Shown: positions 1 to 64,000 of the stretch, piece by piece | Position numbering within the stretch: position 1 is the stretch's first letter | Layout: every line of letters starts with the position of its first letter | NCBI RefSeq assembly: GCF_002087085.1 | Contig: NZ_MWQY01000010.1 | Coordinates: 1 to 64,000, forward strand | Reading direction: 5' to 3' | DNA: 64,000 nucleotides | The notes under the pieces: model-generated | What the model was told of the DNA's origin: nothing | Databases searched by the model: none | Seen by the model: the letters and a program-made list of their open reading frames with translations, nothing else | Translations under genes and position numbers: made by a program

Positions 1-1
1 C

Positions 2-115
2 TTTTTCTCACGGACTGCCCGGCTCTCTGTCAGTGACAGGCTGATCTGGCTTAAGGGGATCAGTACTCCGTTAAAACAGGCGGCGGACTACCTTCCGGCC
101 TATGCCTGGGCCTGA
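2..115 (+). CDS. Possible 3' end of a CDS entering from the left edge (unknown product)
   Basis: Frame from position 2 is open to TGA at 113-115 (FFSRTARLSVSDRLIWLKGISTPLKQAADYLPAYAWA*), convergent on the next gene. Confidence 0.35.
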   Translation, partial: FFSRTARLSVSDRLIWLKGISTPLKQAADYLPAYAWA

Positions 116-141
116 GGTATCCCCAGGGTTCGGGACACTGG

Positions 142-696
142 CTAATTTTTCTGCAGAGTCCTGGAGTGGATGTCAGCAGCGGCTGCATCTCCTGCCAGGC
201 GGGCAATAATCGCTTCAGAGAACTCCGCCGCCGTACCCGCTCCTCGGCTGGTAATTACGTTGCCGTCGATCACGACCCTCTCGGGACTGAAGTTCGCCCT
301 GGTCCACTCCTTCTCAAATCCTGGGAAGCAGGTAGCCTTTCTCGTATCCAGGATACCCAGGGGATAGAGCACCACAGCGGGGGCAGCGCAGATAGCGGCA
401 ATGAGACCGTCTTTCCTGTAAACATCTTCTATCAGCTTTACAGCCTTATCAGAAGCAGCTATGTTGGCGGCTCCCGGCATTCCACCCGGGATGATCAGGG
501 CATCTACTTCCTGACTGAAATCTTCCAGCTTTTTATCGGCGTGGACAATAATATTATGGCCGCCGGTAACCTGTAGACCGGTAACGCCAAGGGTGACGAG
601 ATCCAGGCCCGCGCGACGCAGAAAATCTATGGGGGTAACAGCCTCAACCTCTTCAAAACCGTCCGCCAGAAGAAGGGCAACTCTTTTATGTTCCAT
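142..696 (-). CDS. DJ-1/PfpI (YajL/ThiJ-like) glyoxalase/deglycase
   Basis: GFEEVE, LIIPGGMPG, AAICAAP (catalytic Cys), ITSRGAGTA motifs; GGAGG RBS. Confidence 0.92.
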   Translation of the reverse strand: MEHKRVALLLADGFEEVEAVTPIDFLRRAGLDLVTLGVTGLQVTGGHNIIVHADKKLEDFSQEVDALIIPGGMPGAANIAASDKAVKLIEDVYRKDGLIAAICAAPAVVLYPLGILDTRKATCFPGFEKEWTRANFSPERVVIDGNVITSRGAGTAAEFSEAIIARLAGDAAAADIHSRTLQKN

Positions 697-761
697 GTCG
701 TATCCTCCATTTTTGTTGTTGTCTACTCTGGAAAATACAAATAAAACCGGTCAGGCTCAAA

Positions 762-1832
762 TCAAATGATCCCGGAAAGGGCCTCGTGGGTTTCCAGGAG
801 CATCCGTTCAGTGGCGTCCCAGCCGATACAGGCATCGGTTATGGAAACTCCGTAAATAAGCTCTGCGGGATTGCTGCCGATGGACTGGCTGCCCTCAAAG
901 AGATTGCTTTCCAGCATAAAGCCGACGACTTCGTTCAGACCCCTCCGGCGGTAGTCGGTCAGGGCCCGCAGAACCCTCTCCTGCTTGAAGGGATCTTTTC
1001 CGGAATTCATGTGGCTGCAATCGATCATAACAGCCGGATCTATCCCGCTGCCGGCGAGCATCTCCCGGGCCTCCTCCACATTCTCCTCGTAGTAATTGGG
1101 GGCGTCCCTGCCGCCCCGGAGAATTATGTGGTTATTGGGATTGCCCGTTGTGTGCAGAACACAGGTATTGCCTGCCTGGTCTATACCGATAAAACTCTGG
1201 GGATGCCGGGAAGCCTCCATGGCGTCCACTGCAAGCTTGAGATTACCGGAGGTACCGTTCTTGAAACCCACGGGCATTGAAAGACCGGAAGCCATCTGGC
1301 GGTGGGTCTGGCTCTCGGTAGTTCGCGCCCCGATTGCCGCCCAGGAAATCAGGTCGGCGATATACTGTGGGATGATCGGTTCGAGGATCTCAGACCCCAC
1401 TGGCATACCCATCTCCGTGATTTCCAGCAGGATCTGCCGGGCCTGCTTGAGTCCCTTTTCGATCTTGTAGCTTCCGTCCAGGTCGGGGTCCGTAATGAGT
1501 CCCCGCCACCCCAGCACCGTCCTGGGCTTTTCAAAATAGACCCGCATTAAAAGAAGCATACTGTCCTTTACCTTTTCCTGCAGGCCCTTCAGTCGCTCCG
1601 CGTAATCCAGGGCAACCTTTCGGCTGTGAATTGAGCAGGGACCGATGATACCGAGAAGCCGCCTGTCTTTTCCCTTCAGGATATCGACGACCTGTTTTCG
1701 GCCCGTGAAAACCGTTTCGTTGCTGGCGGGAGTAACCGGATACAACTCTTTAAGGGCTGCCGGTGAAAAGAGGGGATGGGCTTTACGTATGTGAATATCG
1801 GATAATGGATGCAGGGGACTGGCTCCAGCCAT
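762..1832 (-). CDS. 3-deoxy-7-phosphoheptulonate (DAHP) synthase, class I alpha
   Basis: GPCSIH, RVYFEKPRT, IGARTTESQTHR, GFKNGT, IDCSHMNS, GVSITDACIGW motifs. Confidence 0.95.
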   Translation of the reverse strand: MAGASPLHPLSDIHIRKAHPLFSPAALKELYPVTPASNETVFTGRKQVVDILKGKDRRLLGIIGPCSIHSRKVALDYAERLKGLQEKVKDSMLLLMRVYFEKPRTVLGWRGLITDPDLDGSYKIEKGLKQARQILLEITEMGMPVGSEILEPIIPQYIADLISWAAIGARTTESQTHRQMASGLSMPVGFKNGTSGNLKLAVDAMEASRHPQSFIGIDQAGNTCVLHTTGNPNNHIILRGGRDAPNYYEENVEEAREMLAGSGIDPAVMIDCSHMNSGKDPFKQERVLRALTDYRRRGLNEVVGFMLESNLFEGSQSIGSNPAELIYGVSITDACIGWDATERMLLETHEALSGII

Positions 1833-1952
1833 GGTTATTCCTTTCCTTGTGTTCTTATTGACAGGTACGTGGCATGGAGTATACCTGTTTTAGTATGGTA
1901 AATACAAGCATCCCGATTGCACAAGGCCGGGTCTATGGTTTACAAAAGGTAC

Positions 1953-3236
1953 ATGAGCCGATTTCTGCTGCCCCTTGCAGCCGTCCTACTCCTGTTTAGC
2001 TCCTGCACAGGTCTGCAGGAATCCACCGCCTCAGCTTCATACCCGATACGGGAGAAGCAGGAAAAGCCTGCACCCTCAGGGGAAGCAGACAGCGCGGCGG
2101 ATCAGAAAGGGGTTGCAGTAAAGCCGGAACTACCGGCAACCGCTGAAGATGAAAAGAAGCCCGAATCAGCGCCGGACCCGTTGGCTGCATACCTTGACCG
2201 GATGGACATAAAGCGACAGATCGGCCAGCTTTTTCTGGTGGAAGTACGGCACCCGGAAACCGGACAGCTCATCACAAGGATGAACGAAGCCTTCCGGGAA
2301 TGGGCCGCGGATCTTCAGCCCGGGGGATACATCCTTTTCGCCGATAATCTGAGAAATCCCCAGCAGACCAGAGAGCTGATTGCAGATCTCCAAAGCCTGA
2401 CGACTATTCCTCCCTTCATCGCCCTGGATGAGGAGGGAGGTGTGGTCAGTCGGCTCACCGCAGTTCCCGCCATGGGCGGGATCCCGGTACCATCTGCCCG
2501 GGTCATCGGTGCCTCAGGATACACAGCAAAAGCCCGGGAAGCTGCCAGAACCATTGCGAAACAACTCAAGGACCTGGGCTTCTCCGTAAACTTTGCGCCG
2601 GTGGCGGATATTCACATTCCCGGAACCGGCGGTACCATGGGTGAAAGGAGTTACGGGACCGAAGCGCAGCTGGTTTCACGGATGGCGTGCGCCTTTTCCA
2701 AAACTCTGGAAGACGAGGGAATACTCTCGGTGGCCAAACACTTTCCCGGTCACGGTGCAGCCTACGGTGATTCCCATACAGAGAAAACCGTGCTGGACGC
2801 CTCCCGGGAGATTCTGACCCGGCGGGAGATGCTTCCCTTTTCAGCACTAATAAAGCAGGGAATCGGCGGTATCATGACCGGGCACATTATCGTGCCTTCC
2901 CTCGATAATTCCGGAAAGCCTGCCAGTCTTTCCGGAATTATCAGCAGGAATCTTCTCAGGGATGAGATGGATTATAATGGACTCGTTTTTACAGACAGTC
3001 TGAGGATGGGCGGAGTTACCGCTTTTTATAATGCTGTCGAACTGCCGCTCCTGGCTTTTGAAGCCGGAGCGGATATCCTGCTGATGCCTGTAGCGGCGCT
3101 GGAATCCCGGCAAAGACTCCTGGAAGCCCTGGAGACAGGAAGAATCCCGCAGCAGAGGCTCAGGGAATCCCTCAATCGAATAGCCCTGGCCAAAAGAAAA
3201 TTCCTGTCTCCCGACGATATTACTCCATCCCCCTAA
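1953..3236 (+). CDS. GH3 beta-N-acetylhexosaminidase (NagZ-like) lipoprotein
   Basis: Lipobox LLFSSC after ATG 1953; DEEGGVV, NFAPVAD, KHFPGHG-x4-DSH, FTDSLRM motifs. Confidence 0.88.
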   Translation: MSRFLLPLAAVLLLFSSCTGLQESTASASYPIREKQEKPAPSGEADSAADQKGVAVKPELPATAEDEKKPESAPDPLAAYLDRMDIKRQIGQLFLVEVRHPETGQLITRMNEAFREWAADLQPGGYILFADNLRNPQQTRELIADLQSLTTIPPFIALDEEGGVVSRLTAVPAMGGIPVPSARVIGASGYTAKAREAARTIAKQLKDLGFSVNFAPVADIHIPGTGGTMGERSYGTEAQLVSRMACAFSKTLEDEGILSVAKHFPGHGAAYGDSHTEKTVLDASREILTRREMLPFSALIKQGIGGIMTGHIIVPSLDNSGKPASLSGIISRNLLRDEMDYNGLVFTDSLRMGGVTAFYNAVELPLLAFEAGADILLMPVAALESRQRLLEALETGRIPQQRLRESLNRIALAKRKFLSPDDITPSP

Positions 3237-4954
3237 GTACCGCCCTGGTCTTTTCCCTGGTCGGAATCATCATTTCCATGCCGGTGGAGGGCATCGTAGA
3301 GAAAGCGTTTTATTTTCTGAGTCGGCGTCTTCTCGAAAGGATCCTTCTGCTCGATAAACTTCCCGATCCTGGAGAAGCTGCTCAGGCGCGCATTCACCGA
3401 CTTTCGCAGTTCGTTCAGATACTCCCCTATCTCCCGGGGAACATCAGCGGCGGATTCGGCCATGTTGTGGAGATGCTCCTTGAAGGCGTCGTAATTAATA
3501 TGTATCCGTGCGCTCAGCTCGCCCTGGTCCTGAAACACCAGGGAGTCCTCTACGAAATCAAAGCTGTTGATAATGGACTCTATGGCCTCGGGATAGATGT
3601 TCTCGCCGCTGGGTCCCAGGATCATGTTCTTCATGCGTCCCTTTATGTACAGACGACCCTCTGCATCGAAGACCCCTAAATCCCCGGTGTGAAACCAGCC
3701 ATCCCCGTCGATTACCTCAGCGGTTCGTTTCGGATCCTTGTAATAGCCCTGCATTACGATGGGGCCCCGTACAAGGATCTCCCCCTCCCCGTTTTCCGCA
3801 TTTGGTTCTGAGATTTTAACCTCGATACCCTCGATGGGTTTACCCGTTGAGCGGGCCTTCATGTTCGGATTGTCAGCCCCGGCAATAAGGGGTGAAGTTT
3901 CCGTCAGGCCGTAGCCGATGGCATAGGGGAATCTGGCTTCGATCAGAAAATCCTCTACCTCCGGAGCAAGAGCTGCACCGCCGATACCGAAGAAATAGAG
4001 GCGTCCTCCAAAGGCCTTCCTGAGTTTCTTGCCCGCCAGCCGGTTCAGGATTATACGTCCCGGAGTTGTCCCGTGGAGACGCCGCAGCAGTGGACTCTTC
4101 CTGAAGGAGGGCAGTACACTTTGACGGTAAAGCTTCTCAATGAGCAGGGGAACCGAGAGAATCAGGTGGGGACGTACTTTTTTAAGGGCCGGCATCAGAA
4201 CCGTAGCCGACGGCGGCCGCCGCAGATAGTAAACCGCACAGCCCATAAAAAGAGGGATAATAAAACCGATGGTGCACTCATAGGTATGCGCAAGAGGAAG
4301 GATGGAGAGCATCGACTCCCCTGCCTGTATGCCGGGTATTACGCTTGTCTTTTCAGCATCAAAAATGATGTTGCGGTTTGTGAGCACCACCCCCTTGGAG
4401 TGGCCCGTCGTTCCGGAGGTATAGATAATGACTGCCGGATCATCGGGATTTCCGGTGTAGCTGAAACCCGCTTCCGGCAGAAAATCTTCTCGAGAAAGAG
4501 CCTCTGCCGCGGCGATGGATTCGCCTTCCAGGGAGCCAAGGGGCGCAAAAGAGTCTATCAGATAGAGACCCGTGTCCGGGCCACAGACGTCCGCAGCTTC
4601 CAGTTTGGGAACCATACGCTTTGAAATAAAACAGGCTTTGATCTCTGCATGTGTAAAAATGGCAGACACATCCTGAGGCGGAAAATCCGGCAGAACCGGG
4701 ACAACGATCCCTCCAGCGCGGTTTATGGCCATATAGGCAATTCCCCAGTTCGGCATATTTTCGCTCAGAAGTCCTATCCGGTCTCCGGGAGCTATTCCGT
4801 CCGAGACCAGCCGGGCGGCAAGCCGGTCCACCAGATCCGTACATTCCGAATAGCTGAGGGGCTCTTCCCCGGCAAAGCCGAGGGCGGGATAATCCGGGTA
4901 GGCCGCAGCCGTGTTGAAGAGCACATGGTTGAGCATATTCGCGTGTGTGTTCAT
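3233..4954 (-). CDS. Long-chain fatty acid--CoA ligase (AMP-binding)
   Basis: IIYTSGTTGHSKG, GYGLTE, WFHTGD, GRMKN motifs; start moved to ATG 4954 (AGGAGAAGG RBS, removes overlap with upstream gene). Confidence 0.92.
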   Translation of the reverse strand: MNTHANMLNHVLFNTAAAYPDYPALGFAGEEPLSYSECTDLVDRLAARLVSDGIAPGDRIGLLSENMPNWGIAYMAINRAGGIVVPVLPDFPPQDVSAIFTHAEIKACFISKRMVPKLEAADVCGPDTGLYLIDSFAPLGSLEGESIAAAEALSREDFLPEAGFSYTGNPDDPAVIIYTSGTTGHSKGVVLTNRNIIFDAEKTSVIPGIQAGESMLSILPLAHTYECTIGFIIPLFMGCAVYYLRRPPSATVLMPALKKVRPHLILSVPLLIEKLYRQSVLPSFRKSPLLRRLHGTTPGRIILNRLAGKKLRKAFGGRLYFFGIGGAALAPEVEDFLIEARFPYAIGYGLTETSPLIAGADNPNMKARSTGKPIEGIEVKISEPNAENGEGEILVRGPIVMQGYYKDPKRTAEVIDGDGWFHTGDLGVFDAEGRLYIKGRMKNMILGPSGENIYPEAIESIINSFDFVEDSLVFQDQGELSARIHINYDAFKEHLHNMAESAADVPREIGEYLNELRKSVNARLSSFSRIGKFIEQKDPFEKTPTQKIKRFLYDALHRHGNDDSDQGKDQGGT

Positions 4955-4962
4955 ACCTTCTC

Positions 4963-5769
4963 CTAGAGGCTTATCGTCATTTTCAGCCCGGGGACAAAGT
5001 CCCCGGTACAAAGCTCTCCCCGGTCCAGAACGCGGCAGTCCATATCCGCAGCCCGCGAAGAGGCTATACTCTCCCGGACTTTTTCCGGAGTATTGTTGTT
5101 GTGGGACAGGTGACACATAAAGACCCTGTCCGGCTTCCTTCTATTCTCGCTGATCTCGGATAGAAAATCCACTGCCTGCTGATTGGACAGGTGACCCCAT
5201 TTTGACGCGATGCGCCGTTTCAGGCTCGCCGGATAGGGTCCGCTTGACAGCATCTCGGGATCGTAATTGGCTTCAAGAAAGAGGACCCGGCTGGTGGATA
5301 CCAGGTGGAACATTTCGTCGGAGAGCTCCCCGGTATCCGTAAGAACAGTAAAGCGCTCTCCCTGAATGGAAAAACTGTAGGCCACAGGACGATCTACGTC
5401 ATGAAAGGTGGAGAAAGGAAGGCAGCTGCACCAGGAAAAACTGTGCTCCTTTCCCGGTTGCATTGTGTATAGGCCCGGCAGTTTTCCAACGGAATCAGGC
5501 AGGGTCAGACCGGAGGCGGTAAACATTGGTATCTTGAGTCTTCTGCACAGGGCCCCCGCCCCTTTCATATGGTCGCCATGGGTGTGGGTCAGGAAGAGTC
5601 CATCCACGGAATCAGGAGAAATCCCGGCCCGGTCCATCCGCGCCAGGGCCTCCCTGACGCTGAAGCCGTTGTCCACAATTACGGACCGTCCCCGGCAGGA
5701 AAAAACGTAGGCATTAGCAGAAGAGCCGCTGCCGAGAACGGCATAGCGGACCGCGTTTTTTTCCGTCAA
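4963..5769 (-). CDS. MBL-fold metallo-hydrolase (YycJ/WalJ/PhnP-like)
   Basis: LGSGSSAN, THTHGDH, HD, TDTG, EANYD, GHLSN, HLS motifs. Confidence 0.88.
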   Translation of the reverse strand: MTEKNAVRYAVLGSGSSANAYVFSCRGRSVIVDNGFSVREALARMDRAGISPDSVDGLFLTHTHGDHMKGAGALCRRLKIPMFTASGLTLPDSVGKLPGLYTMQPGKEHSFSWCSCLPFSTFHDVDRPVAYSFSIQGERFTVLTDTGELSDEMFHLVSTSRVLFLEANYDPEMLSSGPYPASLKRRIASKWGHLSNQQAVDFLSEISENRRKPDRVFMCHLSHNNNTPEKVRESIASSRAADMDCRVLDRGELCTGDFVPGLKMTISL

Positions 5770-6110
5770 CGTTCTTGCTCGATCCAGGCCTGCCAGGTTT
5801 CCAGGGCAAGGCCGATGGTTGCGTCTTTTCCGTTCCGGACAACCGGCGTTTTTAAAAGCAGTGGGTTCTCAAGAACTTCTTCTTCGGGATCAAATTCCAT
5901 ATAAGCCATTCCCTTGTCCTTGTAAGCCCTGCTCTCGGGATCGACAAGATTATCCCGCCCAACAGCCCGGGCAATATTCGATAGCTCCCCGGGGGAGATG
6001 CCCTTCTCCCTGAGGTCTACCTGATGGGGAGTAATACCCCGTTCCTTGAAAAACCTGACCGCCTTCTGGGTGTTCTTGCACTTCTTTGTGCCGAATATCT
6101 GAATTGTCAT
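5766..6110 (-). CDS. ArsC/Spx-family (YffB-like) protein
   Basis: IQIFGTKKCKNTQKA and LLKTPVVR motifs, 114 aa. Confidence 0.85.
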   Translation of the reverse strand: MTIQIFGTKKCKNTQKAVRFFKERGITPHQVDLREKGISPGELSNIARAVGRDNLVDPESRAYKDKGMAYMEFDPEEEVLENPLLLKTPVVRNGKDATIGLALETWQAWIEQER

Positions 6111-6142
6111 ACAGCTGTATCCTCTATATAAGGATTAGGGAG

Positions 6143-6171
6143 AGAATATCAGTCTGTGAAGGGGATTACAA
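6143..6171 (-). promoter_or_regulatory. Putative sigma70 promoter for the ArsC-MBL-ligase operon
   Basis: Minus strand TTGTAA-17 nt-TATTCT about 30 nt upstream of ATG 6110. Confidence 0.5.
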
Positions 6172-6409
6172 GGCGCCAAAGGAAGACTAGTCCTTCTTCC
6201 AGGACCGTTCCGGCAGCTTCATGACCTAGAATCATTGGCTCCCGGACAACAAAGGGTCCGATTTTACCGTGCTGGTAGTAGTGAATATCGCTTCCGCAGA
6301 TACCCACCGCCCCGACGGCGATTCGGACATCCCGTGGACCCAGTTCTTCCTGTATGTCCACGTCCTGAAGGGAAATTTCACCCTTCTTTTGTAAAACCAG
6401 CGCCTTCAT
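6149..6409 (-). pseudogene. Truncated Zn-dependent polyol (sorbitol/xylitol) dehydrogenase, N-terminal ~73 aa only
   Basis: MKALVL...[13 protein letters not shown]...[12 protein letters not shown] then similarity stops and an early stop follows; good GGAGG RBS; family normally about 340 aa. Confidence 0.85.
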
Positions 6410-6422
6410 GGTCTCCTCCCTC

Positions 6423-7724
6423 TTATTTTTCTCCCCTGGCCAGGGCTACATGGCTGTCCGCCATCTCATATCCCGCCGCCTGGGCACAGGCAGTGTTCAG
6501 GTCCAGGGCGGCAACGGCGGTGCAGCAGATCTCCGCCAGGCGCTTTACATTTTCGTTATCATCAGGACTGGTGCCGATTTCTCCACAGCCGAGAAGCTTG
6601 AGGGCCTCCCGGGCAGTACCGAAGTTTGTCCCTCCGCCGATGGTCGCGATCTCCAGGGAGGGCATGGAAACCATGAAGTGGAGTCCCCCCTCCACGGCGT
6701 CGGCCTGGACAAAGGCGGCGGAGCTCGAGACGACATGGGCCATGTCCTGGCCGGTGGCGGCGAAAAACGCAGCCAGCGCATTGGCGGCGTTTACATTGAA
6801 ACCGCTTATGGTTCCGCTCAAGGTGGAGCCCAGATAACACTTATGAAAAACCACCCGCTCAACACTCCTGCTGGTCACCCCTTTCTTGAAAACCTTCTGG
6901 AGGACCTCTTCGGGAACAAAGACCTCGGCATGAACGCTTTTTCCCCGGCCCTGCAGTATGTTGATATGGGAAGCCTTTTTATCGGTACACAGGTTGCTGG
7001 ATATGGTTATGAGCTTCCAGCCCTCCAGATCCTTCAGAATCCTCCGGGCGATATCGGCGGAGGCCTTGGTAACGCCGTTCATTCCCATGGCATCGCCGGT
7101 CTTGCAGACCATCCTGAGGAAGACTTTTGTTCCCAGCTGATAGGGTTCGATATATTCCAGGCGGACGAAGGGGTCTTTAATCTCCTTGTTCAGCTCCTGT
7201 ATCAGATCCCTGTCCTCCTGGACACGGATACAGAATTTTTTGGCGGCGTCGATATCGGGGGCCTCCAGGAGGGGCGCCCTGCTCATTCCGTCAAAGGTCA
7301 CCTGGGTACGGATTCCCCCCGACATGTTTATGGCCTTGACACCCCGCTGCACTCCGGCGACAAGAGCAGCTTCGTTGGTTGCCAGGGGAAGGTAGTATTC
7401 GCCTTTTGCATACTCCCCGCTGATTTTAACCGGTCCGGCCAGTCCCATGGGTATCAGGGCGGCCCCGACCTTCATTTCAATTCCCGTAAGAAGGTGCCCC
7501 TCCGAGAGTCCGGAGTTATCCAGCCTCGAGTTTTTAATCAGATCGAGGCTGACGCCGGTGCTTTCTTCCGCGACGGAGCAGCGAATCCGGGCTGCATCAT
7601 GACAGGCATCCTGAAGACGGGATGCATCGGAATCATATACCTCGTTAAATATCATTGTCTCCAGATGCTGCTGCTTTATTTCACCTTCAGCAAACCTGTC
7701 CTTTATTTCTTTGAGCTTGTCCAC
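6423..7724 (-). CDS. hmgA: 3-hydroxy-3-methylglutaryl-CoA reductase, class I (archaeal-type)
   Basis: [14 protein letters not shown] (catalytic Glu), [20 protein letters not shown] (catalytic Lys), TGQD (Asp), IGGGT, C-terminal His; AGGAGG RBS before GTG. Confidence 0.92.
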
Positions 7725-7737
7725 CCTTTACCTCCTT

Positions 7738-8628
7738 TTAAGCCGTGTGTTCGTAGGCACTCAATCCTTTTGCAAAGTCTCCGGCCTTCGTAATTTTCTC
7801 AAGATCTATACCGGTTTCAAGCCCCAGACGGTGCAGCATGTCCACCAGGGTTTCGGTAGCTATGTTTCCCGTAGCCCCCGGCGCATAGGGGCAGCCCCCG
7901 AGTCCCCCGGCGGCGGAGTCGATTACATCGATACCTGCCTGGAGGGAGACGAGCACATTGGCAAACTCGATCCCCGAAGCCCGATGAAAATGGGCCGCAA
8001 GGCTCGCTTTTTTAAGCTGTTCCCGGACCCTGCTGCCCACCTCGTAGGCAGAAACCGGCCCGGCCATCCCGGTGGTGTCCCCCAGGGATATCTCGTAGGA
8101 GCCGTACTCCTCCAGCTTCTTCGCGATATCAACAACCTTTTCTACCGGTATTGCCCCCTCCATGGGGCATCCGTAGGCGGTCCCGATGTATGATCTGACA
8201 CGTACCCCGTGGGAGGCGGCGTATTCATTTATCCTCTTCATCTCTTCCAGGGATTCTGCGACACTCATGTTCAGGTTCTTGGTATTGTGACTCTCGCTGG
8301 AACTCATGATGGTAACGACTTCCTTCAAACCGGCGTCAACAGCGCGTTCCAGTCCCTTGAAATTGGGGATCAGGGCGTTGTAGGTGATTCCCTCCCGCCG
8401 ACTTATTCCATTCAGTACATCCACGGCATCCGCCATCTGGGGGACCCACCGGGGATGTACAAAACTTGTTACCTCGATGCGGCGGCACCCCGCGTCCTGC
8501 AGCATCTCCACAAGCCTGATCTTGTCGCCGGTGGCAATAAAATCCGGTTCATTCTGCAGACCGTCCCTGGGACCCACCTCAAAGATGCTTACCTTTTTAA
8601 AATCAATATGGAGATCCGACAATCCCAT
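7738..8628 (-). CDS. Hydroxymethylglutaryl-CoA lyase
   Basis: EVGPRDGLQNE, TSFVHPRWVPQMAD, EISLGDTTG, HFH, GLGGCPYAPGATGNIATE motifs. Confidence 0.92.
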   Translation of the reverse strand: MGLSDLHIDFKKVSIFEVGPRDGLQNEPDFIATGDKIRLVEMLQDAGCRRIEVTSFVHPRWVPQMADAVDVLNGISRREGITYNALIPNFKGLERAVDAGLKEVVTIMSSSESHNTKNLNMSVAESLEEMKRINEYAASHGVRVRSYIGTAYGCPMEGAIPVEKVVDIAKKLEEYGSYEISLGDTTGMAGPVSAYEVGSRVREQLKKASLAAHFHRASGIEFANVLVSLQAGIDVIDSAAGGLGGCPYAPGATGNIATETLVDMLHRLGLETGIDLEKITKAGDFAKGLSAYEHTA

Positions 8629-8706
8629 CTAAATCCTCCCTGTTGTAAGGCATTCTAAAACTGCCCTTCTTCAGAATGCTACTATCATTATCCTGCTGAC
8701 GCAATT

Positions 8707-8805
8707 CTATAATGTAAAACCGCCGTCGATTGTCAGAGTCTGGCCGGTTACAAATCCTGCAGAACACAGAAGATCGATAATCACTTCGGCCACATCCCGA
8801 CGGGC
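8707..8805 (-). pseudogene. C-terminal remnant of a short-chain dehydrogenase/reductase (SDR)
   Basis: Manual translation ARRDVAEVIIDLLCSAGFVTGQTLTIDGGFTL* matches the classical SDR C-terminus (FVTGQxxxxDGG); no start, begins about 10 nt after the GntR stop. Confidence 0.8.
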
Positions 8806-8815
8806 TTTAAACCAA

Positions 8816-9463
8816 TCAGATCATACTATCGCTATGATAGATGTGTTCCCGCATAACCTCTTCCGCAATAAGAGGATCTCTGGTTCGCAGTGCATCGATC
8901 AGGCAGTGGTGATTGTCCTTGGGAATCTGATTCTTATGTTCCGTCGCACTGTACTGGGCGCGCTGCAGCAGCCTGAACAGGTTTATTCGGTGGAGTGAAT
9001 CGATAAGAGACTGATGCCCGGTTTTTCTGGCCATGATCATGTGCATCTCGAAGTGGAGTTCCCAGAACTCCTCTCCCTCGGTATCCCCTGCCTGCTCCAT
9101 GGCGTCCAGCTTATTCGCCAGCTTTTCCAGGTCGGCGATTTCATCTTCCGTGAGGGTGCGTGTAATGATACGCATAACCTGACATTCGATGGCCTCCCTG
9201 AGGGCATACCAGTCCCTGACTTTCTCCTTGGTGATCGGAACAACCCTGGAACCGCGGTAGGGAATGGACTCTACGATGCCGAGGGCCTCGAGGCGCAGCA
9301 GGGCTTCCATTACCGGAATCGTGCTGACCCCTGTCTTTTCAGCGAGCTTGCGACGTATAAGTTTTTCTCCGGGTTTCAGCTGTCCGGTAAGAATCATGTC
9401 AAAAATCTTTTCATAGGCCTTGTCAGAAGAACTCCGAAAATCGTCCTCAACTTCTATAAGCAT
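8816..9463 (-). CDS. GntR/FadR-family (FCD domain) transcriptional regulator
   Basis: N-terminal wHTH (LKPGEKL...LAEKTGVSTIPVMEAL) and FCD with FxxLHFEMH, H...MREHI. Confidence 0.92.
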   Translation of the reverse strand: MLIEVEDDFRSSSDKAYEKIFDMILTGQLKPGEKLIRRKLAEKTGVSTIPVMEALLRLEALGIVESIPYRGSRVVPITKEKVRDWYALREAIECQVMRIITRTLTEDEIADLEKLANKLDAMEQAGDTEGEEFWELHFEMHMIMARKTGHQSLIDSLHRINLFRLLQRAQYSATEHKNQIPKDNHHCLIDALRTRDPLIAEEVMREHIYHSDSMI

Positions 9464-9576
9464 CGCATTGCTCCATCGGAAATCTGGTAAATCCGTATCC
9501 GTAAATCTACGATAAATAATATATCAGATATACCATAGATTTTACAAGTTTTTTTTATCCGGAAGAACAAACAATG

Positions 9577-9624
9577 AAAAAAGGGGATTTTATGCCTCAA
9601 ATTCGAGACACAATCCCCGTTTTT
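9577..9624. terminator. Hairpin flanked by A and T runs; probable terminator of the former GH43 gene
   Basis: AAAAAAGGGGATT...AATCCCCGTTTTT inverted repeat just downstream of the minus-strand stop at 9671. Confidence 0.5.
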
Positions 9625-9670
9625 CCATTTCAGGTTCCCATAAGAAGTATAAAAACTGTTTTTGAAGTAA

Positions 9671-9937
9671 TCAATCCTGTTTTACATCTCTATACTCAAA
9701 ATAATCAAAGTCGGCATACAGACGTTCCCCTGACAGGTCCTGACAACACAGCCCGGAAAAGGCCCCGGTAAAACTGTTTCGCTGCATATATTCATCCGAA
9801 AGCACCTTTGAATCCAGGTCAGGACCGATCTGCTGCCAGTCCCCGGCTGAACCATAAGAGTAAAAGAAGCGAAGTATATCGCCATCGATCTCTGCCCTTA
9901 GCCCTGCGACATGCTCTCCTTTACCGGCCTCGACCAT
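9671..9937 (-). pseudogene. C-terminal remnant of GH43 beta-xylosidase (beta-sandwich domain)
   Basis: FFYSY...WQQIGPDLD...LSDEY...FTGAFSGLCCQD...ADFDYFEY is the typical XynB/GH43 C-terminus; catalytic propeller absent. Confidence 0.85.
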
Positions 9938-10090
9938 CGCCGGATCGTGGAGCCCGGGGATTTTGAGCTCATGCTCGGTACATCCTGCAGGGATATTGCG
10001 TATCGTTCCAGGATATCACTGTACGGCGAGACACGTTATCCGGGAAAGTACTGGTCCATGGAGAGCGCTGTGGAAATCCTGAGGGAGTAA
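9938..10090 (+). pseudogene. C-terminal remnant of GH3 beta-glucosidase/xylosidase (FnIII domain end)
   Basis: Manual translation RRIVEPGDFELMLGTSCRDIAYRSRISLYGETRYPGKYWSMESAVEILRE* matches the GH3 FnIII motif VEPGxFxxxxGxSS. Confidence 0.75.
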
Positions 10091-10139
10091 AGGAATTATA
10101 AGTATGTGCGGGTATTATGCCATGCTATAATACCCGCAA

Positions 10140-11126
10140 ATGAAAGCTCCCATGGAAAAATCCCTGCTCTTTATCTTCAGCTCCCTGTTTATAATCTCTT
10201 TTATCCTTTCCATTAATGCTATAGTCGATCTTTCGAGCCTGACATCCGGCAGCGAGGAAACGGAAACAGCGGATTACCATTTTGCTTTCTTTCTGCCCAG
10301 GGAGTTTTACAGCTTTTTCCGTTCCGTGGCCAGCGGGGCGCAGGAAGCAGCGGAGGAAATGGACTGCGCCTTATCCTTTCATACCATTGGAAACGATTCC
10401 CTGGATCTTGAAATGGCCCGCTTCTCCGGAATCGACGGAGTAGTCCTTTACCCGAGCATCAACGAGGAAGAGGCCCGAAGGATTCTTGACGAGTTTGATG
10501 ATTCCGGCATATCCGTAGTGCTCATAGAGCATACCCTGTCGGACAGCTCCCCATGGCCTTTTGTGGGAACCAATAATTTCGATATCGGAAAAAAAATCGG
10601 AAACCTCATCAAGTCCCGCTCAGGCTCCCCCCTTCAGATCGCTGTGGTCTACTCGATGAAGTCCCCGGGAATCTACGCGGAAAAGGACCTGGTCGGACTG
10701 GGAATAACCTCGACCCTGGGGCCCCTGCTGGAAACACCCCTGGAAAGCCGGATTACAAATCTGAATCCCCTGGACGCGGAAGAGCTGACCTACGAGATGC
10801 TGCTGAACGAACCCTGGATATCCACCATTGTATTTACTGACACCAGCGATACCCTGGCGGCGACCCAGGTGCTTATCGACATGAATATGGTGGGCACCGT
10901 ACGGCTGATCGGATTCGGAACGGAGGATGCAATCCTGGATTACGTGGAAAAAGGTATTCTCGAGGCTACCATCGCTACAAATCCCTGGGATATCGGCTAC
11001 AACGCCGTAAAGGTCCTGGTCAAGCAGCAGAGCGAGGGACACATGCCCGGCTATGTGGATACGGGAGTCGAAATTGTAACGGAACGGAACGTCGACCGTT
11101 TCAGGAAAAACGGGAGCAGACGGTGA
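10140..11126 (+). CDS. Membrane-anchored periplasmic sugar-binding (type I SBP) protein associated with a two-component system
   Basis: N-terminal hydrophobic helix, FVGTNNFDIG, LIGFG, GYVDTGVEIV; overlaps the kinase start (GTGA). Confidence 0.8.
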   Translation: MKAPMEKSLLFIFSSLFIISFILSINAIVDLSSLTSGSEETETADYHFAFFLPREFYSFFRSVASGAQEAAEEMDCALSFHTIGNDSLDLEMARFSGIDGVVLYPSINEEEARRILDEFDDSGISVVLIEHTLSDSSPWPFVGTNNFDIGKKIGNLIKSRSGSPLQIAVVYSMKSPGIYAEKDLVGLGITSTLGPLLETPLESRITNLNPLDAEELTYEMLLNEPWISTIVFTDTSDTLAATQVLIDMNMVGTVRLIGFGTEDAILDYVEKGILEATIATNPWDIGYNAVKVLVKQQSEGHMPGYVDTGVEIVTERNVDRFRKNGSRR

Positions 11127-12604
11127 GAGAATCCCTGCGGCTGCAGCTTTTCCTGAATATCTTTCTGGGACTGGGAATTATCGTCATATCCATGTCCTAC
11201 ACCTTTTACAGTTCCATGAAAATCCAGACCATTGTGAACAGCCAGTTCCGCAAAGAGCAGTTTTATCAGAAACTGCAGTATGAGATCTCCGAAGTCAGGG
11301 GACCTCTTCTGGATTATCTTTCCAGCAGATCATCCAAAGCCCTGGCCGCCCTCCTGATCCAGGAACAGACCCTCAGGAACATGGTACCCGAACAGACGCC
11401 GGTATATAAAAGTTCGTACCGTCTGGCGGAGCGGGAAATCTTCTTCATGCTCACAAACTACCTCGATATGGTGGAACAGGCCATCAACATGAAACGAGGC
11501 CGGGCCATAAACGAATACACCCAGATTTATGAAGATATGGAAAAGATGAACGCCCACATCGCCCGAAGAATCGACAGCATCAGCCTCTCGGGAATTCGGG
11601 AACAGCTCACCGCCTATGAATCTGTAATAGAAGCTTCCCGGGTTCTCCAGTTCCATAATCTGCTGACAATTATCTTCGCCTTTCTGTTTTCCATAACCTG
11701 GATGCTCTTTTCCATCAGCAAGGTTACGAACCCCATGCACCGCCTGGCCCAGATGGCAGAAGAACTCTCCACCGGCAACTTCGACATACCGGATATCCAT
11801 ATTTCCTCCGTCACCGAGGTCAGCGCCGTTGTCGAGGCCTTTAACAACATGAAAAACGATATCCGCCGCTACATAACTGAGATACAGCGGCAAAAAAGCA
11901 TCGAACAGGGATACATGAACGAGAAACTGCGGAACATGAAAATGGAGCAGCTCCTGAAACGCATGGAGCTGTATACCATGCAGGCTCAGATGAATCCCCA
12001 CTTTCTGTTCAATACGATAAATACGGGTGTACAGCTTGCAATCATCGAGAATGCCGACAAGACCGCGGCCTTTATGGAAAACCTGGCCACCTTTTTTCGT
12101 CACAATATACGGGAGCGCAAGCTTATCGTTCCCCTTCGCCACGAGATTGAAGGCCTGAGGTCCTATTTTTATATTCTGGAAATCCGTTTCCCCCACACCT
12201 ACTCCTTCAGCCTGGATGTTCAGGAGGACATCCTCGATACCTGTTCCATTCCCGCCCTGATTCTGCAGCCCCTGGTGGAGAATTCCATCATCCATGCCTT
12301 CAAGGGAGCCCACACCGGTGGAGAGATAGGTGTCAGGGTAAGGAAAGAAGAGAATATGCTTCTGCTGTCGGTCAGGGATAACGGGTCAGGCATACCCCGG
12401 GAAGTCAGCGACTCTCTTTTAAAGCGCTATACCCGGGACCAGGAACATACATCCAAGGTAATGGGTCTCGAGAATGTTATCCAGCGGCTCTACTTCTTTT
12501 ATCCCCGAAACAGAGAGGTTATTTCCATTGAGAGCGAAACCCATACAGGCACGGAGATTATCATCCGGATTAACCTGGAGGAAGAACCATGTATAAAGTT
12601 ATGA
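11123..12604 (+). CDS. YesM/LytS-type sensor histidine kinase
   Basis: Two TM helices, HAMP, QMNPHFLFNTIN, LQPLVENSIIH, DNGSG, MGLENV. Confidence 0.92.
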   Translation: MRESLRLQLFLNIFLGLGIIVISMSYTFYSSMKIQTIVNSQFRKEQFYQKLQYEISEVRGPLLDYLSSRSSKALAALLIQEQTLRNMVPEQTPVYKSSYRLAEREIFFMLTNYLDMVEQAINMKRGRAINEYTQIYEDMEKMNAHIARRIDSISLSGIREQLTAYESVIEASRVLQFHNLLTIIFAFLFSITWMLFSISKVTNPMHRLAQMAEELSTGNFDIPDIHISSVTEVSAVVEAFNNMKNDIRRYITEIQRQKSIEQGYMNEKLRNMKMEQLLKRMELYTMQAQMNPHFLFNTINTGVQLAIIENADKTAAFMENLATFFRHNIRERKLIVPLRHEIEGLRSYFYILEIRFPHTYSFSLDVQEDILDTCSIPALILQPLVENSIIHAFKGAHTGGEIGVRVRKEENMLLLSVRDNGSGIPREVSDSLLKRYTRDQEHTSKVMGLENVIQRLYFFYPRNREVISIESETHTGTEIIIRINLEEEPCIKL

Positions 12605-14100
12605 TCGTTGATGATGAAGAGCCGGTTCTGGAAAGTTTTTCCTACATGGTGGAAACATCCTCCGATTCTTTCTCCGTCTGCGGCAAGGCACGCACGGGTT
12701 TCGAGGCCATATCCATGGCCTACAACTGCAGTCCGGATATCGTTTTCATGGATATCGGAATGCCGGGAATCGACGGCCTGGACACCATCAAGGAGCTGCA
12801 GCGCAACCATCCGGCAACCCTATTTATCCTCTCCACAGCCTACGAACGTTTTGATATTGCAAAAAGAGCAATTCCCCTCAAGGTATTCGACTATCTGGTA
12901 AAACCTATTTCCCGCAGCAGGTTTCTTGAAACCCTCATGAAGGCAAAACAGCATCTGGATGAACAGACCGAGATTGCCGCCGCCAGACTGGACAAGGCGC
13001 GGATATCAGCCGATTCAATGAGCTGGGAGGAGCGGAATTTCCTGCTTCTGATCAGCTGGAAAAGCCTGACAAAAAGGGAATGGGAAAAATACAAACTGCT
13101 CTTTTCTCTTGAATCCGATCAGGCGAGGGTCTTTGTGTTCCGTATCGAGGGACCCGAGGCGGAAGCACTGTCGGGAATCCACAGGGAGATTCACCGCAAG
13201 ATAAGCCACAAGTATCAGATACTCTCCACCGAATATCTGGGAAGTACGCTGATCTTCCTGCCCGGAGACGAGGAAACCCGGCGGCTGCAAGACTTTCTCG
13301 ATCTTGTTTTTACCCAGGTTCTCCCCTCCAATGCACAGGTACAAAAAGGACTCGGCGGGCAGCATTCCTATGAAGAATTCTTTCGCTCCTGCGAGGAGGC
13401 CCTGCGGGCCCTCAGAGAGAACGATGAGCGGGATACCGGCAGGCACGAGGACTGGGAGGAACTGGGAGAACTTCGAAGTGCCATCGCCAGAGCCGCCTCC
13501 TTTGAGGATATCCAGGAGCCTTTTACATCGTACTACGAAAAGGTATTTTCCTCTTCTCCTTTTCCCGTGGCAAAATCGAGAATAATCGCCTTCTTTACCC
13601 TGCTCCTTGACGATTTCTACCGCTCCCTGGGTAAAAAGGCTGCCCGCTATATTCTCTTTGATCCTGCCGCCGAGATTACCCCCATCAACGCCAGGAAGGA
13701 TCTTGATGCCTGGATCTGGAGGTCCCTGCGAACCCTGATGGAGGCCGAACATCAGCACATGGAAAAAAACCTTCCCGCGGTACTGACCCGGGCTCTGTAC
13801 TACATCCAGGGGAATTACGACCGGCCCCTTCAGCTCACGGATGTGGCTGACTTTTGCGGGGTATCTTCAAGCTATATGAGCAGACTCTTTACAGAGCAGC
13901 TCAGTATCTCTTTTATTGATTACCTGACCTCCGTTCGGCTGAAGGTGGCGGAGGAATTACTGCTGGAAAACCGCCTTCCCATAAAGGAAATAGCCTGCAG
14001 TGTCGGATACCAGGACCCCAATTACTTCAGCAGGATTTTTCGGAAACAAAAGGGCTTTTCTCCAAGCACCTATCTTCAGGAGCATAGCGATGAAAAATAG
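12589..14100 (+). CDS. YesN-type response regulator (REC + AraC HTH)
   Basis: VDDE, MDIGMP, YLVKP; C-terminal AraC VGYQDPNYFSRIFRK. Confidence 0.93.
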   Translation: MYKVMIVDDEEPVLESFSYMVETSSDSFSVCGKARTGFEAISMAYNCSPDIVFMDIGMPGIDGLDTIKELQRNHPATLFILSTAYERFDIAKRAIPLKVFDYLVKPISRSRFLETLMKAKQHLDEQTEIAAARLDKARISADSMSWEERNFLLLISWKSLTKREWEKYKLLFSLESDQARVFVFRIEGPEAEALSGIHREIHRKISHKYQILSTEYLGSTLIFLPGDEETRRLQDFLDLVFTQVLPSNAQVQKGLGGQHSYEEFFRSCEEALRALRENDERDTGRHEDWEELGELRSAIARAASFEDIQEPFTSYYEKVFSSSPFPVAKSRIIAFFTLLLDDFYRSLGKKAARYILFDPAAEITPINARKDLDAWIWRSLRTLMEAEHQHMEKNLPAVLTRALYYIQGNYDRPLQLTDVADFCGVSSSYMSRLFTEQLSISFIDYLTSVRLKVAEELLLENRLPIKEIACSVGYQDPNYFSRIFRKQKGFSPSTYLQEHSDEK

Positions 14101-15142
14101 GATACCCGGAATATTTTCCCTTCTGATTCTCCTGATGCTTCTATTCTCCTGCAGCAGGGCACAGAAAGAGGATGCCGGAATGGCTGACCGGAGAATCATC
14201 ATTGGTTTCTCCATTGCCACGGATACATTCATTCTTGAACGATGGAACAAGGACATCAAGATCTTTACCGGAGCGGCAAAGGAGCTGGGTGCGGAGGTTC
14301 TTTTCCAGCTCTCCGCAGGGGGAACCAGGGCGCAGATCGACCAGATTCGCTACCTTCTGAAACAGGACATCGATATTCTGGTTGTGCTGCCCCATGATAC
14401 ATCCATGCTGGCCGGTGTCATCAAGGAGGTCAACGATCAGAAAATTCCGGTTATCGCCTACGACCGACTGATTCAGGGAGTACCGATATCCGCCTACGTA
14501 TCCTTCGATAATGTGGAAGTCGGCAGGCTCTTCGGAAGGGCCCTCACCCGGAAGGTACCCCGGGGAAAATATCTGATCGTAAACGGATCGGTGAGGGACA
14601 ATAACAGTTACCTGGTAAACCAGGGTTTGCACGAGATTCTGGATCCCTACATAGAATCCGGCGCGGTTTCCATTGTGGACGAGATCTGGCTCGAGCAGTG
14701 GAGCGGAGACGAAGCCACCGCTCGGATAAGTGAAATACTGGAAAGGACCACCGATATAGACGCCATATCCGCCGGGAACGACCAGCTTGCAAACTCTGCG
14801 ATTCAACTCCTCGCAGAACGGCGTCTGGCAGGAAAGGTCGCTGTAGTCGGACAGGATGCCGATCTGCTTTCATGTCAGCGGGTTGTTGAGGGCTTGCAGC
14901 TCATGACGGTATATAAGCCCATCAGCAGGCTTGCCACCCGTGCAGCCCAGATATCCGTCGCCATTGCCCGGGGAGAAGCTCCCGAGCCTGACAGACTGGT
15001 GGAGAATGGAAGCAATACCACAATCCCCTACTTTGTCGAGATGCCGCGGGCAGTTTTCAAGGATAATATGGAAGAAACCATAATCAAAGACGGATTTCAT
15101 TCAGCGGAAGATATTTATAGAAACAGATCAAGAGAAAATTGA
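14090..15142 (+). CDS. XylF-like sugar-binding lipoprotein
   Basis: ATG 14090 with lipobox LLFSC; ERWNKD, IAYDRLI, VSFDN, GQDADL, TVYKP motifs. Confidence 0.88.
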   Translation: MKNRIPGIFSLLILLMLLFSCSRAQKEDAGMADRRIIIGFSIATDTFILERWNKDIKIFTGAAKELGAEVLFQLSAGGTRAQIDQIRYLLKQDIDILVVLPHDTSMLAGVIKEVNDQKIPVIAYDRLIQGVPISAYVSFDNVEVGRLFGRALTRKVPRGKYLIVNGSVRDNNSYLVNQGLHEILDPYIESGAVSIVDEIWLEQWSGDEATARISEILERTTDIDAISAGNDQLANSAIQLLAERRLAGKVAVVGQDADLLSCQRVVEGLQLMTVYKPISRLATRAAQISVAIARGEAPEPDRLVENGSNTTIPYFVEMPRAVFKDNMEETIIKDGFHSAEDIYRNRSREN

Positions 15143-15278
15143 CATCAATATTCTGCTATCCGGTTCAGCGAAATTAGTCCCCATAAAAAAAATAGACAGA
15201 CATTGTAATAAGAATCCTGTATCGAAGCATTGGAAGCGATCATACAATTAAGAAAACATATTCTATAAGGAGAGTTGT

Positions 15279-16358
15279 ATGAAAAATGCTCTACGAATCG
15301 GAGTTCTCTGTGTACTGCTGGTTCTGCTTGCTTTTCCGATCTTCGCCGCCGGCGGACAGGAAGAGGGGACGGCCAAAAAGGTCGGAATCCTCATGCCGAC
15401 CAAATCTCTGCAGAGATGGAACCAGGATGGTCAGTACCTGAAATCTAAACTTGAAGCCAAAGGCTACAAGGTCGATCTTCAGTATGCCAACAACCAGGTT
15501 GCCACTCAGGTTTCTCAGCTGGAAAACCTCGTCACCGCCGGGAACAAAATCCTGGTAATCGCTTCCATCGACAGTACCGCCCTTAAAGGCGCTCTGGCAC
15601 AGGCGAAAAGTGAGGGCTGCCTGGTAATCGCCTACGACCGTCTGATTATGGATACAGAAAACGTAGACTATTACGCTACCTTCGACAACTATAAAGTAGG
15701 CACGCTTCAGGGCAATTTTATTGTTGAGGAGCTGGGACTCAAGAGCGGAAAAGGTCCGTACAACCTTGAGGTATTCGGCGGCTCCCCGGATGATAACAAC
15801 GCCTACCTTTTCAATCAGGGTGCCATGGACCAGCTGCAGCCCTACATCGACAAGGGCCAGCTCGTGATAAATTCCGGCCAGACTGAAATGAGTGTCATAG
15901 CAATATCTGCCTGGAAAGCCGAAGGCGCTCAGGCCCGTATGGATAACCTTCTTACCGCTTACTATGCCGACAAGAAAGTTGACGTTGTTCTTTCCCCCAA
16001 CGACAGTCTTGCCCAGGGAATCGTGGCATCCCTTAAATCAGCAGGCTACGGCACTGCATCAAAACCGTATCCGGTCCTTACCGGCCAGGACTGCGACAAA
16101 ATCAACGTAAAAATGATGATCAACGGCGAACAGTCAATGTCCGTGTTCAAGGATACCAGAACCCTTGCAGAACGGGTGGTTACCATGGTGTCGGAAATAG
16201 GCGAAGGCAAAAAGGTTACCGTCAACGATACTGAATCCTACGACAACAATGTAAAGGTTGTTCCATCATTCCTGTGTGATCCGGTTTTTGCCGACAAGAA
16301 CAATTACAAGGAACTTCTGATTGATTCCGGATATTACACCATTGATGAAATAATGTAG
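15279..16358 (+). CDS. chvE: Multiple monosaccharide ABC transporter substrate-binding protein
   Basis: [49 protein letters not shown] motifs. Confidence 0.9.
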
Positions 16359-16378
16359 ACCTGACTCTATTTTTCTCA

Positions 16379-16417
16379 ATAACCGGTACAGCTGCCAGGA
16401 GCGTCTGTACCGGTTAT
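16379..16417 (+). other. Intercistronic stem-loop after the SBP gene
   Basis: Perfect 13-bp stem ATAACCGGTACAG / CTGTACCGGTTAT; typical mRNA stabilizer or attenuator between SBP and ATPase genes. Confidence 0.65.
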
Positions 16418-16434
16418 ATAAAGGATTCAAGCAC

Positions 16435-17973
16435 ATGTCAGAAAACATACTTGAGATGCGGAACATAACCAAAATTTTCCCCGGCGTTAAAGCCCTGGAC
16501 AATGTAAGTTTCGAAGTCGGCAATGGAAACATTCATGCCCTGGTTGGCGAAAATGGTGCCGGGAAGTCCACCCTGATGAATGTATTGAGCGGCATCCACC
16601 CCCACGGAACCTATGAGGGCGAGATTTATTTTGAGGGCAGGGAATGCAGGTTCAAAAACATCAAGGACAGTGAAGAACTTGGAATTGCCTTTATCCATCA
16701 GGAACTCGCCCTGAATCCTTTTATGACCGTTGCGGAGAATATTTTCCTGGGAAACGAACGACAGAAAAACGGAATCATAGACTGGGAAACTACGGCTGAA
16801 GAAGCAAAAAAATTGATGAAAATGGTCGGATTGAACATCCACCATGATGCATTGATCAAAGATATTATGGTCGGACAGCAGCAGCTGGTGGAAATTGCCA
16901 AAGCCCTGGGAAAGAACTGCAAACTGCTCATTCTGGATGAACCGACTGCGGCGCTGAATGACAGGGATTCCCAGAACCTTCTGAATCTGCTGGTCGAGTT
17001 GAACAGGACCCGGGGACTGTCCTGCATAATCATTTCTCATAAATTGCACGAGCTGACTCAAATCTGCAATCGCCTTACGGTTCTGCGGGACGGTCAGACA
17101 ATCACAACCATGGAAAAGGGTGATGCGGAGATCAGCGAGGACAATATCATCCGGCACATGGTGGGGCGAAAACTGACCAATCGTTTCCCTGAAAGAACGC
17201 CCAATATCGGCGAGGTAGCCTTCGAGGTTCAGGACTGGAAGGTCTATGACCCCCTGGATGACACAAAAGTCGTCATCGATAATGTCAGCTTCAAACTCCG
17301 CAAAGGAGAGATAGTCGGATTTTCCGGACTGATGGGCGCCGGACGGACGGAACTTGCAATGAGCATTTTCGGCAAAATGTACGGAAGAAACATCGAAGGC
17401 AAGGTCATAAAGAACGGAAAGGAAATTGTCCTCAACCGGGTCAGGGATGCAATAGAAAGCGGAGTAGCCTATCTTTCAGAGAACAGAAAAGAGGACGGTC
17501 TGATACTCATCAGCGACATCAAGGAGAACATTACTCTTTCAAACCTGAACAAATTAAAAAAGAACGGTGTAATTGATCTGAATATAGAAATTAAAGTAGC
17601 TAATGAATACAAAGAGGCGTTGAATATCAAAGCCTCAAGTATTTTTCAGAAGGCCGAAAGCCTTTCCGGCGGGAACCAGCAGAAAGTCTGTGTGTCCAAA
17701 TGTCTTTTCACCGATCCGGATGTGCTCATTCTCGATGAGCCCACCAGGGGAATAGATGTGGGAGCCAAGTATGAAATATACAAAATCATCAATCAGCTTG
17801 CCGACGAAGGAAAGTGCGTCATGTTCATTTCTTCCGAGTTACCGGAAATACTCGGAATTTCGGATCGTATATATGTGATGAATGAAGGCAGAATCGTGGA
17901 CGAAATGCCGGCAAAGGAAGCGAGTCAAGAGAAGATCATGACAAGCATTGTCCAGAGCTCAAGCGGCCGGTAA
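16435..17973 (+). CDS. gguA: Multiple monosaccharide ABC transporter ATP-binding protein (GguA/MmsA)
   Basis: Tandem ABC domains: [40 protein letters not shown]. Confidence 0.9.
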
Positions 17974-18017
17974 GGCCTGCGGAGAAAACAGAAGAAAACC
18001 AGGAGAGGTATCCTACG

Positions 18018-19274
18018 ATGAATGAAGGGACGGCTGAGATCACCAGAAGCAGCAGCATCTTTGAACAACTTAAGATCGTATTCAGACGTAATCTGCGCCA
18101 GTATGCAATCCTGATGGCGCTGATTGCCATTATAATAATCTTTCAGATTGCAACAAACGGTATTCTTTTAAAACCGATCAATGTATATCGTCTGATCGGA
18201 CAGAACAGCTACATACTCATTATGGCCATTGGAATGACTCTCTGCATACTGACGGGAGGAAATATCGACCTGTCTGTAGGTTCGATTGTCGCCTTTGTAA
18301 GTGCCTGCTCTGCCCTGTTCAGCGTAACCTGGGGATTGACACCGGGTCTGTCGATCATTCTGGGTCTGCTCATGGGTCTGCTCGCCGGGGTCTGGCAGGG
18401 GTTCTGGATCGCCCATGTGAAGATACCCTCTTTCATAGCAACCCTTGCAGGCATGCTCCTGTTCAGAGGTCTGAACAACCTGATTCTTAACGGTCTGACC
18501 ATTCCCCTGCCCGATTTATATATTACCGTCGCTTCCGGTTCGATCCCCGATTTTCTTGGCGCAGCCGGACTTCAGATTCCGAATTTTGTTACCGGTTCCG
18601 GGGTCCTGCACGTAACCACAATCGTCATTGTATTGATTGCATCCCTTGTTCTCGTACTCTTCATGTCCCTTGACCGAAAGAGCAAAGCCGCACACGGTTT
18701 TGTTCTGGGGTCTTTTACCGCATTTATCCTGAAAATCGCCAGTCTTTTCCTTATAATCAATCTGTTCGGTCTCTGGCTCGCCGCAGCCAACGGATTCCCC
18801 TATGTCCTGTTTCTGCTGGTTACCCTGATAATAGTATATTCCTTTATCGCGACCAAGACTGTTGCAGGACGACATGTCTATGCGGTGGGGGGTAACGAAA
18901 AAGCCGCCGCCCTGTCGGGTGTAAACATCAAGCAGGTCATGTTCTGGGTATATGCCAATATGGGACTCCTTGCCGGTCTTGCGGGAATCGTCTTTGCCGG
19001 AAGATTGAACGCCGCATCCCCCCTTGCGGGAAAAGATTTTGAACTCGATGTTATTGCGGCCTGCTTTATCGGCGGAGCCTCCATGAAGGGAGGCGAAGGA
19101 ACCATAATCGGCGGAATTATCGGCGGACTGATCATGGGTATTCTCAATAACGGTATGTCAATCCTAGGATTCAATATCTTCATTCAATCCGTTATCAAGG
19201 GGCTGGTATTGCTTGCGGCTGTTTCTTTTGATGTGTATTCAAAATCAAAAACGACTACAAGAACTGCCAAGTAA
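18018..19274 (+). CDS. gguB: Multiple monosaccharide ABC transporter permease (GguB/MmsB)
   Basis: IDLSVGS, IPSFIATLAGMLLFRGL, GRHVYAVGGN, ELDVIAACFIGG. Confidence 0.9.
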   Translation: MNEGTAEITRSSSIFEQLKIVFRRNLRQYAILMALIAIIIIFQIATNGILLKPINVYRLIGQNSYILIMAIGMTLCILTGGNIDLSVGSIVAFVSACSALFSVTWGLTPGLSIILGLLMGLLAGVWQGFWIAHVKIPSFIATLAGMLLFRGLNNLILNGLTIPLPDLYITVASGSIPDFLGAAGLQIPNFVTGSGVLHVTTIVIVLIASLVLVLFMSLDRKSKAAHGFVLGSFTAFILKIASLFLIINLFGLWLAAANGFPYVLFLLVTLIIVYSFIATKTVAGRHVYAVGGNEKAAALSGVNIKQVMFWVYANMGLLAGLAGIVFAGRLNAASPLAGKDFELDVIAACFIGGASMKGGEGTIIGGIIGGLIMGILNNGMSILGFNIFIQSVIKGLVLLAAVSFDVYSKSKTTTRTAK

Positions 19275-19359
19275 GCCTCTTGACCGGCACCGGTGTATTG
19301 TCCCGGGTGGACTGAGGCTGCAGTCTGCCCGAGGTTAACATACAGAACCTCCTTTAATT

Positions 19360-19398
19360 GAACGGGCCACAGCGTTGCTGCGGTCCGTTCTCTTTTTT
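19360..19398 (+). terminator. Rho-independent terminator of the sugar ABC operon
   Basis: GAACGGGCC...GGTCCGTTC hairpin followed by TCTTTTTT. Confidence 0.7.
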
Positions 19399-19463
19399 CT
19401 CTTCTTGACCCGCCTCTGCTCCTGTGGTATCTCTTAAACCGATTCTTTCCAAGGAGGAACCTG

Positions 19464-20885
19464 ATGCCCGAAGCGAACCAGACTCCCACACCATCTGTAA
19501 AAGATCTCCTTTCCACCCCGGCAAGCAATCAGCCGACAGTCCTCAACGCATGGGTCAGAACCAGGCGGGATTCAAAGAACCTCGTCTTTCTGGCCCTGAG
19601 CGACGGCTCCTGCCTCAGCACAATTCAGGCGGTGATCGACAAGGAGCAGGGAAGCTGGGACGAGAAGCTCCTTGCAAAGGTGAACACCGGTGCCGGAATT
19701 CAGGTTCAGGGAAGCCTGACGGCATCTCCGGGATCCGGACAGGCCGTTGAAATCCAGGCCACCGGGATCAGTCTTTACGGAGAAGCCCCCCAGGAAAGTT
19801 ACCCGCTCCAGAAGAAGCGCCACTCCTTCGAATTCTTGCGGGAGATAGCCCATCTTCGCCCAAGGACCAACACCTTCGGGGCTGTGGCCAGGGTACGCAA
19901 TGCCATGAGTTTCGCGATTCATCGTTTCTTTCAGGAACGGGGCTTTTTTTACGTTCACACCCCGATAATCACCGGGGTCGATGCGGAAGGTGCGGGACAG
20001 ATGTTCCGGGTCACCACCCTGCCGCCGGAGAATCCGCCCCGGAAAGAAGGAAGCACCGACTTCAGCCGTGACTTCTTCGGGCGGCCGACCTATCTGGCCG
20101 TAACCGGGCAGCTGGAAGCCGAAGCCTATGCCCTCTCCATGGGCAGGGTCTATACCTTCGGCCCCACCTTCCGGGCCGAGAACTCCAACACCACCCGGCA
20201 TCTGGCGGAGTTCTGGATGATCGAACCGGAAGTCGCCTTCTGCGATATCAACTGCAACATGGACCTGGCAGAGGATTTCCTCAAGTTCATTATTTCCACC
20301 GTACTCGAGGAATGCCGGGAGGATATGGCCTTTTTTAACCAGTGGATACAGAAGGGAATAATCGACGTCCTTAAAGAGGTGGTCACGAAAAAGTTCGCCC
20401 GGGTCAGCTATACCGAAGCCATGAAAGAGCTTGAAAAGGCCCAGGACTCCGGAAGCGCCTCTTTTGATTTTCCTGTTCAGTGGGGTGCTGACCTTCAGTC
20501 GGAGCATGAAAAGTTCCTGACCGAGACGGTATACAAGGGGCCTGTTATCGTTACCGACTATCCCAAAGAGATCAAGGCCTTTTACATGAAGCAGAACGGG
20601 GACGGTAAAACCGTCCGGGCAATGGATGTCCTTGTTCCCCGGCTGGGAGAGATAATCGGCGGTTCCGAGCGCGAGGCGGACCTGTCGAAACTCGAAGCGC
20701 GCATGGATGAGCTGGGGATGCACAAGGAGGACTACAGCTGGTACCTGGAGCTGCGCAAATACGGTTCCGTGCCCCACTCCGGCTTTGGTCTCGGCTTCGA
20801 ACGGCTTATCCAGTACATTACCGGAATGCAGAATATCCGCGACGTGATTCCCTTTCCCCGGACCGTGAAGTCCGCAGAATTCTAA
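19464..20885 (+). CDS. asnS: Asparagine--tRNA ligase
   Basis: [48 protein letters not shown]. Confidence 0.97.
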
Positions 20886-20914
20886 ACCGGCCCGGGCCGA
20901 ATACGGAGGCGCCT

Positions 20915-23203
20915 ATGGGTTTACGGGAACGAGGGGTTGAGCTTCTTCAGCACATAAAGGGCTGGTCTAGGAAGCTCGATAAAAACAGGAGACCCCTGGA
21001 CGGCAGTACTGTAATCACCGCCGAGTTCGATCCGCATGCTACCGGGCAGTCGGAGGAGGCCCGGCTCCGGACCCTTGGTACCTTCGGGGGAGTCTTTACC
21101 CCCAGTTTTCTGACTATAATCGGTGTAATCATGTATCTGCGTTTCGGCTGGATCGTCGGAAACGCAGGTTTATATGGAACCCTGGCAATCGTATTTCTGG
21201 CAAATACCATAACCTTCATAACCGCCCTGTCCGTATCCAGCATCGGCTCCAACGAGCGCATGGAAACCGGGGGGGCCTATTTCATGATCAACAGGGTCCT
21301 CGGATTTCTGCCCGGTGGAGCTGTGGGGATTCCCCTCTATCTGAGCCAGGCACTCTCCATTGCCCTGTACATCATAGGTTTCTCGGAATCCCTGGCAAAC
21401 GTCGTCCCTGCCTGGGATATCCGAATCATCGCTCTTGCAACCCTGGGATTCCTCAGCCTGCTGGCTCTGATCGGTGCCGCCTTTATGGTAAGGATTCAAT
21501 ACATTATCCTGAGCCTCATTATCCTGAGCTTCGTCTCCATCGCCGCCGGGTTCCGGCCGGTCTTCTCCAATCTTGAACCCTCCTATCTGGAGGGTGTGAG
21601 CTTCTGGGGTGTGTTTGCCGTATTCTTTCCGGCGGTAACCGGAATTCTTTCCGGTGTATCCATGTCCGGAGACCTCAAGAACCCCGGAAAAAGTATTCCC
21701 AGGGGGACCCTTGCAGCGGTAGCTGTGGGCTTTATCGTCTACCTTCTGGTTCCCGTCATGCTTGCCTTCTCGGTGGCCAGGGATGATCTTTTTGCATCCT
21801 CTTCTCTGGTTGCCGCATCCCGCTGGCCTCTTCTTGTTACCCTGGGGGTATTCGGCGCCACCCTGAGTTCCGCCATAGGAGTCCTCCTCGCAGCCCCGAG
21901 GACCATGCAGGCCCTGGGCTCGGACGGCGCCCTGCCGCGGATCTTCGGTTCGGGGGTCGGAAAAACCCGGGAACCTATACTCGGACTTTCCGTTTCGGTA
22001 TTGATTGCCCTGGGGGCAATCGTCATGGGTAACCTGAATGCGGTGGCGGAAGTACTGACCATGTTCTTTCTTACCACCTACGGTGTCCTGAACCTGGCGG
22101 CGGGAATGGAAAAACTTGTAGGGAACCCCTCCTTCCGGCCCTCCATCAGCATTCCCTGGTGGATCAGTTTCATGGGGGCCGCGGGATGTTTCGGTGTCAT
22201 GTTCCTGATAAACACCCCCGCCACCCTGGTCGCCCTTGCCCTGGTGGTGCTGGTCTTTTTTCTGCTGAGTATCCGTGCACGGAATCTGGATCCCGGAAGC
22301 CCGGGTATATGGGAAGGGTTCTGGACAGGGCTCTTCTTTACCGTCTCCCGCAAGCTCGCGAAGACCCGCAGCCGTTCCGGAAAAAACTGGCGGCCCCTGA
22401 TTCAGATTTTTGCCGCGGAGATTGCCAGTCATGCAGAGATAATAAGCCTGGCGGCCCTCTTTACCCGCCACAGCGGGGCCCTGGCGATCTATGCCGTACG
22501 GGACCCGGCTTCTCCCCAGTCAAGGGACGAGATGCAGCATGAATTGGATTCCTTCAATGAAACCCTGCATCACAGAAACATCTTTACCACCATGGTGGAG
22601 ACGAGGAACCTCTTCGACGGAATCCTTATCTCCTCCCAGTCTGCCGCCTTTGCGGGAGGAGCCTACAACACGGTCATGCTCGGTTTTCCCTCCGGCACAA
22701 AGCAGGACCGGGATTATGCCGGGCTGCTTATGGGTTTAAGCTCCCTGGATAAGAACATCCTCCTGTTCAAACGCGGAACGATTTCCTGGCACTTCAGCTC
22801 CGACCCGGTGATTGTCTGGTGGGGAGGACAGGAGCAGAACGTCCGGCTCATGCTCTTTCTGGCCCATCTTGTTCAGCGGAACTCAGCTCAGCACAAGCGC
22901 ATCCGACTGGGAACCATAGTCTCCAGCGAGGAGGACATGCCCGCAGCAGAGGCCAGACTGGCTTCCACCCTGCAGGAGCTGAGGATGCAGGGCGAGATTT
23001 TCATCGTTCCGAACCCGGAAAAACGTCAGTTGTGCGATGTCATTGAAGAAAACTCCAGGGAGAGTTCCCTGGTACTGCTGGGAATGGCCAAACCCCGGGA
23101 AGAGACCCTGGGCAGCTATCTGCCGGGTCTGCGTACAATCGCCGGGGACCTTCAGAACCTTCTGTTCGTCCTGAGCAATATTCCCGAACAGGAATACGAA
23201 TAA
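20915..23203 (+). CDS. Cation-chloride cotransporter (SLC12/CCC-like) amino acid permease
   Basis: LGTFGGVF, GVIMYLR, GGAYFMI, FFPAVTG...MSGDLKNP, NWRP, VWWGG cytoplasmic domain. Confidence 0.87.
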   Translation: MGLRERGVELLQHIKGWSRKLDKNRRPLDGSTVITAEFDPHATGQSEEARLRTLGTFGGVFTPSFLTIIGVIMYLRFGWIVGNAGLYGTLAIVFLANTITFITALSVSSIGSNERMETGGAYFMINRVLGFLPGGAVGIPLYLSQALSIALYIIGFSESLANVVPAWDIRIIALATLGFLSLLALIGAAFMVRIQYIILSLIILSFVSIAAGFRPVFSNLEPSYLEGVSFWGVFAVFFPAVTGILSGVSMSGDLKNPGKSIPRGTLAAVAVGFIVYLLVPVMLAFSVARDDLFASSSLVAASRWPLLVTLGVFGATLSSAIGVLLAAPRTMQALGSDGALPRIFGSGVGKTREPILGLSVSVLIALGAIVMGNLNAVAEVLTMFFLTTYGVLNLAAGMEKLVGNPSFRPSISIPWWISFMGAAGCFGVMFLINTPATLVALALVVLVFFLLSIRARNLDPGSPGIWEGFWTGLFFTVSRKLAKTRSRSGKNWRPLIQIFAAEIASHAEIISLAALFTRHSGALAIYAVRDPASPQSRDEMQHELDSFNETLHHRNIFTTMVETRNLFDGILISSQSAAFAGGAYNTVMLGFPSGTKQDRDYAGLLMGLSSLDKNILLFKRGTISWHFSSDPVIVWWGGQEQNVRLMLFLAHLVQRNSAQHKRIRLGTIVSSEEDMPAAEARLASTLQELRMQGEIFIVPNPEKRQLCDVIEENSRESSLVLLGMAKPREETLGSYLPGLRTIAGDLQNLLFVLSNIPEQEYE

Positions 23204-23221
23204 GCCGTATCCCGAAGGGCT

Positions 23222-24493
23222 TCAGTCCGTCACAGACTCCGGGGAATACCTTTTTCCGGAGATTGCCAGGAGGGCGATGAAAACCAGGACCAGTGCTGCG
23301 TAAACAAGGGCGGTGACGGAAAAGGCGCTTTGAAAGCCGTAGCGGTCGATTCCCATGCCTATCAGGGGAGTCAGGGTCGCACCACCGACCATTCCGGCGG
23401 CATAATAGATTCCCAGCACGCTGGAGCGCTTCCGGGGTGATACGTTTTCGATGATAAAGGCTTCGGAAACCGGCATCCGGGCAAAAAGGACTACCCCGAA
23501 ACCCATCATTATTACGTAGGTCAGCGGGCCGTATGGAACAAGGGTGACAAGACCGATGACGGGAATCAGCAGCAGACTCATGGCTACCAGTACCGAGACA
23601 CGGCCGATTCTGTCGGAAAAATATCCGCTCAAAGGAGCTGCCCAGAAGCCGACGGAATAGATAATCGACAGGGTCATGGCCGCAGCCTTTTCATCCACAT
23701 GAAAAAAATCGAGCATGACCATGGGAGTGAAGGTAATACAGGCCTGCCCGAAGGAGGTGGCAGCGCTGGTCAGAGCGATAAAAGCGACCAGGCGAAGGGA
23801 TTTCGTCCAGTCCCCGGGCGGAACGATCCGGGTGTGAATATGGGTCGGAGACGGAGCATCCGGCAGTTCCGATGCAGCCCCGGCTGTTTCTGCGGCTGAA
23901 GGTCTGGGAGCCGCTCCGATGCCGATTCGACCAAGAAAAAGAAAAAAGAACACCCCGAAAACAAAGACCGGCAGAGCGGTTCCCAGAAAGGCACCGCGCC
24001 AGCCCCAGAGCATCGCCAGACTGATGCCGATAACCGGAGAAATAAAATGGCTCATGGAACCGCCGATAACATGGAAGCCCAGGGCCTTTCCCCTGTGGGA
24101 CTCTCCCACGGCGCCTATGATCAGGGGAGGCGCGGCGGGGTGGTATCCTCCCCCGGCAAGTCCCATGAGGACAAGAAAAAGAATCAGCAGCGGAAGTCCG
24201 GTGGAGAGCCCCACCATAGCACCGGCCAGAGCGACGCCGGCAAGCCCGATGGTCATGACAATCCGGGCACCGACCTTGTCGGCCAGCCAGCCGGCGGGAA
24301 GCTGCCCCAGCCCGTTGGAAAAGTTGAACGCCGCAGCGACCAGGCCCGCTGCGGTGTAGGAGAGGCTAAAGGTATCCCGGATAAAAGGGAGCATGGGAAT
24401 GACCAGGGCCGTCAGCAGATGATGGGAAAAGTGGGACAGAATGAACAGGGTTACAAACCCTGCAAGACGAAGGGTGAGTCCTTTTTGCGCCAC
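23222..24493 (-). CDS. MFS transporter (Fsr-like)
   Basis: About 12 TM segments, GWLADKVG and GYFSDRIG motif A, GGYHP; GTG 24493 preceded by AAGGAG. Confidence 0.87.
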   Translation of the reverse strand: MAQKGLTLRLAGFVTLFILSHFSHHLLTALVIPMLPFIRDTFSLSYTAAGLVAAAFNFSNGLGQLPAGWLADKVGARIVMTIGLAGVALAGAMVGLSTGLPLLILFLVLMGLAGGGYHPAAPPLIIGAVGESHRGKALGFHVIGGSMSHFISPVIGISLAMLWGWRGAFLGTALPVFVFGVFFFLFLGRIGIGAAPRPSAAETAGAASELPDAPSPTHIHTRIVPPGDWTKSLRLVAFIALTSAATSFGQACITFTPMVMLDFFHVDEKAAAMTLSIIYSVGFWAAPLSGYFSDRIGRVSVLVAMSLLLIPVIGLVTLVPYGPLTYVIMMGFGVVLFARMPVSEAFIIENVSPRKRSSVLGIYYAAGMVGGATLTPLIGMGIDRYGFQSAFSVTALVYAALVLVFIALLAISGKRYSPESVTD

Positions 24494-24619
24494 GCTGCCA
24501 GGCTCCTTGTCGGTGGTATGCAGCAAGTATACAATCGAAGGTTCAGGAATGCAAGTGGGAGAACAAAAAGAGACTGCAATCGTTTGACAGGGAAAGATTC
24601 TGTTTCTAAAATTTCTAGG

Positions 24620-25360
24620 GTGAAAAGGCAAATATTCGGACTTATTGTCATCAGCATGATATTTACCTATGTTCTTCATGGAGAGAACAGGATATATACC
24701 GTAAGTACTTCCTACAACAATCTCCTCTCCAATGAAAAGCACGATGGAATGCTGGATAGGATCATACAGGAAACCTTCAGACGGGCCGGTCTCGAATGTA
24801 TGATTGTGTACCGACAAACGGATCAGTCCCTGTTCGATGTCAACGCCGGGCTCCTGGATGCGGAGATCAATCGTATTGCCGGCATGGAGACCTCCTTCCC
24901 GAATCTGTTGCACCTTACCGAGCCCAATATGACCATGCATTTCGTCGCCTTCGCAAAACATGAGTTCCCCATTGACGGATGGAAAAGCATCAGGAACCTG
25001 AATGTCGGTGTAGTGCGGGGCTGGAAGATACTGGAATGGCATACCGATGGCTTTCCGAAGGTGGTGTACGTGCCGACGGAGAAGGAACTGTTCAGAATGC
25101 TTGACCTTGGACGCCTCGATATCGCTCTCTACTCAAAACTCACAGGTTACGCCGCGTTGAGGGAGTACAAGTATCAGAATATCCGGCACCTGGAGCCTCC
25201 CCTGGAAAGCCAGGAGATGTTCCTGTACCTTCATTCAAAAAACAGTCACCTTATTCCGGGACTGGATGCTGCCCTGAAGAGCATGAAAAACGACGGGAGC
25301 TATGATCGGATCGTGCGGGAGACCCTGGACCGTTATCTGGGTCACGAGCGGTTTGATTGA
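24620..25360 (+). CDS. Amino-acid-type (family 3) solute-binding protein
   Basis: Signal peptide from GTG 24620, VGVVRGW, LDLGRLD, LKSMKNDGSYDRI; overlaps kinase start. Confidence 0.8.
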   Translation: MKRQIFGLIVISMIFTYVLHGENRIYTVSTSYNNLLSNEKHDGMLDRIIQETFRRAGLECMIVYRQTDQSLFDVNAGLLDAEINRIAGMETSFPNLLHLTEPNMTMHFVAFAKHEFPIDGWKSIRNLNVGVVRGWKILEWHTDGFPKVVYVPTEKELFRMLDLGRLDIALYSKLTGYAALREYKYQNIRHLEPPLESQEMFLYLHSKNSHLIPGLDAALKSMKNDGSYDRIVRETLDRYLGHERFD

Positions 25361-26784
25361 TGAAAGCACTCCAGTCGAAATTCACCTCCCTGGGGTATCG
25401 ATTTGCCCTGTACATTTTCCTTGTTTTCCTGCTCATCGGAATCCTGTTTTCCGTGGTCAGTATGTTAGCATCCCTGGACAGACAGATAACACGGATCGAG
25501 GGATACCTGAACGATATACTGGCTGAAAGCATTCCACACATTACCCGAGACCTGTGGATAACCGACTACTCTCAGGTGTATCACCAACTGCGGTTGATTC
25601 AGGTATTTCCCTATGTTGAGCGTGTGGAAGTGCATTACATCGGAAGTCAGATAATAACAGTGGGAGACATACAACGCGAGCATTACCGCCTCAGGAAATA
25701 TCCCCTTATCTATGAATATGATGAACAGAATAAAGAGCTCGGCGTTCTGACAGTGTTCATTGACTATAAACAAATGCAGGAAGAGATCCTCTCCGCCAGG
25801 ATACTGGAATTCACCCTGCATCTGCTCCTTGTAATCGTATTGGCCGCCGCCGTGGCGGTCCTTTTTAGATTCATGCTTGGAAGGCACCTGGTTTATATGA
25901 CATCCTTTATTCAGCAAAACACCGATGCAGAACAGTGGAGCCCCCTGTGTCTTGAACGCAGAACGATATTTAATGATGAATTAAGCCTGCTCACGGAGGC
26001 CTTCAATTCTTTTCAGAAGGAAAAATCTTCCATACTTGAACAGAAAACAGACCTGTCGCTAAGAATGGAAGAACTGGCCAGAGACAAGGAGACCTTTCTT
26101 TCCATAATTTCTCATGATCTGCGTTCACCTGTCTCGGGTTTTAAAAATCTTACATCCCTGCTGGTACAGGACTTCGAGAGACTGGATACGAAAGAGCTGC
26201 GGACCATGCTTATTGAACTGGAAAAAGCAGGATCCCGGGTCTACGATCTCCTGGAAAACCTGCTCGAGTGGTCCGCCCTTGAACGGGGTAAACTCGTTCC
26301 AAGAAAGGACAGGCTCCCCGCATGCCTCCTCCTGCAGAACGCCTTTGAGAACATGGAACATCATGCCCGAACAAAGAACATCACTTTGAATATCTCCTGC
26401 CCGGAGGATTGTTTCATTGCAGGAGACGAGCGGATGACCATGGTCGTACTGCGCAACCTGATCTCCAATGCGATCAAATATACCCCCGTCGGGGGATCGG
26501 TCCATGGGGAAATATCCAAAGTCGACTCCATGGTGCGTTTCGTTGTTTCCGATACGGGAACAGGCATGGAGCCGGAAACAGCTGCGAAACTCTTCGACCG
26601 GAGGCAGAAGATCTCCTCTGTCGGAACGGAAGGAGAAAAGGGGGCCGGTATCGGTACAGTGCTGGCGGCAGATTTCATTGCACTGCAGCAGGGAAAAATA
26701 TGGGCCCGGAGCGAACCGGGGAACGGGACCCGTGTATGCTTTACCCTGAGGGAATGGAAAAATGGTGAACCGGCTTCGCCATAA
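25360..26784 (+). CDS. Membrane sensor histidine kinase
   Basis: Two TMs, ISHDLRSP, NLISNAIKY, DTGTG, GAGIG boxes. Confidence 0.9.
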   Translation: MKALQSKFTSLGYRFALYIFLVFLLIGILFSVVSMLASLDRQITRIEGYLNDILAESIPHITRDLWITDYSQVYHQLRLIQVFPYVERVEVHYIGSQIITVGDIQREHYRLRKYPLIYEYDEQNKELGVLTVFIDYKQMQEEILSARILEFTLHLLLVIVLAAAVAVLFRFMLGRHLVYMTSFIQQNTDAEQWSPLCLERRTIFNDELSLLTEAFNSFQKEKSSILEQKTDLSLRMEELARDKETFLSIISHDLRSPVSGFKNLTSLLVQDFERLDTKELRTMLIELEKAGSRVYDLLENLLEWSALERGKLVPRKDRLPACLLLQNAFENMEHHARTKNITLNISCPEDCFIAGDERMTMVVLRNLISNAIKYTPVGGSVHGEISKVDSMVRFVVSDTGTGMEPETAAKLFDRRQKISSVGTEGEKGAGIGTVLAADFIALQQGKIWARSEPGNGTRVCFTLREWKNGEPASP

Positions 26785-26913
26785 AGAGAGGCCTATACAT
26801 TACTATTACGATAATGTATAATTGAATCGATCTGAACGGCCCGGGGCTTTCCATAGCGGAGATTGTTCAGTATCTTCTACCAGTCAATCATTACAGCTCA
26901 AGGAAGTTAACAG

Positions 26914-28080
26914 ATGGAACGGGTTTATCTCGACAACAACGCAACCACAATGGTGGACCCAAAGGTCAAACAGGCCATGGATCCCTATTATATGCAGCAG
27001 TACGGCAACCCCAATTCACTGCACAGCTTCGGAACGGAGGTCCATCCGGAGATGAGCATCGCCCTCGACCGTCTCTATGAGGGTATCGGTGCAGCGGATG
27101 AGGACGATATAATAATCAACGCCTGCGCAACCGAAGGAAACAATACGGTTTTACAAGGCATCTGGTCCGGAAAACTGAAGGAGAACCGGCCCTTCCATCT
27201 GGTGATAAGTCAGATCGAACACCCCAGCATAGCCCACACCGCAGACTGGCTGGAATCTATGGGCGTCCGGGTAACCCGTCTGCCGGTGGACGAACAGGGA
27301 CTGGTTACGCCGGAAATTCTGAAGGAGCATGTCTCCCGGGGTAGCGCGGACCTTGTCAGTATTATGTGGGCCAATAACGAAACAGGACTGATCAATCCGG
27401 TTCAGGACCTCTGCAGAACCGCCCACGACATGGGGGCACTTTTTCATACCGACGCAGTACAGGCGGTGGGGAAGATCCCGGTCAATGTGGGAGAACTGGG
27501 ATGTGATTACCTGACCTTCAGTGCCCACAAGTTTCACGGTCCCAAAGGCGTTGGAGGACTCTTCGTAAAGCGGGGGGCCCCGCCGGTCAGCCTGCTGTAC
27601 GGAGGCGAACAGATGGGAGGCAAACGGGCGGGTACCGTTAATGTTGCCTACATGATCGGAATGGGACTGGCCATGAAGCTTGCAACGGATGCTCTGGACT
27701 ATGAAAATACGAAGGTCAGGGAACTCAGGGACCGACTGGAAGACGCCCTTAAAAGGATTCCTGACACCGTTATCCTCGGCCGTCGGGAAAACCGGACGCC
27801 CAATACCATCCTGGTGAGTTTCAAGGGCATCGAGGGCGAGGCTTTTCTGTGGGACCTGAACACCAACGGCATTGCCGCCAGTACCGGGAGCGCCTGCTCT
27901 TCGGAAGACCTGGAGGCCGATGCAACCCTCAGGGCAATGAAACTGGGGGCCGACCTGGCCCACACGGCGGTCCGTTTTTCTTTGAGCCGGTTTACCACTG
28001 ACGAAGAAATTGATTATACAATAGAAACAATCCGGAAAGTCGTCCAGCGGCTGCGGAGCATTTCCAGCACCTATAGTTAA
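26914..28080 (+). CDS. nifS: Cysteine desulfurase, NifS type
   Basis: YLDNNATT, GNPNSLH, HTDAVQ, SAHKFHGPKG, STGSACSS. Confidence 0.93.
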   Translation: MERVYLDNNATTMVDPKVKQAMDPYYMQQYGNPNSLHSFGTEVHPEMSIALDRLYEGIGAADEDDIIINACATEGNNTVLQGIWSGKLKENRPFHLVISQIEHPSIAHTADWLESMGVRVTRLPVDEQGLVTPEILKEHVSRGSADLVSIMWANNETGLINPVQDLCRTAHDMGALFHTDAVQAVGKIPVNVGELGCDYLTFSAHKFHGPKGVGGLFVKRGAPPVSLLYGGEQMGGKRAGTVNVAYMIGMGLAMKLATDALDYENTKVRELRDRLEDALKRIPDTVILGRRENRTPNTILVSFKGIEGEAFLWDLNTNGIAASTGSACSSEDLEADATLRAMKLGADLAHTAVRFSLSRFTTDEEIDYTIETIRKVVQRLRSISSTYS

Positions 28081-28121
28081 ACGAACGCGGCGGCTTTACC
28101 GACCGTGAAAGAGGAGATACC

Positions 28122-29081
28122 ATGGCAAAAGGAGATCTTATCGGCGGCACCCTCTGGGACCAGTATTCCGGCAAGGTAGCCGACCGTATGAATAATCCCC
28201 GTCATCTGGGAGCAATAAGCGAAGAAGAGGCCGCAGCCTTGAACGCGGAACTCGTTGTTGCGGACTACGGGGCAGAAAGCTGCGGCGATGCGGTTCGCCT
28301 GTATTGGGCAGTGAACAGGGATTCGGGAAAAATAGTCAAAGCCAGCTTCAAAAGCTTCGGCTGCGGAACCGCCATAGCCTCCAGCGATATGATGGCGGAG
28401 CTGTGCCTCGGCAAAACCGTGGACGAGGCGGTCAGGATAACCAACATAGACGTGGAACACGCCCTCCGGGACAACCCGGATATACCGGCGGTTCCGCCCC
28501 AGAAGATGCACTGCTCGGTAATGGCCTACGACGTAATAAAAGCGGCGGCCGCCAAATTCAAGGGGGTTGACCTGAGTTCCCTTGAAGAGGAAGAAATCGT
28601 CTGCGAATGCGCCAGGGTCAGCCTGGGTACCATCCAGGAGGTTATCCGCCTGAACGATCTCAAGACCGTGGAAGAGATCACCGCCTACACCAAAGCCGGG
28701 GCCTTCTGCAAATCCTGTATTCGTCCCGGGGGACACGAAAGCCGTAAATACTACCTTGTGGACATTCTCAAGGAGACCCGGGCGAAGATGGAGGAAGAAA
28801 CCCTGGCAAGAGAGGATCTCCCCTTTGCCGCCCTGAGCCCCTTCAAGCAGGCAAAGGCGGTGGAAACCCTCTTTGACGCGGAGATACGTCCCGCCCTCAA
28901 GCAGGACGGCGGAAACGTGCAGATCGTCGATCTCTACATTTCCGAAGAGTGCCCGGTAGCAGAAATCAGTTACGAAGGCGCCTGTATAAGCTGCCCGGCC
29001 TCCGGTGTCGGGACCCTCGGTTTTATCGAGAAGATCCTGCAGGACAAACTGGATAAGCGTTTTCAGGTAAAAATAGTCTGA
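28122..29081 (+). CDS. nifU: Fe-S cluster assembly scaffold NifU (IscU + BFD-like + NifU-C domains)
   Basis: SCGD, FGCGTAIASS, KMHCSVM; VCEC...AFCKSC; DGG...GACISCP. Confidence 0.93.
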   Translation: MAKGDLIGGTLWDQYSGKVADRMNNPRHLGAISEEEAAALNAELVVADYGAESCGDAVRLYWAVNRDSGKIVKASFKSFGCGTAIASSDMMAELCLGKTVDEAVRITNIDVEHALRDNPDIPAVPPQKMHCSVMAYDVIKAAAAKFKGVDLSSLEEEEIVCECARVSLGTIQEVIRLNDLKTVEEITAYTKAGAFCKSCIRPGGHESRKYYLVDILKETRAKMEEETLAREDLPFAALSPFKQAKAVETLFDAEIRPALKQDGGNVQIVDLYISEECPVAEISYEGACISCPASGVGTLGFIEKILQDKLDKRFQVKIV

Positions 29082-29097
29082 GGGCAGCTCAAAAAAT

Positions 29098-29547
29098 CTA
29101 GCGGATACCCAGGCGGCGGAGTTCCCGGTCAAAACGGTCGGCAAAACGCTTGACCTCCGCCGCACTGTAGCTCCTGGTGCCGGAAGAGGACAGTCCCGCT
29201 TCCTTGAGCGCCAGGTTCCAGTTGCGCTGGGAGAGCCTTTCTTTGATTGTATCCCGGTCAAAGCGGTCTCCCCGGTCGTTGATTACCACTGCCTCCTTTT
29301 CTATAAGGCGGGCGGCCAGGGGGATGTCCCTGGTTATGGCCATATCACAGGGGGCAATGGACTCGAGGATATAATCGTCGGCGCTCTGCCCTTCATCCAC
29401 AACAAACATGCGGCAGAGCCGGCAGGGTTCAAATTCCACCACGCGGTTGGCCACGAAAACCGCTTCCAGTCCCTCTCTGCAGGCCGCCCGGGAGACTATG
29501 TCCCGAACCTTTCTCGGCAGGGAGTCCGCGTCAAGCCAGATGATCAT
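29098..29547 (-). CDS. YaiI/YqxD (DUF188, PIN-like) protein
   Basis: IWLDADS, VANR, ADDYI, ITRDIPLA motifs; start at ATG 29547. Confidence 0.88.
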   Translation of the reverse strand: MIIWLDADSLPRKVRDIVSRAACREGLEAVFVANRVVEFEPCRLCRMFVVDEGQSADDYILESIAPCDMAITRDIPLAARLIEKEAVVINDRGDRFDRDTIKERLSQRNWNLALKEAGLSSSGTRSYSAAEVKRFADRFDRELRRLGIR

Positions 29548-29548
29548 T

Positions 29549-30703
29549 TCAGGGCACCGCCGCCCGGAAAAGAGTTCCCTCCCCTTCCAGAGTACAGGAT
29601 CCATGGTCCGCGGTAACAAAGAGGGAATCCCCGGGAGCAAGATCAAAGACTCCTTCCGCCCTGAGTCTGCCCCCGGTGCAGAGCAGGATTTCACAGGAAT
29701 CCGGGTGTTCAAGGTCAAGGTTTGCGCCTCCTGGCAAGTCAAAACGGGAGAGCATGAACTCGTCAACCGGAGGACGGTATATTCTTTCGCCATTCCCTCC
29801 CGGGAGGGGAGAAAAGAGCCCCGGCTTGGAGGCCGAAAAATCCAGAACTGCGCAGAGTTCCTCCAGATCAATGTGCTTCGAGGTAAGACCGCCCCGCAGG
29901 ACGTTATCGCTGTTGGCCATCAGTTCGATTCCGAGTCCTCCCAGATAGGCGTGGATCTTTCCGGCATCCAGGTAGATGGCCTCCCCTTCCCTCAGTTCCA
30001 GGATATTCATGTACAGGGGAGCGGCTACACCGATATCCCCGGGGTATGCTTCCTCGAGACGCAGGATCCATTCGAAAGTCCCCTCCTCCTGTCCCCTGGC
30101 GGCGGAGCAGATATCGGCGATCAGCTTTCCGGGTTCAGGGAAACTCATCAGGGCACGAAAGAAGGTCTTGAGGTCACCCCGGGCATCTGCAACAATACGC
30201 CCATAGACGGAGACTCCCAGAACATCCGCATAGTGCCGGATCTCATCCATGGAGCGGAAGCCCAGGAGGGCAGAAAAATCCCCCAGGGCAAGCAGAATCT
30301 CCGGCTTGTGCATCTTATCCCTGTAGTTACGCTCAAAGGCACCCAGGGGTATACCTGCCGCGTTTTCCCGGGCAAAACCGGTCCGGGCGGCCTCTTTACC
30401 GGGGTGGGCCTGGATTGAAAGGGGTCTGCCGGCGGCCAGGATCTTGAACAGAAAGGGCAGAGCACCGAAGCGTTCCGCCGGACCTTTTCCAAGACGCCCC
30501 ACAGGATCCCTGGCGATAAAATCGTTCAAGGGGACCGGGCCCGACTCAGTCTCCACCATTGAGGGATTCCTGGGGTGCGCACCCATCCAGAGCTCAGCCC
30601 AGGGTTCAGCCTCCGGGTTCCTGATCCCCAGGAGTTCGGGCAGTAAAGAAGGGGATCCCCAGGAATAGTGCTGTACACTGTTTTTCATACGGTAAAGAGC
30701 CAT
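29549..30703 (-). CDS. manA: Mannose-6-phosphate isomerase, class I
   Basis: HYSWGS, AELWMGAHP, LFKIL, LSIQAHP, HKPE, HAYL, ELMANSDNVLRGGLT. Confidence 0.95.
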   Translation of the reverse strand: MALYRMKNSVQHYSWGSPSLLPELLGIRNPEAEPWAELWMGAHPRNPSMVETESGPVPLNDFIARDPVGRLGKGPAERFGALPFLFKILAAGRPLSIQAHPGKEAARTGFARENAAGIPLGAFERNYRDKMHKPEILLALGDFSALLGFRSMDEIRHYADVLGVSVYGRIVADARGDLKTFFRALMSFPEPGKLIADICSAARGQEEGTFEWILRLEEAYPGDIGVAAPLYMNILELREGEAIYLDAGKIHAYLGGLGIELMANSDNVLRGGLTSKHIDLEELCAVLDFSASKPGLFSPLPGGNGERIYRPPVDEFMLSRFDLPGGANLDLEHPDSCEILLCTGGRLRAEGVFDLAPGDSLFVTADHGSCTLEGEGTLFRAAVP

Positions 30704-30712
30704 GTATGCATT

Positions 30713-31720
30713 TTATGAAGAGGATTCCGGCGGGTCAAGCAGAGGTCCCGGAACAAGCAGAGGCGCCAGGGTAAAATCCAGGGACTGACCTCGAAGTATA
30801 AAGTCCACAAGTCCCTGAACGGCCCGTCGATACAGGGCTCCGAGGCGGAGGTCGACACTGGGAATCCTGCGGGAAAGTCCCAGGTCCACCGGCAGATTGT
30901 CGTATCCGGCTACAAGACACTCCTCCGGCACCCGGATATTACACTCCCCCAGCCCCCGCAGGATACCCAGAGCCGTAAGATCGTTTACCCCGCAGACGGC
31001 ATCGATTCTGCCGGCCCTGACTTCCGGGGCAATGACAGCGGCTGCAGCCATGCCGCCGTCGATACCCACCGGGGTTTCGATAAGGGGAACCTCCCCGCCG
31101 AATCCTTCTCTGAAGCCCTTGAGCCGCTGCCTGTGGGCTTCCACCTCTTTGAGATGTCCGCTTACATAGACGGCATTGCGGTAGCCGGCGGCATAAAAAG
31201 CCTCTCCCAGGAGCCGTCCTCCGGCGAAGTTGTCCGTGGAGCAGCGGGAGAAGCCTGTGAGGGTCTCCGTATGATGAGCGCAGACGTAGGGAATACCTGT
31301 CCCGGCGACAGCCGAGGCATACTCCCGCTCTTCGGTATTGAAGGCCAGGATACCGTCACACTCCCCGGCGAGAGTCCGCAGATGCTTCAGGGACCCGATG
31401 CTGCGCATTTCGAGTCGAAAGGAGCTTTCCGAAACAGCCTGCACAACAGCCCGTAAAATGTCTGCATAGAGCCAGTTAAAAAAGCGCATATCCGGCCAGG
31501 AATAGGTGCCCCCTTTCCGGTATTCCAGGAAAATCAGAACCCCCGTCCCCCGGCGGCGCAGCGCGCCGGCATTCTTGTCCGGCCTGTATCCCAATTCCGA
31601 AGCCACCCGGCGTACGAGCTCTGCAGTCCCCGTCTCCACCCTGTCCGGATGGTTGAACACCCGTGAAACTGTAGCGCCGCTGACTCCGGCGCGGCGGGCG
31701 ACATCATCCCTGTTGGCCAT
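30713..31720 (-). CDS. LacI-family transcriptional regulator
   Basis: [42 protein letters not shown]. Confidence 0.93.
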
Positions 31721-31762
31721 TCAATTATCCTTGACCGAGAAAAATATTCGGTGTACCATCGC

Positions 31763-31778
31763 ATGTACACGTGTACAT
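31763..31778. promoter_or_regulatory. LacI-type operator palindrome
   Basis: Perfect 16-bp palindrome ATGTACACGTGTACAT with central CG, between divergent lacI and galT. Confidence 0.7.
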
Positions 31779-31829
31779 AAGTATACGGAAGGTATCACGC
31801 AGAAGTCAATATACCTGGAGGAGTTTCTC

Positions 31830-32876
31830 ATGAGTTCCATACACAGGAGCCCCCACCGACGTTTTAACCCCCTTTCCGGGGAGTGGCTGCTGGTCTCTCC
31901 CCAGCGGACCCAGCGCCCCTGGCAGGGCCAGAAGGAGGCAGAAAAGTCCGGAATTCAGGCCTCCTATGACCCTGACTGCTACCTCTGCCCGGGAAATACC
32001 CGCGCCGGAGGCATCCGGAACCCCAGGTATACCGAGACCTATAGTTTTATCAACGATTTTTCGGCCCTCCTGCCGGAGACGGGTGAAGAAAAGGCCGTCG
32101 AACAGGAACTCTTCCAGGCAGTCCCGGAGAGAGGCATCTGCAGGGTGATCTGTTTTTCTCCCCGTCACGATCTGACGGTGGCCCGTATGGACCATGGGGA
32201 AATACGCAACATAGTAGACCTCTGGGTCAGGGAGTACCGCGACCTGAGCCGGGTGGATTATATCTCCTATGTACAGATTTTTGAGAATCGCGGCGAGATA
32301 ATGGGCTGTTCAAATCCTCATCCCCATGGCCAGATATGGAGCAGTGAGCACATCCCCGAACTTCCGTCAAAAGAGACGGAACGCCAGGAGGAATACTTCA
32401 GGATGCATCGGAGTCCCATGCTGCTGGACTACCTGGAAACGGAACTTAAGGAGCAGGAGAGAATCGTCTGCACCAACAGGGATTTTGCGGTCCTTGTTCC
32501 CTACTGGGCGACATGGCCCTATGAGACCATGATCCTGCCCCGCCGTCAGGTCACCAGCATCGATGAGCTCAGCGGCCCTGAGCGGGACAATCTGGCCGAT
32601 GCCGTCGGCAGGCTGACGGTAAAGTACGACAACCTTTTCAAAACCAGCTTCCCCTATTCCATGGGCATCCACGGCGCCCCTTGCGATACGGGGAGCTATC
32701 CCGGATGGCAGATGCACCTTCACTACTTTCCGCCCCTCCTCCGTTCGGCGACAATCCGTAAGTTCATGGTCGGGTACGAGCTCCTTGCGACTCCCCAGCG
32801 GGACATCACCCCGGAACAGGCGGCAGCCATTCTCAGGGAACTTCCGGAAACACACTACCTGGAGGAAAGATCGTGA
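31830..32876 (+). CDS. galT: Galactose-1-phosphate uridylyltransferase
   Basis: [38 protein letters not shown] 31830 with GGAGGAG RBS. Confidence 0.96.
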
Positions 32877-34114
32877 ACAGGCGACAATGGAGGGCCGCCG
32901 GAATTTCGCAGAAATACGCTACAGTCACGAAGGAGAGAATGGACTATCTTCTGGAGGGTTTCGACGACTCCGGAGAACTGCGGATCTTTTCGGCCCCCGG
33001 AAGAACGGAACTAGCCGGAAACCACACTGACCACAACCGTGGCTGGGTTCTGGCGGGAGCGGTCCACCTGGACGCCCTTGCCGCGGTAGCTCCCAGATCC
33101 GACAGCAGGGTAATCCTGCAATCAGCCGGCTACAGGGGAAGCTTTCGGGTGAACCTCTCGGACCTCGAACCCCGGCCGGGGGAAGCGGGAAAACTGGAGG
33201 GCCTTGTCCGGGGGGTCGCCGCGGAATTCTCCCGCCGCGGACTGGGCTACGGGGGATTCGAAGGCAGAATCCACAGCCTTATACCTGCGGGGTCCGGTTT
33301 AAGCTCTTCCGCCGCCCTGGAGGTCCTGTTGGGTACTGTCCTGTCGGGACTCTACAACGGGGGATCTGTTCCCGGAATTGAGCTTGCGAAGATCGGCCAG
33401 GCCGCGGAAAACAAGTACTTTTACAAACCCTGCGGACTTATGGACCAGACGGCCTGCGCTTCGGGGGGTATTACCGCCATAGATTTTTCAGATCCCGAAG
33501 ACCCCAGGGTGAACAGAATGGATTTCTCCTTCAGTGATCACGGCTATATCCTCTGCGTAGTAAACACCGGGGGCAGTCACGCCGACCTCACGGAGGATTA
33601 CGCCGCATGCCCCGGAGAAATGTTTGCAGTGGCCAGGGCCCTCTCACGAAGAAGTGCGTCGGAGATCAGGGAAGAGGAGCTGCTTTCGGCCATACCGGAC
33701 CTCAGGTCTTCCTGCGGCGACCGGGCTATTTTACGGACCCTCCATTTTATCAATGAAAACCGCCGCGTCCTGGACATGACCAGAGCTGTCGGGGAAGGGA
33801 ACATCGCCGACTATATCTCCGGCATGAAAGCCTCGGGAGATTCCTCCTGGAGGCTGCTGCAGAACTGCTACTCCCCGGGAAACCCTTCACAGCAGGGTAT
33901 TCCCCTGGCCCTGGAACTCGCGAAGCTGGCGGTTGAAGATGATTCAGCCTTCAGGGTCCACGGAGGCGGTTTTGCCGGCACCATCCAGGGCCTGGTAAAA
34001 AACGACGCCTTCGGGCCTTTTACAGAGAGCATGGAGCAGGTCTTCGGAAAAGGAGCGGTGATCCCTCTGCAGATCCGCCCCCGGGGATGTATTGAACTGA
34101 CTCCTGAAGAATAA
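32873..34114 (+). CDS. galK: Galactokinase
   Basis: [35 protein letters not shown]. Confidence 0.93.
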
Positions 34115-34396
34115 CTACTGCTTCAGTTTCTGCTTGAGGGCCATAAAAACCCTGGCGTTCTGCTCCTGAAAAAAATCCCGCGACTCAAGGTACTCCCGGG
34201 CGATCTCGCAGAACTCGTCGGAAAGGTTGAAGGTGCCGAAATGCTTATAGGCTTTGCGCGGGGTGGATTCCCGGAATATCCCGTGCTGCTCATTGATGCA
34301 GATACCGAGGTTCTCCACCCAGATTTCGATAATCATGTTATCAGGACTGAACAGATCGGATTTATTACCTTTTGTGGCATACACTACTGCTTTCAT
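34115..34396 (-). CDS. Hypothetical protein (93 aa)
   Basis: Fills the gap, abuts the galK stop, GAGG RBS; no family recognised. Confidence 0.65.
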   Translation of the reverse strand: MKAVVYATKGNKSDLFSPDNMIIEIWVENLGICINEQHGIFRESTPRKAYKHFGTFNLSDEFCEIAREYLESRDFFQEQNARVFMALKQKLKQ

Positions 34397-34485
34397 TTTC
34401 GCCTCGACTTTAGACAGCTAAGCTATACTCTACAGTAGGAGTTCCTCAAAATCAATCTTTCTGAAGGGCAATATGAACATTGCGG

Positions 34486-34526
34486 AAAAAATTGGGCCCA
34501 CCGGAGATTAGTTCCGGCGGGCCGAT
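34486..34526 (-). terminator. Terminator of the flavoprotein gene
   Basis: GC-rich hairpin GGCCCGCCGGA...TCCGGTGGGCC followed by a T run on the minus strand. Confidence 0.7.
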
Positions 34527-34549
34527 ATTCTTACGATTGAACCAGAGGA

Positions 34550-35977
34550 TTATTCAGCCGCGTATCTTCCCGCTACCTTGCCGGTAACCGCTGCATGGGT
34601 CAGGGAGTCACCTCCGCGGTATCCATAGGCGCGATAACCGCCGGTGGTTTCACCAGTAGCGTAGAGTCCGGGAATAACCGATCCATCCTCCTTGACCACC
34701 TGGCATTTCTCATCGATCTTAAGCCCTCCCGGCGTCATAATGGTGCCAGGTTTTACCTCGATAAAGTAGAACGGTGCCTTGGCGAGTTCCTTAACATAGA
34801 TATCCCTTCCAAACTCGTCCTCCTTTTCGCCTCGAATAACCTGATTAAAACGGTCAATCGTCCCGGTCAGGTTTTCCACCGGTACTCCCATCTTATCCGC
34901 CAGCTCTTCGATACTTGCCGCTTCTATTACCATCCCCATATCGATATACTCCGGGACCTTGTACACACTCTCCTTGACCTGACTGTCAAAAACCTCGTAG
35001 TAGGAAGGCTCACCCTTTTCAATCAGGACCATCGATACCTCGGTGTAGGGCTTTGTTTCATTGGTGAAGCGTTCCCCCTGAGAATCGACAATGATCGCGC
35101 CCTTGGAAAGTACCAGGGACGTAATAAGGAGCTTTTTGTTCACCTCGACGGTGGGGGTTAACCAGGGAACATCCAGATCGATAGTCGCAGCACCCAGTTT
35201 AAGGGCTTCGGCGTGCATTTCTCCCGTGGTTCCGGGACTCCCGGCGTAGATTACACCTTCAGCTTCGGGGGTGTATTCAGCAAGACGATCCGGATCAGCG
35301 CCGAATCCGCCGGCAGCCAATACCACGCTCTTTGCAGAAAAGTTGTGTTCCCTGCCGTCCGCATCAAGGGCCCTCACACCCTTTACCTGTCCGCTCTCGT
35401 CTGAAAGCAGTTCTGCAGCGGGAGTTTCAAACATTATCTCCACCCCCAGTTCCCTGGCGGATTCAACCAGAGCCGTAATCATGGCGGAGCTGCTGGGTGT
35501 AACCTGGTGTGCCCGGGCAAAGGCACTTCCCATAACAGGGGTTACCTTGTCGTCAAATACAACGCCGTGGTTTACCAGCCAGTCAAAAACCTCTCCACCC
35601 TTATCCGCCATCATGCGGGTCTGCATGGGGTCCCTTTTATCTCCGCTGACCCTCATGGCTTCTTCGTAAAATGCATCCGGGGTATCTTCGATGCCCAGCT
35701 CCTTCTGAAGAGAGGTGGCTCCCAAGTAAAATATACCCGTGGAAAGTACTGTATTCCCCCCGGGAAATGCCAGTTTTTCCAGCAGCAGCACCTCTGCCCC
35801 GTTTTCTGCAGCCGAGATGGAACTTGTTAAGCCCGCGAGGCCGGCGCCTACCACAATTACATCGTACTCGCTGCCGCCGGAGACCTCAGCTTCTGTACCC
35901 TTCTGACAACTCATCAGGGCAAAGGGGATAATAACCATTACAAATAGAAGAATTCGCTTGAACAACATGTTTTGCAT
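34550..35977 (-). CDS. FAD-dependent oxidoreductase lipoprotein (flavocytochrome c / fumarate-reductase flavin-subunit family)
   Basis: Lipobox ALMSC; VGAGLAG, EKLAFPGGNT, VVLAAGGF, GLYATGE; start ATG 35977 with GAGGAG RBS. Confidence 0.88.
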   Translation of the reverse strand: MQNMLFKRILLFVMVIIPFALMSCQKGTEAEVSGGSEYDVIVVGAGLAGLTSSISAAENGAEVLLLEKLAFPGGNTVLSTGIFYLGATSLQKELGIEDTPDAFYEEAMRVSGDKRDPMQTRMMADKGGEVFDWLVNHGVVFDDKVTPVMGSAFARAHQVTPSSSAMITALVESARELGVEIMFETPAAELLSDESGQVKGVRALDADGREHNFSAKSVVLAAGGFGADPDRLAEYTPEAEGVIYAGSPGTTGEMHAEALKLGAATIDLDVPWLTPTVEVNKKLLITSLVLSKGAIIVDSQGERFTNETKPYTEVSMVLIEKGEPSYYEVFDSQVKESVYKVPEYIDMGMVIEAASIEELADKMGVPVENLTGTIDRFNQVIRGEKEDEFGRDIYVKELAKAPFYFIEVKPGTIMTPGGLKIDEKCQVVKEDGSVIPGLYATGETTGGYRAYGYRGGDSLTHAAVTGKVAGRYAAE

Positions 35978-36044
35978 ATGAGGCTCCTCTGTCGAGTCAA
36001 AGAAAATATCAAATAGATAATTTCTTTTCGTTATATTCGTATCC

Positions 36045-36073
36045 AATGTAATTGACCTAATAACTATAGTCAA
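36045..36073 (-). promoter_or_regulatory. Putative sigma70 promoter of the flavoprotein gene
   Basis: Minus strand TTGACT-17 nt-TACATT. Confidence 0.5.
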
Positions 36074-36260
36074 GTAATTGGATCAATTTACAGGACAATC
36101 TTCCACGTATCCTCCGGGCATCACGCGGTTGACGAGGACATGCGCCAGCGTATATAAAAATACAATACCGGGGACCTCCAGAGCCGAGAAAAGGACCGTT
36201 GTCAGAGGATCCCTGCTGACAGTGCATTAAATCCATATTTATGCGAAACAAGGAGCTTAT

Positions 36261-37916
36261 ATGAACATTTCACCCCTGCAGGAAGCCCGTTACAAGTACG
36301 AGCCCAAATTGCCGGAAATTCTGAAAAACGCGGTTGATGCGATCAAGGTCAGCCTCGGTGACCCGACTCAGTCAGTAGCAGATCAGGAGGAACTCAAACA
36401 GCTCTTCCCCAATACCTACGGCATGCCGGTGGCAGGCTTCACGAAGGGGGAGAATCCCGGAGCCGGAAAAGCGATCAATGTGGGAGTCATTCTATCCGGA
36501 GGACAGGCTCCGGGGGGACACAATGTCATCGCCGGCCTGTATGACGGTCTCAAGAAGGGCAATAAAAACAGCAAGCTTATCGGTTTTCTCGGCGGTCCTT
36601 CGGGGCTCACCAGCGACGAGGCCCTTGAGTTCAGCGATGAATATATGGACCGGTACCGGAATACCGGAGGTTTTGATATTATCGGTTCCGGTCGGACCAA
36701 GCTCGAAACCGAGGAACAGTTCGATACCTGTATAGAGGTGTGCAAAAAACGGAATATCAGCGCCCTTGTCATTATAGGCGGAGACGATTCCAACACCAAC
36801 GCGGCGGTCCTGGCGGAGTATTTTCAGCAGAAGAAAGCCTCCATTCAGGTAATCGGGGTTCCCAAGACCATCGACGGCGACCTGAAGAACGAACATATCG
36901 AGACCTCCTTCGGCTTCGACACCGCAACCAAGACCTACTCAGAACTGATCGGAAACATCGAGCGGGACGCCAACTCCGCAAAAAAATACTGGCATTTCAT
37001 CAAACTGATGGGAAGAAGCGCCTCCCACATCGCCCTGGAGTGCGCCCTTCAGACCCGTCCCAATGTGGCGATCATCTCCGAAGAGGTGGAAGAGAAAAAA
37101 CAGACCCTGGATCAGGTGGTGGGAAACATTATCGACACCATTGTAACGAGGGCGGAAAAGGGAGAGAACTTCGGGGTCGTCCTGGTTCCTGAAGGGCTTA
37201 TCGAGTTTATCCCGGAAATGAAGACCCTTATCGGAGAGCTGAACGATCTTCTCGCGGAACACCAGGCCTATTACGCTACCCTGAACACCTTTGAAGACCA
37301 GTCGGAATGGATCAACAAGAACCTCTCCAGGGAGTCCTCCTACGTGTTCTCTTCCCTGCCGAACAATATTCAGCGACAGCTCCTGATGGACCGGGATCCC
37401 CACGGAAACGTCCAGGTCTCCCGGATTGAAACCGAGAAACTGCTGATCGAAATAATCGAGGACAGGCTCCGGGAGATGAAGACCGAGGGCAGGTACTCCG
37501 GGAAGTTCTCCCATCAGCACCACTTCTTCGGCTACGAAGGACGCTGTGCCTTTCCCTCGAACTTTGACGCCGACTACTGCTACTCCCTGGGCTTCAACGC
37601 CTTTGTTCTTATTGCCAACGGACTGACCGGGTATATGTCGTCGGTGAAAAACCTGTCGAAGCCCGCCAGCGAGTGGATCGCCGGGGGAATTCCGGTGACC
37701 ATGATGATGAACCTGGAGCAGCGTCACGGCAAAAAGAAACCCGTTATCCGCAAGGCCCTGGTGGAGCTCGACGGAAAACCCTTCAAGGCCTTCGCTGCAG
37801 AGAGGGAAACCTGGGCGGTGGAGACAAGCTTTGCATATCCCGGGGCAATCCAGTACTACGGTCCCGACGAGGTATGCAATCAGCCCACCATGACCTTGAA
37901 GATCGAACACAAATAG
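36261..37916 (+). CDS. pfp: Pyrophosphate--fructose-6-phosphate 1-phosphotransferase (long clade)
   Basis: [20 protein letters not shown] (PPi-type Asp), [21 protein letters not shown]. Confidence 0.96.
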
Positions 37917-37939
37917 CAGATATTTTTCTGAACAAACCT

Positions 37940-37971
37940 GCCGGCCTCCGTGGAAGGGGCCGGCTTTTTTT
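37940..37971 (+). terminator. Rho-independent terminator
   Basis: GCCGGCC...GGCCGGC hairpin + T7 after pfp. Confidence 0.85.
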
Positions 37972-38012
37972 CAGCTTTTCAAGGGCGGCTCTAAAACCCT
38001 TTTAGAACTGCC

Positions 38013-38933
38013 TTAAGCAATTACCCCTGGCTTTATGAATCCGGCGTTGGCGGCTGCACAGTCCCTTGCCGTCTCCAGGGCCCGGGCAAAGCCCTCATCC
38101 TTCGCCAGGCTGTGGGACAATCCGGCGGTAAAAGCGTCGCCGCAGCCTATGGTGTTCACCGGCGTAATCTGACGGGCCGGCTGTCGGATCAGTTCCTTTC
38201 CGTCCCAGCCCAGGGCTCCGCGGGCACCAAGGGTCAGCACCGTGAGGGATCCGTATTCGCGGTGGATCCGTTTCATCTCTTCTACGGCATACTCAAGGAC
38301 CTTGTCATCCTCTTCGTGCTCCTCCACCGCGAGCTCCGGGAGGAAGGTCGCACAGAACTCGCTGAGGTTCGGCTTTATCAGGCCAGGACCGAAGGGCAGA
38401 CAGGCACGAAGGTCGGCGCCTTTTATATCCAGCACACTGTACACTCCGAGGGCGGAAGCCTTTTTCACCATCCAGGGATAGAGATCACCGCTGTAGCCGG
38501 GTGCTTTGGTTCCCGAGATAATCAGGAAATCGCAGTCCATAATACGCTTCGCAAACTCCTCCCGCACCATACTGTCCGTATCCGGGCCCACGGGCCCTGC
38601 ATCTGCTATAAGCTCGGTGGTACTGCCCTTTTCCCTGCTTAAAAGGGTTACGCAGGTGCGAATCTGGGAAGCGGATTCCACGGCCGCCAGAATAAGACCG
38701 TCCTCACGGCACATGGCCAGGAACCTCTCCCGGTCCTCTCCTCCGGCGTGGGTAAGATGGACAACCTCGTCCTCCAGCTGGGTCAGGACCCGGGCGACAT
38801 TGACGCCTTTTCCGGAGGCATGAAGAAAATGAGTATGCGTCCGGTTGACCCGGTTTTCCTTCCAGGACTCGAAGAGCAGGGTCCGCTGCATTACAGGATT
38901 CAGACTTACCGCAAGAAAGCGTTTATGCGGCAT
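38013..38933 (-). CDS. PfkB-family hexose kinase (1-phosphofructokinase / tagatose-6-P kinase-like)
   Basis: LNP, SGKGVNVAR, IKPNLSE, NTIGCGDAF. Confidence 0.88.
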   Translation of the reverse strand: MPHKRFLAVSLNPVMQRTLLFESWKENRVNRTHTHFLHASGKGVNVARVLTQLEDEVVHLTHAGGEDRERFLAMCREDGLILAAVESASQIRTCVTLLSREKGSTTELIADAGPVGPDTDSMVREEFAKRIMDCDFLIISGTKAPGYSGDLYPWMVKKASALGVYSVLDIKGADLRACLPFGPGLIKPNLSEFCATFLPELAVEEHEEDDKVLEYAVEEMKRIHREYGSLTVLTLGARGALGWDGKELIRQPARQITPVNTIGCGDAFTAGLSHSLAKDEGFARALETARDCAAANAGFIKPGVIA

Positions 38934-40082
38934 CTAAAGACGCTCCAGAAATATTTCCGCCACCTCTTTTTCACTGAACAGGACGGGGCTCTCCTTCATG
39001 CCGGTCGCCCCTGCCAGTTCGACAAGTTCATCCGCCGTAAACCCGTACTCTCCGAAGCCCGGCAGCCCGGAATCCTCCAGCCAGCCGTCCAGGAGCTCTG
39101 CCAGATCATCAACCTCGCTGTTCAGAGCCTCGGCGGCTTTTTCAAGCTTCCGTATCAGCAGGCGCTGCTCCTGCGCCCTTGCCCGCATCAGGATACGCCT
39201 GACGGTGCCGGGAAGCAGCAGCCCGCAGACCAGACCGTGGGGAATCTCCCGGGCCGCACCAATCGGGCTCGCGGCGCCGTGAATCATTCCAAGCCCGGCA
39301 TTGGCCAGCACCACTCCGGAAAGATAGGCCGCATAGCCCATCTTTCCCCGGGCACTGACATTTCCCGGATTCTGCAGCAGGGCAGGAAACGCCCGCCCGG
39401 CAGCCACCAGCCCCGAGACCGCCAGGGCATCGGTAAAAGAGCTTGACCCGGTGGACATAAGGGCTTCCATGAGCTGGGTAATCGCATCCAGTCCTGCCGC
39501 GGCGCTGACTCCCAGGGGAGCATCGACTGCCAGAAGAGGATCTATAAGCGCCAGCTTCGGTACAAAGTTGTCGTGCCGCAGGGACTTTTTGAAACCGCCG
39601 ATTTCGCTCAGGACGGCGTTCTTTGTGGCTTCCGAGCCGGTTCCGGCGGTTGTCGGGACAGCATATACAGGGAGACTGGCTCCGGAGGGGACCGTACTGC
39701 CTACGCCTTCCAGAAAATCCTTGACGCTCCGCTTTCCGGCGGCACCGGGTTCCGCCAGCATTGCGGCCACAGCCTTTGCGGCATCGATAACACTGCCGCC
39801 TCCCAGTGCGATAATCAGGCCGGGTTTGTTTTCAGACCAGGTGTTGACTATATCATCAACAATACGCGGAGAAGGCTCTCCGGAGACAGGCACTTCAACG
39901 AACTCGATGTCCCGGGAACTCAGCTCGCGGCACAGCCTGTCGCCCCAACGGGACCAGACCGCCCGGCCATGCACAATTCCGATCCGTCTGACGGATGATT
40001 CGGCTACCAGATCGGGAAGTTTTTCAAAAGCCCCCTCTTCTATCAGCAGCCGGGGCAGGGCCGCAACTTTTAGCGTTTTCAT
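38934..40082 (-). CDS. Iron-containing alcohol dehydrogenase
   Basis: GEP, ALGGGSVIDAAK, PTTAGTGSE, LGMIHG, PHG. Confidence 0.92.
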   Translation of the reverse strand: MKTLKVAALPRLLIEEGAFEKLPDLVAESSVRRIGIVHGRAVWSRWGDRLCRELSSRDIEFVEVPVSGEPSPRIVDDIVNTWSENKPGLIIALGGGSVIDAAKAVAAMLAEPGAAGKRSVKDFLEGVGSTVPSGASLPVYAVPTTAGTGSEATKNAVLSEIGGFKKSLRHDNFVPKLALIDPLLAVDAPLGVSAAAGLDAITQLMEALMSTGSSSFTDALAVSGLVAAGRAFPALLQNPGNVSARGKMGYAAYLSGVVLANAGLGMIHGAASPIGAAREIPHGLVCGLLLPGTVRRILMRARAQEQRLLIRKLEKAAEALNSEVDDLAELLDGWLEDSGLPGFGEYGFTADELVELAGATGMKESPVLFSEKEVAEIFLERL

Positions 40083-40193
40083 AGGTACCAGTATAGGGTA
40101 AGCCGGCGGAGAGTGTCAAAAGAGGAAGCGAAGGGAAAAACCCTGGCCGTGTATCCCCTCTTTAGGCCAAGACATGCTACAATACCTTCGGTT

Positions 40194-40691
40194 ATGGAAA
40201 AACAGGAAAACTATAGGCGTCCAAGCTGGGACGAGTATTTCATGGAAGTGTGTGATGCCATTGCCAAGCGGGCAACCTGCGACCGGGGACGCTCCGGCTG
40301 TGTTATCGCCAGGGACCGCCAGCTCCTGGTAACAGGCTACGTGGGATCACCGGTTGGGTTTCCCCACTGCGACGAGGTGGGACACCAGATAAAGAAACTG
40401 GTACACGAGGACGGCAGCGTAAGCCAGCACTGCATGAGGACCGTCCACGCGGAGCAGAACGCCATCTGTCAGGCTGCCCGACGGGGTGTGGCCCTCGACG
40501 GAGCTACCCTCTACTGCACCATGACCCCCTGCCGCACCTGCGCCATGCTGATTATCAACTGCGGGATCAGGCGGGTGGTCTGCAAGCGGAAATATCATGC
40601 GGGGGCAGAGTCGGAAGAATTTTTTCGCCGTGCCGGAATTCAGCTGGATTATTTCAGCGAGGATACCGAGAGCTACGACAGGCAGAGCTGA
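40194..40691 (+). CDS. dCMP deaminase (ComEB family)
   Basis: RPSWDEYFM, RATC, HAEQNAI, PCRTC. Confidence 0.92.
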   Translation: MEKQENYRRPSWDEYFMEVCDAIAKRATCDRGRSGCVIARDRQLLVTGYVGSPVGFPHCDEVGHQIKKLVHEDGSVSQHCMRTVHAEQNAICQAARRGVALDGATLYCTMTPCRTCAMLIINCGIRRVVCKRKYHAGAESEEFFRRAGIQLDYFSEDTESYDRQS

Positions 40692-40707
40692 TCGCCAGCT
40701 TTCCTCT

Positions 40708-41025
40708 CTATTCCGGCAGGGTGTAGCGCCTCTTTTCAGGCTCCTCATGGGGCCTGTAATAGACTGCCACGTTTCCGATGATACGGACAAGCCGGGCATC
40801 GACGCCCCGGGCCAGTTCCGCGGCAATCGTTTTACGGTCCTCCTTGTAGTCAACAAAACGCAGCTTTACAAGCTCATGAGCCCGTAAAGCCTCCTCCAGG
40901 GCCTTTATCAGCTGAGGGGTTGCCCCCTCTTTTCCCAGCATCACCACCGGTTTAATAAGACTTGCCTTGGCGCTCAAGAATTTACGCGCCCCACTGTTCA
41001 GTTCCTCAGCCATTGTATTATTCAT
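40708..41025 (-). CDS. yhbY: RNA-binding CRM-domain protein YhbY
   Basis: KPVVMLGKEG, HELVK, IIGNVAVYYR. Confidence 0.9.
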   Translation of the reverse strand: MNNTMAEELNSGARKFLSAKASLIKPVVMLGKEGATPQLIKALEEALRAHELVKLRFVDYKEDRKTIAAELARGVDARLVRIIGNVAVYYRPHEEPEKRRYTLPE

Positions 41026-42169
41026 TCCTGTCTGTCAGATTATTCGGAAACACGATGGGCGTCCATCCCGCCGGGTCTGCCATATCTGCGGCAATGAGTC
41101 CCAGGTCGACCTGGTCCGTAAGCTCCGCAACAACATAAGCTTTGCCTGCATGGGTGTAGCGCGCACCCCCTCCGCTTACATCCACCGCCCCCAGGGCGTG
41201 GGCGTACTTCTCGGAGACCAGGAGAATAGCGTCTATATCGAAGGAATGCAAGAGGATTACGTACAAGAGTCCCAGGGAGTCACAGTCTCCGGAAGAGCTC
41301 ACCACGGCCTGGACGGGATCGACAAAATCGCTGAAGGTACCTGAGCGTCGATAGGTAAAGCTCTGCAGCCAGACAAGGAGTTCCTCCGCTATTTCCCGGG
41401 CTTCCCTGGCCGAGGGATTCCGGGGAAAAATCTCATGCAGCGCGAGGGTCAGGGGCTCAAGGCCGGCGACGGAATCCCGGTAGAGGACACGAAAAAAACG
41501 TTCCCAGGCGGCTACACTTCCCGCGGCCCCCAGAATACGGGCCTCCCTTTCGGTCACGTAGGAAGCGGTCTCTACCTCTCCCTGATCGAGGCGGACAGTT
41601 TTTCTTGTTCCTGCGACAGCTATTTCCACAGAGCTTCTGCGGCCGCCGGAAAAGAGCCGGTCAAAGGAGGCGACGGGTCCCGGAAGTCTGTCAGTCAGCG
41701 CAAGGGGAGAATAGGAATCCATGGCGGAGAGGATCAGATCGTTATACGCGCCAAGCTGCTCACTGTCGCTGAAGCCGAGAAGAACGACCGGGTCCAGTCC
41801 GGAGGATGGATCTGTAAATGCGAAAAGATAGCCGGAAAAGGAAAAGCCCCCGGTGCGGAAATCGACGGTTCCAAAATAGGCCTCCCCTGAGGCGTAGGAG
41901 AAACGAGTTCCTTCACCCTCCGCTCCCAGTCTGCCTTCCGTCTCCGAAACCAGGGCATCCAGTCCGGAAAATCCGGGAAAGCGTTTGATCTGCAGGTAGG
42001 CGCCCTCACCGCTGAAGGCGAAAGTCAGTTTCTCAGACTCCTGTCCGAGGATCCCCCAGCCTTCGGGGGGATCGATGAAACTCCCGAAGGGTCCCAGGGC
42101 AATCTGTTCAGCCGGCAGGACAGCCGGCAGCAGTACGAGAATCAGTACGACCAGAAAAGAACGCCGCAT
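41018..42169 (-). CDS. Secreted protein with C-terminal transglutaminase-like domain
   Basis: Signal peptide MRRSFLVVLILVLLPAVLPA; GDCDS...AHA...ELT putative Cys-His-acid triad. Confidence 0.65.
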   Translation of the reverse strand: MRRSFLVVLILVLLPAVLPAEQIALGPFGSFIDPPEGWGILGQESEKLTFAFSGEGAYLQIKRFPGFSGLDALVSETEGRLGAEGEGTRFSYASGEAYFGTVDFRTGGFSFSGYLFAFTDPSSGLDPVVLLGFSDSEQLGAYNDLILSAMDSYSPLALTDRLPGPVASFDRLFSGGRRSSVEIAVAGTRKTVRLDQGEVETASYVTEREARILGAAGSVAAWERFFRVLYRDSVAGLEPLTLALHEIFPRNPSAREAREIAEELLVWLQSFTYRRSGTFSDFVDPVQAVVSSSGDCDSLGLLYVILLHSFDIDAILLVSEKYAHALGAVDVSGGGARYTHAGKAYVVAELTDQVDLGLIAADMADPAGWTPIVFPNNLTDRNE

Positions 42170-42190
42170 TACAGTAGATCCAGCCACAGT

Positions 42191-43555
42191 TCAAGCCCCT
42201 CCTCTTCCGGCTTCCCGGGCCTCAATGGCGGAACGTATGGCGTTATACCGCTCCTCATTGATCGGGTAAAAGATCAGCACCAGGATGGAGAGCAGAAAAA
42301 CCACCGCCGGCAGCGGACCAAGAAGGAGCTTGATGGCCCCCAGGGAGGCGGCGTTCTGTACAATGTCCGCCTGAAAGCCCGCGATGCCCAGCATCCAGCC
42401 GATAATACCGTTCGCAAGGCCCTGTCCCGTCTTTGTCAGCAGGGTCCAGGTACCGTAAAAAGCCCCCTCCTTGCGGATCCCCGTATCAAGATAATCCTGG
42501 TCGATGGCGTCGGGCACCATGGCATAGGGGGTGGGAAAAACAAAGCCGTTGCCGATCCCCGCGACGGCAAAGATGAGCAGAGCTCCTCCGGTACCCACCC
42601 CTTCTCCGACAAAATAGAAGACAAAGAGGGCGACGGCGAAAATTCCCAGCCCTATGGCGTAGGTCGCTTTTTTGCCGATCCTTCTGGATATCAGTACGCT
42701 TACCGGAATCGAGGGAATTGAGACAATCAGAAGCAGTCCCAGGGCCAGGGTGGTAGCCCCTTCGTTATTGTACACATACTTGAAGTAATAGACCATGATT
42801 CCTGAGACGATGGTGATCGCCAGGATATGGAGTACGTAGGCAAAGGTTATAAGCAGATATGGTTTGCAGGCAAAAACCTTCAGATACGAGGCGACAATCC
42901 CCTCCCCTTTGGGAATCTCCCTGGTTCCGTGCTCAGGCTCCCGGACTGCAAGAAAGGTCACCAGGGCGCTCAAGGCCATTATGATTCCGAAGATGATTCC
43001 CACCGCGCTGAAGCCCTTCTCCACTGTATCGAAAGCGTCCCGCAAAGGAAGAACCGCCACTGCTCCGATCAGGGTCCCGAAGAGGGCGAAGACAAAACGG
43101 TAGCCGTTCAGGGAGCTCCTCTCCCGGTAATCCGTGGTCAGCTCCGGTGTGAGGGCCGCGTAAGGAACGATGACAACCGTGTAGGCGGTACCCAGAAGAC
43201 AATAGGCCAGCAGGGCCCACCAGAAGAGTGACATCTGACTCTCAAGAAAGGATGGTACGCTGAACATGAAGATCATCGCCAGGGCGAGAGGAACTGATCC
43301 GAATAGCAGATAGGGTCTGCGTCGTCCCCAGCGGCTGCGGGTTCGATCGCTCAGGACCCCCACCGCGGGATCGGTGACGGCGTCCCATATTCTCCCGATC
43401 ATGACCACCGTTCCCGCCAGGGCGGCGGAAAGGTGTACCGTATCGGTAAGGTAGTTCATAAGCCAGAAGGCAATAACGGTAAAGTAGAGGTTTCCCCCCA
43501 GATCGCAAACACCGAAACCAAGCTTGGTTCTCAAAGACAGCTTCTGTTCTTTCAT
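42191..43555 (-). CDS. GPH-family (MelB/UidB-like) glycoside:cation symporter
   Basis: WDAVTDP, SDRTRSRWGRRRPY, VPYAAL, RKEG. Confidence 0.93.
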   Translation of the reverse strand: MKEQKLSLRTKLGFGVCDLGGNLYFTVIAFWLMNYLTDTVHLSAALAGTVVMIGRIWDAVTDPAVGVLSDRTRSRWGRRRPYLLFGSVPLALAMIFMFSVPSFLESQMSLFWWALLAYCLLGTAYTVVIVPYAALTPELTTDYRERSSLNGYRFVFALFGTLIGAVAVLPLRDAFDTVEKGFSAVGIIFGIIMALSALVTFLAVREPEHGTREIPKGEGIVASYLKVFACKPYLLITFAYVLHILAITIVSGIMVYYFKYVYNNEGATTLALGLLLIVSIPSIPVSVLISRRIGKKATYAIGLGIFAVALFVFYFVGEGVGTGGALLIFAVAGIGNGFVFPTPYAMVPDAIDQDYLDTGIRKEGAFYGTWTLLTKTGQGLANGIIGWMLGIAGFQADIVQNAASLGAIKLLLGPLPAVVFLLSILVLIFYPINEERYNAIRSAIEAREAGRGGA

Positions 43556-43610
43556 ATACCTGTATCATATACCCCGCCGCTGGGGCTAACAAGCATGGAC
43601 GTCAGGAAAA

Positions 43611-44498
43611 TCAGGTATAGCGTCGGAGAATCGCCTGTACCGAACCCAGATAGGAAGCGCCGAAAAGGTTCAGGTGATTAAGCATATGATACAGATTGTA
43701 GGCATCCCGGCGCCGGCGGTAACCGGACTTAAGAGGATACGCCTCGTTATACGCGGAATAGAAGGAGGGTTTGAAACCGCCAAAGAGTTCGGTCATGGCA
43801 AGGTCAGCCTCCCTGTGGCCGTAGTAGACTGCTGGATCTATCAGGACCGGTTCCCCCCTGTCTCCAATCATGTAGTTTCCTCCCCAGAGGTCACCGTGGA
43901 GCAGGGAGGGCATCTCGGGTTCGATGAGAATCTCGGGGATCCTGGACATAAACTTTTCGCACTCCCCGGCGGTACCGGTGTCCATGCGTCCCCGGCTGAT
44001 GGCAAGTTCGAGCTGAAAACCGATCCTTCTTCGGGCGAAAAACTCGAGCCAGTCGGGCATCCAGCCGTTCCTCTGCTCCGTGGCCCCGATATGGTTATCC
44101 CCGTCAAAACCGAAGCCTTTATCGGTACCTGCCCGGTGCAGGATCGCCATCTGTCGCCCGAAGAGCTCCCAGAAATCCCTGCCCTTTACCCCGGGGGAGA
44201 TAAACTCGAGGATCAGTATCTGATCAGTGCCGTCATCATGAAAACCCAGTACCCCGGGAACTCTTGGGCCTCCGGAAACCGCCAAAGCCTCCAGACCCGC
44301 GGCTTCAGCGGCAAAGAGTCCGGAATGACTGCTCCTGTTCCGTTTTACGAAGAGCTTTTCACCTCCGGAAAGCGCATACTCCTCTGCATTATTTATACAG
44401 CCCCCTCCGAGACCGCGGCGGGAACTCACCCGGGAATCGTTTCCGAAGAGCTCCCGTATCCGGGCTGAAAGATATTCGTCACAGCTGACTTTTGTCAC
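43611..44498 (-). CDS. Fructosamine/ribulosamine 3-kinase family protein
   Basis: GGGCIN, FVK, LLHGDLWGGN, IDPAVYYGHREADLAM, YHMLNH. Confidence 0.93.
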   Translation of the reverse strand: MTKVSCDEYLSARIRELFGNDSRVSSRRGLGGGCINNAEEYALSGGEKLFVKRNRSSHSGLFAAEAAGLEALAVSGGPRVPGVLGFHDDGTDQILILEFISPGVKGRDFWELFGRQMAILHRAGTDKGFGFDGDNHIGATEQRNGWMPDWLEFFARRRIGFQLELAISRGRMDTGTAGECEKFMSRIPEILIEPEMPSLLHGDLWGGNYMIGDRGEPVLIDPAVYYGHREADLAMTELFGGFKPSFYSAYNEAYPLKSGYRRRRDAYNLYHMLNHLNLFGASYLGSVQAILRRYT

Positions 44499-44989
44499 TG
44501 GACCAGGGCTCCGGAGATAATATGGTCAAGAAGACTGTCAGTGGTACGATCAACCATTCTGAAGACCTCGGAAAAACCGCTTCTTCCGCCATAATAGGGA
44601 TCCGGAACATCCCCGGGACCCTCGGGATCAAATTCCCGGAAGAGCCGAATCCGGGAAAGATACCGGCTGTTGCCGTTGACAGCCATTTCCTTCAGGGACT
44701 CATAGTTCGTTCGGTCCATGGCGAGGATTATATCGTAGCGGGAAAAATCCTCAGGGATGAACTGCTCCGCCCTGCTGATGGATTTGATTCCGTGACTGGC
44801 CAGTTCCTGCCGCATCCGCGAATCCGCAGGTTCCCCGACGTGATACGCAATGGTTCCGGAAGAGGCAACCCTGACCCTCTGATCCAGGCCTCTCTCCCGG
44901 AGTTTATGAACCAGAACCGCATGGGCCGCCGGAGACCGGCAGACATTGCCCATGCAGACAAACATGACATTGAAGCTTCGATTACTCAT
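44495..44989 (-). CDS. Low-molecular-weight protein-tyrosine phosphatase
   Basis: FVCMGNVCRSP P-loop, ILAMD, DVPDPYYG; start ATG 44989. Confidence 0.93.
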   Translation of the reverse strand: MSNRSFNVMFVCMGNVCRSPAAHAVLVHKLRERGLDQRVRVASSGTIAYHVGEPADSRMRQELASHGIKSISRAEQFIPEDFSRYDIILAMDRTNYESLKEMAVNGNSRYLSRIRLFREFDPEGPGDVPDPYYGGRSGFSEVFRMVDRTTDSLLDHIISGALVQ

Positions 44990-45051
44990 ACTCGTTATAA
45001 GGTAGCAAATCAGAGGCGGGCTGTTAAGCTGAAACTGAAAAATTATACCCT

Positions 45052-45789
45052 TCAGCGCAGCAGGGGCTCTCCGGGAATAAAGGAAATCTCCCCCAGGGCA
45101 TCCCGTGGCCGGGACCACACTCCTCCCCGGGGACTGTATTCGAAGGGAGTAAAGCCGGCCTTGTAGCACATGAAGGGATTGTCATGAACATAGTATCCGA
45201 GGTAAAGGTATTTTCTTCCCGTTGCAGCGGCCAGCTGGATAAGATGGATGATGGAGAGCTTCCCCGGACTTACCCGGGCATAATCCCTGTCGTCGTAGTA
45301 GGTATATACTGCAGAAAGGCTGCTCGGCACCTGGTCAAAATGGGCGACTGCGACAAGACGCTTACCGTCCCGAAGGGTCAGGATACGGGAAACAGGGTGT
45401 TCGGTGAAAAAGCTCTCCCGGAAGATTCGGATATCCGACTGCTCCCCGTCCCCGAAACGTCTCTTGTGCAAATTATAGAGATCAAAAGCCTCCTGAATCG
45501 AAGGAGGATCATTGATACGGAGTTCAAGGAACACTGATTTGTTCAGGAGCCTCCGCCATGAACGGTGGAGGGAGATGCCCGTGACCCCGACACGCAGGGG
45601 TATGCAGCGTGAACAGACACCGCAGTCGGGGCGAAAATAATAGTTCCCGAAATGCCGGTAGCCATGGGCCAGAAGGGTTTCGTGCTCTTCGGGACCTATG
45701 CTGTAGGTAATGAACTGCTCCATACGGGCGGTTTTTCCTTCGAGATAGGGACAGGGGTAAACCGCTGTATCAAGCAAGGCTGCACGCAT
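45052..45789 (-). CDS. bpt: ATE/Bpt-family aminoacyl-tRNA--protein transferase (putative Asp/Glu leucyltransferase)
   Basis: CPYL, GYRHFG-x4-RPDC-x2-C-x2-CIPLR, LSAVYTYYD, YLYLGY, YK. Confidence 0.82.
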   Translation of the reverse strand: MRAALLDTAVYPCPYLEGKTARMEQFITYSIGPEEHETLLAHGYRHFGNYYFRPDCGVCSRCIPLRVGVTGISLHRSWRRLLNKSVFLELRINDPPSIQEAFDLYNLHKRRFGDGEQSDIRIFRESFFTEHPVSRILTLRDGKRLVAVAHFDQVPSSLSAVYTYYDDRDYARVSPGKLSIIHLIQLAAATGRKYLYLGYYVHDNPFMCYKAGFTPFEYSPRGGVWSRPRDALGEISFIPGEPLLR

Positions 45790-45933
45790 GCCGGGATCTC
45801 CTGCTTAAATGGAACACTCTGAGAGTATAAAAGATTTTCCTGATCAGTGGGAATGCCCTCTCGTCAAAAGGGAAAAAAACAGCTACATTAAAGATTATTA
45901 TTTGTGTAATCTATATTCAAAAGGAGACGGCCC

Positions 45934-46851
45934 ATGCCTCTTAACATACCCGACAAACTGCCTGCATACGATGTTCTCACCGGGGAAAACATCTTTGTCA
46001 TGACCCATTCCCGGGCAGTACATCAGGATATCCGCCCCCTGCGTATAGGCCTGCTGAACCTGATGCCCCTGAAAATAGAGACAGAGGTTCATCTGCTCAG
46101 ACTCCTTTCCAATACGCCCCTGCAGGTGGAGATAGATCTGGTTCATACCGCCACCTACCGTTCGACCCATACCCCGGAATCTCATCTGGAAACCTTCTAC
46201 ACAACCTTCGAAGAGATAAAGGATAAAAAATACGACGGTTTCATTATAACCGGAGCTCCGGTGGAGCAGATGGAATTTGAGGACGTGGCCTACTGGAAAG
46301 AACTTACAGAGATAATGGACTGGGCAAAAAAGCACGTTACCAGCACCCTCTATATCTGCTGGGCAGCCCAGGCAGGACTCTACTATAACTATTCGGTACC
46401 CAAGTATCCTCTGGACAAAAAGATGTTCGGGATTTTTTCCCACACCGTTACAGCTCCCCAGGTCCCGCTGGTCAGAGGTTTTGATGACACCTTTCTTGCT
46501 CCCCATTCCCGGCATACGGAAATCAGAAAGGAGGATATACAGGCAAACCCTGAGCTGGTGCTTGTGTCCGAGTCAGAGGAGGCGGGGGTCTTCATTGTAA
46601 GCACCAGGTCCGGGAGGGATATCTACGTTACCGGACATGTGGAGTACGATCCCCTTACCCTGAAGAAGGAATACCTGCGGGACAAGAATAAAGGCCTGGA
46701 GATCGAACCGCCGGAAAACTATTTTCCCTCCGGGGATGAAACACAGCACCCGGTGGTCCGCTGGAGGAGCCATGCCAACCTGCTATTCTCAAACTGGCTC
46801 AATTACTACGTATACCAGATCACTCCCTTCCATATCGAGGAGATCAGCTGA
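45934..46851 (+). CDS. metA: Homoserine O-acyltransferase (probably acetyltransferase, MetAA)
   Basis: [40 protein letters not shown]. Confidence 0.95.
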
Positions 46852-49800
46852 ACTGGATCTGCTGCAGAAAACGTTCGGCTTCGGCGATAAACTCAGGCAG
46901 CGCCGCATCAATTTCCGGCAGGTCTTCCCGTTTGGCGGCCTGCTCCAGACGCAAGGCGGCCTGCCTCAGAGCTTCGGCGTAGAGAGCAGCGGAGCCCCCT
47001 TTCACCGAATGTGCTTCCCTGTGCAGGGTTTTCCAGTCTCCGGATTCTCTGGCTTCCCCGACAGTCTTTATCTGATGGCCCAGGGCCTCAATAAAGCCCT
47101 GAATAAGCTCATCCGCAACTTCCTCATCCCGGACCTCCCGCAGCAGAGCCTCCCGGTCCATGATTTTCCCTGCGCTTAACCCGCGATTCTGCCGGAGCTC
47201 CCGGTCCTCTTCTTCATACTCTGCGGGCAGGTCAAAAAAGAAGGCGAGGGTCCTGAAGAGTTTTTCCCGGCGCAGGGGTTTAACCAGAACCCGGTCCATA
47301 CCTGAATCAAAGCATCGCTGAATGTCCCGGCGAAAGGCATCGGCGGTTACCCCTATGATCGGCGTTCTGCCCTGCCTATAAGCTTTTTCCATCTCCCGTA
47401 TTTTCATGGCCGCTTCGTACCCATCCATGGAAGGCATGTGGATATCCATGAGAACAAGATCAACAGCCTCTTCTCGAAAAAGGTCGACCGCCTCTCTGCC
47501 GTTCCGGGCAAGGAGTATTTCCGCCCCGGTATGCTTCAGAAACTGTATCAGGACCTCTGCATTCGGCCGGTAATCCTCGGCGATCAGAATCCGTCGTCCC
47601 TTCAAGTCGATCCTGAAACCCTGGGGTTCTATCCTTTCCTTAACTGCGACCACAGGGTCCTCCGCCGCCTCGAGGCTTAGATCGAACCAGAAACGGCTTC
47701 CTTTACCGGGGGTACTGGTAAACATCAGACGGCCGCCCATCTGCTCCACAAGCTGCCGCGCAATGGTCGTACCAAGACCGGTACCGCCGTATTTTCGCGT
47801 CTCGCCCCCGTCGACCTGGTAAAAACTGTCGAATATATGGGGCTGGGCATTCGGAGGGATACCGATTCCCGTGTCGCTGACTTCAAAGTGCAGGTTGCAC
47901 CTGCCTTCGTTTATGCTGCTGTTGACCGCCAGGACGACCTCCCCCACCTCGGTGAACTTGACGGCATTGCCCAGGAGATTATTCAATACCTGCCGAATCC
48001 TCAGGGAATCGCCGAAAAGAAAGCGAGGGAGCATATCAGTCCTGTAGAGACTGAAGGCAATACCCTTTTTTGCGGCCAGGGCCGCGTGGGTGTGGGCCAG
48101 GGAATCCAGCAGGCCGTTCAGTTCGAAGGGTTTCGGTTGAATAACCAGCTTTCCCGCTTCTATCTTGGATAGATCCAGCACCTGATTTACCAGAGTCAGC
48201 AGTGTCTCTGACTCTTCCCGGATCATCCGGGCGTAGCTTCTTCCCTGGTCGGGATCCACAGTTTCCGATGCAACCTCGCTGAACCCGATAATACAGTTCA
48301 GGGGGGTTCTCATTTCGTGGCTCATGCGGGCGATAAAAGCCGAACGGGCATTCTCCGCATTCTTGAGTTCGGTAACATCGTGTCCGAAGGAGATAATCTC
48401 CCTGACCTTTCCGTTTTCATCCCTCACCGGGAGCAGAATATTATCGATATAACAGACATCCCCGCAGCCGTGGCAGGTGATAATCCCGCTTAAGGCTGCC
48501 ATACGTTCAAGGGGGTCCTCTGAAAGGGGGAGTCCTCTTTCTCTGACAACGGGATCCATCAACTCCATCAGGTCCCGGCCGGCAGCCTTGGTATAGTTCA
48601 GCCCGAAACGGTCTCGAAAGTGACGGTTCATATAGATGATCCGTCCCATGCTGTCGGTTTTGGCAACCAGGGATCCGGCATCCATGGCCCGCCTGTAGGC
48701 CTCGAGAAATTGACCTGTTGTATAGAGTTTTCGCTGCTGCTCCCGCTCCTCGGTCTTGTTCCGCAGAATCAGAAGCACATCCGCTTCCCCGGCGGCCACA
48801 AAGCGAAACTCGAAGTAGAACCCCCGTTCTCCCTCAAAACGGTACTCGAACAGGGTTTCCCGATGCTGTTCCAGGGCGAGATCGGCATAATATCCGATCT
48901 TGTAGGCCAGCTCCCCGGGGAAAATCTCATCAGCCCGGCCGGGGAACTCCTGTCTGGTAAAAATCCGGGCCGCATCGGGATACACCTGGACTGAAGTGAC
49001 AATACCGTCCCTGTCGACCTGCAGAATGGAATCGGGCAGAGCCTTCAGGATTGCAGACTGAATACGTATACTTTCCAGCAGCCGTTCCTCAGCCTCCTCC
49101 TTGCGCACTTTATACGCCGCAATGAGTATGGAGAAGGGAATCAGCACCAGGGAGATACCACCGAACCATGCAATATGCGCATAGAGCTGATAATCGAAAA
49201 GAGCTTTCTGGTCAGAAACCGGCAGCATGGTAACAAGGGTAAAGATATCGGAGTAGATCTTTATTCCTCCGCTGCTCCTGAATCCGGAAAACATGAAACG
49301 CCTGGCGACCAGAAGATCGCCGTCAATCCAGTAGGCCCGGGGTTCGGCATTGATCAGTTTCCGCAGGGCGTAGGGTTTCGGCAGGGAGGTCCCGTTGCCT
49401 TCCAGATCCAGGAGTGTCCCCAGGGAGGTGAAGATATACCGGCTGAAGGAGTCGCTTCCGTTCTGCAAGTAAAAAAGGTTCCGAAGGGAATTGAAATCCA
49501 CAACCAGCTGCAGGAAGTACCGCGAAGCTCCTTCGGAACGGTCAGAAACCGGCATCCAGAAATAGACCAGGGGGTTCTGGAGAGGTTCTTTCCAGAGGGC
49601 CGCCGAGCCGGATCCTTCAACATTGATCAGGAGTTCCTTGTCGGCGAGCATACGAATCCGCGCCAGCAGATCGGTCGTCAGCGGCTGATCTGTCCTGGAA
49701 AAACCGGGAGATACCGCAGATCCGACGAGCTCGCCCTGGTTATCAAAATAGCTGATACTGCGATAACGGGATTTGCCGGTCAGAAGCAGGCTGAGGGCAT

Positions 49801-50098
49801 GCTCGTCAACGGCAGGAGCTTTGCTGTCCGGCGACCCGAAAATAATGTCCGAGGCGGACAGAAAAAGGCAGTCTCCCATTACTTCTGAAAAAAAGGCACC
49901 CAGCATATTCGTGTAGAATTCGCTGCGGCCTTCCGCCTCCGCTTCCATCATGTGGCGGTAGTTCATATAGTTGTTCATGTAGAAGATGGCGACCAGAATC
50001 AGAACTAGGCTTGCGAAACCGAGGAACAGGGAAGTCGCCAGTGCCCCCAGGGACATTCTGTGATGGAATGCTTCATAGGAGGATGAGCTGTTTTTCAT
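46844..50098 (-). CDS. Hybrid sensor kinase (periplasmic Cache-like + PAS x2 + HisKA/HATPase + REC + Hpt)
   Basis: [41 protein letters not shown]. Confidence 0.92.
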
Positions 50099-51345
50099 TG
50101 GGAGGTTTTCAGCTTATCGAGCTCCGTCTGGGCCCATTTCAGCGAATCGACTGAAATATTTCTGCCGGATAATACCGTGGAGAAAAAAACACTTTCATAT
50201 ACATGCTTGACGTTCCCCCACTCGCCGTACTCGAGGGGAATCTCCCGGGTTCTTCCGGAATCCAGTACATGCAGGCCGTAACGTATAACCCGGGCCAGGG
50301 GTTCTTCTCCAAGGTAGTCGGAAGCTTCCAGGACCGTGGGAATGAATCCCCCGACCCCCTTGGAAATGCGGGCCTGGACCTCGGGCCGGGTCAGATACTC
50401 GACAAGGGCCAGGGCGGCTTTTGCATTTTTTGTTCCCCCGGGAATTCCCACCGCACTGAATCCCGATACGGAACCCATCCCCGCCGGCCCGGAAGGAGCG
50501 GGGTAAACATCAAAATTGCCCGGGGACTCCTGGAGAATACTTCCCGCATGGGCGCAATGGGCAAAGGCAAACCAGGCACTCCCATCTACAAGGGGATCGA
50601 TTACCGTATCAAAGTTCTCTATCAGCGGATGAAACACCCAGCGCATTCCCTGCAGCAGACGCAGCGCCTCGAGGGCAGCTTCGGAGGTCAGATCAGGGAA
50701 ACCTCCGCCATAGGAGAGAATCGGACCTGCCATAAAATAAACAAGGCTCTTGTTCGGTACCCCGGTTACCGCCAGCAGTCCCCTGCCCTGCTGTCGGGAT
50801 GCTCTCTGGATCCACTCCGCCACCTGGGGCCAGGTAATGTTTTCGCCATCCGCCCCGACAGGTCTGGCGGAAGCCGCCTCTCTGGAAGCAATCAGCAGAT
50901 ATACATCCGCACCCAGGGGAAGAAAGTACTCCCAGGTATCCTTCCTTTCGGTTCCCAGATGCTTGAACAGAAAGGTGCGATCCTCGAATAACTTTGACTG
51001 CTCCCGTAAATCGACAAAATCGATGGCATCTGCAAGGGAAGCGAGTCTGTTGCCGTAGAAAATAATGAGGTCGGCCTCGGATAATTCTCCGCTCTCCGCC
51101 ATCCTGTCCATATCCGTATCCGTATACAGCAGAAGCTCAGTTTCGATTCCGGTCTCGGAATAGAAACGCTTCAGTTCTTCCCGAATGAAGGTCTGTTCCC
51201 TCAGGGGAGTCCAGAGCCTGGAATAGATCTGCAGGGGAGTTTCCGAGCCTGTCCGGTCCCGGGAACATCCTGCCAGGGCAGAAAATATGAGAAGAATGAT
51301 TAAGTACCGGCCGTATCTGGACAAAATCGGCTCCTGAAAGACCAT
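50095..51345 (-). CDS. Extracellular solute-binding lipoprotein (family 1, sugar-type)
   Basis: Lipobox LAGC; P-GPAG, ALVEYLTRPEVQ, GFIP; overlaps the kinase start. Confidence 0.8.
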   Translation of the reverse strand: MVFQEPILSRYGRYLIILLIFSALAGCSRDRTGSETPLQIYSRLWTPLREQTFIREELKRFYSETGIETELLLYTDTDMDRMAESGELSEADLIIFYGNRLASLADAIDFVDLREQSKLFEDRTFLFKHLGTERKDTWEYFLPLGADVYLLIASREAASARPVGADGENITWPQVAEWIQRASRQQGRGLLAVTGVPNKSLVYFMAGPILSYGGGFPDLTSEAALEALRLLQGMRWVFHPLIENFDTVIDPLVDGSAWFAFAHCAHAGSILQESPGNFDVYPAPSGPAGMGSVSGFSAVGIPGGTKNAKAALALVEYLTRPEVQARISKGVGGFIPTVLEASDYLGEEPLARVIRYGLHVLDSGRTREIPLEYGEWGNVKHVYESVFFSTVLSGRNISVDSLKWAQTELDKLKTSQ

Positions 51346-51412
51346 GTTTTTTACGATAATGATATCAGGTATGATACCAGATAACAGGGATTTCAAGCAA
51401 TGGGAGGGACTT

Positions 51413-53032
51413 ATGCGCAAACGATCTGTGGCTGTCGGCTCGGGAAAAGGCGGAGTCGGAAAAACAACTACAGCTGTCAATCTGGCCATTTACTATGCGA
51501 AGCAGGGCTATGCCACGGCTCTGATAGACCTGGATCCCCTCTCCAATGCCGCTACACTGCTGGATGTGGAGGACGGATACAATGACGCGGGCCTTGATCC
51601 GGAGGCCTCCCTGGACGCCTTCATTCTTCCCATATTCGACAACCTGGACCTTCTCTTTCCCGGAAAAAAAACCGGCCCCCGGGATTCCCGTATTATCAGA
51701 GAACTCCTTTTTGAAACCTTCTCCGCAGCCCTGACTTCAGCCTATGACCTTCTGATCTTCGACCTGCCCGCAGGCCTCGATGAAGAGGAAAACCTCGCAT
51801 TTCTGCCCCACATCGACAACCTGATTGTGGTAACAAACCCGGAACCCACCGCCCACGTTGCGGCGGGGGCCTATATCAGGGCAGCCCTGGCCAAGGCGCC
51901 GGATATAAACCTGTATGTGTGGCACAACCGCTTTTCTCCACCCAGGGGGGGAGGCATAGTATCCCGGGACGTCATCGGAACCTACAACCGGAACATGCCC
52001 GCGGAAGAGCGGCTGGATGAAAAACTGAAAGAGTCGATTCAGGGGATAGCCTTTGTTCCCGAAGACCCGGCTCTTGACCTGCTGCAGGGGACCCCTTCGG
52101 CGATCATGAATATTCACAGGTCACTGCTCAGTGTTGTGGGGCAGCTTATCGAGGAACGGACGGAGCTGCTGGTTCGCCCCCTGCCCTTCAGCAAAGGCAT
52201 GCGCCGCCTGCTCAGCTTTTACCTTTCAGGCAGCCGTCAGGAAAAGGAAGAGGATTTTCTTGCAGGGTTCGGAGAGTATGTCTCCGGGCTTCTCAACTCC
52301 GCTTTCAACAGGGAAAGCGGCGGAACCGAAACCTTCACGGAACAGGAGCGCAGCGTCCTGGCCGAGACCTTTCGGATGGTGCGGAAGGACCCCTCCCTGG
52401 TCCACATGCGGCGGGTGCGGGTTCTGCTGGAAGCCAAGATCGAGGCCCTGGAGGATGAGACAAAACTCTTCTCCAAGGGAGTCCATATCGATCATGATAA
52501 AAACATCGACCGGGAAACCGGACTTCTTCTGCGCAGCATCCAGCAATCCGCCGCTGTAAAAGAGCTTCGTCTCAACGCGGGGATACTGCTCTTCTATTTC
52601 GCCCTCTACAAGCTTCTGCAGTCGCCCACAATCGTCCGCCTCCTCAACGATTTTATCCCCTTCAGGGAAGGGTCCAGGGGAGAACCGATACGGGACCGCA
52701 GGAGTCAGATTACCAACCTGATCCACAGCAGCGAAGAGTACAACCGCCGCTATTTCGGCCTTATCAAGACGATCTTCCCGGTTGTGGGAAAGCAGATAGA
52801 AGCGGTCACCCGGGCCTTCGGGCTTCACAGCCTCCTGTTGCGGGACCCGGAGAGCAGAAAGGTAAGAAGCGATCTCTACGCGAAGCTGCTGAGCAACTTT
52901 ATTCACGACACCCTCTACTCGGGTCTTTCCGTGGTGGTGGGATTCGAGTACCGCAGCGCGGCCATCTCGTTTCAGGAAGGGGCCGATTTTCTGGGGGAGG
53001 CCCTTCTTCCCTCGAAACAGAAGAGCGCCTAG
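51413..53032 (+). CDS. MinD/FlhG/ParA-family ATPase with large internal insert
   Basis: SGKGGVGKTT deviant Walker A, IDLDP, FDLPAG, VTNPEPTA; GGAGG RBS before ATG 51413. Confidence 0.85.
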   Translation: MRKRSVAVGSGKGGVGKTTTAVNLAIYYAKQGYATALIDLDPLSNAATLLDVEDGYNDAGLDPEASLDAFILPIFDNLDLLFPGKKTGPRDSRIIRELLFETFSAALTSAYDLLIFDLPAGLDEEENLAFLPHIDNLIVVTNPEPTAHVAAGAYIRAALAKAPDINLYVWHNRFSPPRGGGIVSRDVIGTYNRNMPAEERLDEKLKESIQGIAFVPEDPALDLLQGTPSAIMNIHRSLLSVVGQLIEERTELLVRPLPFSKGMRRLLSFYLSGSRQEKEEDFLAGFGEYVSGLLNSAFNRESGGTETFTEQERSVLAETFRMVRKDPSLVHMRRVRVLLEAKIEALEDETKLFSKGVHIDHDKNIDRETGLLLRSIQQSAAVKELRLNAGILLFYFALYKLLQSPTIVRLLNDFIPFREGSRGEPIRDRRSQITNLIHSSEEYNRRYFGLIKTIFPVVGKQIEAVTRAFGLHSLLLRDPESRKVRSDLYAKLLSNFIHDTLYSGLSVVVGFEYRSAAISFQEGADFLGEALLPSKQKSA

Positions 53033-53820
53033 GCACCTCCGGAACGCAGAATACTGTAAATCCGGCGCTTTACCCGCAGAAAATCATCCTCCATAACCAT
53101 CTCCCGGCTCCGCGGACGGGGAAGAGGGATTTCCTCCTCCTCGAGAATGCGGGAGGGTTTTTCGCTCATTACCATGACCCGGTCGGCGATCAGGATGGCC
53201 TCGTCTATATCGTGGGTGACCATAAGGACCGTGGTATTCAGGGCGGAAATAAGTCCGGAAAGCCAGTCCTGCAGGCGTTCCCTGGTAATGGCATCCAGGG
53301 CGCCGAAGGGCTCATCCAGAAGCATGATGTCCCGGCGGTACAGATAGGTCCGCATAAGAGCCGCCCGCTGACGCATCCCGCCTGAAAGCTGAGAAGGGTA
53401 ATACTCCTCGAAACCTTCCAGTCCGAAGGGGCCGAAGAGGGGCGCGGCGATCCTTTCCGCCTCCGCCTTCGACATACCCTTCAGCCGCAAGGGTATTGTC
53501 ACATTCGCCATGACACGCTTCCATGGAAGGAGCAGATCCTTCTGGTGCATGTAGCCTACCCGTCCGGTTTCGCCGTTCACCAGCTCCCCACCGATGACGA
53601 TCTCTCCGGAATCGGGATGATCCAGTCCGGCGACCAGATGCATCAGGGTGCTCTTCCCGCAGCCGGAGGGCCCGAGAAGGGCCAGGACCTCTCCCCGTTT
53701 CAGGGAGAGGGAAATCCCGTCGATTACATCAAGACCGGCAAAGCCTTTCACCACCTCCGAGAGACGGATTATGGATTCTGTGCCCAGAGAGGACTGGTGC
53801 TTAACGGGGGAGGAATTCAT
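53029..53820 (-). CDS. ABC transporter ATP-binding protein (ThiZ/SsuB-like)
   Basis: GPSGCGKST, LSGGMRQR, LLDEPFGALD, VTHD. Confidence 0.9.
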   Translation of the reverse strand: MNSSPVKHQSSLGTESIIRLSEVVKGFAGLDVIDGISLSLKRGEVLALLGPSGCGKSTLMHLVAGLDHPDSGEIVIGGELVNGETGRVGYMHQKDLLLPWKRVMANVTIPLRLKGMSKAEAERIAAPLFGPFGLEGFEEYYPSQLSGGMRQRAALMRTYLYRRDIMLLDEPFGALDAITRERLQDWLSGLISALNTTVLMVTHDIDEAILIADRVMVMSEKPSRILEEEEIPLPRPRSREMVMEDDFLRVKRRIYSILRSGGA

Positions 53821-54778
53821 TGGTAAAGGCCGCCTCCGGAACAAATTCGCCTTCCAGAAGACCATTCTCCTTAAGCCATTCGGCATAACGCTCCCAGACT
53901 TCCAGCTTCATCTCTCCCCAGCAGGGCGCCCCGGCCGTGTACTCCCCGGCCAGGTAACGCTGGCTCGCCACAACCAGTTCGCGATCCAGTTCCGGTGCTG
54001 CTTCGAGGAGGATATCCGCAGCCTCTTCCGGGTTTTCGACGGCATAGCGGTACCCCCGGGCTGCTCCTGATATAAAGGCGCGAACCAGCTCGGGATTTTC
54101 CTGGAGCAGGCCGTCCCGGGCAATGAGGACGGGGGTGTAGTAATCCAGTACCGCCTCGGTGGCCAGGGGAATATAGTTGATATCGATCCCTTTAAGCTCC
54201 GCGGCAATGCCGTCCCAGCCACGGAAAATCCAGACAAAATCAATGTCCCCCGCAGTGGCGGCGAAAAAGTCCATCGATCCTATGGGAACGATCTTTACCT
54301 TTGAAAAATCCCCGCCGTCTCCTTCCACCAGGGCCCTGACCATGGCTTCCTCGATGGGTGATCCCCAGCCGCCGTAGGCCTTGCCCTCGAAATCCCTGGG
54401 ACGGCGGATATCCTCGGCGCTGCGGGAGGCGAATCCGGAGGTGTTGTGCTGGATAACCGCAGCCACAGCCTTAAGTGCGTTACCCGCGGCCCGGGCGTAG
54501 GTAACCTCCTCCTGGTAACTCACGGCGAACTCGGCCTTCCCCGACAGAACGAGTCCGGCGGCCCCGGTCTCGGGGGGGAACTCGATGGAGACATCCAGGC
54601 CCTCCTCCTCAAAGAAGCCCAGATCCCGGGCGACATACAGGCCGGTATGGTTTGTATTGATGGTCCAGTCCAGGACCACCGTTACCGCTTCGGGTTTTTC
54701 CGACGATTCTCCGCCTCCTCCGGCAAAGGCCGCCAGGGTCGATACAGCAACAAATAAAACAACAAGTGTTCGTTTCAT
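53801..54778 (-). CDS. NMT1/THI5-like (ThiY) thiamine-precursor-binding protein
   Basis: LDWTINTNHTG, VSYQEE, YGGWGSP, W, YYTP. Confidence 0.9.
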   Translation of the reverse strand: MKRTLVVLFVAVSTLAAFAGGGGESSEKPEAVTVVLDWTINTNHTGLYVARDLGFFEEEGLDVSIEFPPETGAAGLVLSGKAEFAVSYQEEVTYARAAGNALKAVAAVIQHNTSGFASRSAEDIRRPRDFEGKAYGGWGSPIEEAMVRALVEGDGGDFSKVKIVPIGSMDFFAATAGDIDFVWIFRGWDGIAAELKGIDINYIPLATEAVLDYYTPVLIARDGLLQENPELVRAFISGAARGYRYAVENPEEAADILLEAAPELDRELVVASQRYLAGEYTAGAPCWGEMKLEVWERYAEWLKENGLLEGEFVPEAAFTNEFLPR

Positions 54779-55545
54779 GATTTACTCCTCAGGTTTGCAT
54801 ACTTCCAGGAAAGAAAAAAACGCTCTGCCAGCGACACGGCGGCAAACACCATGAGGCTGACTATGACGACGACGAGAATGGCGGCGAAGACCCGGGGGGT
54901 GTTGAAGGTTTTATATGAACGCATCATATAGACCCCCATGCCCGTCTGGGCGCCAAGCCATTCTCCGATAACAGCTCCCATCACGCTGTAGGTAGCTGCA
55001 ATCCGCAGCCCGGAAAAGAGGTTCGGCAGAGCTCCCGGGAGCCTCACCTGCAGAAATATCTGCAGGGGTTTTGCCCTCATTCCCCGGAACAGATCGATAA
55101 GGTCGGGATCGGTATTCTGCAGTCCGTCTATAAGACTTACGGCCACCGGAAAAAAACAGACAAGAACAACCACCACAACCTTGGCGGTGAGGCCAAAGCC
55201 GAACCAGATCAGAAAAAGAGGATAGATAAAAATGATCGGTACCGTCTGGGAAACCACAATATAGGGATACAGAGCCCTTCGCAGGACCGGGAAGAGGTCC
55301 ATGATAAGGGAAAAGAAGGCCGCCACCAGCAGAGAAAGGATAAATCCGCTCATGGCTGTAAAAAGGGTTACCCCGATGTGGGGCAGCATAAGATCAAACT
55401 GCCGGACCAGGGCTGCAGTAATCGCCGAGGGCGCAGGCAGAATGTATTCCGCCAGCCCCAGCAGTCTGCAGAAGGCTTCCCACAGCAGAATAAAAAGCAG
55501 GCCCGCTGCCATTGAGGGCAGCCGGTCCCTGATTCTATTGGTCAC
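54775..55545 (-). CDS. ABC transporter permease (ThiX-like)
   Basis: ILPAPS, SQTVP, IWFGFG, GAVIGEW; start uncertain (GTG 55545 chosen). Confidence 0.88.
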   Translation of the reverse strand: MTNRIRDRLPSMAAGLLFILLWEAFCRLLGLAEYILPAPSAITAALVRQFDLMLPHIGVTLFTAMSGFILSLLVAAFFSLIMDLFPVLRRALYPYIVVSQTVPIIFIYPLFLIWFGFGLTAKVVVVVLVCFFPVAVSLIDGLQNTDPDLIDLFRGMRAKPLQIFLQVRLPGALPNLFSGLRIAATYSVMGAVIGEWLGAQTGMGVYMMRSYKTFNTPRVFAAILVVVIVSLMVFAAVSLAERFFLSWKYANLRSKS

Positions 55546-55828
55546 GATACTTGCCGATCTTCTCATTGAAACTCAGCCCCCCGGGTTTCATGTCCGTCTT
55601 GATGACAGCGCCGACCCGGCTGGCCCCTTCGGCGAGGCAGATACGATGAGCCTCTTTGACCAGATCGAAAAGCTGGTCCATCTCCCCCTCGATGGTCGTC
55701 TCCATGGGACCTATAATATGGGGAAGGCCCGAGGCACGGATCATCTCTATTACTTTATCCACCGTTGGATAAAGCCGTTCGTCGGGGACTCGTGGCAGTA
55801 TTTGAAGACTCAGATGCATGGCGGGCAT
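55535..55828 (-). CDS. Thiamine-binding protein (YkoF/MTH1187 family)
   Basis: LQILP, VDKVI, SGL, GPMETTIEG; ATG 55828 with GGAGGT RBS. Confidence 0.88.
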   Translation of the reverse strand: MPAMHLSLQILPRVPDERLYPTVDKVIEMIRASGLPHIIGPMETTIEGEMDQLFDLVKEAHRICLAEGASRVGAVIKTDMKPGGLSFNEKIGKYRDQ

Positions 55829-55866
55829 AGACACCTCCCGGATGTTCTTATTCAAAGGGAGGCGAT

Positions 55867-55907
55867 AAAAAAGACTTCCGTCAGCATTAATATGCCGATT
55901 GAAGTCT
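55867..55907 (-). terminator. Riboswitch expression-platform terminator
   Basis: Minus strand AGACTTC...GAAGTCT hairpin + TTTTT between the TPP aptamer and the first gene. Confidence 0.7.
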
Positions 55908-55937
55908 GTGACAAACAGCGGTTAACAGTGACGAACC

Positions 55938-56027
55938 GTCAATCCCTTCGCCGGTATTATCCGGATCAGGTCAGAAGGTCGGAATCGAACCATTCCCTCT
56001 CAGCCGTAACTCACAGCTCCCTTTGAC
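55938..56027 (-). ncRNA. TPP riboswitch (THI element)
   Basis: Minus strand GTCAA-GGGAGC...CTGAGA...GACC...CCTGATCCGGATAATACCGGCGAAGGGA-TTGAC, with P1 GTCAA/TTGAC; upstream of thiamine transport genes. Confidence 0.95.
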
Positions 56028-56066
56028 TATAACTGAAGATTACACTAAAGCCCGGAAAAGTCAAGC

Positions 56067-57044
56067 TCAGTGCGCCGGGCTGTAGAACTCTGCGGGACCC
56101 AGTTCCCCTGAAAACGTCATTTTTGACATCCAGGTACGTATTTCCTGACACAGGTCGCATTTGGAGATATACCCTTCCGGGTCCGGGATAAAACCCGAAT
56201 CCCGACGAGCCTGTTCATACAGCGCGGATATGCCTTCGCTGAGCATCATCAGAAACAGCGGATAGCGCTCCGGATCGAGCTCGCTTCCCAGATCTTCATG
56301 ATCAATGGTGAATCCAACGCATCCGGGAGGGATGTAATTCCCGTAGAGGTCCATATGGAAGTGGGAGGTCTCACCCGCTTCGGTGCATGCACCGGGATTT
56401 GCAGCGCAAATTTCTTCCGCCGAGGAGTGCCGAAAAAAGGGCTTGAAACTTTCCAGGGCCCTGCCGTTCATGGTCAATCCGAAACGCCCCGCCGCTCTCA
56501 GCAGGTAATCAGGTCCGAATGCAGCTTCCAGTTCCTCCCTGGTATGCGTCCTTCCATGGTCCAGGGAGGAAAGCTCCCGGTAATACTGTTCCTGCCAGAT
56601 GAAGAAGTTCATCCCCGCAGACTTACAGGCCTCAATCACACCTTCGGGCTTATACAGAGGGATGAACTCAATGTGAAAGGGACAAATCGATACCATGACG
56701 GTATCGCAGCCCGCCGCAGCCAGGCGGGAAAGCTTCTCGATCGCCGAAGCTTTATCGGTAAACCAGGAAGCGTTGGTTTCCAGATAATCAAGCCGCATAC
56801 CCGCATCCCGGAAAACCCCGACGGTATCCAGCAAATCCCTGAATCGAAGGAAGGGTTCTCCCCCGCCGATATGCATGCCCCTGCAGCCGAGAGACCGTGC
56901 TCTATGCAACAGACTGCGCGCGAATTCAGGGTCGATATAGGAGGCATCCCGGCGGGGGGATGATCTGTAGAGACAGTGCCTGCAGGCGGCGGAACAGTTG
57001 TAGTTGCTTATCAAACCGCCGGAAAAAAGGGATGAAATCCGCAT
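56067..57044 (-). CDS. Radical SAM protein of unknown function
   Basis: CSAACRHC (CX3CX2C), GGGEP, ETNA, C-terminal C...GC...CDLC. Confidence 0.88.
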   Translation of the reverse strand: MRISSLFSGGLISNYNCSAACRHCLYRSSPRRDASYIDPEFARSLLHRARSLGCRGMHIGGGEPFLRFRDLLDTVGVFRDAGMRLDYLETNASWFTDKASAIEKLSRLAAAGCDTVMVSICPFHIEFIPLYKPEGVIEACKSAGMNFFIWQEQYYRELSSLDHGRTHTREELEAAFGPDYLLRAAGRFGLTMNGRALESFKPFFRHSSAEEICAANPGACTEAGETSHFHMDLYGNYIPPGCVGFTIDHEDLGSELDPERYPLFLMMLSEGISALYEQARRDSGFIPDPEGYISKCDLCQEIRTWMSKMTFSGELGPAEFYSPAH

Positions 57045-57168
57045 GGGTCGATTATAGCATGATCCTGCTGTTCAAGAACGAGGGGACTATCCCTGCACCC
57101 GTGAATACCCGGGAAGGAATGGGAAACCGGCTTGAATGCCGGCCCGGGAGGTGTTAAATTCATGAAAA

Positions 57169-58134
57169 ATGAATAATCTGAATAGTAAATCCCGTATAAA
57201 TAGGTACAGACCGCTGTATGTTTCCATTCTGATGCTGATGGTTATCTCCTGCCGGCATTTTCCGATAAGGGAAACAACTATTTCTCCTGATGCCCTGGAA
57301 GAGTACAGAACTAATCTGCTCCAGTGGAACAGCATAGCCTCTACCGATAAGGATCTGAATCCGGTTTCACCCCTGCCTGTTGAGCATTACGAGGTTCCCA
57401 TTGAAGCGCTGCATACGCTGAATGGGCTTTTTTTCATCGGGTTCAGTGTCGTATCTGATGCAGAGGCTGCTGAAACCGGCATAGAGGCCAATCATCATCA
57501 GCCCGGCACCGCCCCCCGTCTCAAGGGTGTGCGCAGGGTTTTCATTATCTTCGACGTTCCGGAAAAACCTGAACAGGAAGATCCCGGAATTGCCGGGGTG
57601 CTTCTGGACGGGAACGGCTGGGTACTCACCGTGGCTCATCCCTTCTCCAATCCCTCCCTGGCGAATCTTCCGTTGTACGCCCGAATCGGGGAGGATTCCT
57701 CCTGGTATAGCGCTGATCACCGCATGACAGCCCGGTCCAGCAATCTCGCCCTGGTCCACTTTGCCCTGAAGGGGAAGAATCTCATGGCCCCGGCCTTCGC
57801 CCAGGCGAAACAGGGGAGTCCGGCATTCATCGGGTATAAGGGAACAGAGGAGAAAATCCTGATTGAGAAAACAGAGGAGACCCTCCAACTGGGAGATTCC
57901 CTTGTATTCAGGGCGAACCTTGTTTCCAGATCCATCGAGCACAGGGATTCTCTGATCAGCGGACTTCCCCTTGTAAATCAGGAGGGGGAAATTCTGGGGC
58001 TCTACTATTACCAGTCCCTGGACGGCAGGTTCAGCGGCTACGCCGGCTGGAAGGAATTACCCGGCCTGATTGATTCCATGATTCATCTGCTGCACCGGGA
58101 ATTACTTTCAGAACTTCGCCGGACAAATTCCTGA
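57169..58134 (+). CDS. Lipoprotein with trypsin-like (S1C-like) domain
   Basis: Lipobox VISC; GWVLTVAH, NLALVH, SGLPLVNQEGEILG; start approximate. Confidence 0.65.
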   Translation: MNNLNSKSRINRYRPLYVSILMLMVISCRHFPIRETTISPDALEEYRTNLLQWNSIASTDKDLNPVSPLPVEHYEVPIEALHTLNGLFFIGFSVVSDAEAAETGIEANHHQPGTAPRLKGVRRVFIIFDVPEKPEQEDPGIAGVLLDGNGWVLTVAHPFSNPSLANLPLYARIGEDSSWYSADHRMTARSSNLALVHFALKGKNLMAPAFAQAKQGSPAFIGYKGTEEKILIEKTEETLQLGDSLVFRANLVSRSIEHRDSLISGLPLVNQEGEILGLYYYQSLDGRFSGYAGWKELPGLIDSMIHLLHRELLSELRRTNS

Positions 58135-58146
58135 TTTGGAGCTTGT

Positions 58147-58602
58147 ATGATTCTTACCCTGGTTCAGTTGTTAATTGCCCTTTCGCTACTTATTGTGGAG
58201 ACTGTTATAGCCATTGCAGTCCACTCCCATTTTTCCCGGCCACTGGAAACGATAAAATCCTGGTTTCTTGCCCATCGCCGTCTATCGCTGCGGGTAATTT
58301 TACCGGTTCTTCTGGTGCTGAATTTCGGCATGGCAGTGCTGTTCTCCTTTACCCTTGGAGCTCCCGAGGGAACTGACGAACAGGTTGAGCTCGAAGAGCC
58401 CTCCGGCATAGCCAGGGACTTCTTCGAGACCCTGCCTGAACTCAAACAGCCCCGGGTACCGGAGCCGAAACAGCAGCAGGCGGAGGAACCCCGGATCATG
58501 AAGGGCCTTCCGGCGGATTCGACCCTGAATATTCCCTCGCTGAACAGCGGAAGTCCGGAAAACGAAAGCCCCTCCGCCGGGAAGGCTCCCGAGGATCAGT
58601 AA
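58147..58602 (+). CDS. Hypothetical membrane protein
   Basis: Two hydrophobic helices + acidic Pro-rich tail; GGAG RBS. Confidence 0.65.
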   Translation: MILTLVQLLIALSLLIVETVIAIAVHSHFSRPLETIKSWFLAHRRLSLRVILPVLLVLNFGMAVLFSFTLGAPEGTDEQVELEEPSGIARDFFETLPELKQPRVPEPKQQQAEEPRIMKGLPADSTLNIPSLNSGSPENESPSAGKAPEDQ

Positions 58603-58610
58603 GATAAAGC

Positions 58611-59975
58611 TCAGCGGACAAGGGCCGGACGCTTGCTGTCGAACTTCCAGCCCGGAATAAGGTACTGCATGGCCTCCGCATCGTCGCGATCCCCGTGCTT
58701 CAGGGTTTTGTAGAGCCTGTGGGCCTCCTCTACCCGCTGCATATCGATTTCAAGGCCAAGGCCCGGTTTTTCCGGAATCTCAATATACCCTCCACTGATG
58801 CTGTAGGGCTCCTTTGTAAGACGTTGCCCATCCTGCCAGATCCAGTGGGTATCCATGGCGGTAATGTCGCCGGGTGCAGCGGCGGCCACCTGGGTGAAGA
58901 TTGCCAGAGAGATATCGAAGTGGTTGTTGGAGTGGGAACCCCAGGTAAGTCCCCAGTCATTGCAGACCTGGGCAGCCCGGACTGAACCGCTCATGGTCCA
59001 GAAATGGGGGTCCGCCAGGGGAATATCCACGGATTTCAGGACCACGGAGTGATGGAACTGCCGCCAGTTGGTGGCAATCATGTTCGTGGCAACGGGAATG
59101 TTTGTCGCAGTTTTGAACTCCGCCATGATCTCCCGGCCTGAGAATCCCTGTTCGGGACCGCAGGGGTCTTCCGCGTAGCTCAGATCCTCCTTCATTTCCA
59201 GGCAGAGCCGTACCGCCTCCTCCAGAGACCAGGCGCCGTTGGGATCTATATTGATACGGGCATCGGGAAACTCCTTCGCCAGGGCCCTGATTACCTCCGC
59301 CTCTTTTTCTCCCTCCAGAACTCCCCCCTTCAGCTTGAAATCCCTGAAGCCGTAATGCTCCCTTGCGGCCCCGGCCTGCTCAAGGATTGCATCGACGGTC
59401 AAAGCGGCCTGACGCCTGATCCTGAACCATGGCACCGGGCTGGACTTCTCATCCAGGTAGGGAAGATCTGTGCCGTTTTTATCCGCTACAAAAAAGAGGT
59501 ACCCCAGCATAAGGACCCTGTCCCGCTGCAGACCGTCCCCCAGAAGAGCTGCCGCAGGAACCTGCAGGTACTGTCCCAAAAGGTCCAGAAGAGCCGATTC
59601 AACGGCTATCTCGGCGTGGACAACAAAGCGGAGCTGACTCAGATCCAGTTCCTGCAGACCTTCTCCTCCGTCGGCACTGCGCCCCGGGTCCGCCCCGGAG
59701 AGGGACTTGAGAATACCCTTGTAATCCCCGATGGGTTTTCCCACCACATGGGGTATATAGCTTTTCAGAGCGGCAAGGATATGCTCGCCGCCGTGGACCT
59801 CCCCGAGGCCGGTTTTCCCGGAACTGTCGGTGAGGATTACGATATTTCTGGTAAAAACGGGACCGTGTGCTCCGCTTAAGGAGAGCAGCATACTGTCGTA
59901 GCCGGCCACTGGAATAACCTTCATCCCGGTAACTACAGGGGATCCCTGAATCTTCTGATCCTTGTATGAACTCAT
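58611..59975 (-). CDS. gudD: Glucarate dehydratase-family enolase
   Basis: [50 protein letters not shown]. Confidence 0.9.
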
Positions 59976-60121
59976 TCTTGCATCCTTGAATAATTGATTT
60001 TTACCGATTCAAGCATAGCATGCACCCCATGGGGTATCTTGCAAAAACCGGATGGGCTTTGTACTTTATGTCCAGGTACGAATATAGAAAGTATAAGTCT
60101 CGCCGCATAACGGGAGTATGA

Positions 60122-62035
60122 ATGATCAGGATAACGGTGGTAGCCCCGGACCGGGAACTGGGACGACTTTTCTCGGAAGCCTTTGAAGAGCACGACGAAC
60201 AGATTCATCCTGCGGACCCGAAACAGGAGATATATGAGCTGGAGGTACTGATTGAGCACAATCATGACCGCATACGCCAGCTGCAAATAGAGGGCGATGT
60301 CGTCGTAGCCAGGGGACACACCGCCCAGATTCTCCTGGAAAACGAGAACTCTGTTCCGGTGGTTAAGCTTCCGGTTACAGGGAACGATATTATCCGTTGT
60401 CTCAAGGAGTGCGGCGAACTCTTTCCCGAGCGCAGACCGATCATCATGGGAACCCGGAATATCGTGTTTCAGGTGGAAAACCTCTACGACCTTTTCGGCC
60501 GCGGACTGACACCGGTACTCCTCACCGAACAGACTCCCAGGGAAATAGCCGCCATGTTCGAACTGATGGCAGACCCCGAAACAAGCGTCATGATCGGCGG
60601 CAGAATGGTCTGCGAACATGCCCAGCAGCAGGGGATTCCCCATGTAATGCTCCGGTCCGGGCGCCTGGCTGTCTGGCAGACAATTACGGAAGCCAAGCGG
60701 GTCGCCTGGATCAGCAGGGTGGAACAGGAAAAAGCCACCCGCTACAAATCGGTTCTGGACTGTGCCACGGAAGGGATTCTCGTTGTGGACCGTAAAGGAC
60801 GTCTGAGCATAATGAACGCCACCTGCGAAGAGATGCTGGGAATACAGGCTGACAAGAGCATCGGAAAAGAGATAAGCGAGCTCTTTGGGGAAAGCGATCT
60901 GCACGGCTTTATTCTGCGTTCCGGCAGCCTGCGGGATGAAATTCTTCTGTTTAAAGGACAGAGTTTCGCGGCAAACAAGGACACGGTTGTCCACAAGGCG
61001 GAAAAGATCGGAACAGTAATCACCCTGAGGCGTGTCAGGGAGATTCAGGAAACCGAGGTCAACATCCGCGAAAAAATGCACAGGAAAGGTCATACAGCCA
61101 GACACACCTTCAAGGATATTATCGGGGTCGGAAAAACCATACAGGCGACCATGGAAAAGGCCCGCAGTTTCAGCAGCGTTGATTCCAACGTGCTTATTTA
61201 CGGTGGGACCGGTACGGGCAAGGAACTCTTTGCCCAGAGTATTCATAACAACAGCTCCCGTCGTAAGGGACCCTTTGTCGCCATAAACTGCGCCGCCATA
61301 TCCGAGAGCCTTCTGGAAAGCGAACTCTTCGGATACGTCCGGGGAGCCTTCACCGGAGCCAGCAGGGGAGGAAAACCCGGGCTCTTCGAACTCGCCCACA
61401 GGGGAACCGTCTTCCTGGACGAGGTATCCGAGATGTCCCTGCGCCTTCAGGGGAGACTTCTCAGAGTCCTGCAGGAGAAGGAGCTTATGCGCCTGGGGGA
61501 CGACAAGATCATTCCCGTGGACATCCGGATTATCTCCGCGGTCAACAGGGACCTCAAGACCCTGGTGGATGCCGGAAAGTTCCGGGAGGACCTCTTCTAC
61601 CGTCTGGATGTGCTCAACCTCGACCTGCCGTCCCTGGAATCCCGCAGGGAAGACATCCCCTTCTTAAGCCGCTATTTTATCCAGTCCCTGGGAGAAAAAA
61701 ACGGTCCCCGGAAAACCCTGGAAAAATCCGCCCTTGAGTATCTTCAGGGAAGGAGCTGGCGGGGCAACATCCGGGAACTTATGAACGCCTGCGAACGGCT
61801 GTACGTTCTGAGTGAAACAGACCGCATCGACGAAAACGAAGCCCGGCGTATTCTCGGGGCGGAAGAATCCCCGGGAGTAAGCTCCGTCCTGCCGGGCAGC
61901 AGTATCGATGACGAGACGCTCCGGACACTGCTGGAGGAAGAGGGATACCGTAAGGACCGGGTGGCCGAACGCCTGGGCATTCACCGCTCCACCCTGTGGA
62001 GGCGGATAAAAAAACTCAATCCACCCCGGAACTAA
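60122..62035 (+). CDS. PrpR-like sigma54-dependent activator (PrpR_N + PAS + AAA+ + Fis HTH)
   Basis: VVARG, GTGKELFA, INCAA, GAFTGA, FLDEV, FREDLFYRL, GNIREL, LGIHRSTLWR. Confidence 0.93.
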   Translation: MIRITVVAPDRELGRLFSEAFEEHDEQIHPADPKQEIYELEVLIEHNHDRIRQLQIEGDVVVARGHTAQILLENENSVPVVKLPVTGNDIIRCLKECGELFPERRPIIMGTRNIVFQVENLYDLFGRGLTPVLLTEQTPREIAAMFELMADPETSVMIGGRMVCEHAQQQGIPHVMLRSGRLAVWQTITEAKRVAWISRVEQEKATRYKSVLDCATEGILVVDRKGRLSIMNATCEEMLGIQADKSIGKEISELFGESDLHGFILRSGSLRDEILLFKGQSFAANKDTVVHKAEKIGTVITLRRVREIQETEVNIREKMHRKGHTARHTFKDIIGVGKTIQATMEKARSFSSVDSNVLIYGGTGTGKELFAQSIHNNSSRRKGPFVAINCAAISESLLESELFGYVRGAFTGASRGGKPGLFELAHRGTVFLDEVSEMSLRLQGRLLRVLQEKELMRLGDDKIIPVDIRIISAVNRDLKTLVDAGKFREDLFYRLDVLNLDLPSLESRREDIPFLSRYFIQSLGEKNGPRKTLEKSALEYLQGRSWRGNIRELMNACERLYVLSETDRIDENEARRILGAEESPGVSSVLPGSSIDDETLRTLLEEEGYRKDRVAERLGIHRSTLWRRIKKLNPPRN

Positions 62036-62074
62036 TCCCAGGGACCAGAGTCCCGGTCCCCGCTCTGCCCTCTT

Positions 62075-63205
62075 TTAAACCTGAATTGGATACCTGCCGT
62101 ATTTCTCCCGCGCCTCCATCATGGCTGCATAGTTTTCCAGGGTGGTTCCGTTCTCCAGGCCGTTTCCGCTGGCCAGGACCAGACCTCCTCCAGGGGCTGC
62201 ATTCTGGATGGCGTATTGTGCTTCCCGCTCCACATCCTCCGGACTTCCCTGGATGAGGGTCTCGCAGTTCACCCCTCCAAAAAAGCAGAGCCTGCCGCGG
62301 TACTTCTCCTTCAGGAGCTTGAAGTCCATCCCGATACTCGACTGGATACCGTGCCAGCCATCAACCCCCGCCTCCACCAGGTCATCCAGAATATCCCAGG
62401 TTCGTCCGTCGGTGTGTTTGATAAAATAGCCCCCCTTGGCGTGGGTGGCCTCAACCTGTTTTCTGATGCCCGGCAGAATAAACTCGGCGAACCGTTCATA
62501 ACCCATCATCAGGCCCCGGTTATCCGCATAGTCATCCGTGGGCATAACGGCGTCGGCTCCGGCATCGAGAAAGGCGTTTATATAGGCGATACTGCGGTTA
62601 ACATAAACCTCCGAGGCCTTCTTAACGAAATCCGGATCAAGGATCATCCGGACCATGTACTCCTCGATTCCCACGGTCTGCTTGTAGGCGAAGGTCCCGT
62701 CCAGGGGCAGGCGGGCAATAATGAAATGGGTTTTCTTCATTTCAGCTATTACCCCCCGGATTACCTCCAGTTCGCTCTCATCAACCTTAAAGTCTTCATC
62801 CGCATCCGGCAGCTCGTCAATGGTCATTTCGGTGTTGTAGACCTGGCTGACAAGCTGTCCGACCCCCGGATTGTAATGAAACTGCTGTCCGGAATCATCC
62901 TCCCAGGAGTACTCCCCCAGCATTTTGGGCTTTTTATACTCCCTGTCCGCTGGGGAGGCGGGAATACGTATGTAGTCATGACCGAGGAGCTTCGGCAGCC
63001 CGGTCAGGGTGCTGATGGAATCCTGTATATAGTCGTCCCTGCGGCCGTCCCAGCAGGCCTTAAGTTCGGCGAAGCCGTTTCCGTACATGACCTCCCGCTT
63101 GAGGTATTTCTCCACCAGACTGTGGTGAATATGGTTTTCCCCCATGGGGACAAGATCCGGCTCCCGGTGCTGGAGCTGAGCGATTACCCGTTCTCGTGGC
63201 AACAA
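62075..63205 (-). CDS. UroD/MtaA-CmuA superfamily protein (not true HemE)
   Basis: RERV...PDLVP start, DAGAD, DD, KHTDG, FFGGVN, GSPEDV, GGGLVL, ENY; AGGAGG RBS before TTG. Confidence 0.85.
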   Translation of the reverse strand: MLPRERVIAQLQHREPDLVPMGENHIHHSLVEKYLKREVMYGNGFAELKACWDGRRDDYIQDSISTLTGLPKLLGHDYIRIPASPADREYKKPKMLGEYSWEDDSGQQFHYNPGVGQLVSQVYNTEMTIDELPDADEDFKVDESELEVIRGVIAEMKKTHFIIARLPLDGTFAYKQTVGIEEYMVRMILDPDFVKKASEVYVNRSIAYINAFLDAGADAVMPTDDYADNRGLMMGYERFAEFILPGIRKQVEATHAKGGYFIKHTDGRTWDILDDLVEAGVDGWHGIQSSIGMDFKLLKEKYRGRLCFFGGVNCETLIQGSPEDVEREAQYAIQNAAPGGGLVLASGNGLENGTTLENYAAMMEAREKYGRYPIQV

Positions 63206-63259
63206 AATACAACCTCCTGGTACTGATGATCAGACTGTCTGCACGTCTTCTGCTTATAA

Positions 63260-63275
63260 TGCAAAATACATGCCA
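63260..63275 (-). promoter_or_regulatory. sigma54 (-24/-12) promoter
   Basis: Minus strand TGGCATGTATTTTGCA = TGGC...TTGCA with exact GG-N10-GC spacing, about 55 nt upstream of the UroD-like gene. Confidence 0.8.
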
Positions 63276-63396
63276 AAAAAATCAAATGAAACAACTTAAT
63301 AAATGCATATACCACATGCACTTAAAAACCACAATACTCTGTATGCACCGAACCGCGTCTCGTGTGTCGCCAGGATGCGAAACACGGCTGCATCAT

Positions 63397-63415
63397 ATGT
63401 TGCACGGTGCAACAT
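63397..63415. promoter_or_regulatory. Putative upstream activator (enhancer) palindrome
   Basis: ATGTTGCAC-G-GTGCAACAT perfect inverted repeat about 120-140 bp upstream of the sigma54 promoter. Confidence 0.6.
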
Positions 63416-63437
63416 TACTATCGATCTGACGCTGGTT

Positions 63438-64000
63438 CTACAGGTCTTCGCCCATCACCATGGCATGCTGCGCCGACACGGGACTTTCGCAGGCAACCAT
63501 CTCTGCCGCGCAGAGATAACGTGCCTTGTCCGGCAGTTTTTCCCCGTCTCTCTCAGCATAATCCCTGATATAATTGAGAACTCTTATTCTTTTTTCATCG
63601 CCGGTTACAGCGGTCTTCTGAATGATGAAATCCAGAAGCAGGGGCGGGTACTCCGGTCCGTGCAGGTAAGCGATCAGCCTGGACAAAGATTCAGAATTAC
63701 CGGATTCCGGGATTTCCCCTCTCAAGGCATTCAGGCCTTCCTTCGAATCCTGCAGATACAGGGAAAAATGGGAATAAAACCATAAGCCTGTTTGCAGCAG
63801 TCCGGCGGCACTGAGAATCAGGTCGTCGATAATGTGGGGATGAGGACAGCCGGATATTTTTTCGAAAATCAACGGAAGGGCCTCAATCCGTTCCATGATT
63901 TCCAGCGCTTTAACAAGGTAAATTATTTCCCTGGGATTCATATTTTCCCTCAGACTATTGATGACTTTTTCCTCCAGTCCGTCGGAGCAAAAATATGCAA
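63438..64000 (-). CDS. C-terminal part of a hypothetical protein running off the right edge
   Basis: Frame of ORF 63438-63941 stays open to the window end (AYFCSDGLEEKVINSLRENMNPREII...). Confidence 0.6.
   Translation of the reverse strand, partial: AYFCSDGLEEKVINSLRENMNPREIIYLVKALEIMERIEALPLIFEKISGCPHPHIIDDLILSAAGLLQTGLWFYSHFSLYLQDSKEGLNALRGEIPESGNSESLSRLIAYLHGPEYPPLLLDFIIQKTAVTGDEKRIRVLNYIRDYAERDGEKLPDKARYLCAAEMVACESPVSAQHAMVMGEDL

Follow-up and report, generated by a model that had tools for sequence, protein, structure and literature searches.

The HMG-CoA-lyase-like and HMG-CoA-reductase-like (HMGR-like) genes analyzed here belong to a widespread, undescribed bacterial lyase-HMGR pairing and probably form the core of an undescribed catabolic module, predicted to oxidize a mevalonate-like polyhydroxy acid to its CoA thioester and then to cleave it. 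The pair lies in a 64,000-nucleotide stretch of DNA (the window), of which positions 6197-8797 are a 2.6-kb leftover of a ~20-kb plant-sugar/sugar-acid breakdown cluster.

The HMGR-like gene, of class I type and a member of the lyase-linked bacterial clade, occupies positions 6423..7724 of the minus strand (433 aa, GTG start), and the lyase-like gene occupies positions 7738..8628 of the same strand (296 aa); both are open reading frames and are separated by 13 nt (7725-7737). A GntR/FCD regulator gene in the same orientation is located at 8816..9463 (minus strand, 215 aa). The coordinates of these three co-oriented genes, the 13-nt gap and the intact catalytic motifs agreed exactly with the initial annotation, and the HMGR motifs quoted there (stretches of 25 and 28 protein letters) were all present in the translation. 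The SDR and polyol dehydrogenase that it had named as former partners are real gene stubs. The first is a 3′ SDR remnant of ~30 codons plus a stop at 8707..8799 (minus strand), whose frame reads RDVAEVIIDLLCSAGFVTGQTLTIDGGFTL*, and the second is the 71-codon 5′ stub of an L-idonate-5-dehydrogenase-like Zn-ADH at 6197..6409 (minus strand). Promoter-like sites (6 versus 3.3 ± 1.8 expected) and terminator-like sites (5 versus 4.5 ± 2.4 expected) between 5700 and 10200 provided no usable transcription signal for the remnant. An acyl-CoA ligase encoded at 3233-5116 clustered with a ligase encoded close to the R. cellobioparum loci; this was treated as a coincidence, the identity being only 32% and the enzyme of a generic FadD type.

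The HMGR-like protein matched PF00368 with 304.8 bits (Pfam; cut-off 27; residues 46-429). Against the NCBIfam class I equivalog TIGR00533, which describes an NADPH enzyme, it scored 318.3 bits, below the cut-off of 441.8, and against the class II (mvaA-type) model TIGR00532 it reached 37 bits versus a cut-off of 259.95. The closest solved structure was 6hr7, an archaeal class I enzyme (235 bits). The protein is of archaeal class I type, as initially annotated. Phylogenetic analysis placed it in a tight bacterial clade (SH-aLRT 100, stem 0.49) nested (99) among DPANN-type archaeal class I enzymes, in a quick search with an unsure root. The root was left open because the intended outgroup did not fall on one side of a branch; small-genome spirochaete matches (G010 and G022), included as a class II outgroup, did not behave as one.

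Equivalents of human E559, R590, S684, D690, K691, K692, K735, N755, D767 and H866 are all retained in the HMGR-like protein. The catalytic residues E118, K249, D327 and H425 correspond to human E559, K691, D767 and H866, and the cis-loop is S242...K250. The catalytic, HMG-binding and CoA-binding residues, together with the cis-loop, were invariant in 12/12 clade rows. The HMG pocket is given in PMC7503714 as S684, D690, K691, K692, D767, E559, K735, N755, L853 and H866, and nine of these ten residues are kept, with Thr (T411) in place of L853. This Thr was present in 12/12 clade rows, whereas Leu was found in 31/36 other class I rows and in 8/8 of the nearest archaeal rows. Similarly, position L857 is Gln (Q415) in every one of the 12 clade rows; most other class I rows have Leu and some have Gln. 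The Ser-Arg pair at S626 and R627, which we take to be the 2′-phosphate-binding positions, is replaced by D184 and P185. Asp at S626 was observed in 12/12 clade rows versus S or T in 32/36 other class I rows, and Pro at R627 in 12/12 clade rows versus R in 18/36. The S626 to D and L853 to T switches are restricted to the clade, and R627 to P is common to the clade and its sister L071.

Positions S626 and R627 are given as NADPH contacts of HMG-CoA reductase in PMC7503714, and the exchange of Ser-Arg for Asp-Pro speaks against an NADPH-driven reductase. This bears on a reductive or biosynthetic role, in which the lyase would condense and the reductase would pull the product to a mevalonate-like diol acid as an electron sink or precursor. 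Class I enzymes are described in PMC13488460 as reductive wherever studied, and the carriers, being fermenting anaerobes, require electron sinks; such a role would, however, use up acetyl-CoA from which fermenters obtain ATP, kinases or decarboxylases of the mevalonate route are absent, and the neighbors of the pair are importers, glycosidases and catabolic-type regulators (AraC and GntR). We regard the reductive role as very improbable.

The lyase-like protein matched PF00682 (179.3 bits, Pfam) and exceeded the NCBIfam cut-off for HMG-CoA lyase NF004283 (382.6 versus 246 bits). It aligned without gaps over ~275 residues to the B. subtilis enzyme 1ydo (290 bits) and human 2cw6 (280 bits) and is ~50% identical to a solved HMG-CoA lyase. 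Residues R21, D22, E52, H213, H215, C246 and N255 correspond to human R41, D42, E72, H233, H235, C266 and N275, a set that presumably comprises the catalytic Arg-Asp, the His-x-His and Asn metal ligands and the G-loop Cys.

Adjacency of a class I HMGR gene and a lyase gene proved to be conserved in other genomes. A lyase gene was located directly upstream (within 300 nt, same strand; loci with at least 950 nt of upstream sequence) in 62/63 clade loci from genomes, compared to 0/59 other class I HMGR loci. The single exception was the sister L071, which is 51% identical. Among metagenome clade loci, 5/7 had the upstream lyase. Most clade loci are MAG contigs, and the genes of each locus are crude ORF picks. 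The 120 best homologues listed were 66-100% identical and 431-456 aa long, and came from Spirochaetes, Clostridia, Planctomycetota and Alphaproteobacteria MAGs. Cultured carriers are Ruminiclostridium cellobioparum DSM 1351 and subsp. termitidis CT1112. Automated annotation labels the clade genes as "HMG-CoA reductase (NADPH)" or "hypothetical".

The conclusion that the HMGR-like enzyme serves no mevalonate biosynthesis pathway is supported at the level of whole genomes. The genome containing the window is 97% complete and has one PF00368 gene. No HMG-CoA synthase (best match 36 bits versus 360) or mevalonate kinase (68 bits versus 163) exceeded the cut-off in it, while Dxr and IspH of the MEP pathway both passed their cut-offs. 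In five other clade genomes, mvaS was over the cut-off in 0/5 and Dxr in 4/5.

Absence of the biosynthetic genes is also what would be seen if the pair performed genuine mevalonate catabolism, the main inference of the initial annotation, converting (R)-mevalonate through HMG-CoA to acetoacetate and acetyl-CoA as does mvaAB of Pseudomonas mevalonii. The retained HMG-binding residues S684, D690, K691, K692, K735 and N755 and catalytic E, K, D and H fit this interpretation, as do the lyase score above the HMG-CoA lyase cut-off, its gapless alignment to solved HMG-CoA lyases, and the occurrence of the pair alone in some genomes and next to carboxylate importers in others. Against it stand the Thr and Gln that replace L853 and L857 of the HMG pocket in all 12 clade rows and a TIGR00533 score far under the equivalog cut-off. 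The recurrent partners are, moreover, glycosidases, sugar importers and a tartronate-semialdehyde/hydroxypyruvate-to-glycerate module, and no acetoacetate-utilizing CoA-transferase or thiolase was found in the recurrent clusters. Catabolism of mevalonate itself is accordingly considered unlikely.

Gene neighborhoods were compared across 36 loci with full flanks, using one representative of each partner at a threshold of at least 35% identity, which undercounts. Partners were Zn-ADH or SDR in 31 loci, the PCC protein in 23, a CUT1 SBP in 16, a 2-hydroxyacid dehydrogenase in 16, an RraA-like protein in 15, a Hyi-like TIM barrel in 13, GH2 in 10, glycerate kinase in 9, a GH140-like protein in 7 and a split transketolase in 2; split transketolase genes are absent at the window locus. 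In many Clostridial loci, genes for the Hyi-like TIM barrel, a D-2-hydroxyacid dehydrogenase and glycerate kinase directly follow the HMGR gene. This Hyi-like protein has no NCBIfam equivalog, its sole listed match being IolO (30 bits). Neither the window nor the Spirochaete loci contain the tartronate semialdehyde/glycerate module. Importers beside the pair are of the TRAP (L052, L078), TTT (L072) and BP_6 ABC (L016, L038) types, and in several loci (L014, L021, L062, L065) the pair lies among unrelated genes. No CoA ligase or CoA transferase was found among the recurrent partners, which leaves the HMGR-like enzyme as the sole conserved means of CoA installation. The PCC protein matched only unnamed PCC-domain clusters in the ESM Atlas, and the literature on DUF296 consisted of plant AHL papers only. 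The TRAP binding proteins of L078 and L052 had 4pc9 (176 bits) and 4ovt (217 bits) as best solved matches; we take these to be aldonate complexes, a literature search on the two entries gave no match, and no weight was placed on them for the substrate.

For the catabolic module that we favor, the direction, cofactor, substrate class and products that we infer are as follows. The HMGR-like enzyme would run oxidatively on a mevalonate-like hydroxy-carboxylate bearing a primary alcohol, a 3-hydroxyl and a carboxylate, and with CoA would produce an acyl-CoA through two hydride transfers, probably to NAD+. The lyase would then perform a retro-Claisen cleavage of the 3-hydroxyacyl-CoA, releasing acetyl-CoA, glycolyl-CoA or a similarly short acyl-CoA together with an oxo compound. 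The Hyi-like TIM barrel, D-2-hydroxyacid dehydrogenase and glycerate kinase of many Clostridia may further convert tartronate semialdehyde or hydroxypyruvate into phosphoglycerate. The starting acid could enter the cell directly through TRAP, TTT or BP_6-type ABC importers. Alternatively, it could be formed from plant glycosides or oligosaccharides after their uptake, a route that would involve CUT1 ABC importers, GH140 apiosidase-like and GH2 glycosidases, dehydrogenases (SDR, Zn-ADH or GFO), RraA-like proteins and the PCC protein.

The oxidative catabolic role first proposed for this locus fits the neighborhoods; as to its substrate, a hydroxylated or branched analogue, along the lines of the alternative raised in the initial annotation, fits better than mevalonate itself. 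The leading candidate, still unproven, is a branched or pentonate-type sugar acid, for example an apiose derivative. 4-Deoxypentonate, 3-deoxy-isoapionate, D-apionate, pentonates and 2-hydroxymevalonate were considered, and none was singled out by sequence. A more specific and speculative proposal, to which we give a rather low probability, is a fifth, CoA-dependent apiose/apionate route, in which an NAD+-dependent CoA-acylating class I HMGR, acting on a hydroxy acid derived from apiose or of a related pentonate type, followed by an HMG-CoA-lyase homologue would yield a short acyl-CoA and a C3/C2 oxo acid. If true, this would be a new, energy-conserving breakdown of branched plant sugars in anaerobes and the first oxidative, NAD-linked class I HMGR. 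Some observations run counter to an analogue as substrate: every known HMG contact but L853 is retained and the lyase passes the NCBI cut-off. The partner genes also vary, with GH140-like genes in only 7/36 full-flank loci.

The copy of the pair in the window has lost most of its original surroundings through two deletions. Same-genus genomes and a ~99%-identical strain retain the complete ~20-kb cluster, which contains two ABC importers, two GH140-like glycosidases, GH2, the PCC protein, SDR and Zn-ADH. Window positions 6197-8797 are 92% identical to the same-genus genome G004 with collinear flanks, and positions 8805-9904 are collinear with G004:C10:43924-45024, past the first GH140-like gene. 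Deletion 1 (junction 6177..6204, ~8.8 kb) removed the rest of the Zn-ADH, a second GntR gene, GH2, the second ABC importer, a PCC-like gene and a TIM-barrel gene. Its content was recovered in a 29.6-kb contig from run X7, which has 8.78 kb between window positions 6204 and 6197 with an 8-nt overlap, and the junction is also marked by synteny breaks. Deletion 2 (junction 8799..8808, ~8.4 kb) removed most of the SDR, the PCC gene, a GH140-like gene, two permeases, the SBP and a further GH140-like gene; run X7 has 8375 letters between 8799 and 8808, and the block is present in G004 and G002. The full cluster is present in run X7 (about 99% identity) and the deleted form in run X1. The SDR remnant matches the C-terminus of the 245-aa SDR of L010, the homology block stopping at 8797-8799. 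The Zn-ADH stub has an ADH_N match limited to the N-terminal part (Pfam) and shares 96% identity with residues 1-73 of the 344-aa G004 ADH; its ORF continues outside the homology to 6149.

Both deletions are recent. Since they took importers, glycosidases and dehydrogenases, the original feed route is gone. This raises the question of whether both genes here are a non-functional relic that looks intact simply because there has been too little time for decay since the deletions, and we give this explanation slightly less than an even chance. The full cluster is still present in the ~99%-identical strain, and tblastn detected no homologues of GH140, the cluster SBP or GH2 elsewhere in the genome, leaving the importers and glycosidases without replacement. 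The HMGR-like gene is 98% identical to the G004 copy (dN/dS 0.027). The ADH stub differs by 9 synonymous and 2 non-synonymous changes, the same synonymous-biased pattern as in the intact genes (dN/dS 0.027 and 0.053), and most of the divergence is therefore older than the deletions. Conversely, both the lyase-like and the HMGR-like frames are open with every catalytic residue unchanged, and two-gene or GntR-lyase-HMGR units are native elsewhere, including in the same genus. Short RNA-library contigs also match the 3′ end of the HMGR gene and the GntR gene at 99-100%, although they do not distinguish the two variants or DNA carry-over. Two metatranscriptome runs gave only five short contigs (6200-6343, 6280-6563, 6498-6739, 8865-9053 and 9340-9538), which do not resolve strand, expression level, variant or DNA carry-over; the lyase gene and the larger part of the HMGR gene are not covered by any of them.

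The GntR protein combines an N-terminal GntR winged helix (PF00392, 56.9 bits) with a C-terminal FCD domain (PF07729, 67.9 bits) and reached no NCBIfam equivalog, the best being phnR_burk (93 bits versus 271.5). In relatives, its gene flanks the head of the ~20-kb cluster, and here deletion 2 placed it beside the lyase gene. The initial view of a three-gene module designed to operate "under a GntR regulator" is therefore not supported. GntR/FCD regulators are nevertheless recurrent neighbors of the pair in other genomes, and since one same-genus genome natively has a GntR-lyase-HMGR unit, the remnant may still work alone. The locus is a natural experiment, with near-identical strains carrying either the full cluster or the two core genes only. 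The cultured Ruminiclostridium carriers make the question testable. Beyond this locus, the clade occurs in sugar/sugar-acid operons across dozens of species, Clostridia and Spirochaetes among them, and points to a plant-glycan or sugar-acid pathway giving acyl-CoA directly. The automated label "HMG-CoA reductase (NADPH)" would falsely imply a mevalonate pathway.

Several known systems resemble parts of this module. In E. coli, tartronate semialdehyde is converted to glycerate by the module of hyi, glxR/garR and glxK/garK. The Hyi-like TIM barrel, reductase and glycerate kinase directly after the Clostridial HMGR genes are similar, but the Clostridial reductase is a D-2-hydroxyacid dehydrogenase and not of the GarR type. 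Four D-apiose/D-apionate catabolic routes were reportedly described by Carter et al. in 2018, and we know of no HMGR- or lyase-type step for apiose. The related loci share with these routes a plant branched-chain sugar theme, having GH140 apiosidase-like (7/36) and split transketolase (2/36) genes. One of the routes uses transketolase and three are oxidative via ApnO (PMC13753588); neither CoA nor RraA is mentioned in that article.

The clade lyases share with the HMG-CoA lyases YngG (1ydo) and HMGCL (2cw6) the DRE-TIM metallolyase fold, metal ligands, catalytic Arg-Asp and G-loop Cys. They differ in an invariant LGDTTG motif where the solved lyases 1ydo and 2cw6 have DTIG, and their genes are always coupled to an HMGR-like gene, not to genes of leucine or ketone-body metabolism. 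The archaeal class I HMGRs (6hr7; Micrarchaeota and Woesearchaeota MAGs, Methanohalophilus, Acidilobus) are 42-48% identical to the clade and have the same fold, a similar length, the cis-loop and the full set of catalytic residues, likewise with no membrane domain. Those enzymes are biosynthetic NADPH enzymes of the mevalonate pathway, whereas the clade is bacterial, lyase-linked and found in MEP hosts, and has D184, P185, T411 and Q415 at the positions that are otherwise S/T, R, L and L.

A further parallel is mvaAB of Pseudomonas mevalonii, in which a reductase and a lyase are likewise adjacent in one transcription unit and the host does not make isoprenoids via mevalonate. The proposed logic would also be shared, namely conversion of a primary alcohol to a CoA thioester followed by retro-Claisen cleavage. 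MvaA is, however, a class II, NADH-specific enzyme (PMC7503714, PMC13488460), and class I reductases are presented in PMC13488460 as NADPH-only biosynthetic enzymes. The pair analyzed here instead has a class I reductase, the order lyase then reductase, sugar/sugar-acid partners and the L853T exchange. The one textbook catabolic reductase-lyase pair is class II, and a bacterial class I clade paired with a lyase breaks that picture.

The three genes proposed in the initial annotation were recovered as open reading frames on the minus strand: an HMGR-like gene at 6423–7724 (433 aa), a lyase-like gene at 7738–8628 (296 aa) and a GntR regulator gene at 8816–9463 (215 aa). All motifs quoted in that annotation were found in the translation. 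Pfam assigned the reductase homologue to PF00368 HMG-CoA_red (304.8 bits), the lyase to HMGL-like (179.3 bits) and the regulator to GntR+FCD, and 13 nt separate the lyase stop from the HMGR start. The reductase scored 318.3 bits against the NCBIfam class I model, which is under the equivalog cut-off of 441.8, and only 37 bits against the class II degradative model, while the lyase was above the NCBIfam HMG-CoA-lyase cut-off (382.6 vs 246). Among solved structures, the archaeal class I enzyme 6hr7 scores best against the reductase (235 bits), ahead of the plant (214) and human (193) enzymes.

Other genes in the window were also assigned. An acyl-CoA ligase ORF at 3233–5116 (minus), with its first GTG taken as the start, overlaps a metallo-beta-lactamase-fold ORF at 4963–5769 (minus) by ~150 nt; the ligase start probably lies further downstream. 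At 10140–19274 (plus), genes for sugar sensing encode a binding-protein-like sensor, a kinase of the His_kinase type, a response regulator of the AraC type and a further binding protein; after them comes a multiple-monosaccharide ABC importer of the ChvE/GguA/GguB type, which scores above NCBIfam cut-offs. This gene set is ordinary, yet it shows a saccharolytic setting.

A word-indexed protein search in which 8000 candidates were scored returned 935 proteins at E ≤ 0.001, and the best 120 of the 935 were 66–100% identical to the window reductase with lengths of 431–456 aa. Sources among the matches listed include Marispirochaeta, Treponemataceae, Spirochaetales, Mahella, Ruminiclostridium, Planctomycetes and Alphaproteobacteria, and many of these matches carry the label “hypothetical” or “HMG-CoA reductase (NADPH)”. 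An exhaustive search of 50%-identity representatives gave 2802 matches at E ≤ 0.001. Past the representatives of the lyase-linked bacterial group that includes the window copy, henceforth referred to as the clade, identity falls from 68% to 48% and lower, and the next sequences are by name from Micrarchaeota, Woesearchaeota, Methanohalophilus and Acidilobus. In a quick IQ-TREE tree of 59 rows, the clade had an SH-aLRT value of 100 and a stem of 0.49. Its sister (98) was the Thermodesulfobacteriota sequence L071, which is 51% identical, and the two together were nested (99) among DPANN-type archaeal sequences in a tree whose root is not secure. Distribution among 40 related genomes is patchy, with strong matches in three of the five same-genus genomes and in one other genome (G024).

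The pairing of reductase and lyase was evaluated with tblastn, a single reference protein standing for each family, in related loci gathered from genomes (71) and metagenomes (80). The count takes the 63 genome loci whose upstream sequence is 950 nt or longer, leaving out eight with a short upstream region or without a full reductase match. A same-strand lyase lies within 300 nt upstream of the reductase in 62 of the 63, and was absent from the flanks of all 59 other class I reductases examined (45% identity or less); the pairing in the initial annotation is thus conserved well beyond the window. The single genome locus lacking an upstream lyase is the sister sequence L071, where none was found in 3.2 kb upstream. 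Five of seven metagenome loci of the clade had an upstream lyase; in the exceptions, a Zn-dependent alcohol dehydrogenase (Zn-ADH) gene is directly upstream of the reductase (L103) or the lyase is 1.9 kb downstream (L105). Loci L101 and L102 appear to duplicate the contigs of L023 and L024 and are not independent. An RraA-like gene is directly upstream of the reductase in L018. In L072 (6020–8714, a Desulfuromonadaceae MAG), the reductase match covers residues 181–436 only and abuts the end of the lyase gene, so that the reductase is either N-terminally truncated or the product of an assembly fault; this locus also contains a second lyase paralogue, 39% identical, upstream, and GntR and TctBAC genes downstream.

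A biosynthetic role for the reductase would place it in a mevalonate pathway to isoprenoids. The window genome (4.2 Mb, 79 contigs, 97% complete) contains one PF00368 gene, and no match in it exceeded the cut-off for HMG-CoA synthase (best 36 bits vs a cut-off of 360) or mevalonate kinase (best 68 bits vs 163), while Dxr (386 bits) and IspH (257 bits) of the MEP route were above cut-off. The comparison of mvaS and mvk with MEP genes suggested in the initial annotation came out on the MEP side. Among five other genomes with the same reductase type, HMG-CoA synthase exceeded the cut-off in none and Dxr in four.

Active-site residues were mapped to human numbering via the 1dq8 alignment, using contact lists for the HMG, CoA and NADPH sites from the review PMC7503714. 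The catalytic residues E559, K691, D767 and H866 are invariant in all 12 clade rows, as are R590 and the HMG contacts S684, D690, K692, K735 and N755. The CoA contacts R568 and S865 are also kept in 12 of 12, and K722 is Lys in 11 and Arg in one. Only two of the listed contacts, S626 and L853, are altered in the clade alone. S626 in the NADPH site is Asp in every clade row (Asp184 in the window reductase), the other rows having Ser, Thr, Ala or Gly but Asp in 2 of 36. L853 in the HMG pocket is Thr in all 12 (Thr411); 31 of the 36 other rows have Leu there, as do all eight nearest archaeal rows and the sister L071. Additionally, R627 is replaced by Pro (Pro185), a change shared with L071, and L857 by Gln (Gln415). 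L071 itself has Gly and Leu at the positions of Asp184 and Thr411. S626 and R627 are presumed here to hold the 2′-phosphate, and replacement of Ser-Arg by Asp-Pro at this dinucleotide contact is the change expected if NADP had been given up for NAD. NADPH is described as the sole cofactor of class I enzymes in PMC13488460. The lyase aligned without gaps to the B. subtilis and human HMG-CoA lyases with catalytic and metal residues kept; LGDTTG is invariant across 51 clade lyases, and both solved lyases have DTIG there.

The HMGR-lyase locus in the window is a remnant of a larger cluster left by deletions. Window DNA 6197–8797 is 92% identical to the same-genus genome G004 (reductase protein 98% identical), and this block starts within an SDR gene and ends within a Zn-ADH gene, of which the window retains the last ~30 codons (8707–8799) and the first 71 codons (6197–6409), respectively. 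The flanks are collinear, window 1039–6176 with G004:C10:19000–24137 and window 8805–9904 with G004:C10:43924–45024, and ~19.8 kb lies between them in G004. That interval encodes a GH140-like protein, a CUT1 binding protein with two permeases, another GH140-like protein and a PCC-domain protein, then SDR, lyase, reductase and Zn-ADH, then a second GntR and a GH2 on the opposite strand, and lastly another ABC importer together with a PCC-like and a TIM-barrel protein. Since the cluster is intact between collinear flanks in G004, and is also present in a second same-genus genome, G002 (reductase 91% identical), the window genome has lost DNA on both sides of the pair, ~8.8 kb and ~8.4 kb. Elsewhere in the window genome, tblastn (E ≤ 1e-10) detected no homologue of either GH140-like gene, of the first binding protein or of GH2.

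Both deletions are recent and real, as demonstrated by public sequencing runs. In run X1, one contig is collinear across window 5700–9700 with 34 differences. In run X7, from a strain with the full cluster, three window segments occur at ~99% identity on a single 29.6-kb contig with 8.78 kb and 8.375 kb between them. In the full-length strain, the sequences on either side of the first junction (window 6197–6204) overlap by 8 nt of microhomology, and at the second (window 8799–8808) eight window letters have no counterpart on either side of the 8375-nt block. The GntR gene originally flanked the cluster as a whole, and its adjacency to the lyase is a deletion product; the GntR-controlled three-gene operon of the initial annotation is accordingly not retained. 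Against G004, dN/dS was 0.027 in the reductase gene and 0.053 in the lyase gene. In the dead ADH stub there were 9 synonymous and 2 non-synonymous changes, a pattern like that of the intact genes, so most divergence from G004 is older than the deletions and the intact pair says little about present function. An 88-aa ORF at 9671–9937 (minus) matches only the C-terminal part (profile 131–203 of 203) of a GH43 beta-xylosidase C-terminal domain and is probably a further gene remnant; most of it falls within the G004-collinear block (to 9904), so it would predate both deletions.

Partners of the pair were counted at the 36 genome loci whose flanks extend 6 kb or more in each direction. Matches required at least 35% identity and at least 50% coverage to one representative per partner, so that the counts are underestimates: Zn-ADH or SDR (31/36), PCC protein (23/36), CUT1 binding protein and D-2-hydroxyacid dehydrogenase (16/36 each), RraA-like (15/36), Hyi-like TIM barrel (13/36), GH2, GFO/IDH/MocA and a second TIM barrel (10/36 each), glycerate kinase (9/36) and GH140 apiosidase-like (7/36). 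No CoA ligase or CoA transferase was present among the recurrent partners. Clostridial loci are most often arranged as AraC, PCC, SBP, two permeases, RraA-like, threonine-dehydrogenase-like Zn-ADH, lyase, reductase, TIM barrel, 2-hydroxyacid dehydrogenase and glycerate kinase. Carboxylate importers also occur beside the pair: TRAP DctPQM directly upstream in L052 and L078, TctBAC downstream in L072, and BP_6-type ABC systems in L016 and L038. GntR/FCD regulators often adjoin the pair. A native unit is found in the same-genus genome G005 (66% identical), in the order HpcH-type aldolase, GntR, one unassigned ORF, GntR/FCD, lyase and reductase, with a convergent Zn-ADH. The HpcH/HpaI family of this leading aldolase (locus L094, 14064–14834, minus) includes 2-keto-3-deoxy sugar-acid aldolases, a further hint of sugar-acid chemistry. 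The pair lies amid unrelated genes in L014, L021, L062 and L065. URO-D-family genes were observed at 62075–63205 (minus) in the window, distant from the HMGR-lyase locus, and in L052 (5708–6787) between the TRAP permease and the lyase.

Retention of the carboxylate contacts Lys735 and Ser684/Lys692, together with the carboxylate importers, points to a hydroxy-carboxylate of mevalonate-like size as the immediate substrate. Likewise, with the CoA contacts kept and neither a CoA ligase nor a CoA transferase recurring nearby, the reductase homologue itself would install CoA and hence run oxidatively. It would add CoA onto the hydroxy-carboxylate by oxidation, and the lyase, which needs a 3-hydroxyacyl-CoA, would then act. 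The polar HMG-pocket replacements, the sugar-type partners and the Hyi-like/reductase/glycerate-kinase tail argue for a hydroxylated analogue as substrate, with tartronate semialdehyde or hydroxypyruvate rather than acetoacetate as the likely oxo product. Candidate substrates include a 4-deoxypentonate, which could yield acetyl-CoA and tartronate semialdehyde via 3,4-dihydroxyglutaryl-CoA; 3-deoxy-isoapionate, which could give acetyl-CoA and hydroxypyruvate; pentonates, which could give glycolyl-CoA and tartronate semialdehyde; and D-apionate, whose tertiary carbinol bears a one-carbon branch as in mevalonate. All four would fit the chemistry, and the data single out none. The proposal that an archaeal-type class I enzyme was recruited to catabolism with a lyase stands in spirit, with mevalonate itself probably not the substrate. 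If this is true, fermenters would gain a thioester, and hence ATP, directly from alcohol oxidation.

The reductase-lyase pairing was not found described in the full-text literature within reach, which excludes subscription journals and bioRxiv supplements. The four apiose routes described in PMC13753588 have no CoA step, and the words CoA and RraA are absent from that text. The nearest known system in logic is mvaAB of P. mevalonii, whose enzyme is of class II and uses NADH.
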